Source of the DNA: Eremomyces bilateralis CBS 781.70
Taxonomy: Eukaryota
Assembly: GCA_010015585.1 (NCBI GenBank)
Contig: ML975151.1
Length of the DNA stretch: 64,000 nucleotides
Reading direction: 5' to 3' (one strand)
In this document: one piece after another, positions 1-64,000 of the stretch
Layout: every line of letters starts with the position of its first letter
How positions within the stretch are numbered: the first letter of the stretch is position 1
The notes under the pieces: generated by a model
Told to the model about the DNA's origin: nothing
The model's database searches: none
What the model saw: the letters and a program-made list of their open reading frames with translations, nothing else
Position numbers and translations under genes: made by a program

Positions 1-1128
1 TCGCCTTGTTCATGGGGTCCGTCCTTCTTGCAGAGCAAGACCTGCGTGGGCGAGTACCTTCCTCCGTGCGAAAAGTCTCACCAGGAAATGATGCGGAGAG
101 AAAGGATGCCCTCTGGACCGAATTCCCACTGTGCTAAATCGTGGAGTTCTTTGGAGACCCACGACAGGATGTTTTCTTCAAAACATCGACTTTTGGGGGG
201 ATGGCTGTCTAGCTATTTGGTGTCTTGGTCACTGATCGTGATACTACGTTAATCTAGCCATGCTTTCAGATACTCATTCGGGGAAGTGCACGTCCCCTTG
301 AAATCGTATGTCAAACCAAAGCACCTCTTGCCACACCCGATGGCCCTCCAGGCTCCCTGATGTAGATGACCTCAAGTGGGTTTTCGCGGAAGGACTCGGT
401 CAGAGATTTCTTCTGCAAGAGTTTAGTCGCTAACCCAAAGATAAGGAGGCATTATACCTACCCGGGCTCCAGGCGCGTCATTCAGCCCGAGGAAGCGGAG
501 ATTGAAAACAGGAATCTTGTTGGTTGGACCGCCTGGCCAATACCTCATTGATGAGTCGAATACTGCCATTCTCAGGGATGCCAACAAGCAATGGACTCTG
601 GCTCGAAGCTATTCTGACTAGCTTGGATAGGTGGCCAAGATATCACGGCAACTCAGAAGTTGTTCTGGTAGTTGATGTTGATATTGATGTGGAGAAGGAA
701 GAAGAATAAAGGATGGAGAATGACGAATGAAGGACAAAACAAAAACAGAAGGATAACGATTAGGTATCATGATCAAATATGATAATATATCTCATGCTGT
801 GCGGTTAATTCGAACTGAAAGCGGCTCAGAAGGGAATAACTGACGATGAATTCTTTGTGATGGAAGATAGGGGATCAAACCCGAACTAGACTCGGCCTCC
901 AAGCAGCAACCTGACCGCCATGCAATGCTATAATTACTAAAGAACTAAACCGAGAACGCAAATCAGTGTACTGTGACCTTCCACCGAGTGGATATCTAGG
1001 AAATGATGTCCACTGATAAGTTGGCGGCTTGAACTGGATAAGTGAGGGGAGAAGGTGAAAGGAGCAAGAGGAAGATTGTTGATATTATCTCCATTTTCCT
1101 TCCTAACCTTAAGCAGACGTCGTGCCAA
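1..1128 (-). pseudogene. Degenerate gene of an uncharacterised fungal family (WxFGPxG...GDFS C-terminal motif); runs off the window start
   Basis: Minus-strand translation of ~1-190 reads EENILSWVSKELHDLAQWEFGPEGILSLRIISW*DFSHGGRYSPTQVLLCKK, with TGA where Gly is expected. Further broken ORF pieces extend to ~1128. The upstream boundary is uncertain. Confidence 0.4.
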
Positions 1129-1416
1129 TGCTTTCTGGATACCGGGATTTTACAGGTGAGGGCTTTATAGGGAAGGCCTGATAAGGAAGATCTTGAGATA
1201 GGTGTTATAAGTAAGAACGGAATATAGCTAGGAATTCTTTTATATCTTGAGAATTGGGGCAGAATTTGGCGGTAGTACGAATACCGACAGCGATAACTAT
1301 ACCTTAGGTACTAATTGTCGAACCTTGCTCTATCTACCCTTCTTCTAGATTCCCAGGGGCGTCCCTTTTGGGGGTTTGGCTTGGTTGGGTAGATTCATCA
1401 CTAATATCATGTAAAT

Positions 1417-2223
1417 CTAAACCTGAACCCGCGATGTGTACGCTTCGGACCCAGTATGACAGACTTCTGTTCCCCCGGCCCGAACCAGTTAGGGGATATC
1501 AGACACAACAGCGGAAAGGCCCGCACCGGATGATCCAGAACGAGTATCGAGCAAAATGGAGGGAGAGATGCCAAGCCGAAGCGGCCAGACCAGGAAGGAG
1601 AGCAAGGACATGGAAGGACCCGTGGGAAACCCAGTGCCTTAACCGGTACGACGGCCTTCAGAAACACGAGGCCTCGGCGCTCATGGCACTACGGACTAAG
1701 GTAGTTGGAGTTAAAGGATGGCTCGCAAAAATTGGTGTCCCTGGAATCCACCCAGCGTGTGAGTGCGGTGCCCCCCGACAGTCTCTCTACCATCTCCTTG
1801 CATTTTGCCCGCAGCGGACCGACCAGAGGATCGCGCTCCTCCAACGAGCTGGAACAACGGACTTTAAGAGGATATTGCATGACAGGGACAAGGTGCGCCA
1901 CGCAGCAAGGTGGCTGATCGATGCGGGAGGCCTAGAGCAATACCGGGTGGCCAAGGAAGTTGAGGAGGAGGTAATAGAGGACTGGAAACCGTTCCAGCTC
2001 CTCCACGACGTGCCAGAATAAGCTCTCCGCGTAGGCGGAAACACCGACTCGTACGGATAGATGATAAACGTTTGAGATAGTCTACTAAAGGGAGGAGGCG
2101 GGATTTTATGTACCCGCAGCCTCAGGGCTACGGGGAGACTTTTGCCCGCGGCAGACCAGATAGAATGCCGTGCTCATAGACCCGAAAGGGATCCAGATAG
2201 TACGTTAAATTGATTCTTATTAT
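1417..2223 (+). mobile_element. 5'-truncated non-LTR retrotransposon (LINE, Tad1-like): ORF2 C-terminus, 3' UTR and short TTA tail
   Basis: The ORF ending at 2021 has the C-terminal zinc knuckle CECG..QSLYHLLAFCP. A perfect 15-bp target-site duplication TAATATCATGTAAAT lies at 1402-1416 and 2224-2238. The terminal ~70 nt recur at 12730-12799, followed by (TTA)n. Confidence 0.9.
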
Positions 2224-2629
2224 TAATATCATGTAAATTGTGAATACTATTTGCTATGTGTTTGCCAATGATTTTGGTTTATGGTAATCTAAGCTGTAAA
2301 CTAAGGCGATCGTATTACTACCATATCGATGAACGTTGGGATATGGGGACTTTATAGGTGAGTACTTATCCCCAATTCTTGACCACCACATTCTTTCATA
2401 CCCACCGGTATCTACCTACTTTACTATCTTATTATCGCAATTACAGGTAATGAGGTGCCGTATAGTAATCTTGGCCCATAACACGATGGCTTACTAGGGA
2501 GCAGAGAGATGAGTATTGGCATGTGCCTACTACCCCTTGATCATCAATTGTACCCCATATCAAAAGCCTTATAGTTCAACGCCGAGTCCTCATTGGACAG
2601 CAAGTATCAAAACTCGCTCATCTATAATT

Positions 2630-3480
2630 ATCAATAAGCGGCCAGGCTTAATAGCCATTGGTTAGTCTGCAGAGATCTCTAAACACGAAGATTCACACCT
2701 CGTCAAACATCCCAAGTACTTTCCTGGACACTCCACATACAACGAGATGTACCATGACCTTATCGCCACCGAGAGAACCATCTATGAGCGCCTAGGTGAC
2801 CATGAAGGTATCATTAAGTACCTCGGAATTAACTATGAGAGCACTGGGGCGATCAAATTGGCGTATACGAGACAAGGACGGCTGTCAAAATACATCAAAA
2901 CCATGATACCCCATCTCAATCATTTCGCGATGCATGGATTCGCTCCTTGATCGAAATATTCTACCACATCTATTCCTGCAAGGTTCTCCACCAAAACATC
3001 AAGCTCAGTCACATCCTCGTGGGGGACGACTGTTTGAAGGTCACCGATTTTGCCAACGGCGCCATCCTTCCCCCCGATGCCGATATGGAAGCAATTTGCG
3101 CCGATGGTCCGCTGTCCAAGGTTGATTTACTCTGCCTTGGCTGATTCATATATTCCATAACCACCTGAGGAGTCTTTATGTACGATTATTTCGAACACAA
3201 ACGTTGGTTGGAGCCGGGAGAGCTACCACTGATAGGCGACATCCCGTTGGGCCAAATTGTTGGGAAATGTTAGCATAACAGGTATAGCACCATGGCATCA
3301 CTTTACGAGGATGCCATTGCTTGTCAAGGTCAGAGACGTCAGATGAGCACGGAATTACCGGACACTCGTTTATCGTCTCGTCCAACGAACGGAATTGTGT
3401 ATGTGACTGAGAAACGTTTCTTGCAGACTTATGTAAATTTCCCTCTTTCTCGATCCGCGGGTGGTTGGGTCCCTGCCTAA
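2630..3480 (+). pseudogene. Ser/Thr protein kinase-like pseudogene
   Basis: Fragments read IAIG*SAEI...ERTIYERLGDHEGIIKYLG, then after a frameshift near 2900 VLHQNIKLSHILV...KVTDFANG...KVDLLCLG*FIYSITT*. There are several in-frame stops and the catalytic loop is degenerate. Confidence 0.75.
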
Positions 3481-3724
3481 GGAATTCAGGGCGAATGCTT
3501 CGAGACAACAATGCAGGAGGAGATGATAGCTCTCAGTTTGCTCGTGCCAGACCACGAACTAGGCGGCAAGAACCAGTGGAATCAGTGGACTGATCGAGTT
3601 ATGCAAACTCAAACCAGGCATTTCTCAGGTCGGCTAGAAGCGGAGCAACGATGATACTTGTGAATCGTGGATCTGAACGCCATTCAATACTATCATAAGC
3701 ATAGAACGGAACCGAGGACCTGAA

Positions 3725-5515
3725 TCAGTGTGCTGTGATCTTCCATCCCTCTCTCAAAAACGTCCGAACCATGAAAATTGCCGACAAAACCACTCCCATC
3801 AAACTCAATGCAATCGCGATATAGAACGCGCTTCTGATCCCTTTCTCCAACCTCGCCGGATCATTCCTCGCAATACTCACCTCCACCGTTCCCGCGATCC
3901 CCAACGCGATCGAAATCGAGTAGTTCACCACCGTATTAATCAACGACCCCGCTAGCCCCTGATGTTCCGGCGGCAGATGATTCGACACGATCACGCTGGC
4001 TGCCGGAAACGACATGTCCATTCCAAACGGCATGATCAAGATGCTGACGAACAGCTGCGCCCAGTACGTCTGCCGCACGGGCATCATCGCCGCGACGACG
4101 ATGCCGACGCAGAACACCAGCATCGAGAGCAGCATCGGCAGCGTGACGGGTGCGTGCGTAAGGAGGAACCCTGTGGCTGCGGTGCACATCAGCCCGCTGA
4201 AGATCGCGGGGATATACTGCGCCGAGATGGTGAGTGGCGATTCTCCACGGAGGGAGATGGCGAAGCGGAAGACGTAGAACACCCAGATGCCGAAGGCGGC
4301 CCAGCCGAAACCGACGAGCGCGAGGACGTAGCCGACGGTGCTGTTGAGCGCGTGGAAAGGGACTATGGGATCCGTGGCGCGCTGCTCGACCCAGACGAAG
4401 GCGACGAGGAAGAGGAGGCCGATGAGGAGGAGGAAGTAGACGTGCGGGGTATCCCAGCCGAAGAGGGGGCCATTGTTCCAGGCGACGTTGACGAGGATGA
4501 GCCCGGTGACACCGACGACCGAGCCGGTGGCGTCGAAGGTGGGAGGGTTGGTCGGGCGCACGCTGAGGGCTTTGGGGATGATGATCGTGGAGAGGACGCC
4601 GAGGCCGAAGCAGGCGAGCGCGAACGACCAGAAGGCCCACGGCCACCATGCGTATTGGGCGAAGACGCTGCCGCTCAACGCACCGATGACGAACCCCATA
4701 GGCGCGAGCCCACCGAACACCGCGAAGGCGATGTTCTTCTTCAGCCCCGGGGGATACGCGCGGGCGAGCAGCGCCATGCCGTTGGGCATCAGAAGCGCGG
4801 GTCCAATTCCCTGCATGGCACGGCAGATATCGAAGAACACCTGTTTTCTGGGATACGCGCTGAACCCGGCGAACGCGCTCCAGCACCCGAACCATAGCCA
4901 TCCGACGGTGAAGATTCGTTTGTGGCCCATAATATCTCCCAAGCGACCGGAGATCATGATGAAGGTGCCAACCGTAAGCGAGTACGCCGCGACAAACCAA
5001 GACAACTCGCCCGGGTTTGTACTCGCAAACTCCTCGCCGATGTTGTCCAGTGGTGCCAGTGCTTGGCCCAGTGCTGCTTGCGTCATGAAATGGGAGATGC
5101 CGATAAGCACGATGAAGAGGATGTCCTTGGGCAAGGTCGTCTGGATCCCACTGTGCGGGAACTTCTGCAGTTCTTTCATATCGGGTGGAGCCTTCATCTC
5201 CGGACCTGGATAGGATGATGACGGCGGCAGCAGGTATGGGATTGACGGATCGGGATGGAGCGCGCTCTGCGTCGGTGCCAGCGTCGTTTCGCTGACTTGG
5301 AAGTCACCATGACTATCGGCGGCGATGGAGTCGACCCTTGATTGAAGGGGGACGTGTCGTTGCTTATACATTGAAGAGATGGGGCTATAGCCGACCGGCG
5401 TGGTGGTCATGGAGGGAGGGGGCCTGTATTCGCCTAGGTCGGTCCTGATGGTATTTCGCGGTTGGGCCATCTTGCCTTTCGATACTGATGGAATATGGCC
5501 TTCTGGGTTCATCAT
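3725..5515 (-). CDS. MFS drug:H+ antiporter, DHA2 / ATR1 (aminotriazole-resistance)-like
   Basis: Intronless 596-aa ORF with many hydrophobic segments and the motifs SWFVAAYSLTVGTFIMISGRLGDIMGHK, RAMQGIGPA, FGMDMSFPAA and HQGLAGSLINTVVNYSISIALG. Confidence 0.92.
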   Translation of the reverse strand: MMNPEGHIPSVSKGKMAQPRNTIRTDLGEYRPPPSMTTTPVGYSPISSMYKQRHVPLQSRVDSIAADSHGDFQVSETTLAPTQSALHPDPSIPYLLPPSSSYPGPEMKAPPDMKELQKFPHSGIQTTLPKDILFIVLIGISHFMTQAALGQALAPLDNIGEEFASTNPGELSWFVAAYSLTVGTFIMISGRLGDIMGHKRIFTVGWLWFGCWSAFAGFSAYPRKQVFFDICRAMQGIGPALLMPNGMALLARAYPPGLKKNIAFAVFGGLAPMGFVIGALSGSVFAQYAWWPWAFWSFALACFGLGVLSTIIIPKALSVRPTNPPTFDATGSVVGVTGLILVNVAWNNGPLFGWDTPHVYFLLLIGLLFLVAFVWVEQRATDPIVPFHALNSTVGYVLALVGFGWAAFGIWVFYVFRFAISLRGESPLTISAQYIPAIFSGLMCTAATGFLLTHAPVTLPMLLSMLVFCVGIVVAAMMPVRQTYWAQLFVSILIMPFGMDMSFPAASVIVSNHLPPEHQGLAGSLINTVVNYSISIALGIAGTVEVSIARNDPARLEKGIRSAFYIAIALSLMGVVLSAIFMVRTFLREGWKITAH

Positions 5516-6107
5516 TATGGTGTGGCTTAGGGGATAACGGATTATATAAATTCGAAGGGCTGAAGATGGAATGCAAGATACAGCATAGCAATCAGGGAGC
5601 GACTAAATAATAGAATATATAGACAGAATAAAGCGAACCACCATAAAAAGAAATACGACGATAAAAGAATTACGTGTTCCATATATCCATACTTCCCTTC
5701 TTGAAACTCGCCCGCATTGTGGTGCAACCCAACAAGCACCCACAACTCCATCTGGATCTTTGTTAGACATCTGGCCCGTTGAAGAACAAGCGCGGAAGTT
5801 CGAGATGCGAGAGCGCTCTATTCTGGGTGCATCAGCATAGGAAGCAAGTCTCCTTCGATGCACAGCGGCACATCTGGGGTTCTGGGGAGCCGGAGATCAG
5901 GCTGCCTGTACACTGTGTACGACGGTGGCCTCGATGTCAGACCCGACTAGGTGGTGGTGGATAGCGTAAGACTTTGGGACAACCGATCATAACTCGAGGC
6001 AGCGTGTAATGTTACAGATGGAACGTAGAAGAGGAATCGTTGACATATTTTTGGCGCCAAGCGTCACCTTTGGCCCTCTCTTCACGAAGCTGGGATGGAG
6101 TGATATT

Positions 6108-6505
6108 GGAGAGGTTTTGCAACCTCGAAAACCATTTTACAACTCCACTACAACCCACCTTTCTGTTAGCCATAGGTCCTAATGGAGTTTACGGTGTAAA
6201 TTTTAATGACCCACAGTTGTAACTCATTTACAACAGTTGTAATCGAGTTACAACTGGTTGTAAATGTGCTAACGAACTTTCGTGAAGTTTGATTGGCCGG
6301 AACCAAAGGTTTTTATGCCTTAGGCCACAATGTTGATGCCTTAAAATTATTTTTTACAACTTTTACAACTTTTTGTTGCCTCGTTGCCTCAGGCTCAATA
6401 TTATAGTTTATACGCTAACTAACCTTATATAGAGATATTAACCGCTTTTTTTGTGGAGTTGTATATCGAGTTGTAAAATGGTTTTCGAGGTTGCAAAACC
6501 TCTCC
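6108..6505. mobile_element. MITE (non-autonomous DNA transposon), 398 bp
   Basis: Perfect 38-bp terminal inverted repeats (GGAGAGGTTTTGCAACCTCGAAAACCATTTTACAACTC at 6108-6145; reverse complement at 6468-6505). ATT flanks both ends (6105-6107, 6506-6508). The interior is AT-rich and non-coding with many TACAAC/GTTGTA sub-repeats. Confidence 0.9.
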
Positions 6506-6580
6506 ATTGAAATGTGGCCGACGTGACACGGTCTGGATGCGCAAGGTCTGCGATTACCAAGTTCCATTAATCTAAACTGA

Positions 6581-6597
6581 AGAGAGAGAGAGAGAGA
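6581..6597. repeat. (AG)8 microsatellite
   Basis: Seen directly: AGAGAGAGAGAGAGAGA. Confidence 0.9.
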
Positions 6598-6831
6598 AAA
6601 AATCTCCCGGCACCTTTGTGCGCGAGATAGCGACTCTCCTCTCCAATGCCCTACTGCTGTGTTACCATGTTTGTTTGCTTCTCTGATATAATCCACCAGC
6701 CACGTCTTCAGCCACAACCAAGGGAACAGGCCGCAGGCCTGGGACCATAACACGACGGTTGGGTTTGGCGCTCGGTATCGGGCCGGCGGTGGGTCTGGGC
6801 GGGTTCTCCCCTTCTCGGAGTGCCAAATTTA

Positions 6832-8685
6832 AGTCAACAGCCCCCGTTTTCGTGCACCCCTGTTTTCGTGCAAACCAAAATAGGTAAATTTCTGTAGATC
6901 TATACTCTACTTCATCAATCAATTCAACATGATGAGATGCTATACTGAAAATGCCTCGTGTGAATGAAGTCGCTATACAGCTCGCTATACAGGCATTTCA
7001 TGATGAAAATTCGATTCCTTAAACCAATGCGCGGATGAATACGGCATCAAGAGATCAACGCTTCGCTCCCGACTGAATGGCTCAATATCCCACCAGGATG
7101 AAGCTAAAAGGTTTCAAAAATTGTCTCCAGGTCAGGAGAAATGGCTCGTCGAGTGGATTATAGAAGAAGATGTCGCTGCTAGGGCTCCTTCGCACGCAAG
7201 AGTCGGTCAAATGGCAGAAGCAATCGCCAGAGAAAGTGGAGATGACACCCCTTGCGGCAACCATTGGTCCGAGGGCTTTATACGACGAAATCCCGAAGTA
7301 AAAACCATGGTAGGGCGATCGATCGAGGCCTCTCGCGTAAATTGCGCATCGAAAGAAGTTATCCAGGAGTTCTTTGAGACCTATCGACGCGTTTGTACGA
7401 ATTACAATATCAAAATCGCTAACCAATGGAATTTCGATGAACATGGACTCTCCCTTCGATGCGGGACCAACGGAAGAGTAATCGCCCCTGCTCAGACTTC
7501 GTCCAAAGGACGTAAAAAAGGCCATACGTACATCAAATCGCCAGAGGATCGCGAATGGGTCTTGGTGCTTGAGGCTATCTCCGCGGCCGGCCGCACAATC
7601 TCCCCCCTGATCATTTTCAAAGGAAAATCGGCCCAATCTTCATAGTTTCAACCACAGGAGGAATATATACCAAACTGGCACTACACGAGCTCTGAAAACG
7701 CGTGGACTTCTAACGAAATCGGCCTTCAATGGATGGAAAAGAAGTTCTTGCCCGAGAGCAAGCCCCTAGACTTCCCCGCGGACGAATGGCGACTTTTAGT
7801 GCGCGATGGACACGGTTCTCACGCCACGGTAGAGATCATGAAGTTGGCCAAGGAAAACCGAGTATATCTTTTGTTTTTGCCCGCTCACACGTCCCACCTC
7901 CTGCAGCCCCTGGATGTTTCGGTTTTTTCGCCCCTGAAGTCAAAATACTGCAAAGAATTGAGTCAATTGTCATCTCTTGACGACTCTGCGCCTGTAAAGA
8001 AGCATAACTTTATTTCTATATATCATAAATCACGAATACAGGCTCTGAATATACATAATATCCGTGCGGGATTCCGTGGCACCGGCATGGTTCCGTACAA
8101 CCCCGAAAAAGTCCTGAACAGCACCCATTTGAACGAGAATCACGTAATACAGCGTCCTATTACCTCTGAGCCTACTTTTCCTACATTGTTTCATACGCCA
8201 AAAGGGCCCCAAGACGTATGTCTCCAAAAATATGATGGGATGGGGGGGAGGGATTTTCGGGGCTTTCAGGGGAAAGTTGCGAAGGCGTTTTCGGCGAAGA
8301 ATACTGAAATTGCACAGCTGAAGGCGGAGATTCAGAAACTTCAGAATACAGTGACAGATCTAGGCGGACCTATAGGGAAAAAGAGAAAAAGAGTTCAGCC
8401 CGATCTGAACGAAAGATTCGTTCAACTCGATCAGATCCTTCATGCGCAAAAGGAGGCGCAAAAGGCGGAAGAAAAGGCCGCAAAACGACGAATGAGCTCG
8501 GAGGAGACATCACGAAAATTACAGGAGGCTACCTTCGAGTTTATGTGTTTTGAATTCCAAATTTAACTATACAAAAATAATATGGCAGGCGTTGAATTAC
8601 CCAAAATCTGTCCCATACCGTGTCTGGTTGAAGTTTTGAGGGGGTGCACGAAAACAAGGGTGCACGAAAATGGGGGCCGCTGACT
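6832..8685 (+). mobile_element. Fot1/pogo-family DNA transposon (~1.85 kb)
   Basis: ~41-bp imperfect TIRs (AGTCAACAGCCCCCGTTTTCGTGCACCCCTGTTTTCGTGCA / ...TGCACGAAAATGGGGGCCGCTGACT) with an internal TTTTCGTGCA direct repeat. TA target duplication at 6830-6831 and 8686-8687. It encodes a DDE_1 transposase. Confidence 0.93.
6951..8566 (+). pseudogene. Fot1/pogo transposase (HTH + DDE_1), inactivated
   Basis: Motifs WNFDEHG, REWVLVLEAISAAGRTISPLIIFKGK, LLVRDGHGSH and LPAHTSHLLQPLDVSVFSPLK. There is a frameshift near 7020 and a TAG stop at 7643-7645 (likely from TGG). Confidence 0.9.
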
Positions 8686-10319
8686 TACTGCAGCACGCCG
8701 TACTGTGCTCGACGGAAGACGGAAGGGCCGAATTCCATTGGCTTTTGAATGACGTATGCCGCCTGCTGTCCCTCGACTTCAGCCTCCTCCTCCACCCTAA
8801 AATTAATCACTTGCCAACCTCCTACAGCACCTAGGCACCTCTGTTCCCGTGTCAGATCCTACATCTGCACCAGCTACGACTGCTGTAACTACTTCTATCC
8901 CTCTCTCAGTCCCTGCGCCTGTTCCCATGCCAATTCTTACATCTACACCAATTACGAATCCTGTAACTACTTCTGTATCTTTGTCAGTCTCTGCACCTAT
9001 TCTAGTGTCTTCTCTTACCCCTTCTCCTTTGTCTTCACCGTTGTCTGTTACTGTGTCTGTTGCTGCGGCTCCATTTCATCAACAGCCTACCTGGCAACCT
9101 CTCTCGTTAGAAGAGTTCTTAGCTGATCTCGAGCATCGACGACTTCAGCCCGTCCTATATGACTGTAGTAACATAAACTCATTGACCAATATTTTAGCTG
9201 AGACAGGACGGGAAAATGACCCCACTGAACTGGCTGAAGCACGGAACATATGGCTCTCGGTACAAGTGGAGTATACGCTTCCTGCACCTCAATAATGGCA
9301 TGGAATTACCATTTTGGAAATATGGAAAATTTCTACGCCGAAAGAATTGCACAAGTCGATGCACAAAATTCTCTTTTTGGGTCTGGGGATGTGCGCAGGC
9401 AGCATCCTAAGCAGAGTCGGCTTCAAATGCTTGGAAAGGACTTAGCCCGCGCAAGAGACAGCGACGTCAGTAGAATATTATAAATGACGAGAAATCGAGA
9501 TGCGCTTCAAAGTCCTTCAGTCGGACGAGAGTTCAATAGTGACACATAAAATATTACTAGTAAGAATTAATTAGGAAACGGAGAGGACAAATCTCAAAAA
9601 CAGGGGGACAAAGAATCTCAGCAGCCTTCCGAGGTATTGGTACAATACAATGCAATAGATACTAGTTTTATTGAATTATTGTCGCAGGCCAAAGCATTAG
9701 CTCTAGGAGCATGAGGCTACAAACTGCATTAATAATCTTGTCGTGAGTCTCGTAATTATATCTGCAAACCTCATCGACCCGGCATGACTTTCGGGTTCGG
9801 CAGTCGCACCAATCGGCGAATCGTCGGCATAAAGTGAACCATCCCTTGGCGCCGCAAATCGAATTGTGGTATTTTTCCAACAAAAACTTGCACGGACTCG
9901 CGCTGACTAACCGCACTGCCCATATACAACACTGAACACGGTGTATTGAAAGTGATCCCCATGATTAGGATGCACCCACATTGCACTCGCGAATTCTTTC
10001 CTACCAACTTCATCTTTGAATGGTGTCGTCCATTGCCGACCTTTGGCCGTCCTGGTCTATCGAATGGGAAAGACGGTCTAGGATTGCCTAGGGCACATGC
10101 CTGGCAGCATCAGGGAGATGTGCCGCTGAAGGAGGCGGGAGCCCATTCCGGCTCGCCGGTCCTCCTAGACGGCTCGAGACGTATTCCCCTGAGTGGGCTT
10201 TCGAGGAGATGGAGGGAAACATTATTAGTACTATGTTCTCTTCTTCGCCGCTTCTCGGCGCTCTAATCGTTAACTCTGTCCTGTTCTTTGGTCGTCGACC
10301 GTCATTTCCTACCGCCGTA

Positions 10320-12763
10320 ATGGCTCCTCCAAAGAGAGTGGCCGTTGGAGAATCGGAAGACGAGGCCTTTAATGTGGAAAAGGAGCTTGAAATTATTGAG
10401 GGTTACGATTTACAACCGCTCGATGATAGTCCTGAGATTGCACTAGAGACTACGAAGCGGCGCGATCGCATTATGGAACATTGGAATGGGTAAGTGGACT
10501 ATGGTAAAGTACCCGCATTGAAAAAATCCCAACGAAACCTTCATCTCCCTCCTGTCTTTACGCCTGACGCCTTTTATCTACCTTTTCCTAACATGTTCCG
10601 CGATCATGGCGACATAGTTACTTCCGAAAACTCAAGATCGACCCAGATAGTATCTGGCTTGATCCCTGCCGCGATCTGGACCAAGCAAAAAATAGGTGTC
10701 GTGGGTTTTTGCGGTATTACGTCCGGACTTCTGTGCAGAAGTTTGTCGTCCTTGGACCCGAAGAGTATGAAACCTGTCGAACAGTTAATTCCGCCTATAC
10801 TCTCCTACAATATTGGAGGAACCTTATCGCCAAAGCCGACGCTACGATTCTGCAAGAGAAAAGGCGGCAAGATCCAGCAAACAAGCGACTCTGGCGGCTG
10901 AAGTTTATAGATCATCAGAACCAGCGTGGGGAAGGTCCTGTTTTCGAGATATCCAAGGTTGGTTGAGAATCCTGATCTAACCTTCACTTTTCTATCCCAA
11001 TCGATGTGCTTTTGAGAAGCTCTTCTACTGACTAGCTTCCTCTAAACGTAGTGGATCTATAAAGCAGGTGCAGCGGAACTCGGGCTTATCACTGCTATAC
11101 TCGTCGAAAAAATTGAAGCTACTAAAGAGGATGTGATCATAATTCTACGTACGCTCTGGGATCGCTCCGACGATATCCCTTGTAAGCCAGAACATCGAGT
11201 TTCGTTTCATGCTATGGCTGTAACCGCCAGCATTGGAGGGTTTAGACCAATTGCCTTAGTTAAGTTCCCTTATAGACAGATTCAACTGGCGATAGTACGG
11301 GACCCGAGAGATCCATCTAAGAGGACGATTGCGGCTACGTTTTCGGTTAAAATAGTGAAGAGACGTCGAGCAGTTCGTCGGAACAAGGATGCTACTATGT
11401 ATACCATTTTAAAATCCTTTTTCTTTTCTTCGTTGACTAACATATCTCTCGTTACAGGCTGTCTTTTACAGTGTTCTTAGTACCAAATCTACTCCTATGC
11501 CTTGCAAGCCTTACTATTTCTCGTGCTATTTAAGACGACGCGTTCGACATCGGTGTTGACTCGGTGAAGGATCTACTTAAGCGACCTAATCTAGGCAAAG
11601 TAGACTATATCCCATTACACTAGAAAAAGGACAAGCTAGATGATCCCATCTTTAACCTTAATTATCGTACCTATAACAATTTGTGGCACCGATGTTGTTT
11701 CGTTGCCGGCTTACGAGAGGACCCCCGTCTCTATACCCTTCGAGTCGGTATAGGAGCGGATCTAGACGGTAAGGCGAACGGATCTCTTCTTATTCATAGT
11801 ACCAAAATAGCACAAGCACCTTCTAATTCATAATATCTAGGCGTGGTATCCGATATATTGCGGAACTACGTTATGGCAAACACAACGGCAGTCTTCCAGA
11901 ACAGCTACCAAACAAAACATGTCCGCACTAACCTTTTGAAAAAGAGGTTCCATGCGTTCATTCCTACTGAGGGGCAGGACGATGCTCTCGATCAAGCAAT
12001 CCGCAGCATGTCGTTGAAGAGGGACCCGGACGCTCCTATCGACCCTACGCCAGAGGATTTATAAAAGTTTGAAAGGCGCAGCGATATATCCGCGCTCCGC
12101 TCACGTATAGAAGCTACCAAAGGAAACAAAAACGAGTGGAATCAGCTTCGAATAAAGGTCCGCCACTTGATCCGGCGTTTGTCAGACATACTAGTAAGGG
12201 AGAAAAGAAAGGAATATTTCAACCGGGTCGACAGATTGCGAGCTTTAGGCCAGGCAGTTCGAGCGGAGATCGGCGCCGCGACGTCATCAAGAAATCGCAC
12301 GAATCCACACGGTCGTAGTAATGCTATCATCTACGTTACCCAATACCTGCAATGCTTTACAGCAAGGCCGGATAAGCGAAATCGGGTCAAGCTGCACTCG
12401 CCGGCACGTTTTTTGACCTTGCTCCTGTCATTTCTGCTGAACCATCCCACTGATGACAACCTGGGATATAATCATGGTCAGAATGAAAGCGAGAATGAGC
12501 TTATCAACGCCCAGGCCAGCACAGCGCAGGCCAGCACTGGATGCCAATCTTCCGCTGAAGCGGGGGATTCAGCAATATCTATTTGCTTTCTTTGCTATAC
12601 ACGGTTTAAAAAACGCTACAACCTCACGAGGCATTTCAAGGTATCTCACTTTGCGCGTGAGGGGATCGACCAGCCATTCTCATGTCCTGAATGCCGTCGG
12701 TGTGGGATGCCAGAATGTTCGATCACTGGCCGCGACAGACCAGATAGAATGCCGTGCTCATAG
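10320..12763 (+). pseudogene. DUF3435-type tyrosine recombinase (Starship 'captain'-like) with C-terminal C2H2 finger; five exons, inactivated
   Basis: The spliced translation shows GGFRPIAL..YRQIQLAIVRDP, LCLASLTISRAI*DDAF, PLH*KKD, AGLREDPRLYTLRVG, LRNYVMANTTAVFQNSY, SMSLKRDPDAP, RKEYF and CFLCYTRFKKRYNLTRHFKVSH. Introns are at about 10490-10617, 10958-11051, 11399-11457 and 11768-11840. Stops lie at 11531 (TAA), 11621 (TAG) and 12062 (TAA). Confidence 0.82.
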
Positions 12764-12844
12764 ACCCGAAAGGGATCCAGATAGTACGTTAAATTGATTA
12801 TTATTATTATTATTATTATTAGTTATTATTATTATTATTATTAT
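12730..12844 (+). mobile_element. Extremely 5'-truncated copy of the same LINE (terminal ~70 nt plus (TTA)n tail)
   Basis: 12730-12799 matches 2146-2215 with one mismatch and is followed by ~45 nt of (TTA)n. No target-site duplication is visible. Confidence 0.9.
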
Positions 12845-13336
12845 ATTCATTTCGGAGCTCTAGTTATGACATGTCTGTCGGTGGGCACGCTTCTGCTCGA
12901 CTCATTGGACGGGATGTTTTCTCGATGTCATGGGCAGCTTGTAGGCTTCCCTGAGGCACGCGCTACACTGACGAATCATCATGGGTCCTTATAGGTGTGG
13001 AGCTAACGACCCTCCTCCAGCAACGATAAAGCGCCTAAGAATAGCAATGCTCGAAGGTGGGTGGATCTGCGGACGAATACTCGCGGAGGTACATGTACTT
13101 GATAAAGCTGCTCAGTCGAATCTGACTCTGCCATTATGGTACCTCAAATAGTCGAGTGTCAATATTAATATGCTTATGAAGATTTGGCTGCAGGGCTTCA
13201 CGCATCTATATCATAACAAGATTCACTGATAAGTTCTGGTACTATGCCCAAAGCCTTATTACCCCCGATCACCTAAGTAAGCCTCTGTATAGCTACTCTG
13301 CGTTCTCGCTACGGAGCAGAAGAATAGACTTAAAGG

Positions 13337-14570
13337 TCAGGCATTGAGGAACTTCTCATGTGGACCACCGAAGCGCTCACCCGAGACGGCTAGCGTGTCG
13401 AGGATCCTTTGGAGCTCAGCCATATCTTCCTCAGTCAGTGATGCCGCTTTGCCGTTCTCGATGACCCGTTCTTCTCTGACCGACCCCGGAATGGGAATGC
13501 CACCCACACGACACACCCAACCAATGGCCACCTGCGCTGTCGTCACGCCCTTGCGCTTGGCGACCTTCTCCACAGCCTCGACAAGCTTGAAATTCTGGTC
13601 AAAGTTCTCGGGCTTGAAGCGCGGCAGCATGCGGCGCTTGTCGTCTGCCGCGAGATCATCGATCGTACGCAAGTCACCTGTCAGCCAGCCACGGCTAATA
13701 GGGCTGTATGCCACAAGGGGAATATTGACTACATGTAGGCCACAGTGTCAGCTAAGCACCTCTAGAAGGCCGCTTGTTTTGGCTTAACTCACGCTCGTGG
13801 CAGGCGTCCGAAATGCCGTTGTAGAGAGGTTCAGGGGTGAATAAGCTCAGTTCGACCTCGACTGAGGAGATAGGGTGGACGGCATGTGCCTCGCGGATTG
13901 TGTTCGCGCTGACTTCGCTCAGGCCGATACCGCGGATCTTGCCCTCCTTGACCAGTTCGGCCAGCGCCTTTACCGTTGTCTTAATAGGGACCTGAGGGTC
14001 AATCCGAGCGCACTCGAAGATGTCGATGGTCTTGGTGCCGTCGAGGACAATGGTAGCCTCCTCGACGGAGGCGCGGACACCTTCTGGAGTGTTGGTGGGT
14101 CCGTTGGGCATGCCTGTGAACCCCCCTTTGATGCACAGCACGACCTTGCTAGCGTCCTCGGGGTACTTCTGGAAGTAGTGTTTCAACAGATGCAGCGAGT
14201 TTGCCTGAGGCGTGCCGTAGTGAATACCCTGTGTGCTTGTGAGCTTTTTGTCTCGAAGCAGGACCTACTTCTTTTGGATCAACTTACGCCATTCCAAAGA
14301 TTAGCACCCTGCTCCAGCGCTGTCTTCATAACCTTGACCGCGATGGGATAGTCAACAGGGGCCCACGGCATCGTCAGACCTGAGGCACAGAATGTCAGTA
14401 GTCATTCTTTTGCGTTAATCAATGAGTGCGTACTCCCCCAAAGCAATACCACGGGGCTAGAACAGGCTGTATGGGGGGTATGCCGACAATTACTCACCCA
14501 TCATGCCGAACCCTACAGGGCCAATCACGCGGCCGTTGACATTGGTAAGTGCTGTTCTGCTGGCGCTCAT
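13337..14570 (-). CDS. Aldo-keto reductase, pyridoxal-reductase (PLR1/AKR8)-like; four exons
   Basis: Motifs GPVGFGMMGLT, WNGGIHYGTP, KVVLCIKGG, IDIFECARIDP, GKIRGIGLSEV, EVELSLF, AYSPISRGWLTG and IPIPGS. Introns are canonical and no disabling lesion was seen. Confidence 0.9.
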
Positions 14571-14799
14571 GGTTAACGATGTGCTGTAAATTCTTGAATA
14601 TGATGTGAAAGAAGCGAATAACCCTATTCGGCCTGAACAGGAACGTGTATACGATTGTAAGTAAGTAGTTGAGTTTAGGGCACAATTTTGGGCAATCCTC
14701 AATATATATAAGTGAGGTGCGGGCCGTATCTCAAGGGCCAAATAATTGGTCTCCGAAAGGTTGGGGATGTCTTTGTATGGATGTTGCCAGGGTTTTATG

Positions 14800-14819
14800 T
14801 CCGATCCTCCGATCCTCCG
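14800..14819 (-). promoter_or_regulatory. Two overlapping CGG-N5-CGGA sites (putative Zn2Cys6 binding sites) upstream of the AKR TATA box
   Basis: TCCGATCCTCCGATCCTCCG equals CGGAGGATCGGA twice on the gene strand, ~90 bp upstream of TATATATA (14703-14710). 16 bp are identical to the reverse complement of 19470-19485. Confidence 0.7.
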
Positions 14820-15107
14820 TTGCTCCATCTCCCTTCCCCTACAACCCCCCATCCCTGACCATTGCTGCAGGTCAACAGAGCACGATGGATGGTGGCGTCA
14901 CCACGAGCCGCATGTTATGGACATGCCCAGCGGGTAACACAAAAAGCGAGACTCATAATTGGGCTTGGCACCACCACACCATACAAATTTATATACAGTA
15001 TAGGATATCTCAACAACCACGTAACTAAATTAATTTCAATTTGAATATAAGCAAGTTTGAAGCTATTCGCACCCATAGCTTTCGTATATATATAAAAAGC
15101 GTGGCGG

Positions 15108-16294
15108 TTAGCCCGGCATTCCACCGCTATAACCAATAAGCTGCCCATCAGACTCGATGACTTTACATAGCCGATCAGGTATAGAAAGCACCCGTTTATT
15201 AATCCATTCCTGATTAAGACGCTCGTACCATGCCTCTTTTACTAATTGTACCGTTTCCTCGGGTTCCCAATGCCTATATTTCCTTACATATCTTTTGATC
15301 GGTTGCCAACAGTCCTCGATAATCGAGAGCTCCGGAGATCCTGCGCAATTAAAGAAACAATAAAGTCCTACTTCCGTTTTCCACCTCGAGACGGCGGAAG
15401 GCTTTGTCTTCGTAGATCTTGGTAGTACGTGACCGCTATCCTGATCCTCCTTAAGCACGAAATAGTCTCCATTTACGAGCCATCCGCCAACGACAGGCTT
15501 TAGGATATCGTTAAGATAGCATTCCTGCGTCATCTTCCCGTTTATATTACTCGGGATCTCGTAGAATACGAGTGGCCCTTTGAAATTGTATCCGACGGCT
15601 GCCCAAGCGTGGACTTTCTTCTTATCTTCCTCATCGGGATCATCGACGCGTTGAATGCATTTTGGATAATACCGTTGGCCTCGTTTCCGGATAATCAAAG
15701 TCTTGCCTTAGGGCCCAAGGCCAAAGTGAACGTCATCGCTAAATCTGACGTGTTTCTAGTACTTTGGCGTAGGGTATTTGGCGAGCATCTTTTTCGCGTA
15801 TGCGACACGCTTAGTAGCCAATTGCTTTGAAACCTAGGCCTTTCGACAAGCGATACATTTCGACAAGCGATACATTTCGACAAGCGATACATTTCGACAA
15901 GCGATACATTTATGGTAATCAAGCGATTGCATTGCTCTTTGTATCGTACGTCCTGAGCAATCAATATCAGCCTCTATAGCGAGGGTTTCCCACGTCATTT
16001 CTCTGTCTTGAGAGTCCATCTCTTCTACCAACTGATCGAGCATTGCGAGCTGCGTAGGGCTGATGATTGGCTTCCGACCGCGTGTTTCTTTTTCACAAGT
16101 TCGTCGGTTTCCTCGAGAAGACTTTATAATTCGATAACCGGAGGATTTAGGTATACCGTTACGGTGGAATATTGAATTGTTCGAGCGCGTCGTCTCGAAA
16201 CCATATAGTCTCCGTCGCACTCGTTCATGCTCGATTTCGCCGCGAACACGGGACTTTTTTGGAGTATCATGGTAAGGACCGGGATTTTGGGCAT
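15108..16294 (-). pseudogene. Tc1-like DDE transposase, inactivated
   Basis: Reads MPKNPGPYHDTPKK...RGRKPII...SGRTIQRAM...VRFSDDVHF...VHAWAAVGY...VLKEDQDSGH...SPELSIIEDCW. In-frame TAG/TAA stops lie near 15834, 15757 and 15708. Confidence 0.88.
15841..15911. repeat. 17-bp tandem repeat x4 inside the transposase gene
   Basis: Perfect copies of TTTCGACAAGCGATACA start at 15841, 15858, 15875 and 15892. Confidence 0.97.
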
Positions 16295-17333
16295 TTTTAG
16301 AAGCCTTTTGAGCTTAAGAGCGTGTATAAACCATGGCAGACGAATTAATTATTGATTGTTGATAACTATCTACAGAGTACTTTGTAAGGGGGCGGGCAAA
16401 CATCGGCAATTTGTGAGTCTCGCTTTTTGTGTCACCCGCTGGGGCATGGCCCATGGTTGGCACAGGCTGAGAGCCTAAGCCTAATCAAGCCTAGCGTAGA
16501 GATGGAACCTCATCAAGATTCCTCTGTCATAGTTACCTTGTACTCTTCATCTCAATCTAGAATATCTTTGGCTACGCGTATGTTGTGTGCATCCAGCTAC
16601 CGTGCCGTAACACCGCAATATTGAGTGTCATTCGGTGTCACGTCCAGCTGGATTACAGAACCTGGCTGAATGGCCTAGGCATGTCCAACAGGTGTGCCTT
16701 GGCGTGATCTCTGCACTGCGAGTTTTCCGTAGAGTAACGAATGGCCTGCAACACGTGCTGCTCTAGGACCTGTGGGCGGTGGTCAGGGGCTGCCAGCACG
16801 TAGCTGCAATTCTCTGATCAGTGGAAAGTGCACCGATTGCATGGCGTTTTGTCGTATCACTGGCTGAAATCAACTAAGTATCCTGAATGAGTCGCCTCCG
16901 ATTGATGATTCGAATTTGGATGGCGGTACTTCAGTTTCCTACAGCCGATGTCAAGGACCATCGAAAGTCTGATTTGAGCCTCCCGACTCTCACAGTCCTG
17001 ACGTCTCGAAGACGGGCGCAGTGAGTCATGCGTAAAAGACACCTTGGAAGTCCCGGCGTAAGTGGCAATCCATTCTAGTTAACATGGTACAGTCAAGTTG
17101 AGAATGGGCAGAAGCGATTGACCAAACCGCATATATTTCGTTGTACAATTATATATATGTTCCAGTTGTAGATGCAATCTATACCTTACCCTCCATATAA
17201 ACTTCTTCTCTCCTGAAGCCATCGACAGCCACCGGTACCCGAGAGCTGCCTCCTCGTGGCGTGACAGAGCTGCTCAATGAAAAGACATAGTCCCAGCTCG
17301 ACGCATCCTCAGTTGGGCCCGAGCAAGGTGCAA

Positions 17334-19072
17334 TTACCACTCAACCGCAAAGCGGTTTCTCCATGCCTTACCGTAGCGGTAGAAAATCCAAGGCACCGGC
17401 ATAAAGGCAAGACAATTGAAGCCCAGCACGCTGTTCCCCCGTCCTAGTCCTAGTTGCCTGTATGGGGAGGTGCTGCAAGGGTCAAGAAAGCCCCAAAGGG
17501 TAACCGAATGACCAAGTTCGCCGCGAGTGCAGACGCGCCAGCTTCAGCGCCAAAAACATCAACCAAATACGTTTGCGCCGGTATAATCACAAAGAGTGTA
17601 CCGAAGCCAAGAATGAATGTCCCTATTATTGGCACGATCCAATGGACTTGATAGTACGCGGTCCATCCATAGAGAAAGCACCCAAGGGGCGTGAAGGGAG
17701 CGAACCACTTCATCAGGATCAGGCGCTCCTCCGCTTGGGCAACCTTGCCGTCCCTCTTCTGTCCCAGTAACTTGTCGCTCAATGCAGCGAAGAGGATCAA
17801 GGCAGCCATGAGACCAATCCCGAGGCCAAGGTAAGCAAGTCCGGAGATGACTACGTTGAAACCGTAGGTCTCGCCGAAAACCTGGGGGAAGGTCGTGAAT
17901 AGTAGGAAGATGAGACCGAAGAGAAGGCCTATGTACAGTGACAAAGGAGCACGATGGGCGAAAAGATCAACAATTTTGCTAGTCTCACGACCGCTCGACG
18001 CATCATTTGCCTGGGTGTCTGACCGGTGTCTCCCTTGGCGAGCAGCCTGTCGTTTCCCGTCTCTTTCCTCAGGCGCTCTGCTTTGCGACGCAATAGAACC
18101 GACGCGCTGGTTTCCTGCATAAAGATTAATATAGCAGCTAAAAATACCCCGGACTGTGAAGAGTGTAAGAGTCAGATCATCGAGAATAGGGTCACGAAAG
18201 CCTTACAAGAATCAGAATGAGGCGGAACGACCAACGACATCCAATTGTCTCGGATACAAAACCGCCGATGATGGGGCCTAAAACCTAGGATGTTTTAGTA
18301 AACACGATCTTAGCTTAATCATGATCATCTAACCTACAGTACCGAGCAGGGGACCGAACCCGAACAGTGCAATGGCTCGTCCTCGCTCCTCTTGTGGAGT
18401 GACATCGGCCACAGTGCAATGGCTCGTCCTAGCTCCTCTTGTGGAGTGACATCGGCCACAGTGCCACCTCCAATACCCATAGGCCCCGAAGCAGCAGTGC
18501 CGCTGATAAATCGGAAAACGATAAACATGGCTGTGTTTGTGCTAAAGGCATAACCAACAGTGAAAGCGAAGTAGACTATGTTACAAGCGTAGTACATAAT
18601 GAGACGACCGTAGAGCTACGATAGTGGTGCTAGGAACAAGGGCCCTACAGCGAGCCCTAAGGCGTAGATACTGACTGTATACTCCGGACGGTGGAGTTGG
18701 TGATATTGAATTCGCGGCCTAATTCTTCGGCCCTGGGGGCGAACATGGTTGATGCTAGGTTGCTGGGTTATAGGAGACGTCAGTGATAAACAGCGAATCC
18801 CACATCGGGGGTTTATGCGAGAGTTGAGTGACTAACGCTGAGAGAGTGAAGATGCCGACTATAATTATATGAAGGTTCTTGTTGGATTTGGGCCAATTCA
18901 TGGGGTTAGCGGGATCATCGGGGCCGTCCTAGTCGACGATGTTGGGATCCGGCTCTGGGTCATGTTCGACGCCAGCCGCCACTGTCGAGGCGACGGAGCA
19001 CTGCACTTCGGATTCTCGGCTCCCAAGAGTAGCTGCGTCCGTGTCAGCAGCTGGGACATCTGTCGTGGTCAT
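17334..19072 (-). pseudogene. MFS multidrug transporter (DHA1 family) pseudogene
   Basis: Reads MTTTDV...NIVD*DGPDDPANPMNWP, then GGGTVADV, FMQETSASVLLRRKAERLRKETGN, SGLAYLGLGIG, YGWTAYYQVHWIVPIIG, YLVDVFG and PVPWIFYRYG. It carries a premature TAG, frameshifts (~17940, ~17460) and a 47-bp duplication. Confidence 0.88.
18364..18464. repeat. 47-bp tandem duplication bounded by ACAGTGC microhomology
   Basis: 18364-18410 and 18411-18457 differ by one base. ACAGTGC occurs at 18364, 18411 and 18458. Confidence 0.95.
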
Positions 19073-19286
19073 GGTGAGATCTATCAGCAGCTGTTATGGA
19101 CAGTGTCCTCGTCGTGGCTCTAAGGCTTGTAATGGGTTCAAATCCATGACATGCGTTCAGCTTGGCGAATAAAGAAGCTGAAATGTTGATAAAGGGGTGA
19201 AACAATAGTGAATATCAAATGGTTCGGTAATATTAGATTCCAAAGGAGGTGATATGCAGACTGTAGAGGCGCAGACAGAGAACTCA

Positions 19287-19501
19287 TCCGATCGTCCGCT
19301 CAGAGTACGTCAAGACCTCCATTTGAAAGGACCTCCATCCATCATATTATTCATATATCCGCACCTTGAAATCACATGAGCTGGCTGCTAGGACGGTGTG
19401 AGGGTCGAACTTCAACAAAGGTCGGCGGACGGGGCATCGGAGCTTTGGATATATAGTGGAGCATTGTATATCGGAGGATCGGACAAGAGCGGAGCATCGG
19501 A
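19287..19501. promoter_or_regulatory. Four CGG-N5-CGGA sites in the divergent MFS / Zn2Cys6 promoter
   Basis: CGGACGATCGGA (minus, 19287-19298), CGGGGCATCGGA (19430-19441), CGGAGGATCGGA (19472-19483) and CGGAGCATCGGA (19490-19501). Confidence 0.72.
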
Positions 19502-19619
19502 TCAATGCTTGGCTTGGATTGCTTACCTCCAGTACCTAACCCTCAACCATCTGTTCCTCAACTCACAGTCATCAACTCCACCTGTAATATGATTTCTGAA
19601 ATGCAACCGGACTTAGACG

Positions 19620-22188
19620 ATGTCTAACCAAAAAGATCCGGCGCCTGTCTACAGCGGACCTGGCAACACGCCAAGAGGTCGTACTCGGCTGCCATCTAGC
19701 AGGCGAAGAGACAAACCACAGTTATCCTGCAATTTGTGCAAGAGGCGCAAGTATGCTGTCTGCACATTTTTGAAGGTCCACGACTCTAATCCAGAGCCAG
19801 GCTGAAATGCGACCGAGAGCAACCTTGTAGTACATGCACAAGACGAGGCCTGGCTTCGACCTGCGTATACTCCTCGAGCACGCCATTGCCCAGGAATGAA
19901 CCGAACCAGGTCCCCAGGCCTGTTTCCAGAATGCAGGACCGAATTCAGCAGCTTGAGAACCTGGTCTTGAACCTGATGCAGGTCGCCACGGGACGCGACA
20001 CTGTGCAAATACCACAGACTGATCTTGGCCGTGCAAGCTCTGTTCCGACCAATGATAGCCCAGCCAGCACAACCCCAGGCGAGGACATCCCCGAAGATGC
20101 TTCGACCGCCGCCTCTGATCATGGGAGTACGAGGTTGAGCAAATCTGGCGCGAGCTACGTGAATAGCTCTCATTGGGCTGCCATCCTTGGGGAAATCGCA
20201 GAGCTCAAAGACCATCTTGAGGAGGAAGCAGAGCTGCAACATCCTCGGAGCATCTCTGACTCTCTTGATCCGAGCTTTTCGGGGCCGCAGTTGCTATATG
20301 GCTATCCAAGATATGCATCGAAGGCAGAGATCCTAGCTTCAATTCCGTCGCGGCCGGTTGTGGACAGACTGATCTCGTGCTATTTCAATCTTTTCGACAT
20401 GTCCCCAGGTTGGTGTTAATCCGAGTCGGGCGTGTGGTAATACACTGATACCAAACACAGTCGTATTACACACCACTCAATTCCTCAAGGAGGTATGCGA
20501 CTCATCCACCAACGAGCCAGTCTCAGTTGGCCCAGCTGACATGGTCCTACCTAGTATGAACAATTCTGGGAGAGTCCGTCTAGCACCCCCTCCGTCTGGC
20601 TGGGTCTACTATTCACTATCATGTGTCTTGCAGCTCAGTTCCAGAAGTTTGGCGTCGATCCCGGGGTGCAGCTCCCGCCGAGCCAAGGTCACGAGTCAGA
20701 TCTGGGGACCATGGTAGAGTCATACAAGCTGAAGGCTGTGCAGTGTCTCATCCTGGGTAGATACGCCAGTGGAGGCCCCTACGTGTTGGAGACGCTGATG
20801 CTTTATTTCACTCTTGAGCATTTCCTCTGCAAGGATGCCGACGTCAGCGTATGGATCTTGTTGAGCACCATTGTGCAACTAGCCATGCATATGGGCTACC
20901 ATAGGGACCCGAGTCACTTCAATGGCATGTCCGCTTTTGCGGGCGAGATGCGAAGACGCGTATGGGCGACCATCGTCGAACTCGATCTTGGCTTCTCCGC
21001 GCAGATGGGTCTGCCGAGATTAGTCAAGCCATGGCTGTCCGACACGGCCGAGCCTCGAAATCTTCTCGATACCGACTTTGATAAGGCCACTGCAGAGCTG
21101 CCACCATCCAGGCCCGCGGCAGAGCTTACTCCGATGCTCTATCGTCTCGGGAAGACTCGGATGATGGTGGCCTTTGGCTTGGTATGGGATTTTGCAGCTG
21201 ACATAAGAAGTTACACGCCCAACGATGTAACCAAGATAGACGCCAAGCTCGAGGAAGCGCTCAAGGCGGTACCAGATTGCCTCAAGTGGCGGTCCATGGC
21301 ACACTGTATCTTGGACCCGCCTCAGGTCATCTTACAGAAGGTCGTGCTGCAGATCATCTACTACAGGGCCAGAATAGTCCTACATCGAAAGTACATTAGC
21401 CGTGCACAGAACGCGGATCAGTATGCGCATTCCAGAGAGGTGTGCCTAAATGCCGCACTCAAGCTCCTTGACTTGCAACACATGATCGACGAAAACACGC
21501 GGCTATTTTGCCAGCTGTACCATGAGCGCTGGAGGATCTCTTCTCTCATCAACCACGACTTCCTCCTGGCCACAAGCATTCTCTGCTTCTATTTGCGGGA
21601 GGTCACCGGCGAGCCCTCGGACGTAGGCGAATCCGCGTTGGTCGAGAAGATCATGAAAACCCTGGAAAGGTCTCATGACATCTGGCTCCGCTCCAGCGAT
21701 GCCTCCAAAGAGGCGCGGAAGGCGGCCAAAGCTTTGAGCGTCGTGATCGGTAATCGAAAGGTGCCATCGGCAACAGCACAGGCCGGGGGGACCAATGCAG
21801 TGAGCTCACAATCGCTAGCAGGCTATAGTGATTCGACAACCGATCATCATGGTGAGTATACACACCCACAAGACCTTCCGGCGAGCCTCGGTCAGCGATA
21901 TGCGCGGCACATTTATGAGTTAACAAAGATGTCAGGGTACTTTTCGGATATCGACGTGGCGTCCCCATTCGTCGACCCTACGACATCTGGAAGCTGGAGA
22001 GACATGATGAACGAGCCTGTTGGATCTTATCTACTGCCGGAGACGGCGCCTTCGTCCACTTACGGACAGCAAATGACATACTGTAAGTGAACTTGGTGTA
22101 ACCTAGTCCAGTTTGGAGTCGGTGGCTAACATGCGAGACAGCGCTGGATACCATGACCTCTTCTCAGTGGCCCTGGCAATCAATATGA
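19620..22188 (+). CDS. Zn(II)2Cys6 transcription factor with fungal_trans middle homology region; multi-exon
   Basis: The spliced cluster reads [32 protein letters not shown]. Other motifs are [39 protein letters not shown] and [11 protein letters not shown]. The 3' exons are approximate. Confidence 0.9.
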
Positions 22189-22918
22189 TGCTGTTCAGCG
22201 GTCTCTTTATTAACTTGATGGTGTTGACTTTCAGGCAGCTCCCGGACTATGTTGCCCTCCAAGCTGTTTTGGCGATTTTGAAGTCAGAGACGGTTATTCT
22301 GGGCCCGGCCACTGGGCGACATTGACTCAGATGGTGTTAGGGGTGGTAGTTCGGTCACCAATCTCACGTCAACGTGTACAAGGGCCTTGACTCATGAAGA
22401 TATAAGAGACCGCAGGTTCACACTGGGGCCATTACGTATCATCGTAAGGGCCTGGCTGGTGCGTGTGCCTAACTCCAGCCGTCGCGTTAAGGAGTTCAGT
22501 CGGGCGGCATGGCGACCACTTTTGCCGGGGAGGCGGGGGATTTCGGTGTGGATAGGGACCGCCGAAGGTTGGGCAAGGTGGATTGAGGGACGATGATCGA
22601 GAGTGTGGTCATACAATACAACCCGCAGCAAGCAAAGGAAGATATCGGTACTTTTATCAACGAACCATAAACATCCATCGACGTAGCTAAGAAACGTCTC
22701 AACCCATCCGATCCACAAGTGTCCCCCATGATATCAGGCTCGCACCGTAGAACGCCGTTCCCCTGGAGACAAGTCTCGGCCACCGGGACGTTGGAGTGCC
22801 TCCCATAAATGTGTTCAGCGTCGCTGATCGCAGATTACAGATCCCGAAACTCCAGACGGTACGAAGTAGAAAGACACTAGACACAACCCGCCCGCTCCTC
22901 GATCCATCCATCAAAAGT

Positions 22919-25900
22919 TTAATCGCCGAGGACGCTCTCCGGCTCCTCCTCCGCGCCAGCGTTCACATCCTCATCTTCCTCCCGGTCCTCCTCCTCAATC
23001 TCATCCACCACCATCTTCTCCACCCCCTCCTCCTCCTCCTCAATCTCATCATCCTCCACCTCCATCACTCTCTCCGCACTCTTCATCCCCTTCCCCCCCT
23101 TCTTTTGCGGCTGCGCCTTCCCCGTCGCCCCCTTTTTCTTCCCCCCTGCCGCCCGCTTCTCAAAAAACCCCACCACCTCCCGAAAATTCGCCCCCAACCT
23201 CCCTTTATTCCGCCCGAGCCGCTCCGCCACCCGTTTTCCGACCAGCCCCGCCGCCACCGCCAGCACCAGCTTCGACGCTAGCTCGCACAGCCGCTGCTCC
23301 GCGACCAGCGTCCGCTGCAGCCGCTCCCGCCGCCTCTCCTCCGATGTCTCCGCGTCCTCGTCCTCGTCGATCTCCTCCTCTGACTCAGGCTCTTCGTCCA
23401 CCGTCTCCGGCTCCTCCTCCTCGTCGTCGCCCGTCTCGAGAGCCCGCCCGCTGCGCCGCGCGTAGGTCCGCTCCGCCGCGCCGAGCACCTGGATTGAGAG
23501 ATCCTGCAGCGCAGGGTCGACGTTGAGGACGAGCGCGAGGAAATCCTCGTGGGGTGAGGTGGCGGAGGACGAGGCACCGTTGGGCTGCGCGAAGCGACCT
23601 TTGAATTGGCGGAGGGTGCTGAACGCGCAGGCGAGGTCGTAGACGGCGCCGACGCAGGCGCAGCGGACTTCGTCGGCGCCGGGACGGGAGCGGATGACGG
23701 TGGCGAGGGCTTTGACGAAGGCGTCGCGGTGGGCGGCGAGGGTATCGAGGTGGGCGTCGGGGATGGAAGTTGGGGGGGTGGTGGAGAGGAGGGCGGCGAG
23801 GTGCTTGACTTTCCAGAGAAGGTGGAAGAGGAGGGCCTTGGTGGCGTTCAGGACGAGAGCATCTTCTTCGGTGTTGATCTCGGGTGGGATGCCGGTGCCG
23901 GGAACGCCGCGGTGGAGGAGGGTGGTAAGGAGGGAGATGGAGTCAGAGTGGGGGGAGGGTTGGGTAGAGGAACGGCTTTTGGATTTGGATTTGGTGCGGT
24001 GGGAGGTGGTGGGGGACGCTTCGAGGGGGTCGGTGCAATCGGAGATGCTGGAAAGGTTGGCGATGCGGAGGACAGTGTTGCTTAATGCTAGGAGTGCATT
24101 GGACTTTAGACTGCCGCGGGTCATGAGATTCCCGGCTTGAGCTGAGAAGTGCAGCGCAGACATGGTATCGTCCCACAGAGATTGTAATTTGCCGGCAGTG
24201 ATCTCCTCCAGGTCTTCGTAGCTCTTCGCATGTAAGAGTGCCATGCTTGCCTCCGCGAGGACAGACTCATTGCCATGCGTTAGGAATTGTTTGTTGATAT
24301 CATCTAGCAAGGCGGGAAGCATGGTGGACTCTTCACGAAGGGCTTGGAAGATATCCAGATTCAGAGCTCGCTCCAATCGCAGCACTGCCGATGCCGTCGA
24401 CGGCTGGGCCCCAAACTTGTTCAGTAGACGAGGGATGAGTTTCGCTAGGTTCTTCGATGCCTCCTCTTGCTCGTCGATGAGCCCTTGTTTCTGAGCTTTG
24501 GTCCGCTTGACCTTCTTGTCAGCGAGGGTTTGCGCCGTCTCCGTCAAAGAGAGTTTGACGGACGCATTCAAGATCTCGAGAACGATGAGCTCTTCGGCGT
24601 CGGAAAGTCGGACGGCATCTTTGAACCGCACGGCAATATCGTTGGTCGCAACGCCATTCACAATGGGAGCTGAGTGATCGAAGAGCAGATACGCTGCGAG
24701 GTACTCCCAATCTAGGAACTCCGCCAAGTCTCGAGATTTTTCGCAGAGCAGGGTTGCCGCCATCGAAAATCGAGATTCGACGCCCGAAGCGATGAGCAGG
24801 TAGCGATCGCTTCCCGGAACTCGTTCGTGGTTCGTTGGTTCGGTCTCATCAGAATCGTACGCCTCTAGCAGCTCCACCAAACTCTTAATCTTCAGCCACT
24901 CGAGTGTCGGAGCTTCAGGATTCTCCGCATGCTCGGAGTCCTCGAGTATCTCCTGCAATGACTCCACTCCGCCGACGTCTTCCACTTTTAGCTCATAGAT
25001 GTCCATGACGTTCTGCGCGAAGAACGGCACGACTGCCTGCCGCACCCGGGCTTCCGAATCGTAGATCAACTTGCCGACCACATCGATATCGTCCGGCTCG
25101 ATGGACCCGTTTTCCCGTAGCGTGTCAAGCAGCTCCACCGACGCGCTACGGACCACCGGGTCGGCGTCTTGCGTCGCCATCTCGACCATGCGTTGCCGAA
25201 ACCGCTCGATGAAGGAGCGGAGCCCCGCGAGGCGGTCCGGTTTACTGAACAGGTCACGCAGCTTTCGGACGACTTCGAGACGGGTGGGTGCATGTGTGTC
25301 GGAGAGGACCCAGCCGAGGTACCGGAGGTAGTGACCTTCGAGGAACAGGTCGGGGTATTGCGAGATCCAGTAGCTGAGGGCTTGGACGCAGTCGACGCGG
25401 ATTCGAGGGTCGATGTCTCGGTAACGATGGACGAACACCGTGTCAAACCAGCCCTTGATGATCTCGTCTAAAGTCTCAAGATGCAGGGTTTGGTCCGCAA
25501 CCTTTTTCTCGATGTCCGCGACTCTAGACTTGTTGGGCCTGCCCTTCTTCTTCTCACCATCGAGTTGTCGGACAGTTTGCGCTTTTGTAGCAACGAGTTC
25601 ACTGCCGACGTCGCATAACGCGCTGACTATGGCTAGAGAGGCGACGGTCGCGGTGTGGCGGAACGGCCTGTTGCTGGCTGAGGTCATGGACGCAAGCCAT
25701 GACATAATATTTTCCATTAACGCTGGGTCGTCGAACATGGTTGTGGCTGCTATGGATCTGACGAGAATTTCGTAAAACTCGACCATGGTCTGCTTGAATG
25801 AGACGGCACCTTTGCCGCGGGCAATCAAGGGGTATTCTGTGACATTTTGCTGGAGAGTGATCAGTTATCGCCCTGGTACCATTCAGACAGGGCGTCTCAC

Positions 25901-26584
25901 CGATTGATACTCATCTTGGATATCCGTAAGCTTCTCCGTAAAGTGATCGGGATCCTCTACAAGCGTCGCGTCCACATTATGATCGCATCCCGCACACTTC
26001 AGGGTGAAGGTAAACAGATCCGCAACCGCCGCCGATTCCCCGTCGCGAAATGCCGCAAGCCACGATGTAATCGCCTCCTCGATCGTCTTCCGGCCACTGA
26101 AAACATCGCCTGGTATCTCTAGTTAGCCAACGTCATGGTCACGCTCGTCTCAAGTTAGCATACCATACAACCCCTTCCCAACAGCGATCGCACTCTCCCT
26201 CGGCCTCGGCCTTCTACTCCTCTTCGCCTTCGCCGCCCGCACTGCCGGCCGAATCGCCAAATTCACCTCGCCCGCTCCATTCGCCTTCGGCTTCTTCGCC
26301 GCCGGTTTCCGCTGACTTCCGCTCTTCCGTTTGTTCCTCCGCTGCTCCCTCCGCTCCTCTTCGCTCGGCTCACTGTCGTCCTCGTCCTCGTCGTCTTCGT
26401 CGGACGCGTCGTCCTCCATATCAACATCCTCGTCCTCGGCGCCGTAGTCGCGTTTCCGCTTCGTGGCTTGGCTAGAGGTGGGCGGCGCGAAGACTTCGGG
26501 CTTCTTGACGACGCGTCCGGATTTGCGCCGGTTGTCAGGGGCGGACGCGGGCGCGTCGAGGTCGCTGACATCGGTGGTGTCCAT
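22919..26584 (-). CDS. SCC3: Cohesin STAG subunit Scc3/Psc3/Irr1; three exons
   Basis: STAG/SCD motifs RPFRHTAT, VFVHRYRDIDPRIR, YLRYLGWVLSD and FIERFRQRMVEMA, with an acidic C-terminus. Introns lie near 26110-26163 and 25850-25900. Confidence 0.95.
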
Positions 26585-26611
26585 GTTGGCGGGAATAGAG
26601 TGAAGCAAGAG

Positions 26612-27038
26612 ACGCGTGGGACGGGGAGTGGTTGCTAAGTGGCTGGAACGGGAAATGCACGCTGGTTGCGGTGATAGACAGGGAGGAAATCAGAGCGCGC
26701 AAGCCATGGATTTAATCGAGGGATGCGCGTTGCAATGGTGATATGGAGATAGTCGTGATGGCTCAGGGAGGACGCGTCACGGGAGCGATTGGATAAGATA
26801 GGAAAGAAAAGATGAGGGGAGAGGAGGGGAGAAATAAATGGTGGATGGGTGAGCGCGTTTTTGAGGTCGGAGGTGAAGGGAATGATGAAGTGCAGAGGTG
26901 AACGTTGCGGAGTTTCACTCACTGGAGTTGCTTGGGGCTTCGGAGGAGGGATGGGGAAGTTGCGCTGGTTGCGACTGCCTGTCCATTGAGTCCACGCTGT
27001 TGATGTGGAAGGTGGGGGCGGCAAACGCCGCGACGCGT
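26612..27038. promoter_or_regulatory. MCB (ACGCGT) cluster upstream of SCC3
   Basis: ACGCGT at 26612, 26772 and 27033, plus CGCGT partial sites near 26726 and 26854. Cohesin genes are typical MBF G1/S targets in yeasts. Confidence 0.55.
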
Positions 27039-27305
27039 CCCCTGTCGCTCCTGCTCCTCAAGACCCTGGCCCACCTGGCCGCCATAGAAATTCCAATTGG
27101 AGACAATACTAGACAAATGCAATAATAAGTTCTCCTATCAATATAAATTCAATGGCAATCCGAATGCTAGCATATGTAAGTAGTTCAGGCATCCGCCCAC
27201 ACAATACGCAGCCACTTAATAAATCTAGTTCCGAACCGCTCAGCCAAGCGAAACAATAGCAATGTCCCCTCGCTCCCTCAATCCATCCCAACGTCCCCCC
27301 CCATA

Positions 27306-28307
27306 ATGACCTCCCCTTTCCCAACCCTCCCCCTCGGCCCTGGCGTCGGCGAAATCACCCTCCATCCCCTCCGCACCGCCCAACCCGCCCTCCAATCCCT
27401 CCGCTACCAATATCCCCTCAAACTCGTCGCCCCCGCCCCCTCCACCGTCTCCTCCCCCCCCTCCTCCCCCCCGACCACCCACCTCGTCCACACCATCTTC
27501 CTCCTCACCTACGGCGGCGGCCTCGTCGCCGGCGACGTCATATCCCTGCACGTCTCCCTCGCCGCCGCCGCACGCCTCGTCCTCCTCACGCAAGGCAGCA
27601 CGAAGGTCTACAAGGCACCGAGCGGGGGTGCGGGCGCGCGGCAGCGCATGGAGGTGGCGTTGCGGGACGACGCGATGTTGTGCTATCTTCCGGACCCGGT
27701 GCAGCCGTTCGCGAAGAGCGCATTCGAGCAGGCGCAGGTATATGTGTTGCATGGCGCAGAGGCGAGTCTGTGTGTGGCGGATTGGGTGGCGGAGGGGCGG
27801 AGGGCGAGGGGGGAGAGATGGGGCTTTGGGGGGTATGGGTCGCGGAATGAGGTGTGGGGGTGTGAGGCAGGGGGAGGGGGGAGGCGGTTGCTGGTGAGGG
27901 ATAATGTGTTTTTGACGGATAAACATGGGGCGAATGGGGACTTTGCGGCGGCGGTGGATGGGCTGGGGGCGGTGGGGACGTTGATTTTGGGGGGGCCGGG
28001 GTTTCGGGGGGTGGGAAGGTTTTTTATGGAGGAGTTTCAAGCGATGCCGAGGGTGGGGGGGAAGAAGTGGGATGGGAGTGAGGGGGAGGAGGAGGAGACG
28101 GGGAGGGAGCGGTGGAGGGCGAGACGGCTGAAGGAGGAGGGGCGGGATGGGGTGCTGTGGACGGCAGCAGATGTGAGAGGGTTTGTGTTGGTGAAGTTTG
28201 GCGCGAGGGAGGTGGAGGGAGTGAAGGTGTGGCTTCGGAATATGCTGAGGGAAGAAGGGACGGTTGAAGCGACGTTCGGGGAGCGTGCGCTGCTCTGTAT
28301 GAAATAG
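27306..28307 (+). CDS. ureD: Urease accessory protein UreD
   Basis: Motifs YQYPLKL, FLLTYGGGLVAGD, LLTQGSTKVYK, YLPDPVQPF, DWVAEGR and LLVRDN. Intronless, 333 aa. Confidence 0.95.
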   Translation: MTSPFPTLPLGPGVGEITLHPLRTAQPALQSLRYQYPLKLVAPAPSTVSSPPSSPPTTHLVHTIFLLTYGGGLVAGDVISLHVSLAAAARLVLLTQGSTKVYKAPSGGAGARQRMEVALRDDAMLCYLPDPVQPFAKSAFEQAQVYVLHGAEASLCVADWVAEGRRARGERWGFGGYGSRNEVWGCEAGGGGRRLLVRDNVFLTDKHGANGDFAAAVDGLGAVGTLILGGPGFRGVGRFFMEEFQAMPRVGGKKWDGSEGEEEETGRERWRARRLKEEGRDGVLWTAADVRGFVLVKFGAREVEGVKVWLRNMLREEGTVEATFGERALLCMK

Positions 28308-28353
28308 ACAAGACACAAAGGTCGCAGCCTAATGAAATATAGCTGTAAACCCG

Positions 28354-29299
28354 CTACGAGGATCCCTTCTGCTTCTGCTTCCTCACCATCTCTCGATATG
28401 CCTCGATCACCTTCGCCCGCTCCCCCTGCAGCTCCTCCCGCCGCTTCAAACTCCCCGCCAACTTCGGCACGTCCGCCGCCATCACCTTCGCCCCCTTCAC
28501 CTTCAGCACCTCCCTCGGCACGCTCTTGAACTGCGGCGGCGCCTTCGCCACATCATGCAACCCCTTCGGCCGATCCCGCTTCCCCTCCAACACCGCCCAC
28601 GGATCATCCTCCTCATCCACCCCTTTTCTCCCCTTCTTCCCTCCCGCGTTCCCCCCAAACACCAACCCCTCCTCTTCCTCCTCCTCCTCCTCCGCCAACT
28701 CCTCCGCTTCCTCCCGCTTCTCCCGATACGCCGCCTCGTCCTTCCGCCACTGTGCCTGCAGCCTTAGCAACTTCTTCTCATGCTTCGTCCGATGCTCATC
28801 TTTCCCCTCGCCCTTCTTCATCTTGCGCGCCAGCCCCGCGATCGGCATCGCCTGGTCCACCCGCGCTGCGAAGTCCGCGAGCTTCTCCCCGTGCTTGATC
28901 GTTAGTTCGGGTATGGGTTCCTCCTCCTTCTTCGGCGGCGCAGGGGTGATCGGAGCTTGAGGTTTGCCTTTGCCTTTGCCTTTGCGGGGGGCGTCACCGT
29001 TGTCCGGGCCTTTGGGGCGCTTTTCGCCGCGGCCGAGGCGCATGAGTTGGAGGAACGCACGGGGGGTGTCGTTGGCCCATTGGTCGGGGTCCTTAGAGAG
29101 CTTGGGCTTTTTGGCACGTTTGGGGCCTTTGGGAGGGGGAGGGGGGTTGTGGCCGGGTCGGAGGGGTTTGGCGATCATGGAGGGAGGAAGGTCGGCACTG
29201 GGGAGGTTAGTGATGTGATAGTTGGACGGAATAGGCATTCGTGGGGACGTACTCTCGTCCTTTATCATCATCTCGCTTTCTTTTATGTTTGTGAGGCAT
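28354..29299 (-). CDS. Conserved basic coiled-coil protein (CCDC137-like); two exons
   Basis: Start MPHKHKRKRDDDKDE (ATG 29299), intron GTACGT..CTAAC..CAG, then DLPPS, NDTPRAF, GEKLADFAARVDQAMP and ERAKVIEAYR. Confidence 0.75.
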
Positions 29300-29818
29300 G
29301 GCGATTTAATTTCCTTGCTATAATCCGTAGCAGGATATGGTATTGTACTGTAGAGGTACGAGGGACTTTGATAATAATCTTACGGAGAAATTTTGATGTC
29401 TTCGGTTGACGCCAGTGATTGGTTGGTTTGGTGGCGGGTTCAGGGTTCGCTGTGACGTCGGTCTCTGGTCCCCGGCCCTTGACTGACGCCCATCGACTCG
29501 ACCACAAGGCTGTTGACTGTTCCTGACTCTCTTCCTGTCCGTCTTATTCATCATTGTTACATTCCCGTCTCAATCCCGAAACCCGAGTCACCATCGAACG
29601 ACGCTGGGGTAGTGACCATTTCCTTTTGTTTTGGCGCGTCTCTCTATTTTTGTTTCATGTTTAGTCATTACCCCTCCGCGGGAACCCGTGGTCAATGGAA
29701 CTGAGCCGACAATTGGTATAGACGATTACACAGGAACACTCCCGATTATAGACATGCAGCAGGAGCTTTAAACCAGCCGGATTTTGCTGTAGGCAGATAT
29801 TTACTTGAACCTTCGAAC

Positions 29819-31146
29819 ATGGCCTTGCCATCTCACGAAGCTGGCCTCCCGGAGACGAGGTCACATCGAAGAGAGGATGACGCAGAGTCCGAGGACGGCC
29901 GATCATACAAAGATGAGGACAGAGAGCGGCTGCTTATGAGTGAAGAAGTCCCCGAAGGCCGGTCTTTTATACCTCCATTTTGGAAGCGGTTTGGCCGTAT
30001 ATTCCGAAGCAATGGGCCTTTTCGGTTCGAGTCTTCTGGCTCGTACCCTGCGTCCCCCCGTCTTCCTCGACCGAAGACCTTTGGTGGACATTGTCTTGGC
30101 CTCATCGTAGGGTTCTTGACTGTTCTGTAAGTGGCCAATCCCGGCATCTTACTGCTTCGATGCTAACGGCGATGCGCGATAGTGGATTGATCCATGTGAC
30201 GTACTTTGTGCTTGGTCTCGGCCCCCTCTTCTGGACTACAAGCGGGAATACCTACCCTGACGACTGGCGGCACGGACAGTCATCCGATGATTGGATGCGA
30301 TACACGACGGATTTTACACGAGATATCCTCCCGATACCATGTCATTCCCACAACGACTACTGGCGGAAAGTGCCCGTCTTCGAAGCAATTCATTACGGCT
30401 GCACCGGCGTGGAAGCCGATGTCTGGCTGTTTGACGACGAGCTTTATGTCGGACACAACATTGCGGCATTGACGAGAAATCGGACGTTCCGTAGCCTCTA
30501 TGTTGAACCGCTGGTGGCGCTTCTGGATAAGCAGAACGGGAACACCTCGTTCCCTGATGATGCTGGTCTCCGAGGGATCTTCGACGAAGAGCCGGAGAGG
30601 ACGGTCGTCTTGCTTGTCGACTTTAAGAACGGCGCCGACTCCATCTGGCCATACGTCCAACACCAACTCGAACCACTGCGCCAGAAAAACTACTTATCCT
30701 ACTTCGATGGCCACACCGTCATCCCCCGCCCCATCACTGTCGTCGCCACCGGTGATGCTCCCTACCCGCTCGCCATCGCTAACTCCACCTACCGCGACAT
30801 GTTCTTTGATGCGCCCCTCTCCTCCCTCACCGCCTCACTCCAATCCTCCGAGCCTTTCAACAGCAACAACTCCTACTACGCCAGCACCAACTTCATCGCC
30901 GCCATCGGCTACCCCTGGTTCGGCTCCCTGAGTGCCGCGCAGCGCGCGACCATCACACGGCAGGTCGACGCGGCGCACGCGCGGGGTCTGAAGGCACGGT
31001 ATTGGAACACGCCGGGGTGGCCGGTCGCATGGCGGAACCATGTGTGGACGACGCTGGTGGAGTTGGGGGTGGATTATTTGAGCGCGGATGATTTAAGGGC
31101 GGTGGCGGAGCATGATTGGAGGAAGCAGAAGGATAGGGATTGGTAG
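29819..31146 (+). CDS. AIM6-like PLC-type phosphodiesterase family protein with N-terminal TM segment; two exons
   Basis: Motifs PIPCHSHNDYWRKVP, GCTGVEADVWL, LYVGH, LLVDFK, PITVVATG, FFDAPL and RGLKARYWNTP. Intron at about 30127-30183. Confidence 0.85.
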
Positions 31147-31659
31147 GGAGGAGGGGGGGTAGGGGAGACGATGGGCGGGCGGTGCATATAGTTCTTCGTT
31201 CCTTTAGATTAGCATTTGAGATACCCTGTGGATAGACGAGCGACACTCCTTGATGTTTGATGATGGGGTGTAGGGCCATGGTGCTTTTTAGCCGTTTCTA
31301 TAGAACGAATACTGATTGTTCGCACGGCACGTTGGCCATTGCGAGGCCTAGTACATATAACTAAACATTACCTACTGTATGGTATCCAGTGAATTGATGT
31401 TGCTTGACGTACTGGTCATACGAAATCCAATTGTTCACCCATATCGAGCGCCTCCGCCAAGCACTGCCACTGTCACCCACCTGCCAAACCGCACCCTTCA
31501 AAACAATCTCCAGCCACAGATCACGGGAATACTACCACTAACGGTTCAGCTTCACGCATCTCCTCCATCAAATCCATCTTTTTCCTATTCAACTCCCCTC
31601 CAATACCCTTCGTCGATGGTTCCTTGTTTCGTAGCTTACCTCTGGAGCGTGGAGGAGAG

Positions 31660-34600
31660 ATGGCGGGCGGCTTCGACGACCTGATCGAGTTCCTCTTGCA
31701 GGAAATTGCCCTTCTGGGTGAGAAAGGTAAAAGATGTTCTATTTTCCTACAGTATTTTAATCATCCCGTCCATTCCTCCCGCTGCAAGTCATTCTAGTGC
31801 CCGCCAGTGATTGGATGCCCGATGCTTTGCCGTCTGTCGATGTTGAAAGTCATCGTTCCTCTCGCTCGTCCAGGCTTGGCATCTCGAAATCGTGGCACAG
31901 GGCGTCCGGTTCGAGCCGGGCTCAGACCGCGCATTTTTTATATTCGAAGAATTACTTACGGCTTGACTAGGCTTGTCTCCTTCGGAGTTTCGAGGGCTCA
32001 TTGATCGGTTTTATAAACCGGTAGGAAGAAATTTTGGCGCGGCAGAGGCACCCGAACCCCCGGTCGCGCTGGTGGATGACTTGCTCGTTGAGCAGGTGTG
32101 GAAGTGGACGACGGCGCATCGGGACATTTGGGTGGGGATAAAAGGAGAGTATAACGGGGTGTCATGGAAAGAGGCCGTTGAGATTGAAGCTGCTGCCTCG
32201 CCGTTCAATCAGCAACTAGAGCGAGCGGCGGACGTACCTCAAAGCCAAGTTAATCATACTGACAAGCCGGATGGTGGAACTCCAAACCCCATTGCTGAAT
32301 CTCAATCCAATGGGAACGTTGGGAAATCCACCGAGACCGATCCCCAGGTCAAAATAGAAGAAGCAGCAGAAAATCCAGCCTCTCAAGACAAGATTCGAAT
32401 CTACGCCTCCGAGGAGCGGATCTGGCACGCCCTGGCAGGCCATGGCATCGACCGCAAGAGAGTGCCTCCGCTGGAGTTTCAACTTCTCTGTGTCATCGCA
32501 GCTCAAGGACCGAAAGGCATCATCCAGCCGCAGCTTGTCAAACTCAGCGGGCAGGACAAACGCTCTCTTCCGAGGCGCACCGATGCCTTGCAAGAGAAGG
32601 GGTATATCGTCAAGAAGTCAATCATTCAAGGCGGCATGCGCACGAGCATTCTGACCTTGCGCCGATATGTCGAAGAGCACACGGAGGTCGCGTCGGACGA
32701 TGCGGCGAACAAGACGCGGATCTTCGTCGATGGCCAAGTGCAGGTGTTTAACGCGGTCGATGCCATATACGAGCTTCTTAAAGACATCAAGGTCATGCCT
32801 ACGGAAGATCTAGTTCGGCTTGTAGGCTTCGATGCCCGCTCCTTCCGGCGGCGGATGATGCGCGATATCTTCCAGCGGCTTGCCATGCTCGGCGTGATTG
32901 CGCAGGTCAAGGTCAAAGTCAGCTACACGAAGACCTGGAATGTCTGGAAGCGGGCGGTCAGACTGCTCCGCGCTCCGAATGAGAAGGACCGGAAGACGTT
33001 CGCATCGTTGTCGAAGGCCGAGATGAACTCATGGATCCGACAGCAGAACAAAGGAACAAACGGCGATGGCAATGCGGAATCGGACCAAGACTCTGAGGAC
33101 GAAGGCACCGTTGTTACTAACACGGAACAAGGGACGCCTGAGATTCCAGGCCGGGCTGGCGTTTCCGATCAACCACCGAAGCCCACCATCGGTCCTCAAT
33201 GGGATCCAGACCGATTGTGGCCGAACATCATATATGAGTACGTCGACAGAGCCGGAGAAGAGGGTGTTTCAAGCATGGACCTACGAGCCCGAACATTTGG
33301 CCCGGTCTGGAAGCGCCCCTTCGACATCGCGATGGCGCGACTCACCGATGCATGGGAGGTTTCTCAACCGGAAACGTTGCGCCACTTGAAAATCGTACGC
33401 GACACGGCTGTTAAAGATAGGACGAATCATTACTTATATAGGACTGTCGGCCACTACCAGAGTCTTGTGAATCAGGGCAACGGAGATTGGGACATCGTCA
33501 GCAACGGGCATCTTGCGAAACCGGGCAAGAAACAGAAAGTCAAATTGGAATATTTCCTTGCTCCGCCAGACGAATGGGGCTTTCCTTCGGTCAATACGAG
33601 CTTGCTAGCACCTGGAGATGGCATCGCTCCTCTACCGAAGCAGCCTATTGGGCGCGAGGCCATCAGTAAGCAGAAACAGCAAAAGCGCAAATATCTCGGC
33701 CTCGATTTGTCCGAAATTTCGAAGGAGATCCACCAGGAAGAGACCCAAGCCAACCAGTCCACCACAACGACCGCGGCGAAAGGCAAGAAACGGGCGATGG
33801 ATCGTTCAGCGCCAGGTGACACGACCTCCACACCTGCGGCGAAGAAAGCCAAACTTGCGCCGATGGGCAAGATCGCGCAGGAGAAGGCCAAGAAGGCAAG
33901 AGAGGAGGCCAAACGGTATGTGGCTGCGCTGAGAAAACAAGCGGAGAAGTTGGCCGCATGGCAGATTACGATGGAGAAGAAGAGGAGGGCGAAAGAGGCG
34001 GGGTTAGACTCAGATGATGTGGGCGTTGATTTGCGAGAGATCAAGCGTGCCACAGTGCAGAAGGTCCTAAAGCCACAAAAGAAGTCGTCGATTGTTCCAC
34101 CGAGGCGGAGGGGACGGCCGAGGAAACAGACTGAGAAAGTGGCCATGGTGGGACATGATGAGGAAGACGGTGACGAACATCCCGCCGTAAATGGGTCTGC
34201 TGGTGCTCCCACCACTATTCAGCATGAACAAGTTGAGTCCCTTGCACCACCTGCTACTCAACTAGACCACGCTCAGGACAATTTGCAAAACGGCGAACAG
34301 TCCATTAGCGCAGAGGCAGACAATAACAATCAAAGTCAAGCATTGGACGAAGACAAGAAAGCCTTGGAGCAGCGCACTGAAGAAATTCTCACCGGATTTC
34401 TCCACCGGACTCGACGGGGAGTCTACATCAAACCTCCTTTTGCAGACCGGTCGTTCACGCGAGGTCGACCGCGCAAGACGTTTATGATTGCTATTAAGCT
34501 CGATCAGCTGAAGGAAGAGGTACCTGAGGATGAGCAAGGAGCCCAAGCAGAGGCGAGGAGGTCCGAACTCGGAGAACAGGCGGATGATGGGGACGACGGT

Positions 34601-37600
34601 CGTCCTGATTTAGAGATGGTTGACGCGAACGACCAGCGTGTGGAGGAACAAAATCTAGTTGATGGTGAGGTTGGAGAACAAACCGCCTTTGTGGACACTT
34701 ACGGTGCACCAACACAAACTGCAGCAGTACCTGTCAGTCCCGGCGAGGAATTAGCAGCTCGAGCTACCCGCGATACCCATCCGATTGATATTGACGAGCA
34801 AGAAGACACGGACCACGAAGCCGAGACAAAGGACGATATCGTAATGGACGAAGACATTCAACAGCCCTTCGAGTCACCTAGCTCACGCAAGCAGACCATA
34901 TCTAAACCGAGTTTCAAACTCTGGAGTTTGTCTAGCCAGAACAAGAAAATCACCAAAAAGAGAGGTTCGCATCGAAGACCGGGTGTCCAACTCGGAGGTG
35001 GTACCACTGCGCTTAACCGGGTGAAAATCATTCTCGACCTGGTCAACAAATGCGACGGCATCATACCTGGCGCTCGGGCGGTATATCCTTCATTTGACTT
35101 TGCATGGAAGGCGCTCCATCCAAGTAGCGGTCGAATTGACTCCCGGACTATCGAACGAGCTCTGACCTCGATGGTGGAAATGGGAAAGCTCATCCACATT
35201 GAGGTTCCATGCGAAAGGAATGGGTCCAAATTCACGCAATCGATGTATACCTTTCCCGAGATTGACCCTTCTTCGGATCGTGTGGAGGACATGAAGAGGA
35301 ACATACGCTCCTGCTACCCATCGTCGTACCATCCTCCTCAGTTAGGCATAGCACCACCACCCGCGAAGCGTGGACCGCCGCGCCATACCGATCTATATCC
35401 AAAGGATGAGACCGTACAGTTCGCACAGCCGCTTCCTCAACCCGCCAACGTTCGCAGGAAACAAGCGGCAGCCGAGATCTCAAGGATCAAGGCGGCCGAG
35501 CGGGCGGCCAAACAAGCGGCGCGGGAACATGCCAGGAGAGAGAGGCAGGAGTTGAGGTTGGCAAGACAGCACCTCCGGGAAACGAACCGAGCCCACTTCA
35601 GGTCGATCAGAGATGTGACCAGTCACCGAGCCAAAAGACAGAATCGACCTCCTATGCCGTACGGGCCGTGGGGTCATCCGTCATTGGGCTTTGCACCTTC
35701 GTATATGCCACGTAGCGGGATGCAGACTATGTACCCAAGCAGGTATCCAGTCCAAATGGATCCTAGAACCTCCCTTGTTCTGGTCATCAAGGGACTTTCA
35801 ATGCTCACTCAGTGCTCATCGGACTTTCACCCCTTGACGGGCACGTTCTCGACTGTCACCAATGTGCCGAGACGTCTCGAACAGGCAGTGCCGGCTCGAG
35901 TGACATTATTGTATATGCTCCAATCTTTCCAGATGAAGGCATACTATCTCATGCTGCATCCAGCACCGACACTTCATCAGCAAACCGGGACATTTGGGAC
36001 CAGTGCTATCGTGCCGCAGGTGATGCAGGTCCCACGCTATCCTACTACTGGCGGCTCAGTATCTCGACAGCTTCCAGCACTCCTCCCGGCCCCACCGTCG
36101 ATGTACAATCCCAAAATTTCTCAGCTGGCTCCATTTAATAAGGACGATCCGCGCGCTTACGATGCGTTACTTCAATCTCACGCCCGCAAGGTTGCAAAAC
36201 AGCCTTCTTTCATCAAGGTCGATCTGGAGAAGGCGTTGTCCGAGTCGGCGAAGTACTTCGTGACGGCCATCACGGTCGTTCAAGCCCTCGTTGGCGGAGT
36301 CGATCAAGGTATCAACTGGACTTTAGTGACGACCATCTGCAAAGGCAATCCTCGGTTCGACATCGATATGGACATTGGTCATCTGCGCTATCGCTGGGTG
36401 ATTTATCGAGAATCCTTCAAAGACTGGCTCAATGAAGTTATTGAGGACTTCCGGGAGGTGTTTTTGGAAGCGTACGGAAAGGGGGAAGTCGACCCGATCG
36501 ATTTCGATAAGCCTTATGACTATGACTGGCTTGGCTTGGTCAAGTGGGCGATGAAGAAGCTTCTGATTCTATCGAGGTCTCCTGCCGAGTTTAGAAGAAA
36601 CCCGATCACGCATCGGAGCTTGCCTGCCACTTGGGAGGCGCTGGAGAATTCGTTTTCTATAGAATCGGAACCGAGTCAGAGTCGCACGCTGCCGGAGAAG
36701 TTCTACAATGACAAGACGAACGGCACGCACCGAGCGGTCTGGGTGCATAACGTTCCATTTGAGACGGATGCATTCGCCAAGACTAAGCCGCGAGGCAAAA
36801 AGGGGAAGACGCAAGAGACCGAAGATGGACTGCGGCAGGGCGAGAAGCGGATGACGAAGTCCTACGTCAGATCCGTCATCGCAACTCCCGATGATCAATA
36901 CGATGCCTTCCTCGCCCGAGACATTCTTTCGCGCTTCCCGCCCTACGCCATGGACCGCGCGATCGGTGAGCTCTCGCGGAAGAACATCATCTCCAAGCGA
37001 TTCCCTGGCCCCCACGTACCACCCGGTCGGACGTGGCAGCTTTCCGACCAGTTGAACTCGATGCTCGACCGCCAAATCACCGGCGAGATGTACCAAGAAG
37101 CCGCGCAGTTCAAAGCGGACCTCGACCGTGCGTTTTCAGAAGGAGACGAACCCGTCGTTCGAGTGCCGTTTACGGCGAAGAACGGGACTATGCTTGCGAT
37201 CCTGAACCTGGTTGCGAATGGCCGATGCAGACTGACTCCGGCCCTCCCTCGCATCATCAACGAAGACCAACCTCTCCTGCGAGGAGGTCGCGACGTTGAC
37301 GCCGAGCTGGTGTATTCGAAATGGGGATGGCTCAACGGCGCATACAACACACGGATCATGAATCGCAAATATCTGGAATTCCACGTCGACGTCCACCCGA
37401 CGGCTCGCTACCAACCAGGTAACCCATTCCTCGCAAGCTTGCCCGAGGGGACATTGCCTGCGCCCCCGACCGCCAACGATGATTTTGCGGAATCGGATGA
37501 GGCGTACCGTGGCTGCTACCCGCTCTGGCTCGATCATCAATCGCACATCATCCAAGATCTGTGGGAGAGGGTGGTCATGGCGGTCGTGCAAATCATCTCG

Positions 37601-37846
37601 TTCCGCGCCGGAGTCGATGTAGACGGATTGAGTAGGGCGTTCAAAGGGATGTTGGAGCCCTGGGAGCTTGAGATATGTGTGGGTTGGCTAGAGAAGGTTG
37701 GGGCGGTGGAGAGGGTGGCTGGGAAGGAGAACTATACTGTGACGGAGTGGTGGTGGATGGTTCCTGCGGCGTGGATTCGAGAGGAGACGACGGAGGTGGA
37801 CACTCGAAGGATTGAAGAAGACCACAGTCCCATTCTTGTGGAATAA
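31660..37846 (+). CDS. TFC3: RNA polymerase III transcription factor TFIIIC B-block-binding subunit (tau138; Tfc3/Sfc3); two exons
   Basis: Exon 1 reads MAGGFDDLIEFLLQEIALLGEK, followed by an intron at 31727-31970. The winged-helix B-block domain reads RIYASEERIWHALAGH...LEFQLLCVIA...GIIQPQLVKLSGQDKRSLPRRTDALQEKGYI. AT-hooks RGRPRK occur twice and the C-terminus contains EWWW. About 1980 aa. Confidence 0.9.
31908..31939. promoter_or_regulatory. B-box-like element (GGTTCGAGCC) followed by T6, in intron 1 of the TFIIIC subunit gene
   Basis: GTCCGG-TTCGAG-CCGGGC forms a T-arm-like hairpin at 31904-31921, and TTTTTT lies at 31934-31939. Confidence 0.5.
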
Positions 37847-37976
37847 TACTCATCGAAACAGCGGGGAATCATCAATGTATGGTATGACTTAATACCGAAG
37901 GTACCATAATTTTGATATCGGCCGTCGGCATCCAAGTTTCCAGCGATTAATTCCCCAGTACAGGAAACTTTAGGTT

Positions 37977-38450
37977 TCAAGATTCATTAGGCAATACTCT
38001 CCGAAACCAAATCAGGAGATCGGCGTGATCGGACAAGATGGCAATCCCAAGCTGGCCAACTGAACAATCGACATCAAGCCGAAACTCTGCTTTTAACATG
38101 GTCTTCTCCCGCGAATCGACGTCCAGCTTTTCCACCGTAAAGAACTCTCTAGAAACGTGCGTGAAAAGTAGCTTAACCCGCCAACTCCGATCCGTAGCAT
38201 CGATCACCAGCTTCCCCTCTTTACACTCCACGATATAGGTTCCATAGCCCTCCTCTCGATATATGCCCGCATGCGATGAAATCGAGGCCGCCAACGGCAG
38301 CGGCGGGTTCGGAATCCTTGGATAAAGCGCCTCGACCGTTTTAGCCCTCCACTCCACTTCATCCTTCACCGCCTGCGCCTCCCAATCGAACCTCTTGGAG
38401 ATAAACTTGTCATACTTGGAGAAGAACTGGTCGCTAGCCGTTTTGTTCTT
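37977..38450 (-). pseudogene. C-terminal fragment (DUF3471-like) of a beta-lactamase/AmpC-family serine hydrolase
   Basis: Reads HAGIYREEGYGTYIV...LLFTHVSREFF...KAEFRLD..GQLGI...IWFRR. No catalytic SxxK domain is visible, and there is no room for one before the neighbouring gene. Confidence 0.55.
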
Positions 38451-38857
38451 GATCGGAATCAACTCGGGCGAAGTTTGCAGATTTGAAACGCATCGGAGAG
38501 TTTGGAGGGTAGTGAGGACCTCCAAGATGATCTGCAGAGTGATACGACACGAATATGAAGTTTGCTCTGCGGGGCGTACGCCAAGATACAGAGCAGAGGC
38601 GTAAAAAGCAAAAGCTGATTTAAAAGTCACTGACTTGCCATCTTCCATCTTGTTACTGCTTCGGCAGTTCCATGTAAAACAAAGGAGGCTCTGTAGACGG
38701 TTTCGTCATATCTTGTAGAAGGGACAGGGCGCTCTCATGACTCATGACTCTCTAAGAATAGAGTTGCACAATTATGGTGAATCATTATTCCACCGCTCAC
38801 TCACAGATTTATATCCCTCCCCTCTCCTCCTCTAGTGTCTAAAAACGTCGCTGTGGA

Positions 38858-40443
38858 TCACTCTATCCCCTTTTGCTCTCTACTCCCCCCTTTCCCATCT
38901 TCCCCACAACAATGCGGCCTCAACTCCCTAGATACCAGACACTGACTCACCGAACACGACATCTCCGACCTCAGCTCCGGAAACAGCTCGAAGAAGCCGG
39001 GCCGCATCTGGAAGCAATGCAGATCCATGACGTGCGCGTGCCAGGGCGATGAGAACGCGTAGAGGCCCGTGGCAGGGTCGTGGTGGTAGATATCGCGCAG
39101 GTCGTGGCTCCAGAGGAAGAGGTAGTTGGTGCAGAAGGCACTGACGAAGCGGTCGCAGGCGAATCGGGTGCGGTTGAAGATCATTTGTTCGCGGAGGCCG
39201 GGCCTGGCGGGTCAGTGGGTTCAGTGATGCTGGTTGGGAGGAAATAAGTACCAGACGAAGAAATCCACAATTGGATCATGCTGGATGTGTAGTTGTGCTA
39301 GACTATATCGGCGGCGGCGTTAGCTTCACTACGACGATTTGGTTTGGTTTTTGTATCTTGCCTTGGGTGGGTAAACGGTGGAGTGGTGTCGTCATCCTTC
39401 CTAACCCGTTTAACCCTGGACTGCTTGAGTGTTAGATTGGGTCCAGTTCTCGGAATTCTATCTCCTACCGAGAAGCTCCGTCGGATTCCGTGTATGATTG
39501 AAGCTCTGTCCGCGAATCCAAGGTGAGAAAAGAGATGGCAATCCAAAGCTTTCAACCACTTCCAGCACCCATCGAGAGTATATTTTTGTTCCACGGCCGA
39601 CCATCCTTCTAGAAATGCTCTGATAGTTATGTCCTCGTCTGTGTCAACCGAGCAGAGAGCGTAGGTCGGCCGGGTTAATATATACTGTAAACAATCATTG
39701 GCCAGGTACCATAGCTTTCCATCGATTTGTTTCCTGAGAATCGTATTCGTGATCTGAGCAATTGGATCTGATAGATTTACGGACGAAGACGTGTGAAGCG
39801 GAATCTGATCACTGGTAGGATCGAGATCGACTGCCTGCGCGACCTCTGAAAGGAACCCGCATCTATGGTCGACATCGAGAGGATCGGGCACCTCCTGGTG
39901 GTAGAGCGCGGTTTTACGTCCAAAGTCTCCGAAGGGCTCTAGCTGGAAGGTATTGGGGACTTGAGATGTCGAAAGACCTTCGAATGGACGGTCTACCTGA
40001 TCGGGTGACTGTTGTGGTTTCGAAAGTAGAGTTGACATATCCAAGTAATCCAAGTTGACCCGCGATTCGGTCCCCGTTCCGACGGATAGGTTGGGTCTCA
40101 GCATAGCGGGAGAATCAGCGACGCTCACCGGTTTCTTCTCCATCTCTTCCATCCCGTGAGGTGTAGATTCGAACTCCAAATCATCTTGATGGTTGAACGA
40201 CCGAGACTTCGTCAGGAGCTTCTCAATGCTCGATAGGGTGTCCCGCAGATTCTGGATCTCATCCTGGGCTTCATGGAGTTGAGCAACGAGCTCACGTATC
40301 CGCTTGTCACCGCATTTTTCATCCTGGAGTGTCTGAACAAGGGCCTCAAGACTCGCGATTCGGTTCCTCGTTTTCTCCCGTAGATTCCTCTGCGCGTCTC
40401 TATCCAAAGCTCTTTTCCGTTCACGTCTCTCGTCAACCGTCAT
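38858..40443 (-). CDS. bZIP transcription factor with C-terminal DUF3425-like domain; multi-exon
   Basis: Basic region RERKRALDRDAQRNLREKTRNRIASLE. The spliced C-terminus reads HDPIVDFFVW/PGLREQMI...FLW...GLYAFS...FFELFPEL. The start codon is uncertain. Confidence 0.75.
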
Positions 40444-41769
40444 CCCTCCTCGTTTCCCAAGTTCCTGTTCCTTGCTTTAGGTAGATTCACAGCATTGCCA
40501 CATTAAAGACTACTAACCGCTGGCATCTTAGGAGAATCGTAACAGGTCCGTCAATTGACGGAATCCCGGGAGCCAGCCGGACAGAAACGTCGAGGTCCCG
40601 AAGTACTCTTGGATTATCCTGCCCAGCCACGAGTTGGATTCAAGGCTTAGAAAGAAAGGAGAGGTATAAGGAGATATTCAAGAATCCAGGTCTGCTACTA
40701 GGGCATATACCGGCGTTGCGATTCGCTGCTGCATGCAAGCTTTACCAACCAGCGCCTGTCAATTCTGAACGGGAAGCCTGCATAAAATCCCGTGTCTCGG
40801 TCAGCCGGGATAGGAATCGTCTTATTACTGGGGCCAAGGACCTTCGTATCTAGCTAGGTTTGCTCCATGTGATGCGCTGATGGATGCTATATCACTCGAG
40901 AGTTGAGAGGAGAAAGTTGAGCGGATGTGTGGCGTTGATCTCGATATATCGGAAATATTCCGTGATCCAGACCGAAGCCTCGCTATTTCCGGCCATCCCA
41001 CACTAAGGGGGTCAAGCGGGCTGGGGCGGGGACACTAGGACGCTCAGGGGTGGAGGTTCGAGTCCCAAAGAGCGAAAGAAAGCGTTTAGGAAACACTGAA
41101 TCTATGAATATTAGAGACTTGTATTGAACAACGGACATGATCGCCGACTACAGGAAGAACGTTGTATACTAGACGGTCAATTGCCCCGCAACTCCGGAAG
41201 ATTAAGATGATAATAATGGCGAGACCTCATGCTTAAACAGTACCAGTGTAGCTCGCACTTCATGGTCAACATCGAACTTGATCGGAACTTAAAAATAGTA
41301 TACGGCAAAGTACCTTTCAGATGTTCCCAACCGGATTGTCTTTGAGTCTGACTCTTCCGACAATGGAATACTGAGATTCCGGTGATGGGCTTTAGTGTAG
41401 ACAAATGACGGATACCTATATATGCCACATTTCCGATGAGACCAAGTCGGCGTCTAAATGGAGCGGCCCTCCCTAAGTGTTAGGTACTTCTTTGCAATGT
41501 ATACTATTCGAGCTGATGACAGTTCACTGATAACAGTTCACGGTTGTTGAATTGTTTCAATCCAGTGAAGATATCAGACACGTGACCATGGACAAGGATT
41601 AAGAAGAGCTCCCTCTGATTGGCTTGTAGCTCCTTAGCGCGCCAAGGCATGTGATGTTGATTCGAGCGTCTCGGCTGGAAAGTTTCAAGAGAGTTCAAGA
41701 CAGTTCAAGAGAGCTGATTGCGATCATTTCCACCTCCACACCACCGCGTAATATCAATCATTCAATAAA

Positions 41770-43346
41770 ATGCTTTGCGCAAGTAAGTACTTCTGAAATC
41801 GAATGATGGAGATGGAGATTCTAACCCCTTCTAGTCTCAGGCGAAGCTCCTCAGGAGCCCGTCGCTTCCAGCAAAAGCGGTATGTTGATTCTCAACGGCG
41901 TCCCGAACGTCTTCTCTAACCCACCCCCAGGCAACGTCTTCGAACGCCGTCTAATCGAAACCTACATTACCGAGAATGGCACCGACCCGATCACCAACGA
42001 GCCCCTCACCCTCGACGACCTCCTCCCCCTCCGCACCGCCCGCGTCGTTCGCCCCCGTCCTCCCACACTCACCTCCATTCCCGCCCTCCTCTCCACCTTC
42101 CAGAACGAATGGGACGCGATCGCCCTTGAGTGCTACACGCTCAAGTCCCAGCTCCAGCAGACCCGCCAGGAGCTGAGTACCGCGCTTTACCAGCACGAGG
42201 CGGCGATGCGCGTCATCGCGCGCGTGACGCGTGAGCGGGACGAGGCGCGCGAGGCGCTGAGTCGGATTGGTGTGTCGGCGGGTGCGGGTGCGGAGGCGGA
42301 TCAGATGGCGGTGGATGCCAAAGGATTGAGCGGGGAGTTGGCGGAGAAGGTGGAGACGACACAGGCGGAGTTGCAGAGCACGAGGCGGAAACGACCGGTT
42401 CCAGAGGGTTGGGCGACGGGGGAGGAGGTGGAGGGGTTCGGGGCGAAGGAGACGGGGTATAAGGTGGCGGGGACGAGGCGGTTGGCGGTGGATGAGACGG
42501 GGCAGTTGGTGTTGGCGGCGGGTGGGAAGGGTGCGGGGGTGTTTTCGGTCGCGGAAGATTCGGTGGTGCAGACGTTGGATGTTGGGGGGGTGGGCGTGAC
42601 GGATGGGCTGTGGGTCGAGTCAAGGCCGGTGGTCGGACTGACCAATGGATCGGTCGTGGTCTTTAATGGAGAAGGGGAGGCGACCGCAACATTCAAGTCG
42701 CATGCTGGCCCTGCTATGGCCGTTACGGCGCACCCCAGCGGAGAGATCCTCATCTCCGTTGGCGTGGATAAGAGCTACGTTGTCTATGATCTGCCGGGAA
42801 ACAAGGTTGTCCTGCAGAATTACACCGAGTCCGGTATGTCATCGCACCTGCACCTCGTCATACAGAAACTAACTCCTTCCAGAACTCTCCTGCGCTCAAT
42901 TCCACCCCGACGGCCACCTTTTCGCGGCTGGTGGCAAGGATGGCGAAGTGAAGGTGTACCAAATCAACACCGGGGAGAAAGTCGGCGGCTTCCAGACCGA
43001 CGCGCCCGTCCGCTCGCTCTCCTTCTCCGAGAACGGCACCTGGCTCGCATCCGTATCCGAAGGCCAGAGCGACGTCACCATCTGGGATCTGCGCAAGATG
43101 ACGGCGATCAAGACGCTGGAGATCGGATCGGCGGTGTCGAGCGTCCGATTCGACTATACCGGGCAGTTCCTGGCAGTCACCGGGCCGGGGAATACGGTGG
43201 TGATGCAGTATAAGAAGAAGGAAAAGCAGTGGCTGGAGCCGCTTCGGAAGGGCGTAAGCGGTGAGGCAGTGGCATGGGGCGAGAGCGGAAAGTCTCTAAT
43301 GGTGGTGACGGGAGATGGTGGGCTGGTTCAGTTGACGGCGGCATGA
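41770..43346 (+). CDS. PRP19: Pre-mRNA-processing factor 19 (U-box, coiled coil, WD40); four exons
   Basis: Spliced start MLCAI/SGEAPQEPVASSKS/GNVFERRLIETYI. Also RPRPPTLTSIPALLSTFQNEWDA, QTRQELSTALYQHEAA and FSENGTWLA. Confidence 0.97.
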
Positions 43347-43905
43347 TGGCTCAGTCTCGCTGTGGGTTGGTTCACATTGGCGTCCGCGGTGCATGTGGGT
43401 TCGCAGGCAGTTTTCATGGGCAAGGTACATCATGGCCAGTACGGCCAGCCTAGGGTTCTTGAGCAGTTTGAAGTGAAATACCGGAAGGGCAAAAGTTGCG
43501 GGCTCGGTGTACAATAGTACAATATATCGCATTCACATCTGACTATGCACCATTTCTACCCCCTCACTCTCCATACGCTCACAGGAATAATTCTACAACC
43601 CCCCAAATTCCAGAACCATCTATTTATATTCGGAATTATTGTACTTAAAACAACACGGTGGCATCCCCGTTGCAGGGAATTTCCACGGTACAGAGCGGGC
43701 AACGGCCCGACGGAATCTTGGTTTCACACCACCGAGTGACCACACACGTCCAATGATCGGGCGGCAACATCATCGACCTCCTCCACGCCACATCACTGAG
43801 TGATCACTTCACTTCTTCTCCACTCTCCACTCGATCTCTGGATTTCCCCTGGATTTCTTCACTCCACGGCTCGATATCGGCTCCCGCACACTCGGAGATC
43901 ACAGG

Positions 43906-45914
43906 ATGGATGGTTCGGAGAGGCGGTCGTTCCGCCCCACGGTATCCCACAAGGTATGTGATGTGATATGCCTATCATTTCTAGCACCGCTGGTGGAGCC
44001 ATCGAATCCACATGGACGGCTAGAACCGCTCCTCCTCCCATTCATGATGCTGGATTGCAGCTGACATATGACGATGTTCCAGAGGCCACGCACGGAGAAT
44101 TACTCCTCTCCGTTTAGCGATTATCGGGATAATAATGATGAAGCGGAGTCAAACGGCGGACCTCCGCTGTCTTCACCGCCCCAGCGCTCCTACGGGTATC
44201 CGTATATGGGTTTCGATCTCCCAACCACCCCCGTCCGCCACCGACCGTCCAGCCCGAGTAACGAGCACACATCGGAAGAGGAAGGAAGCGACATGTCGGA
44301 CGACACCCTCATGAGCGACTTCAGTTTACATGAGGAAGGCCTGGGCACAATAGAGAACGCCTCCGACACCGAACACTGGCCGTGGAGCGATCCGCTCAAC
44401 GAGGACTTCGCATTTCTGGATCCCGAAGTAGAAGACGAAATCGAAAATATGCGCAGACAAGGAGACCCTCTCGCATATGCATTGGCTCTGGATCGAGCAA
44501 ACGAACACGAGCAAGCACCACCGATCATTGACCTCACTTCCGACAACGACCGGGGAAACGCAATGCAGCGGAATAGAAATCAACTCGGTCAATCCTCCTC
44601 CTCTCCGCTCACTACCACCAACAACGACAGGAACACCAGAAATATTATCACCATGGGTTCCCACCAGCAGGACGGTTCTCGCAATCCGTTCGATCCGCCA
44701 CATCACTCCAACAATAGCAACACAAGCGCCGCCGGCGAGGAATACGTGCTCCCCAGCAGTTCTAACCGTCCGCTTGATACTCTAGGCTTCAGACCGACGG
44801 CGGCCTTCGAAGCACGTACTAACCACACCTCCTACAACCCCGTGACGGGGGAGACGATGCATTATTCAGCTCAACCAAGCGGACCGTCGAACCCTCCCAC
44901 ACAGGAGAGGTGGTTTTCGCACCCAGGCCGTCCGAACACATCCATGCAGGAGATTGCCGGGCCTTCGTCTTCGGAAGGCCGACCTTTTATCCCGCCGGTG
45001 GACCTCACTCGATCCTCTCCCCTTTTCACACCCGGCACCAACTTCGCCGAACTGGCGAGAAACAATAGACACGGCGGCAGGAGGCCCGACTCTGACCAGA
45101 CCGCACCTGAGCGACGTTTCGCCCGCGGACCCACGTACACCCTCGGTTCCGACAACATCGTCGATCTGACCGACGACATCACCGAGCACCAAGCCACCGC
45201 CGGCGCCTCCACCAACCATCACGCCCACCCCGCCTCTAGCCCCGAAGTCCAATTCATCGCCCAACGCCACCGCGTCCCTCCCCCACCCCACCACCGCACC
45301 GCCATGACCGACCCCGAAATCTCGCTCGAAATGGAAATCATCCGCTCTACTGGCCCTGGCCCCATACGGGCGGAAGCCGTACACACCCGCGACCCCCGCA
45401 ACAATAGCGTCATGGCAGTCTTCCGGCCGATGTTCGGGTCGCTCGTGTCCCGCCATCTGCCGGACGCGTTCGAGGCGCCGGATCTGAACTTCGCGACCGT
45501 GGGGTTCGATTTGCGGGGCGAGGGGCGGCAGCGGGAGGCGACGGCGAGCCCAGGGTATGCAGCGCCGGGGCCAGCACCGGAGGGGTTTACGAGGTCGCCG
45601 GAGGAGGGGGAGGAGTTGGTGTGTCCGAATTGTGGGAAGGAGTTGTGTGCGGGGGTGGAGGGGGATCGGAAGCAGGTGTGGGTGGTGAAGGGTTGTGGAC
45701 ATGTAAGTTCGGAGCGTTATTGGTTACTTGACGACAGGTGACTGACGTGTTATAGGTGTACTGCGGGCTATGTGCAAAGTCGAGAAGCAAGTCTGGTCGC
45801 GGGAAGGGGAAGAAGAACGCTGCGGGGTTACCGCCACCGTTTAAGAGCTGCGTAGTCGAGGGATGTGGGAAACAGTGCTCAAACAAGACGCAGATGGTGC
45901 AGCTTTTCCTCTAA
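43906..45914 (+). CDS. SIM-rich protein with C-terminal RING-like finger; SUMO-targeted ubiquitin ligase subunit-like (Rfp1/Slx5 type)
   Basis: SIM-like motifs IIDLTSD, VDLT, IVDLTDD and EVQFI. Spliced RING CPNC...WVVKGCGH/VYCGLC...CVVEGC. Probable short first exon at 43906-43953. Confidence 0.7.
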
Positions 45915-46601
45915 TGTCACTCTGAGACGTTTCAGTCGTTCTTTATTGACTACATCTGTGGGAGGCGAGAGAGCTTTCATCACTGAATGGACGGAGGGGA
46001 GACACGCGTTGATCGAGCCTAATTCTGTCTCGGATTCATGGGTTTTCTTTACGAATGGGCTTAATGACATCGATTGCATGGGCGGAGTTAAGGATTCCAA
46101 GGAGGGGGTCAATTCGAATTCGAAGGTCATCTCTCCGTGGCGGCGATGATATCAGCGATGGCGGCGCAAGTTATGATCGTAATGGGTATATCCGCTCACA
46201 CTGCGCCTTCTGGCAGATACGCAATCAACAATACAAGCGAATCCGAAAGCAGACTGCTGTCACAAGTTCCACTATGTAGTCGAATGCGTATGGTAGGATG
46301 AATGAACGCACTAGGTTCGGTCCCTTGTAGAGCGAAGTAAGGAGGATGACGGATTTTTTGGTGCCGTTGCTCTCATCTTTAAACAAATCACGTAAGAATA
46401 TTTTCAGTTCGTTGTAATAATAATTTGAGTGTTACGATGGAGCCCCATTTTAGATAATGTTAGCTTAGTGTTGATCGATGATGATGATGCACTGCGGAAC
46501 CTCACATATCTCAGCCTCGGATATCAGCAGCTATTAAGGTAAACTCCATAATACGCGGCTTCCAACCCTACAGTAGAGGTATCATTTTCAGCCTGCCGAT
46601 C

Positions 46602-47999
46602 ATGGCCGCCTTCAAGCTCCCAATAATCGATCTCACCTCCCCCGACAGCGCCCACGACATCGTCGCCGCCGCCCGCGAATATGGATTCTTCTTCGTCCGC
46701 AACACGTCCAGCTCCGCCGACGACCTGGCGCAGGGCGACATCGATCAGATTTTCAACATCGTAAGCGAGGGATAGGAGGCATGAATTATATCATAGACAT
46801 CGCTAACGGGTTTCGGAATAGTCGAAGGGGTTTTTTCAGCTACCGGTAGAGCGAAAGGAGGAGGTGGCGATTAATTCGATTGAGTCGGGGAGTAATCGGG
46901 GTTGGTTGGCGATGGAGCGGGAGACGTTGGATCCTCAGCATCAGAAAGTACGCAATGGTGATGATATGCATGTTTACGTGACGTCTATTTTGCTGCGGTT
47001 TACAGCCTTCGAGTCAATTTCTCTGTTCTTTCCTTTTCTCGAAACGGTTTGAAGGCCGCGGATATAAACAGTGCAGTAAGACTGACCAGCTTACTAGCGA
47101 GGTGATTTGAAAGAAGCGTTCAATATCAGCGAGTATCGATCTGGACACGCCAATCAACCCCTGGGTCCGCTGTCCCCGCACGAAGCGTACGTGGGCGAGT
47201 TCGCCTCGAAATGCCACGGACTCTGCCGCCGGATTCTCGAACTCTTCGCCATCGGCCTCCAGGTATTTCTTTACTCCGCCCACCATCAGATCGAATCACT
47301 AACCCCCCACAGATCCCCACCTCCTCCGGCGGCCCCTCCTACTTCCTCCCCCCCCACGATCCCACCACCGGCCCCTCCGGCTCCATCCTCCGCCTCCTCT
47401 ACTACCCTCCTCTCTCCGCTGCCCCCTCCAACCCCCCCGCCACCGACGACGTCCGCGCCGGCGCCCACTCCGACTATGGCAGCCTCACCCTCCTCTTCCA
47501 ACGGCCCGGCGAATCTGGCCTGGAGATCCAGCTGAAAGACGGCAGCTGGATGCCCGTGCCGAGCGATCCGCTGGGCTTGACGAGCGGCAACCCCTCGTCC
47601 AACCTGTCAACTGTCATCAGCCCGTCGCAGCGGCCCGAGGGGAACGACGGCGAGGATTCCGCCGCGCACGGGAGCTCGCCCGGCTGCAACGCAATCCTGA
47701 TCAACGTCGGCGACCTGCTGTCGTTCTGGACGAACGGGCTGCTGCGGAGCGCGGTGCACCGCGTCGTGCTGCCTGCGGAGGCGTCGCACGATCGGTACAG
47801 CATTGCGTATTTCTGTCATCCGGTGGACAGCGCGGAGTTGCGGGCCGTGCCAAGTGAGTTAGTGGGGGAGTATCGCGGGGATGAGAGGGATCGGCAGGGA
47901 TTTGCGGAACGAGTGGGGGAGAAGGCGGTGACGGCGAAGGAGCATTTGGAGAGGCGGCTGAGGGAGACGTATGGGAGTGGGAAAGAGGAGGGGAAGTAG
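46602..47999 (+). CDS. 2-oxoglutarate/Fe(II)-dependent dioxygenase (IPNS/DIOX family); four exons
   Basis: Motifs LPIIDL, YGFFFV, NRGW, GAHSDYGSLTLLFQ (HxD), INVGDLL, SAVHRV (distal His) and RYSIAYF (RxS). Confidence 0.92.
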
Positions 48000-48637
48000 T
48001 CCGGAGAGATTAGAGGAGAAGAGGGCGTAGAGGGGTGAAACGATAGGAGACGATGGGGCGGATTATATAAACGGCATCACTACATGAAGAGGGGCACCGA
48101 ATTAAGTAAGAAGTGGATTTTCTACCATGCGCCGCGGAATTTTCGAAATACAGAAGTAAGGTGAACCGGGAAAGTTGAGCCTCTTTGCAGAGGCGGCGGA
48201 ATCCCAGTCCTTTATTGTCCCAGTGTTTGCTCCATCCGATAATGCGCCACGATGAAGTTGCAGTGATGGATCGAGGAAACAAGGATGTATGCAGGATAAA
48301 GGAATTTTCACGGGGAGTCAAGGTTGCGACAGAACAGGCAAATCGATCGATCCCATGAAACGAACCAAATGCACCTCCGATTCTTGTTACAGAGGCGGCG
48401 TGAGAGAGAGAAAGGAAAAAGCTTTCGATGAGAGCATACATAGACGGGGGTTCCGCACGGGGGATAGAAAAGAAAGCAGGCTTTGTTCGAGTTCCTTCCC
48501 AATTGATGCTCCCACTTTTAGGTTCGACAGTCGTAATGCGGTTTGACGTGCCGAAGATCCACGCGATCATGGATCATGCCCGATCGTTCCATATCATTCG
48601 ATGGAAGAATGGAATAGGACATCTTGAATGCATATCA

Positions 48638-50758
48638 TCATGCCTGCCCCCTTCCTGTATTGCGTTTCCCGCCCCTCTTCCCAGACTGCACGGTACTCCA
48701 TCCATCATCTTCCGGTGCAGCGTCTGCCTCCGCGGTTGGCTCTGCCTTAGCCTCAGCTGCAGCCGCTGGTGCCGTCTGTGGCGGCCCCGTGGGCTTCCTC
48801 CACGAATCATTCCGCTTCGTAGCCGGGTATGGCCTACCGCCACGACCACCACGCGGCCTCTCATTGCCTTCACGGCCCTCACGAGGACGAGCTGCTGCAG
48901 CGGTTTCCCCGTTAGCAGGTGCCTCGGTCGCATCTTCTTTACGGTCTTTGCCATCTTCGCCCTTGTCCGTGCTCTCGCGCCTTAGGATCTCATAGCTCTT
49001 TCCGGCGGGACGGTCTTCGCCGTTCGCTTTCCCATCCTCGGCTGCAGGCTTGCCGTTCGCTTGCGGTGCCGTGGCAGCAGCTTGGGCCGGCTTCTCCTTC
49101 TCGGCGGCCGCTTTCTCGGCTTTCTCAACGGCCGCTTTCTCGGCGGCAGCTTTTGCGGCAACCTCCTTGGCCTTCTTATCTTCGCGGGCTTTCTCATCCG
49201 CCTCGCGTTTCTGTCGGATAGCAAGTTGTCGCTTCTCTTCGACTTCACGCTCGCGCGCTGCGGTATCGATGGGTCGGGCGGCACCGAAGGGGCTGGCTTT
49301 GGCGTCGGATGCAGCGGCAGCGGACGGACCGGAGTCCGTATCGGAGACGGTACGCTTCTGGAGGTTCAGCTTCGGGCGACCAACAGGTGCGGGAGGAGCA
49401 GCGGGGGAGGTGGGCGTGCTGGCTTCGGGAGTGGGGATGGGGGATTTGGCAGGTGCGTCAGGGCGCATTCGGTCGCGCCAAGCGGAGTCAAGTTCGGCCG
49501 CAGTCGGGGCTCGCTCCGCCTGCTCGCGGAATTCGCCTCGTGGAGGTCTTGAGCCGTCTTGGGAACGTCCCTCGCCCCATGCTGGAGCTGGAGACAGGTT
49601 GCGTTCACGGGGCGGTCCTTCGCGAGTACGTCCACCTTCTCGGGCGGGAGGACCGGCAGGGGACATGGGGCCTTTACGCTCCCAGTTGTTGAAGTCTCGG
49701 ACTTTTCCATCATCAGGTCTGAAAGCACGTCTTCCACCAGCGTCACTTCCGGCATCCGATGCAGCATCGAATCCTCGGAAACCGCCTTTATCGGAGGTAC
49801 GACGATTCTGATTGGGAAGATCAGGCAGAGGTCCCTTTCGTGACCAGTCACCGAAATCCCGGTTGCTCTCGAGACGATCCTTTTCTGTTCCAATTAGTAT
49901 ACTGATATTGTTTGTCAGTGGACATACATACGTGGTTCGGCAATGCTAATCTTGATGTTCCGGCCTTGGAATTGGGTTCCGTTGAGATCCAATGCTTTCT
50001 TCAGTCCATCCAGCGTTGCAAATTCAACATAGCCAAATCCTTTGGGCTTATGGTCGAGTTTATCCTCGACAATGCGGACGCTCGTGGGTTGGCATCCAGT
50101 GAAGAAACCGTCAATCTCGGTCTCAGTCGCATCATAGGACAGGTTTCCTAGATGTACGGTGAAGGGCGGTTTGGTGGGGAGAGGGAGTAGCTCGCGGGGG
50201 ACAAAGGGACGGTCGGTGCCTGACATAAGCATTAGCTACATTCTCAACTTCACGGGTTGTGACATTAGAAATGAGGTTGCCTACCGAAACCACGATCGCC
50301 ACCACCGAATCCGGGCTGAGAGCTGAAAGTCCTCCTTTCCGAGCTATATCCTCGACCATCGGCTTCTCAACAGTTAGTCCTGTTCGCAGCGATACATCGG
50401 CTGGTGGAAAATTATATTTACCGGCTAATACATGTTAGAATGACGAAACCTCAAGGTCTTGATATTCCGGACTTACAAGGCATTGGACTATCCTCCATTT
50501 CATCGGCCCATGATCCAAGGGCTGCAAAACATCGTTAGTTATACCCGGCGATAATTTAAGGCTCAATTCGTACTTTGGTCGCCCAGGAAGTCGCCGAGCG
50601 ACATCTTCTGGGTTTTGGACTTTGGGGGCGCTATATCATGGCAGAACCGTCAGCGATATGTCTCCTAATATCATATGCGCTCTAAGAAGGGCACAACGAG
50701 GGTATTGAGAGATATGCGCCATCTTCAAGGCAGCATAGGGGCACGGCCACTCACCCAT
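48638..50758 (-). CDS. TIF3: Translation initiation factor eIF4B (Tif3/Sce3); many small 5' exons
   Basis: Motifs KMSLGDFL, GSWADE, RRM PPFTVHLGNLSYD...KGFGYVEF, WSRKGPLPDLP, RPKLNLQKRT, SPFGAARPIDT and DDGWSTV. Confidence 0.9.
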
Positions 50759-51300
50759 GATTGCGGCAAACAGACTGCGCGCTGCTCCTGGGCGTACGCG
50801 CGGAGTGTGGGAAGAAGAAGAGGCTCGTTGAACCTCGATGGTCGATAACGGGAAAGCGGTTTGATGAGCGAACAGAATTAAGCCGCAGCAGAATGATTAT
50901 AGAAGGGCAGGCTGCGATGCCTGAAGACGAAATGCCGTGAAGTTGAAGTCTGGTGGATTGGGCGAAAAATTGGGCGGGCGATGCCAAGCCATTTCCGAGG
51001 GAAAGTGTGGACCGGTGCTCCTTCCTCGATTGGACGCCAGACTAGGTGTGGCTGTGCATTATGTGTATCATAGTAAAAAACACTGTCGTCGTGTCAGGAG
51101 AACTGATTACTGAGACGCTTGGGTATCAGATCTTATCTCCTTTATCTCACATTCTTCTTTGATTTGCCGCGCGAGGCGTTCATGGGGTTGGTCCATCGCT
51201 TTTTATACATGTGCGCCAGTGCAATACGAGAACATCGCGAGTGGTTGCAAGACACGTCCAGCCTAAATGGGTAGAGGGCATCGCACCGGTACATATAAAA

Positions 51301-52174
51301 ATGGGCGACCATCACAATGAGGACGACAAGACTCTTCCTCAAGTCGGGATTAATCCTACAATTAAATCAATAGCGGCCTTTGGCGCTTGTGCAGGTGAGT
51401 TCTGTGTTTTTTTTACCTACAACCAAAACCAACCCCTATATATCCGCCCGCTCGTCTCATACAACTGGCTGTTCCATATCCTTTATCCTGTCTAATCTAC
51501 TCCCTTTGTCTACAGGACTCTAGCTCATAATATTTCAGGTGTATTTGGGGGTCTGACTGCTGGAACCGTTGGCGTTCTACGAGGCATTCCACACCCAGGT
51601 TTACGAGTCATAGCAGGCGGATTGAGCTACTTCTTTTGGGGAAGCACTCTCTGGACTCTTCGGTCTGCGGGCCTTGCGGCATCTAGCACGCTGCGCGGGC
51701 CTGAAAACGTCACTTCTACTGATCGTGTACTCTGGACTACCGTTGCGGCTGGTATCTCCGGTGGCTGCTCCGGTCTGATGCAAGAGCGGTTCGGTAAGCA
51801 TGAGAGGAAAACCGTGGGGAAAACACAGGCTAATTATATTCTCAGGAGGTCAAAAGGGTACTTTAAGGCCAACTATCTTCCTTTGGACCATCGCGGCTTT
51901 GGGTGGCCAAAGTATGGTCGAATTCCTAGACTCGAGGCATCAACAGCGATTACTTGATGAAGAACTGGATCCGCGTCTGAGACTGCCCATGCTGCATCGC
52001 CTCGCTGCATCCAAATGGAGTCCATTCAAACTGCTGTCCAACGAGGAATATGAACAGCATCTCGAAGAACGAATACTAGTGTTTGACACCGAAATTGCTC
52101 TTATCGACGATCAGATCGCGCAACTCAAGCTCGCTTTGTCAGCCGAGGAGTCATCAGAGAATCAAAGGTCATGA
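51301..52174 (+). CDS. Conserved uncharacterised fungal membrane protein (Gly-rich TM segments, possibly Tim17-like)
   Basis: Three exons with GxxxG-rich hydrophobic segments. The C-terminus reads SKWSPFKLLSNEEYEQHLEERIL..EIALIDDQI. Confidence 0.7.
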
Positions 52175-52930
52175 AACTATAAAGACCTATCCTCGAAGAA
52201 ACAGCTTCCATCTTCATGGTCAGACTGTGCGAAACTCAGCTGCCCGATACAGATCTCCGGATTGCCAGAAGAAACATCTGTGCAACGTCTCGGTCCGAGC
52301 TTGAATCGCGATATTGGTCCAATATAGACCCTTGCCTTCCCTGCATGCGATCAATATTGGCCACCTAATAGAATAGAGGTTCCGGAATCTCGTTCGTGGA
52401 ATTGAGCAATTGAGCAATTGCACTGCCATCAAGGAAGCTCCAGGATGTCACATGCGGTTACAAAACTTCCTGCCTGTCATCAAAGATCCAAGCATGCACG
52501 AATCGACAACACCTCTCAACTCGGAGATATTCCATCACGAAGGATGCCGACGGTGGGACCTCGTGTAAGATATTTCTAATTTTGGCCCCATGTAATATAG
52601 TGTGCATATTCGTGTTCATTTTCTATACTGCATCCGGCATGACTCGGACCTATTTTTCAGCGATTCTCCCCGTTCTGTACTTTCTGTACTCCCGTTATAT
52701 TGAACCTACATACCCATCTCGTACCACTTTCCGTTCGTCGAACTGCGGGGATTTATATGTAACTTCATTATGTTCGTCTGATGCCCGCTCGTTCATTTGT
52801 GTCTGATCTCCGTTGTCCTTTGGTTCAGTGCCTTTTGGAATGATTTAATAGTAGCAGTGCTTAATGTGAAAGACTAGTTTGCTATCAGTCTGAACAAGTA
52901 TATCCTGTCTTAATTGAATAAAGTGTCACG

Positions 52931-54078
52931 ATGAGGAGAACGATATTCCAGTCATTGATTCTTAGTGGCAGTGTGCTGCTCAAACGTGTTCTAGGTCAGA
53001 TTGCAAGATAACTGATTGCGATATAGATTCTGACATGTTCACAGCGGACTGTCCCCAAGGTCCCGGCTCAGAAGCTGCAGCATGTTGTTGGTCCTCCTGG
53101 CAAGAGTGGGATAGCTCATCTCGAAGCTATGAGACAGTCATCACCACCGTCCTGACGACCAAGCACGTCGGATCCATGATAGAGGACACCGATGTCCCCA
53201 TTACAACACTCTGTGACGGCATCCCACGAGCGTTGGAGCCCTATACAACCCGCTACACCACTTCCCTCGTCACCACGGACCCATATACAACCTACATATC
53301 CTCCACCTACACCGAACCAAGTCCGACATGCAATATCAACGAAGATGACTGCAAACCCTATGCCGACGCCTGGGACTCTGCCTACTCATCCTGGTCACAG
53401 AACAAATCCCTCCCCTATCCCACCAACAAACCCCACTGCGTCCCCTACCTCCCATGCCCCACCGAATCCCAATGCAAGATCTACGCCGGCGGCGACGCCA
53501 CCATTTACTACTGGCCCGTTACCGTAGCCGGCCCCGATGGCGGCCTCTGCGAATCCCCTCGCACCACCCTCAACCCCACCCCGACTGACCCCCCCGTCAC
53601 CACCGTCCTCTCTGGCACTACCTTCACCTCCCCCTCCATCTACGTCTCCCTTGCGCACGTCTCGGCCGCCAAGCACCGCGGCCAATACAACCAGACGCCC
53701 TGCGGTCACGCGCACCACGATGTGGTCCTCACGCTGCACCCGTCCGACGTGTCGACGCAGCGGGGAAAGCCCGGCGGACGGACCAACACGTTCGCGATCG
53801 ACCTGCGGGACCTGAACACGCCGGTGCCGTACTCCGCGTATCTGGGGCAGCCGAGCTGTCTGCACACGACGAATTGCCCGACGATCGGGATGGACGACTA
53901 TCATCCGCAGATGGCGAAGCCGACGCAGTTGACGGGCGTGGATCCGGATTTTGAGAAGTGTCAGCCGAGGAGTGAGAGGTTGGGTGCGACGTTGGTGCCG
54001 TTGGGAATGGCGACGCCAGCGGTGGCAGAGGCGAGGGAGACGGGGTTTGTGAGGGTGGTGAAGAGGGCTGGGGATTGA
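52931..54078 (+). CDS. Putative secreted Thr/Cys-rich protein; two exons
   Basis: Signal-like exon 1 (MRRTIFQSLILSGSVLLKRVL) and intron at about 52995-53044. Cys pairs, IYYWP and TFTSPSIYVS motifs, Thr/Pro-rich. Confidence 0.65.
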
Positions 54079-55776
54079 TTCTTGAGGGAAAAAGAGGATG
54101 TGGTCTTGGATGGAGGGGGAGGGGAACACAGCTGCCGGGGAAGGCGAAGGTATCTAATGTAATGACTCGTTGGCTAACAGCAATTCTGCACATAGTTACA
54201 GGCCACTAGATGGAAATCCAGCTGGTTTTATATCTAATGAAGTACTCGTCACCTACATCTACGGTACTTACGAACTGCAAGAATGGTCTCAACCCTGAAT
54301 GTCAAATGATTACCACTGCCACATTTCAATTACCTGCCGCGGAACCTCCTGGTGCCATTCCTTTCCAGCTCTAGATTACGTACCACGTTAATAGCTCTCC
54401 GATGATCCCATCCCAGCATCCATGTAGCCTCGTAGTGGCGAGGTCAACCAGGATCGTCCTCTTCATGGTCTTCTCGAATCATCTATAAAGTGCCCGACAT
54501 GTCTCCCCTCTTTTGGCTAGCCTAATGTAGACCTCAGTGCCTAGAGAGGATCTTCGGATGTCATTAAACGAGCCTTGGAACTAAGATTATAATGCGGAGA
54601 TATCAGGCAGGCTAATATAATAGGTTACTCGTTGCGTGGAGCACATGGAACCTCGCAATGATCTCGCTCTCGACTTGAGCGCCCAGACGGATTTCAATGC
54701 TTAACAAGACAGCAGTCACATCTTTTCCGAACTATTACCAGCGTTGTTTGGATCGAGTGAGGAAGTATTAATGCCTAAATTTCGGTTCCGTCACTACATT
54801 AGGAGCCATATCTTCAATGGTACTATGATCAGTCATTTGTGTCACTAAATCAAACTGACCAGTCCTATTTCTCCTAAAGATCTCGTCTGCCTAAAGAATA
54901 TTCTACTCGCTGTATACGTTATTGTTCCATGACGTATTCTTATCCCTTTCACGTCGGCTTCTAAAGCGTAATATAACTCGGGACCAGTCAGATAGGGCAT
55001 ACCCTCACCAAGCCTCGCCTCGCAACCTCCAAGCCCAATTAAGCTCCAACGATTTAATTTACAATGCTTAACTTTTCTTATTCTCCGATTTCCGTACTAT
55101 CCGGAATTTCGGATCCTGTCGCTCCATTTCAATGTGCCGTCCTCCTTCAGCACTGATTGGCCGGACGCCATGCTATATGACAAGCATATTAATTAACCAT
55201 AAACAACTCCCCGCAAATAGATGTCGAGTAGGGACGAAACAACAAAAGCAATCTGTGGAGAGGTAATATCGACGAAATGAACTGGTTAATCTATGGCTAA
55301 GAAATGCGTGGTCACGCTTATCACCGACAAGACTCGCGTTCGTATCTGTGCAGATTGTCTTGGGATGCTTAGCATTGCTTGGTTGCGTTCCCAAGGTGTT
55401 TCGTCTCTATACGCACGGACGCAGCGCCGATCTAACATGCTTTCCATGTGCTGAGTGCCGAATGATTAACTTGTAGTTAGGAACAAGGGGTGAGTGCGAG
55501 GTAAAGGGAGGAGATAGGATGGCCCCCTTCGCTAAATGGAGTGGCAGATGATCGAATAAATAAGTAGGCTCATATAAGTCGAGGGTGGGGATGAGGGATC
55601 TAATGTAACCTATCTACTCTCCGCCGAGTATCTTCTATTCGTAAGGAGGTCAGCGGATATATATCTGCTTCATACCACCCTCTCTTGCATCCCCTTCTTT
55701 CTCCTTCTCTTCTCCAACGCAGTTTATCGTTCATCCCACACCTGATTGTTATCCGTCACTCTTTTCATCCTTCATC

Positions 55777-57199
55777 ATGCGTTCCTTCTCTCTCCTTCTC
55801 ACCACCACCCGGCTGGTCGCCGCAGCGCCCCAACTTTTTGGTGGCAGCGGTCTTTCTGGCGGTCTTAGTAGCCTTTTCGGTGGTCTGGGTGGCTCGAGCG
55901 GCGGCCTCGGTAGCCTAGGCGGCTCGAGCGGTGGACTCGGGGGTCTCGGCGGCTCGAGCAGCAGCAGCAGCGGCGGCGGCGGCGGCGGCGATGATATGGC
56001 TGGCATGGACATGGGCTCCTCCGGCTCCTCCGGCGGGATGGATGGCATGGACATGGGCGGCTCCGGCTCCTCCGGCGCGGCCCCCACCACCGACGGACCG
56101 TTGCCTGAAGGCGCGTTCATCGAGAAGTCGCTAGAGACGACCAAGGTCCCCGGCACGCAGATCGTGGAGATGAAGTACGGGCCGTACTCGATCGGGCCGA
56201 TGGGGATGTTGGAGAATCGGATCGATGCGAACGTGAAGGTGCCGTGCACGAACTGCTTCATCACGGGGATCCAGGCGGATTTGTACGATGATTCGGGAAA
56301 GAGCGTGAATATCGATCAGGGGGCGTGGTTGCATCATATGGTGCTGAGTTTGATGGGGCTAGGGAATAAGGATTTGGTGTGTCCGGTTATGATCGGGACA
56401 CAGAGGATCTTCGCTAGTGGGAATGAGAGGACGCCGGTTAGGATCAATGGTGAGTGGGAGTGTGGTCGGAATGAGTGTGCAAAGAAGCTGACTTGGGAAT
56501 AGGCAAGTACAAGTATGGTATCAAGGTCGGTGCTGGCGATAGTATGATGCTGCTGTACGATCTTGTCAACGACTTGGACAAGAAACGGAACTACTATATC
56601 GTCATGGTACGTACCTAGAGACTTCATTCTTCCTCGACCCTCGAACGCTAACCGTTGGGATAGAAATACGAAACCACCACCGACCGTGAATATAAGGCGG
56701 TCTCGATGGCATGGCTCGACGTCACGGGCAATTGCGGCACCTCCTCCGTAAAGCCCCGCAATGGCCAGTACGACCTCCAGAACTCCGGATGGACATCCAG
56801 CGTCAGCGGTCGCCTTCTCAGCGCCACTGGCCACGTCCACGACGGAGGCAAGGTGGTGAAGCTGTATAAGAACGGCGAGGTCATTTGTACCAGCGATCAG
56901 ATCTACGGCCGGAGGGTTGGGTACACTGAGGGACAAGGTATGTTCCCTCAAGCCTTACATGCGATTTCCGGCAGCCTTCGGCAACAGTACAACTGACTGA
57001 CTTTGATAAAGATGCCATGAACCCAGGACTCACGCATATCAGCGACACTACCTCGTGTATCGATTTTGGCGATGTTAGATCGGGAGACAAATTGAAGATC
57101 GTGGCGACGTATGACACCGAAGCGCATGCGTTGAACAAGATGATGGATGGCGAGGAGCAGGAGATCATGGGTATTTCTCAGGTGTATATTGGTTCCTAG
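55777..57199 (+). CDS. Secreted protein with Gly/Ser linker, Met-rich motifs and a PHM/PNGase-F-like (copper monooxygenase-like) domain; four exons
   Basis: Signal peptide MRSFSLLLTTTRLVAA-APQ; MAGMDMG and MDGMDMG; PCTNC, WLHHMVL, IFASGNER, GHVHDGG, VICTS, HISD and IMGI. Introns at about 56450-56502, 56607-56663 and 56938-57011. Confidence 0.75.
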
Positions 57200-59929
57200 A
57201 TTAGTGACGCTGGGGAAGGAATGCAGATTTTAGAAATTGGTGTAGATCATGAGCCCATGCATATATTAATCCGTTGTGACTAAGACGAGAGGTACTGGAG
57301 CTGTGATATACCGCAAGTGAACAAAGCACCAATTCGCCAACTATGCGTCGCGATAAAATGAGCCTATTTACGACTCTGACTTTAATGTGAACAGATACCG
57401 GTACGGGTCCAAAAGAAAAGTCTAACGGAACAGAGCTCTGGAGACGAGCCAAATGGAACCAGAAATCAGATATCGTCAGGGGTTTATCTCATCGACCGCA
57501 GGGGAACCCCGAAATCTGATCGATCATGATGCTTAGACTTGCGAAGCCAGTCAGCATCCCAAGCCTAGATCTTGACTTCGCGAGCTGATAAAATCAAGGC
57601 TCGATGGATAAATTCCTAGGTAGACTGGGCACCCGAGTTCCCATAGAGTAATTAGTGACATCCTAAATACCAAAAAATGAAGAATTGGAACTTGGTAGAC
57701 GATAACAATATTCGCATTCCATCGGAGGTGGCCGACTTTCCACCTTTAAGGCTGGAGATACCTGGCAATGACTGGTAAGCATATCCGCTCGGTCCCTGAA
57801 AAATGTGAAAATTTGCGATGGATCCCAGTTAGAACCACCATTTACAGATTGGCTCCATGGAAACGCTTTGTTGATGTTCGAAATTTTTCTAGCGCTGAAG
57901 ATGAGCATCGAGAATGATCTTAGCACTTAGCAGCAGTCAAATTGGCGCGATGGATCAAAGGTGCCGGCATGGTGGATCCAATGTTCCAATTGCTCCATCA
58001 CCAATACACTGTCAGCTTCAAAGCAACCGTTGAAGTTGCATTTGAAAGCAATGATTTTACGACGGGTGGTCTGGGAGCCGCATCATCCTGTAGGTTGTAC
58101 CGGAGAAACCACATCCAGACGCCGAGCCGAGCCCTTCGCCTGTTGAGGCAGCATTACCTAATAGCAAGGAATGCGACTGGATGCGTTGAGGGGTTTCTTC
58201 GTCTATCAGATGCACCTCAGCCATTTTCGCCCTGTTGAACTGCCTGCTTCACCAGTGGCAGGCAATGGACCCGAGCATCTACAACATATTTTCGGGGCAT
58301 GGGCGGCAAGGCGGCATCGGGGATGGAAAAGTGATTCATCACAATGGGAATTTCAATAACAATACCATTCAGACCCTGGGTGACGGAGGGGTGGCCGCGG
58401 AGAAGATAGACAAGGTCGTTTCAATGGGGTAATGATGTACCACACCGGACAGGTAGAGTTTTATTTGACGTAGCGAGCGAGAGCCAGCCGCCAGGGCTAT
58501 AGGAGAGGAGGTGACGAACAGTCAACAAGGCACACCGAATTCAACAGTCCAAGAATATTAATAAGAAACAAGCCACTTGGTGACCCTGCCTGTGGCATTT
58601 ATTTTGGCAAAGATCAAGTAGAGTCTCCAGGAGACCCAGAACGCCAGAGCACCTTTCAAGAATAATCCCGCTAAGTGCCCGTAGCCAAGGCTAGCAAGGG
58701 CGCTTGGGAAAATCTGGGGATCGTGAGATGGCTGGGCTCTTGTGTCTTGACTCCTTGACATTGCATGATCGCGCCATGAAATTTTGCAAATTCCAACCCT
58801 TGCCGATGCTCGAGACCGCTCTCTCTGATGGCCTGATGCCCGTGATGGGAAGGTTGGAATTGCATGCAGTGGTGGTATCGGGTAACACGGCGGCTCCCAA
58901 GGATCAGTCGCTGGCTCAGCTGTGACTCAAACGGCTCTCCATCAGTCTTGGGGTCTGTTGGTGCCTGGTGGTGAAGGACCGTAGCAAGGAAAGGAATTGC
59001 TGGCATTTAATATTCATGAAATTGCGACATTCATCGCGTGAAATTGTCAAATGCAAAAACAGAAATGCCGCACAAGGCGAAATGGGTGGAGGATCGGCCA
59101 GGTGATGACGAAGTAGACGGCACATTTGCTGATGGAGCAAGGAGGTTCAGCCATTAAGGCTAGGATTGTCGCACGATATAAATTAAGTCGGTAACTTGTA
59201 ACATTCCCTGCGGTTTAACTGGTTCAATCTCCGTATTCACAGTGCACTAACATCCATCGGGATATAAATTTCCCGGCTAACAAAAGCTCAGTAATGACCA
59301 AGCGGGGCTAGAGGGCCCATGACCATAAAGAACTTCTCCCTGGATCCAGTCCGCGTTCCATTCACCAACTCCACATCCTTCGTCGTACGTAAACCATGAT
59401 CCAAAGATGCCCTGAGGGACCGAAAATGTGAACGACCAACAACTCAATCACGTCCGGATCGCCTCGTGGCTCCCTGAAGACCAAATGAGCAGGTGAGGCT
59501 AGTTCCCGTTGGTCTTCCCGGGTCGACTCTGGACTCATCCGCAATTCCGTTTAAATGTGAGGGGTGCCCGTTCTTTTTGTATACACATCCTCAAGTACCT
59601 CGATCTTAGTGAGTCGCATCTCCGCCGTTTGTACACCATCGCGCCTCTCTCAATTTTACATTGCCATTGCGATAGTCGCGTATCCCTACCTGTCGCCACT
59701 TTCTCTTCTTTAATACAGACCGACTCGGGGCTGGAAAGTTCAGTCACGCTTTTCTCAAGTCAATTTATTTATTATTGGCACCATCACTCCACCACCCTTC
59801 TTGAGTGTGAACAAGCACGTCATCAGCGCGGCGCATTCGCATCTCATTTTCAACTCATATAACCCTTTCGAGCACTCGATTACTCTTCCATATTGAATAT
59901 ATACGGGTCATATCCAAATCATCACCAAG

Positions 59930-61663
59930 ATGCCGGGGCGGTTGTTGTCGTTCGTGGGTAGACGGCTAAGCAGTTCATCTGCTCCCAGATACTCGGTGGA
60001 CCCCTTCAAACGATCAACCACATCCCTCTCCTCAACCGATTCCGATACGGCGGGCGGCATGGACGTGGTCAAGAAAACCGGGTTGAGCCTCGCCCGAAAG
60101 GCCAAACATCATCACCAACACCCGCATCAACAGGAAGACCCCAAGCACTCATCGCTAGCATTAAAGCTCTTCGTCGAATCACCGCCGTTGGTGTCGTATG
60201 GCGCACCTGAGCAATCAACCGGTGCACTTTTCAGCGGCCAAATTGAATTGACCGTCTACGATGAGCTGGTGGAGATTGAGAGCTTCGACGTGACAGTCGA
60301 AAGTGTCACAGAGTTCAAAAAACCAGTCTCGTCACACTGCAAAGAATGTGCGACCAAAGTGGAGGAACTCACTAAGTTCAGTCTAATACCGGAGGGTCAT
60401 TCAAGCCTCAAGCTTGCCAGAGGGAAACACTCTTTCCCCGCTTCCTACCTCTTCGCCGGCTACCTCCCGACCACCTGTCGAACATCTCTCTGCAGTATTA
60501 TCTATCGCCTCACCGCCATCGCCGTTCCAAAACCCTCCCTCGTCCCCCCTCCATCCAAAGCCCGCTCTCCAACCAGCTCACCCACCCTTCAGCCATCCCT
60601 CCGACCCGTCCCAGCAACGCTCAGCCACGAACTTCACCTCTCCCGCGCCATCCTCCCCACCGCCACGAACTCCCACCTCTCCGTCCGCGTCTTCCCCCCC
60701 ACCGCCCTCACCGCCCGCATCACCCACCCCACCATCATCTACCCGATCGGCTCTATCCCCATCTCCCTCACCCTCACGAAGATCAGCACTCTCACCAACC
60801 CCCTCCGCGCCCCCGCCTCATCCCTCGTCCCCACCGTCCCCATCCACCTCCGCTGGCGCCTCCGCAAATTCTTCTGGCGCCTCGAGCAAACCGTCCGTAG
60901 CACCTCCCCCCCCTGCCCCAAGCCCGAGCACCTCGCCAAAGTCGGGGGCCCTGCCAACGGCCTTCAACACGACACCGTCACCATCCTCAGCAAAGGTGAG
61001 GTCTCCACCGGCTGGAAGTCCGACTTTACCCCGGACACCGGCACCATCGACTGGGAAGGCGAGTTCCCTCTCTCCCCCGCCCACCTCCCGCGTGACCCCC
61101 ACCCCCACAAAGACACCATAACCTGCACCAACGCCAGCCCCGCCGGCCTGCAGATCACCCACCGCCTCATCCTCGAGATGATCGTCGCCGAGGAATGGGC
61201 GACGGCCAAACGCCCCAACCACCCGACGCCCACCGGCGCGGCGCGTATCCTGCGCACGAGCGTCGACGTCAAGGTGACGGAGCGCGCGGGGCTGGGCGTC
61301 TCGTGGGACGAGGAGGCGCCGCCGATCTATCAGGACGTGCCGGCGTCGCCGCCGGGGTACGAGGCATGCGAGGAGGTGGATGTGGAGGGGTTGCGGCGGT
61401 ATGGGGTGGGGGTGGATGGGACGGATGAGAGGAGGGGGAGTAATGAGAGTTTGGTGGGGTGGCGGTTGAGTGGGGAGGTGGAGCGGCGGGGGAGTGGAGG
61501 GGCGGTGGCGGAGAGTAGTGCGAGTGGGGCGGTGAGGGAGAGGAGGCGGGGAGTGGTGGAGGTGGTGAGGATGTTGGAGGAGGTGGATGGGGAGGTGTGG
61601 GGGAGGAGGGAGGAGGTGGAAGCAGAGGAGTCGCAGGAGGTGAGCGCGGGTGAAGTTCATTAG
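59930..61663 (+). CDS. Alpha-arrestin, LDB19/ART1 family ubiquitin-ligase adaptor
   Basis: Motifs VESPPLVSYGAPEQSTGALFSGQ, HSFPASYL, RVFPPT, WRLRK, PTGAARILR and GLGVSWDEEAPPIY...PPGY (PPxY). Intronless. Confidence 0.9.
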   Translation: MPGRLLSFVGRRLSSSSAPRYSVDPFKRSTTSLSSTDSDTAGGMDVVKKTGLSLARKAKHHHQHPHQQEDPKHSSLALKLFVESPPLVSYGAPEQSTGALFSGQIELTVYDELVEIESFDVTVESVTEFKKPVSSHCKECATKVEELTKFSLIPEGHSSLKLARGKHSFPASYLFAGYLPTTCRTSLCSIIYRLTAIAVPKPSLVPPPSKARSPTSSPTLQPSLRPVPATLSHELHLSRAILPTATNSHLSVRVFPPTALTARITHPTIIYPIGSIPISLTLTKISTLTNPLRAPASSLVPTVPIHLRWRLRKFFWRLEQTVRSTSPPCPKPEHLAKVGGPANGLQHDTVTILSKGEVSTGWKSDFTPDTGTIDWEGEFPLSPAHLPRDPHPHKDTITCTNASPAGLQITHRLILEMIVAEEWATAKRPNHPTPTGAARILRTSVDVKVTERAGLGVSWDEEAPPIYQDVPASPPGYEACEEVDVEGLRRYGVGVDGTDERRGSNESLVGWRLSGEVERRGSGGAVAESSASGAVRERRRGVVEVVRMLEEVDGEVWGRREEVEAEESQEVSAGEVH

Positions 61664-62271
61664 GATTTGATCGGATTTCGGTCTGGGAAGAGGAGGATTT
61701 GGCTTTTTCGGCATTCAAGCGATGGAATTCTGTCATGCATGATGCATAATCGACCACGATTTTCTGTTATTACCTGCGCGGCGTCCTGGGATGAGCGATG
61801 TCGTCCCAAATTTAGGTGCACTTTCGGATGGGAAAAAGTGCTGGGGTTTCATTCACGGGGATTTACTAGGATTCCGCACGGAATGCAAAGGAGTTCATAT
61901 CATTTGGGTTGGTCCCGGATCATGTAATACATAGGCCCGCCATGTGGCAGGGCACGAGTGAGCATTCGAGACCCTCACTCCTCCAATATATTCAACTTAT
62001 TACTATATCTATCCTCTATCTGCCGTCTGTACAGTGACGTGAATCGCGCTTCGGTAGCCTCGAGGACTGCATCGTACTGTACCAATGCCGTGAATGCTTT
62101 TCTAACCCGGCTGGTGCCATGTTCCCAAGTCATCCAAGGGTTCATTGGTTGCAGTCGCAAATCGACCTATATTGCCTCTCTAAATCAGTCTTCAACCACA
62201 CCCAAGATCACATCTCTGGCACCACCAAGCCCACCAGAACCGTCATATTTTGGGCCTCTGGTCTCCTTCCT

Positions 62272-63299
62272 TCAAATCTTCTGCTTCCCCCTCGCCGCCT
62301 TTCGCCTCTGCTTCATCATGTGCGTATACATGACATAGCTCCCGGGCACATAGATCGCCAGAATTGCATACAGCGCCGCGGGGAGGGCCGGATGCAGGTT
62401 CCCCGCATCGGCGATGGCGGAGTAGATGCACGCGCACTCGGAGACGATGCCGAGCGGGTAGAGGATGAAGAACGTGTTGTACCTACAGAGTAAAGTCGTC
62501 GTGAGTTCACGTTCGAATTCTATATGGAAAAACTCCGATCCCATCCATTTCCTCATGCAGGATTTTGGAAGGGATAGGAAAGATGAAGCTGGGTAAGACG
62601 CACCGTAACCCTTGGATAAACCCAGGCACACCCCGCCCGGAGAGCTGGAACACGAAGTACGCGTACCGCACCACTTCGGTGATGCTCCACGCGAGCAGCA
62701 TGGTCACATAGAAGGGGTTCGTGGAGGTCGCGCTGGGGATCCAATAGGCGATCGGCCAGACGAGGAGGATGCGGGAACCGATTTGTATCAGCGTGGTGAG
62801 GAGGGCGGAGCGGACGAAGCCTGGGGTTGGTTAGCTGCGGTAAGGTTGCTATAGAGGAAAAATTGTAGTCGATATAGCTCGGCGTTATATACACATTAAG
62901 TGACTTGTAGGGCATGGGGGATTGAAGTGCAATAATACAGAGGTTATGGCGCGTTGTTGCCAATGAGGAAAGAACCAAAAATAAAAATTGACTGTACAAG
63001 GAAATTTCTCTTGGAAGCATCGACTCGAGACTTGATTTTGACATATTCCTTAGGACCAATTCAAACATTGCCGAAGTAGAAATAAAATCCCAATTCCAAT
63101 ACATACCGAATAGCACGTGTCCAATCTCCAACATCATCGCGCTCTGCGTCCACCGCACAAACTCCTCATTCACCTCGTACACATGCCGCCAACCTGCGAC
63201 CTGCGTAATCAGCACCACGCGCACCAGCACGGCGAACCATGCGAGCAGGGAGAGGAAGTTGTAGAGCTGGAGATACGCGGTTTTGTAGGTGGTCGCCAT
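62272..63299 (-). CDS. PHS1: Very-long-chain 3-hydroxyacyl-CoA dehydratase (PTPLA family); three exons
   Basis: Motifs YLQLYN, QIGSRILLVW, AWSITEVVRY, RYNTFFILYPLGIVSE and YVPGSYVMYTHMMKQRRK. Confidence 0.95.
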
Positions 63300-63728
63300 G
63301 GTGGGTGAGGGTGGAAGGGTCCCCGGTAGTCGAAGGGGGAAGGGAAGGGAGGTTTATTAGTGGAATTGGTTGGATGGAATGATGGTCCGTTTGGGCATGG
63401 CACACGGAGGAATTATCTTTTATGTGGTGGGCAATTGAACAAATGCAGACGATTGGAAAGTTGGCGTCGTGAAGAGCTTGTTTGGGAGACAGGGATTCCG
63501 GTTTAGGACGATCGACAAGAAGTTCATCGGACGGGGTTGGGCTGAAAGGGAGCGTCTTGGCGATATGGTAGACGTCAATCATTATTTCTTAATCCATTCA
63601 ATAATGTCTCAACTTATTATCTATTTATCTCAACCTATTATTTTAATCTCGTTCTTTGCAGACATTTAGTGAGTATAATGACTGAACACTTCTATCTCGA
63701 TATCTCGCAGGTCATGGATTCTCCACAA

Positions 63729-64000
63729 CTAGTACCATACACAATCAGAGTACAAATCTTTGAAATGCCACGCTAGAGAGGCCTGCCTACAAAATTGGCT
63801 GATGTACACCCAGCCGTGGTTACTACCACACATAGAGTCAACAGTTAATGCTGTAAGCGCCCTTTCACTCTTCATTACATCCATGTACTCAGCTCCTCCA
63901 AGCCTTGAAGCAAAATCATACCACCAATTATCCGTCGGACAGAATCTCATCGCCGTTGTAAACTCCCAATACGTAGGATACCAGCCGGCGGACTCCCAGT
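63729..64000 (-). CDS. 3' end of an aminoglycoside-phosphotransferase (APH)/kinase-like protein, partial
   Basis: The minus frame from the window end reads WESAGWYPTYWEFTTAMRF...WW, matching the DWExAGWYPxYWE motif of fungal APH-like proteins. Confidence 0.65.
   Translation of the reverse strand, partial: WESAGWYPTYWEFTTAMRFCPTDNWWYDFASRLGGAEYMDVMKSERALTALTVDSMCGSNHGWVYISQFCRQASLAWHFKDLYSDCVWY

Follow-up and report, generated by a model that had tools for sequence, protein, structure and literature searches.

The gene at 10.3-12.8 kb of the window (the whole 64,000-nt stretch of DNA that was analysed) is probably a dead relic of a Kirc/Enterprise-like captain, either solo or stripped of its element (probability about 0.7), and the nearby aldo/keto reductase (AKR), frameshifted MFS transporter and Zn2Cys6 transcription factor (TF) genes most likely belong to the accessory complement resident in this probably Xylariaceae lineage rather than to the captain's cargo. 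DUF3435 recombinases are the enzymes through which Starship and Crypton-type elements are excised and reinserted. Since the AKR, MFS and TF genes are not shown to have travelled as cargo, the captain is most probably a lone transposon relic of the ordinary kind. It would once have moved as an element driven by its tyrosine recombinase (YR), either on its own, as a Crypton-like 'solo captain', or together with a cargo now beyond recognition. The element may have landed in an accessory block that accepts transposable elements (TEs), beside the core gene SCC3, and the captain would afterwards have decayed as TEs inserted and RIP-like C>T mutations accumulated.

Captain gene model and domain identity

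The ORF fragments at 10.3-12.8 kb were found to belong to a single gene (Table 1), whose model was read from the sequence and from a gapless match to one relative (P0002). All four introns are of the GT...AG type, the exons sum to 2054 nt and the 3' end of the gene falls within the first C2H2 finger. The initial annotation had spliced the scattered ORFs into one DUF3435 recombinase of ~650-700 aa, and this reading was confirmed. Exon 3 by itself scored 26.8 bits against DUF3435 (PF11917) and an X-read-through of exons 4-5 (11459-12763) scored 39.8 bits (E 3.5e-10), where both values lie above the gathering cut-off of 25.8 bits. Judged from its sequence, the captain is a decayed member of the DUF3435/Starship-captain tyrosine-recombinase superfamily.

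Table 1. Positions of the features discussed in the text.
Feature	Position	Strand	Remarks
Putative LINE copy tail (C-terminal ORF and 3' UTR)	1308..2232	+	source family of the fragment at 12727
pogo/Fot1-type DNA transposon	6830..8687	+	43-nt TIRs, 91% complementary; multi-copy depth
DUF3435 tyrosine-recombinase ('captain'-superfamily) pseudogene	10320..12726	+	five exons, ~685 codons
Captain exon 1	10320-10489	+	inferred from ATG, GT donor and motif 'DRIMEHW' like relatives; no BLAST HSP
Captain exon 2	10618-10957	+
Captain exon 3	11052-11398	+
Captain exon 4	11458-11768	+
In-frame TAA, captain exon 4	11531-11533	+	AI*DD
In-frame TAG, captain exon 4	11621-11623	+	LH*KK
Captain exon 5	11841-12726	+
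In-frame TAA, captain exon 5	12062-12064	+	EDL*KFE
5'-truncated 3' end of multi-copy LINE with (ATT)n tail	12727..12851	+	tail at 12788-12851
Aldo/keto reductase (AKR) gene	13337..14570	-	several exons; start near 14567 inferred
Tc1/mariner element between AKR and MFS	14918..16455	-	~1.5 kb
MFS_1 transporter gene	17450..19070	-	start near 19070 inferred
Zn2Cys6/Fungal_trans transcription factor (TF)	19620..22090	+	Pfam
SCC3/STAG cohesin subunit, longest exon	22919..25864	-	Pfam STAG, SCD, HEAT_SCC3-SA; matched in 59 metagenome loci

The motifs listed initially were all observed (GGFRP, YTLR, MAN..FQNSY, SLKRDPDAP, RKEYF and one C2H2 finger). The catalytic order R, K, YxxR, Y of the YR family is complete in this copy, where it is formed by GGFRP, IVKRR, YTLR and NSYQ. 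In the aligned relatives, the corresponding columns hold the R of GGFRP in 47/48, the K of IVKRR in 27/29, the Y and R of YTLR in 87/94 and 91/96 and the Y of NSYQ in 112/115. It had also been remarked that this captain has MAN where MGH is more usual. Histidine is indeed the commonest residue at this site (52/108 aligned relatives, with Q in 5/108) but asparagine is nearly as frequent, and since N is present in 46/108 relatives, it is a common state of the family and not a defect acquired by this copy.

A total of 444 library representatives match the captain at E<=1e-3 and 56 at E<=1e-30, and DUF3435 was detected in each of the 12 relatives that were scanned (35.7-104.4 bits). The best relatives are 39-46% identical among long proteins and reach 60% among short fragments, with nothing above these values in the protein libraries. 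A pseudogenised captain in related genomes would escape such libraries.

Decay of the captain

The captain ORF is interrupted by three exonic stops and by a LINE truncation at ~12727, and the gene cannot make a protein. The TAG in exon 4 replaces a conserved tryptophan (W in 85/88 aligned relatives) through TGG>TAG, which is a G>A change in TpG context, and at least one of the three exonic stops thereby represents the loss of a conserved Trp by TpG>TpA. At the TAA of exon 4 the relatives are varied (A 17, Q 13 and K 12 of 81 aligned) and a CAA>TAA origin is possible, while the TAA of exon 5 occupies a position where Q is the commonest residue (26/128, with A in 25/128) and is consistent with CAA>TAA. 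A fourth in-frame TAA (11831-11833) lies within the 72-nt intron at 11769-11840 and leaves the coding sequence unharmed. The exonic stops are found in the CpA/TpG-to-TpA context typical of RIP, in line with the three RIP-type stops by which the initial annotation had the gene killed.

The 3' end of the gene was observed to stop at a fragment of a repeat. Nucleotides 12727-12816 match 2143-2232 with 94% identity across 90 nt, and the latter segment is located downstream of the ORF tail (1308-2021) of another copy. A Pfam scan of that copy (1308..2232) gave no match, and its assignment as a putative LINE is based on a Cys/His knuckle seen by eye together with the shared repeated 3' end. The fragment at 12727..12851 has repeat-level read depth, and loose read ends at 12730 have a consensus that matches 2117-2146, where other genomic copies continue upstream as LINE. 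When 154 relatives were compared with the window by tblastn, the HSPs were confined to 10601-12736, with captain homology ending at 12730-12736 and no resumption beyond. The LINE tail has replaced all captain sequence past the first zinc finger; the 94% match, the loose read ends and the stop in homology confirm the cut by a LINE that had been proposed.

The composition of the captain (GC 0.468, TpA/ApT 0.90 and (CpA+TpG)/(ApC+GpT) 1.03) can be compared with that of the host genes AKR, TF, SCC3 and the upstream MFS, where TpA/ApT is 0.41-0.70 and (CpA+TpG)/(ApC+GpT) is 1.06-1.38. The frameshifted downstream MFS has values of 0.82 and 1.14. The GC3 of the captain (0.39-0.54) resembles that of TEs, and core genes have 0.61-0.77. 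The captain is single-copy, with a read depth of 177-223 against 148-184 over neighbouring genes.

Its single copy and well-preserved intron-exon structure would also suit a former host gene, a domesticated DUF3435-C2H2 gene that was recently pseudogenised and never belonged to a transposon, and many members of the family are long intact proteins with C2H2-like finger arrays. We consider this origin highly improbable, as the orthologues of the captain are no closer than 39-46% while the adjacent TF has orthologues at 70-88%, both the GC3 and the RIP indices are TE-like and the gene is surrounded by other TE relics. Its architecture also matches that of Kirc, which the consulted part of PMC8092012 describes as a proven mobile-element captain.

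Neighbouring genes and transposable elements

The AKR, MFS, Zn2Cys6 TF and SCC3 genes were identified with Pfam, which confirmed all four as initially annotated, with the first three ending before SCC3. The AKR gene appears intact from its sequence and matches Aldo_ket_red with 70.7 and 93.9 bits on two exons (GC3 0.683). The TF gene, which is divergent from the MFS gene, likewise appears intact and has a GC3 of 0.628. The MFS gene has an intermediate GC3 of 0.552 (0.754 in the upstream MFS) and carries a 47-nt tandem duplication (98%) at 18364-18457 that shifts the frame, where the peptide GGGTVADVTPQEE.GRAIAL appears twice in two frames. The Tc1/mariner element has TIR cores of 33 nt (94%) at 14926-14958 and 16411-16443, matches DDE_3 and HTH_Tnp_Tc3_2 below their curated cut-offs and shows ~3-4x single-copy depth. 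Neither this element nor the MFS duplication was part of the initial annotation. To the left of the captain, the pogo/Fot1-type transposase (HTH_Tnp_Tc5 and DDE_1, 89.4 bits) contains one in-frame stop at 7643-7645. The SCC3 gene continues to ~26.7 kb, and the conserved core block begins with it.

In the TF tree, P0156 (88%), Nemania serpens and Nemania sp. FL0916 form one group with the TF at a support of 100, and this group sits inside a mostly Xylariales clade. Residues 1-739 are 73% (exon 1) and 70.5% (remainder) identical to a Nemania serpens protein (P0276), and a fragment representative of the same species shares 84%. The TF orthologues of Nemania type form a series of 88%, ~70% and ~60-64%. 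Vertical inheritance of the TF has no independent anchor, the host taxon having been inferred from the TF itself only.

Synteny, element ends and the question of cargo

Homologues of AKR, MFS or TF were observed within 10 kb of SCC3 in 0/59 SCC3 loci of other fungi, which are all only distantly related (36-51% aa identity). On the opposite flank of SCC3, UreD is common to 25-27/59. Homology with these loci covers 23-33 kb of the window. Between 1 and 22.9 kb it was seen with only one of the 59 (L055, at 8-9 kb). The non-syntenic, accessory, TE-rich block reaches left of the captain too.

This distribution could reflect a Starship. In the smaller form, a degraded element would extend from ~10.0 kb to the TF-SCC3 intergenic region at ~22.1-22.9 kb and would have mobilised AKR, MFS and TF as cargo. 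The captain lies on the + strand at the left end facing these genes, all three have typical accessory functions and conserved synteny halts at the SCC3 stop codon. The same orientation, the exact end of the accessory block where conserved synteny starts and the intermediate GC3 of the MFS gene are observations that run against a solo relic. We nevertheless regard a small Starship as unlikely. No direct repeat, TIR or significant repeat pair was found to link 9.7-10.3 kb with 22.1-22.9 kb, where only chance-level repeats occur, in keeping with the initial annotation, which had found no element ends either. An empty site was not found among the sequencing runs, of which those with the locus represent one sample and a third, too distant for a synteny comparison, matches SCC3 only, at ~81% identity. 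The largest possible element, from the start of unique DNA to the SCC3 stop (9997-22918), is ~12.9 kb including the 1.5-kb Tc1 element. By comparison, the starfish survey drops candidates <15 kb and, in the part of PMC11162782 consulted, the smallest accepted Starship has 15,020 bp. According to the same part, the captain is the first gene of a Starship, with the 5' boundary usually <=2 kb and at most 7 kb upstream (PMC11162782). Here unique DNA extends for only ~320 bp (9997-10319) upstream of the captain ATG, beyond which repeat DNA begins, with no boundary recognisable. Furthermore, AKR and TF are host-like in GC3 whereas the captain is TE-like, the LINE has remodelled the captain-AKR junction with the rest of the captain missing, and accessory, non-syntenic and TE DNA continues past the captain on its left.

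The initial annotation had taken the AKR-MFS-TF genes as candidate cargo and had pointed to gene trees for evidence of horizontal transfer. The TF has graded Nemania-type orthologues (88%, 70% and 60-64%), and the protein libraries contain no comparably close captain. With the lack of ends, the small size and the host-like AKR and TF, the cargo reading is not supported, yet it is not refuted. There is only an outside chance that ~10.0-22.9 kb is a 'mini-Starship' relic smaller than any accepted, composed of an N-type Kirc-like captain (with Asn replacing the second active-site His) and an AKR-MFS-Zn2Cys6 module inserted at the 3' end of SCC3.

In the larger form, at least 22.9 kb from the start of the window would be the far end of an old Starship or accessory island abutting SCC3, with the DUF3435 relic as a nested or secondary captain. 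The extent of the block without homology to the 59 loci is as expected, and so is its content of five TE relics (two LINE tails, pogo, captain and Tc1), two MFS genes, AKR and TF. However, no boundary was found and no auxiliary Starship genes were present among the scanned ORFs, the upstream MFS, AKR and TF look native in composition and the TF orthogroup looks lineage-bound. The 3' flanks of the compared SCC3 loci also agree poorly with each other, their nearest neighbour being common to 1-5/32. Since this flank is labile among fungi generally, the synteny break needs no giant element, and we consider such an island improbable. The solo or stripped captain relic beside resident genes is preferred.

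Comparison with known systems

The captain resembles the 'solo' Starship YRs and the Crypton-type YR-only elements in that its YR gene has introns and stands alone, without recognisable ends or cargo, although domains such as GCR1_C of the CryptonF type were not seen here. The consulted part of the starfish survey counts 10,212 'solo' YRs against 559 elements with predicted boundaries, and many of the former are expected to be pseudogenes (PMC11162782). Premature stops or TE interruptions of captain ORFs, as observed here, are described in the parts consulted for the captain of Wallaby and for a Kirc copy in P. comata Wa139 (PMC11162782; PMC8092012). Those two head elements that were bounded through empty-site comparison, whereas the present copy is known from its own locus alone.

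YxxR instead of HxxR is shared with Starship YR clades 1 and 3, as reported in the same part of the survey (PMC11162782). In the published description of Kirc, the captain of the Starship Enterprise of Podospora, the DUF3435/YR domain precedes a zinc-finger region, and a chromodomain comes last (PMC8092012; PMC11162782). The present copy differs from Kirc in being a pseudogene from which the LINE removed the region past the first finger, where a chromodomain would be, but has the YR part and a C2H2 finger (one finger here) in common with it. Among the 12 scanned relatives, two also match Chromo: P0013, with DUF3435, C2H2 and Chromo, and P0023, with DUF3435 and Chromo, are both like Kirc and the chromodomain captains of the Enterprise family. 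These likenesses suggest a Kirc/Enterprise-like captain, a placement made by architecture and not by a tree.

Gene model and active site of the captain

Spliceosomal introns, together with SCC3 and a Zn2Cys6 factor, show that the window is fungal. The sequence itself displays four GT...AG introns that join the ORF fragments of 10320-12726 into the captain, a DUF3435 tyrosine-recombinase (YR) gene of the kind that leads Starships, and a 778-aa relative from Polyplosphaeria fusca (P0002) matched this splice model gap-free at every junction. The first exon is the part that we infer; in tblastn searches with 154 relatives, the HSPs were confined to 10601-12736. Exon 3 alone matched Pfam DUF3435 with 26.8 bits and the X-read-through of exons 4-5 with 39.8 bits (E 3.5e-10), both above the cut-off of 25.8 bits. 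The call of a captain relic in the initial annotation is very probably sound. An exhaustive search found 444 representatives at E<=1e-3, of which 268 reached E<=1e-10 and 56 reached E<=1e-30; long proteins were 39-46% identical to the captain, and short fragments did not exceed 60%.

Features of the captain and the neighbouring transposable elements (window positions)
Feature	Position	Strand	Remarks
LINE tail	1308-2232		
High-copy repeats	6.0-6.7 and 9.3-10.0 kb		
pogo/Fot1 element	6830-8687		43-nt TIRs; DDE_1 transposase with one stop
Captain exons (first putative)	10320-10489, 10618-10957, 11052-11398, 11458-11768, 11841-12726	+	total 2054 nt, ~685 codons
Exonic stop TAA	11531-11533	+	
Exonic stop TAG	11621-11623	+	in place of Trp conserved in 85/88 relatives
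Exonic stop TAA	12062-12064	+	commonest residue in relatives Q, 26/128
Tc1/mariner element	~14918-16455		between AKR and MFS; ~360 bp upstream of AKR start

Five active-site residues are retained in the window copy and all of them are conserved among the aligned relatives: the R of GGFRP (47/48), the K of IVKRR (27/29), the Y and the R of YTLR (87/94 and 91/96) and the Y of NSYQ (112/115). The motif MAN, where classical captains carry His (MGH), had been regarded as unusual. Our alignment of 108 representatives among P0002-P0155 argues otherwise, with N in 46 of them against H in 52 and Q in 5, and N is therefore a normal state of this captain subfamily and not a mark of decay. R, YxxR and Y remain conserved in the Kirc-like group despite the H/N/Q split. 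The presence of Asn for His in ~43% of the aligned Kirc-like relatives is possibly worth specialist attention. For Starship YR clades 1 and 3, a survey made with starfish mentions YxxR instead of HxxR (PMC11162782).

Inactivation of the captain

The captain read-through holds four in-frame stops ahead of its junction with a LINE, where the stop at 11831-11833 is irrelevant because it lies inside the 72-nt intron 11769-11840. Three RIP-type stops had been proposed; three exonic stops are indeed present and the TGG>TAG change at the second, a transition to TpA which is preferred by RIP, fits that origin, while a putative CAA>TAA origin of the TAA stops would be a change of the same kind. The RIP indices of the captain are borderline. 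TpA/ApT is 0.90 in the captain and 0.41-0.70 in the host genes (the aldo/keto reductase AKR, the Zn2Cys6 factor TF, SCC3 and the upstream MFS gene), and (CpA+TpG)/(ApC+GpT) is 1.03 and 1.06-1.38 respectively. The frameshifted downstream MFS gene falls between captain and host genes (0.82 and 1.14).

The captain had also been described as cut by a LINE, which the junction confirms. Over 90 nt, 12727-12816 matches 2143-2232 with 94% identity, and the latter stretch is the 3' end of a LINE whose ORF tail lies at 1308-2021; an (ATT)n tail at 12788-12851 closes the LINE fragment. At 12730, other genomic copies run upstream as LINE sequence in the loose ends of read contigs. Captain homology ends at 12730-12736, within the first C2H2 finger, and tblastn with the relatives found no captain-family likeness beyond the LINE tail. 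As the LINE event took the tail of the captain, the present captain-AKR junction is secondary. What had first looked like a 1-bp frameshift in the last finger is no such lesion, since the reading changes at ~12730 where captain and LINE meet.

Copy number and surroundings

In sequencing runs X1 and X2, which represent one sample, the only one found to contain this DNA and probably its source, the depth of the captain (177-223) is that of a single copy, like AKR, MFS, TF and SCC3 at 148-184. The short repeats at 6001-6700 and 9336-10002 reach a summed contig depth of ~12,000-34,000 per bin against ~150-200 for single-copy sequence, and up to ~75,000 at single positions. An X1 contig links 6589 to 9678, omitting 3088 bp; together with the repeat depth, this points to elements around the pogo/Fot1 copy that are MITE-like or deletion derivatives. 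Just right of the right pogo TIR, the ORF at 8807-9295 gave no Pfam match and contains two tandem 78-nt units (8841-8996, 78% identical) coding for a Pro/Ser/Thr/Val-rich repeat. Two overlapping ORF fragments at 2666-3144, where protein-kinase-like motifs were seen by eye (..HQNIKLSHILV.., ..VTDFANG..), had no Pfam match at E<=1e-5 and are probably a gene fragment.

On the other side of the captain, the Tc1/mariner element has 33-nt TIR cores, matches DDE_3 and HTH_Tnp_Tc3_2 with scores below the curated cut-offs and occurs at ~3-4 times the single-copy depth. A 17-nt unit is repeated 4-5 times at 15824-15925 within its transposase region. The MFS_1 transporter gene (- strand) contains a 47-nt tandem duplication at 18364-18457 with two copies that are 98% identical. 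The peptide GGGTVADVTPQEE.GRAIAL appears twice, each time in another frame, and therefore the transporter is frameshifted; the X1 Logan contigs break exactly at 18414/18435, which is the behaviour of a repeat that exceeds the k-mer. No tRNA or Rfam families (e.g. 5S rRNA as target site) were found in 1-30 kb. The core genes right of 22.9 kb are SCC3, UreD, a TFIIIC subunit, Prp19, a 2OG oxygenase and LDB19.

Relationship of the captain to the neighbouring genes

AKR, MFS and TF had been proposed as cargo of the captain, which has the right orientation as it faces them. Also in favour of the proposal, none of 59 metagenome SCC3 loci (36-51% aa identity to the window SCC3) has a homologue of AKR, MFS, TF or the captain within 10 kb. 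In tblastx comparisons, 23-29 kb is common to many of these loci (SCC3 in 53-59/59 and its UreD neighbour in 25-27/59), and 1-22.9 kb shares nothing with them except at 8-9 kb with a single locus (L055). Conserved gene order ends sharply at the SCC3 stop, 22919. With all 59 loci at most 51% identical, the set is too divergent for synteny to decide the matter, and because SCC3 3' flanks agree in only 1-5/32 loci of distant fungi, a break at this place is usual and carries no signal.

Several observations weigh against cargo. A second MFS gene, the kinase-like fragment and transposable elements lie left of the captain, so that accessory, TE-rich and non-syntenic DNA extends there, and an element starting at the captain leaves this unexplained. 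That the block is a larger island, now decayed, with its end at SCC3 is improbable in our view. No repeat pair marking element ends was found for the captain-to-SCC3 interval, whose maximal extent (9997-22918, ~12.9 kb including Tc1) is below both the 15-kb filter and the smallest element, 15,020 bp, given in the starfish survey (PMC11162782). GC3 is TE-like in the captain (0.39-0.54, with 0.51 and 0.45 in the pogo and Tc1 transposases), whereas AKR (0.683) and TF (0.628) lie in the range of the core genes (0.61-0.77) and the frameshifted MFS gene is intermediate (0.552). No read contig from X1 and X2 or from a third run, X3, joined across 10-22 kb, and these runs offered no empty site; a joint 6750>15294 was disregarded because one of its sides is just 25 letters long and it connects repeats. 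X3 covers only patches of SCC3, ~81% identical, with the rest of the window unalignable, and therefore its absent cover over TF, MFS, AKR and the captain is uninformative.

The TF has close orthologues, yet the libraries that include the proteins of those genomes contain no captain relative of like closeness, although a pseudogenised captain would be absent from a protein library. Among the matches listed, P0156 is the closest orthologue, with 88% over 412 aa; P0276 from Nemania serpens is 70.5% identical over nearly the full length, its cluster representative P0157 84% over the conserved part and Nemania sp. FL0916 ~60-64%. The Xylariaceae placement of the host behind this comparison rests on the TF itself; a search with SCC3 narrowed the host down no further than Ascomycota. 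The tree comprised 68 rows (the window TF, P0156, P0157, P0276 and 64 named matches from 120 listed, with Fusarium thinned and all unnamed rows other than P0156 and P0157 left out). TF, P0156 and the Nemania orthologues form one clade with support 100, nested in a larger clade whose 25 rows include 17 Xylariales and 5 Eurotiomycetes. The five Eurotiomycete sequences (Penicillium / Aspergillus) are nested among otherwise Xylariales sequences, and Xylariales occur in several separate clades of the tree; this nesting and scatter could reflect old paralogy or transfers.

The cargo proposal is unsupported and we regard it as quite unlikely. In the likeliest reading (probability about 0.7), a Kirc-like captain, either solo or stripped, died within an accessory block that accepts TEs, where a core syntenic segment begins. 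The main use of this result is correct annotation, as a pseudogene, a TE-nested accessory block and a synteny edge, together with the caution that adjoining a DUF3435 gene is no evidence of cargo.

Comparison with known Starships

If the three genes were cargo after all, the lower size limit of Starships would drop below 15 kb and the locus would be a compact captain-plus-module example. In the starfish survey, elements with boundaries number 559 and 'solo' YRs 10,212 (PMC11162782), and on present evidence the window holds one more decayed 'solo' captain among thousands already catalogued. DUF3435 was found in 12/12 relatives scanned, Chromo also in P0013 and P0023 and C2H2 in P0013, and many relatives carry 'FxCPxC...W..H...HG' finger arrays. 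Chromodomains are mentioned for several Enterprise-family captains (PMC11162782), and for Kirc, the Enterprise captain, a YR/DUF3435 part, a Zn finger and also a chromodomain are described (PMC8092012). This is the architecture seen in the captain relatives, and it is by architecture only that we place the captain as Kirc-like.
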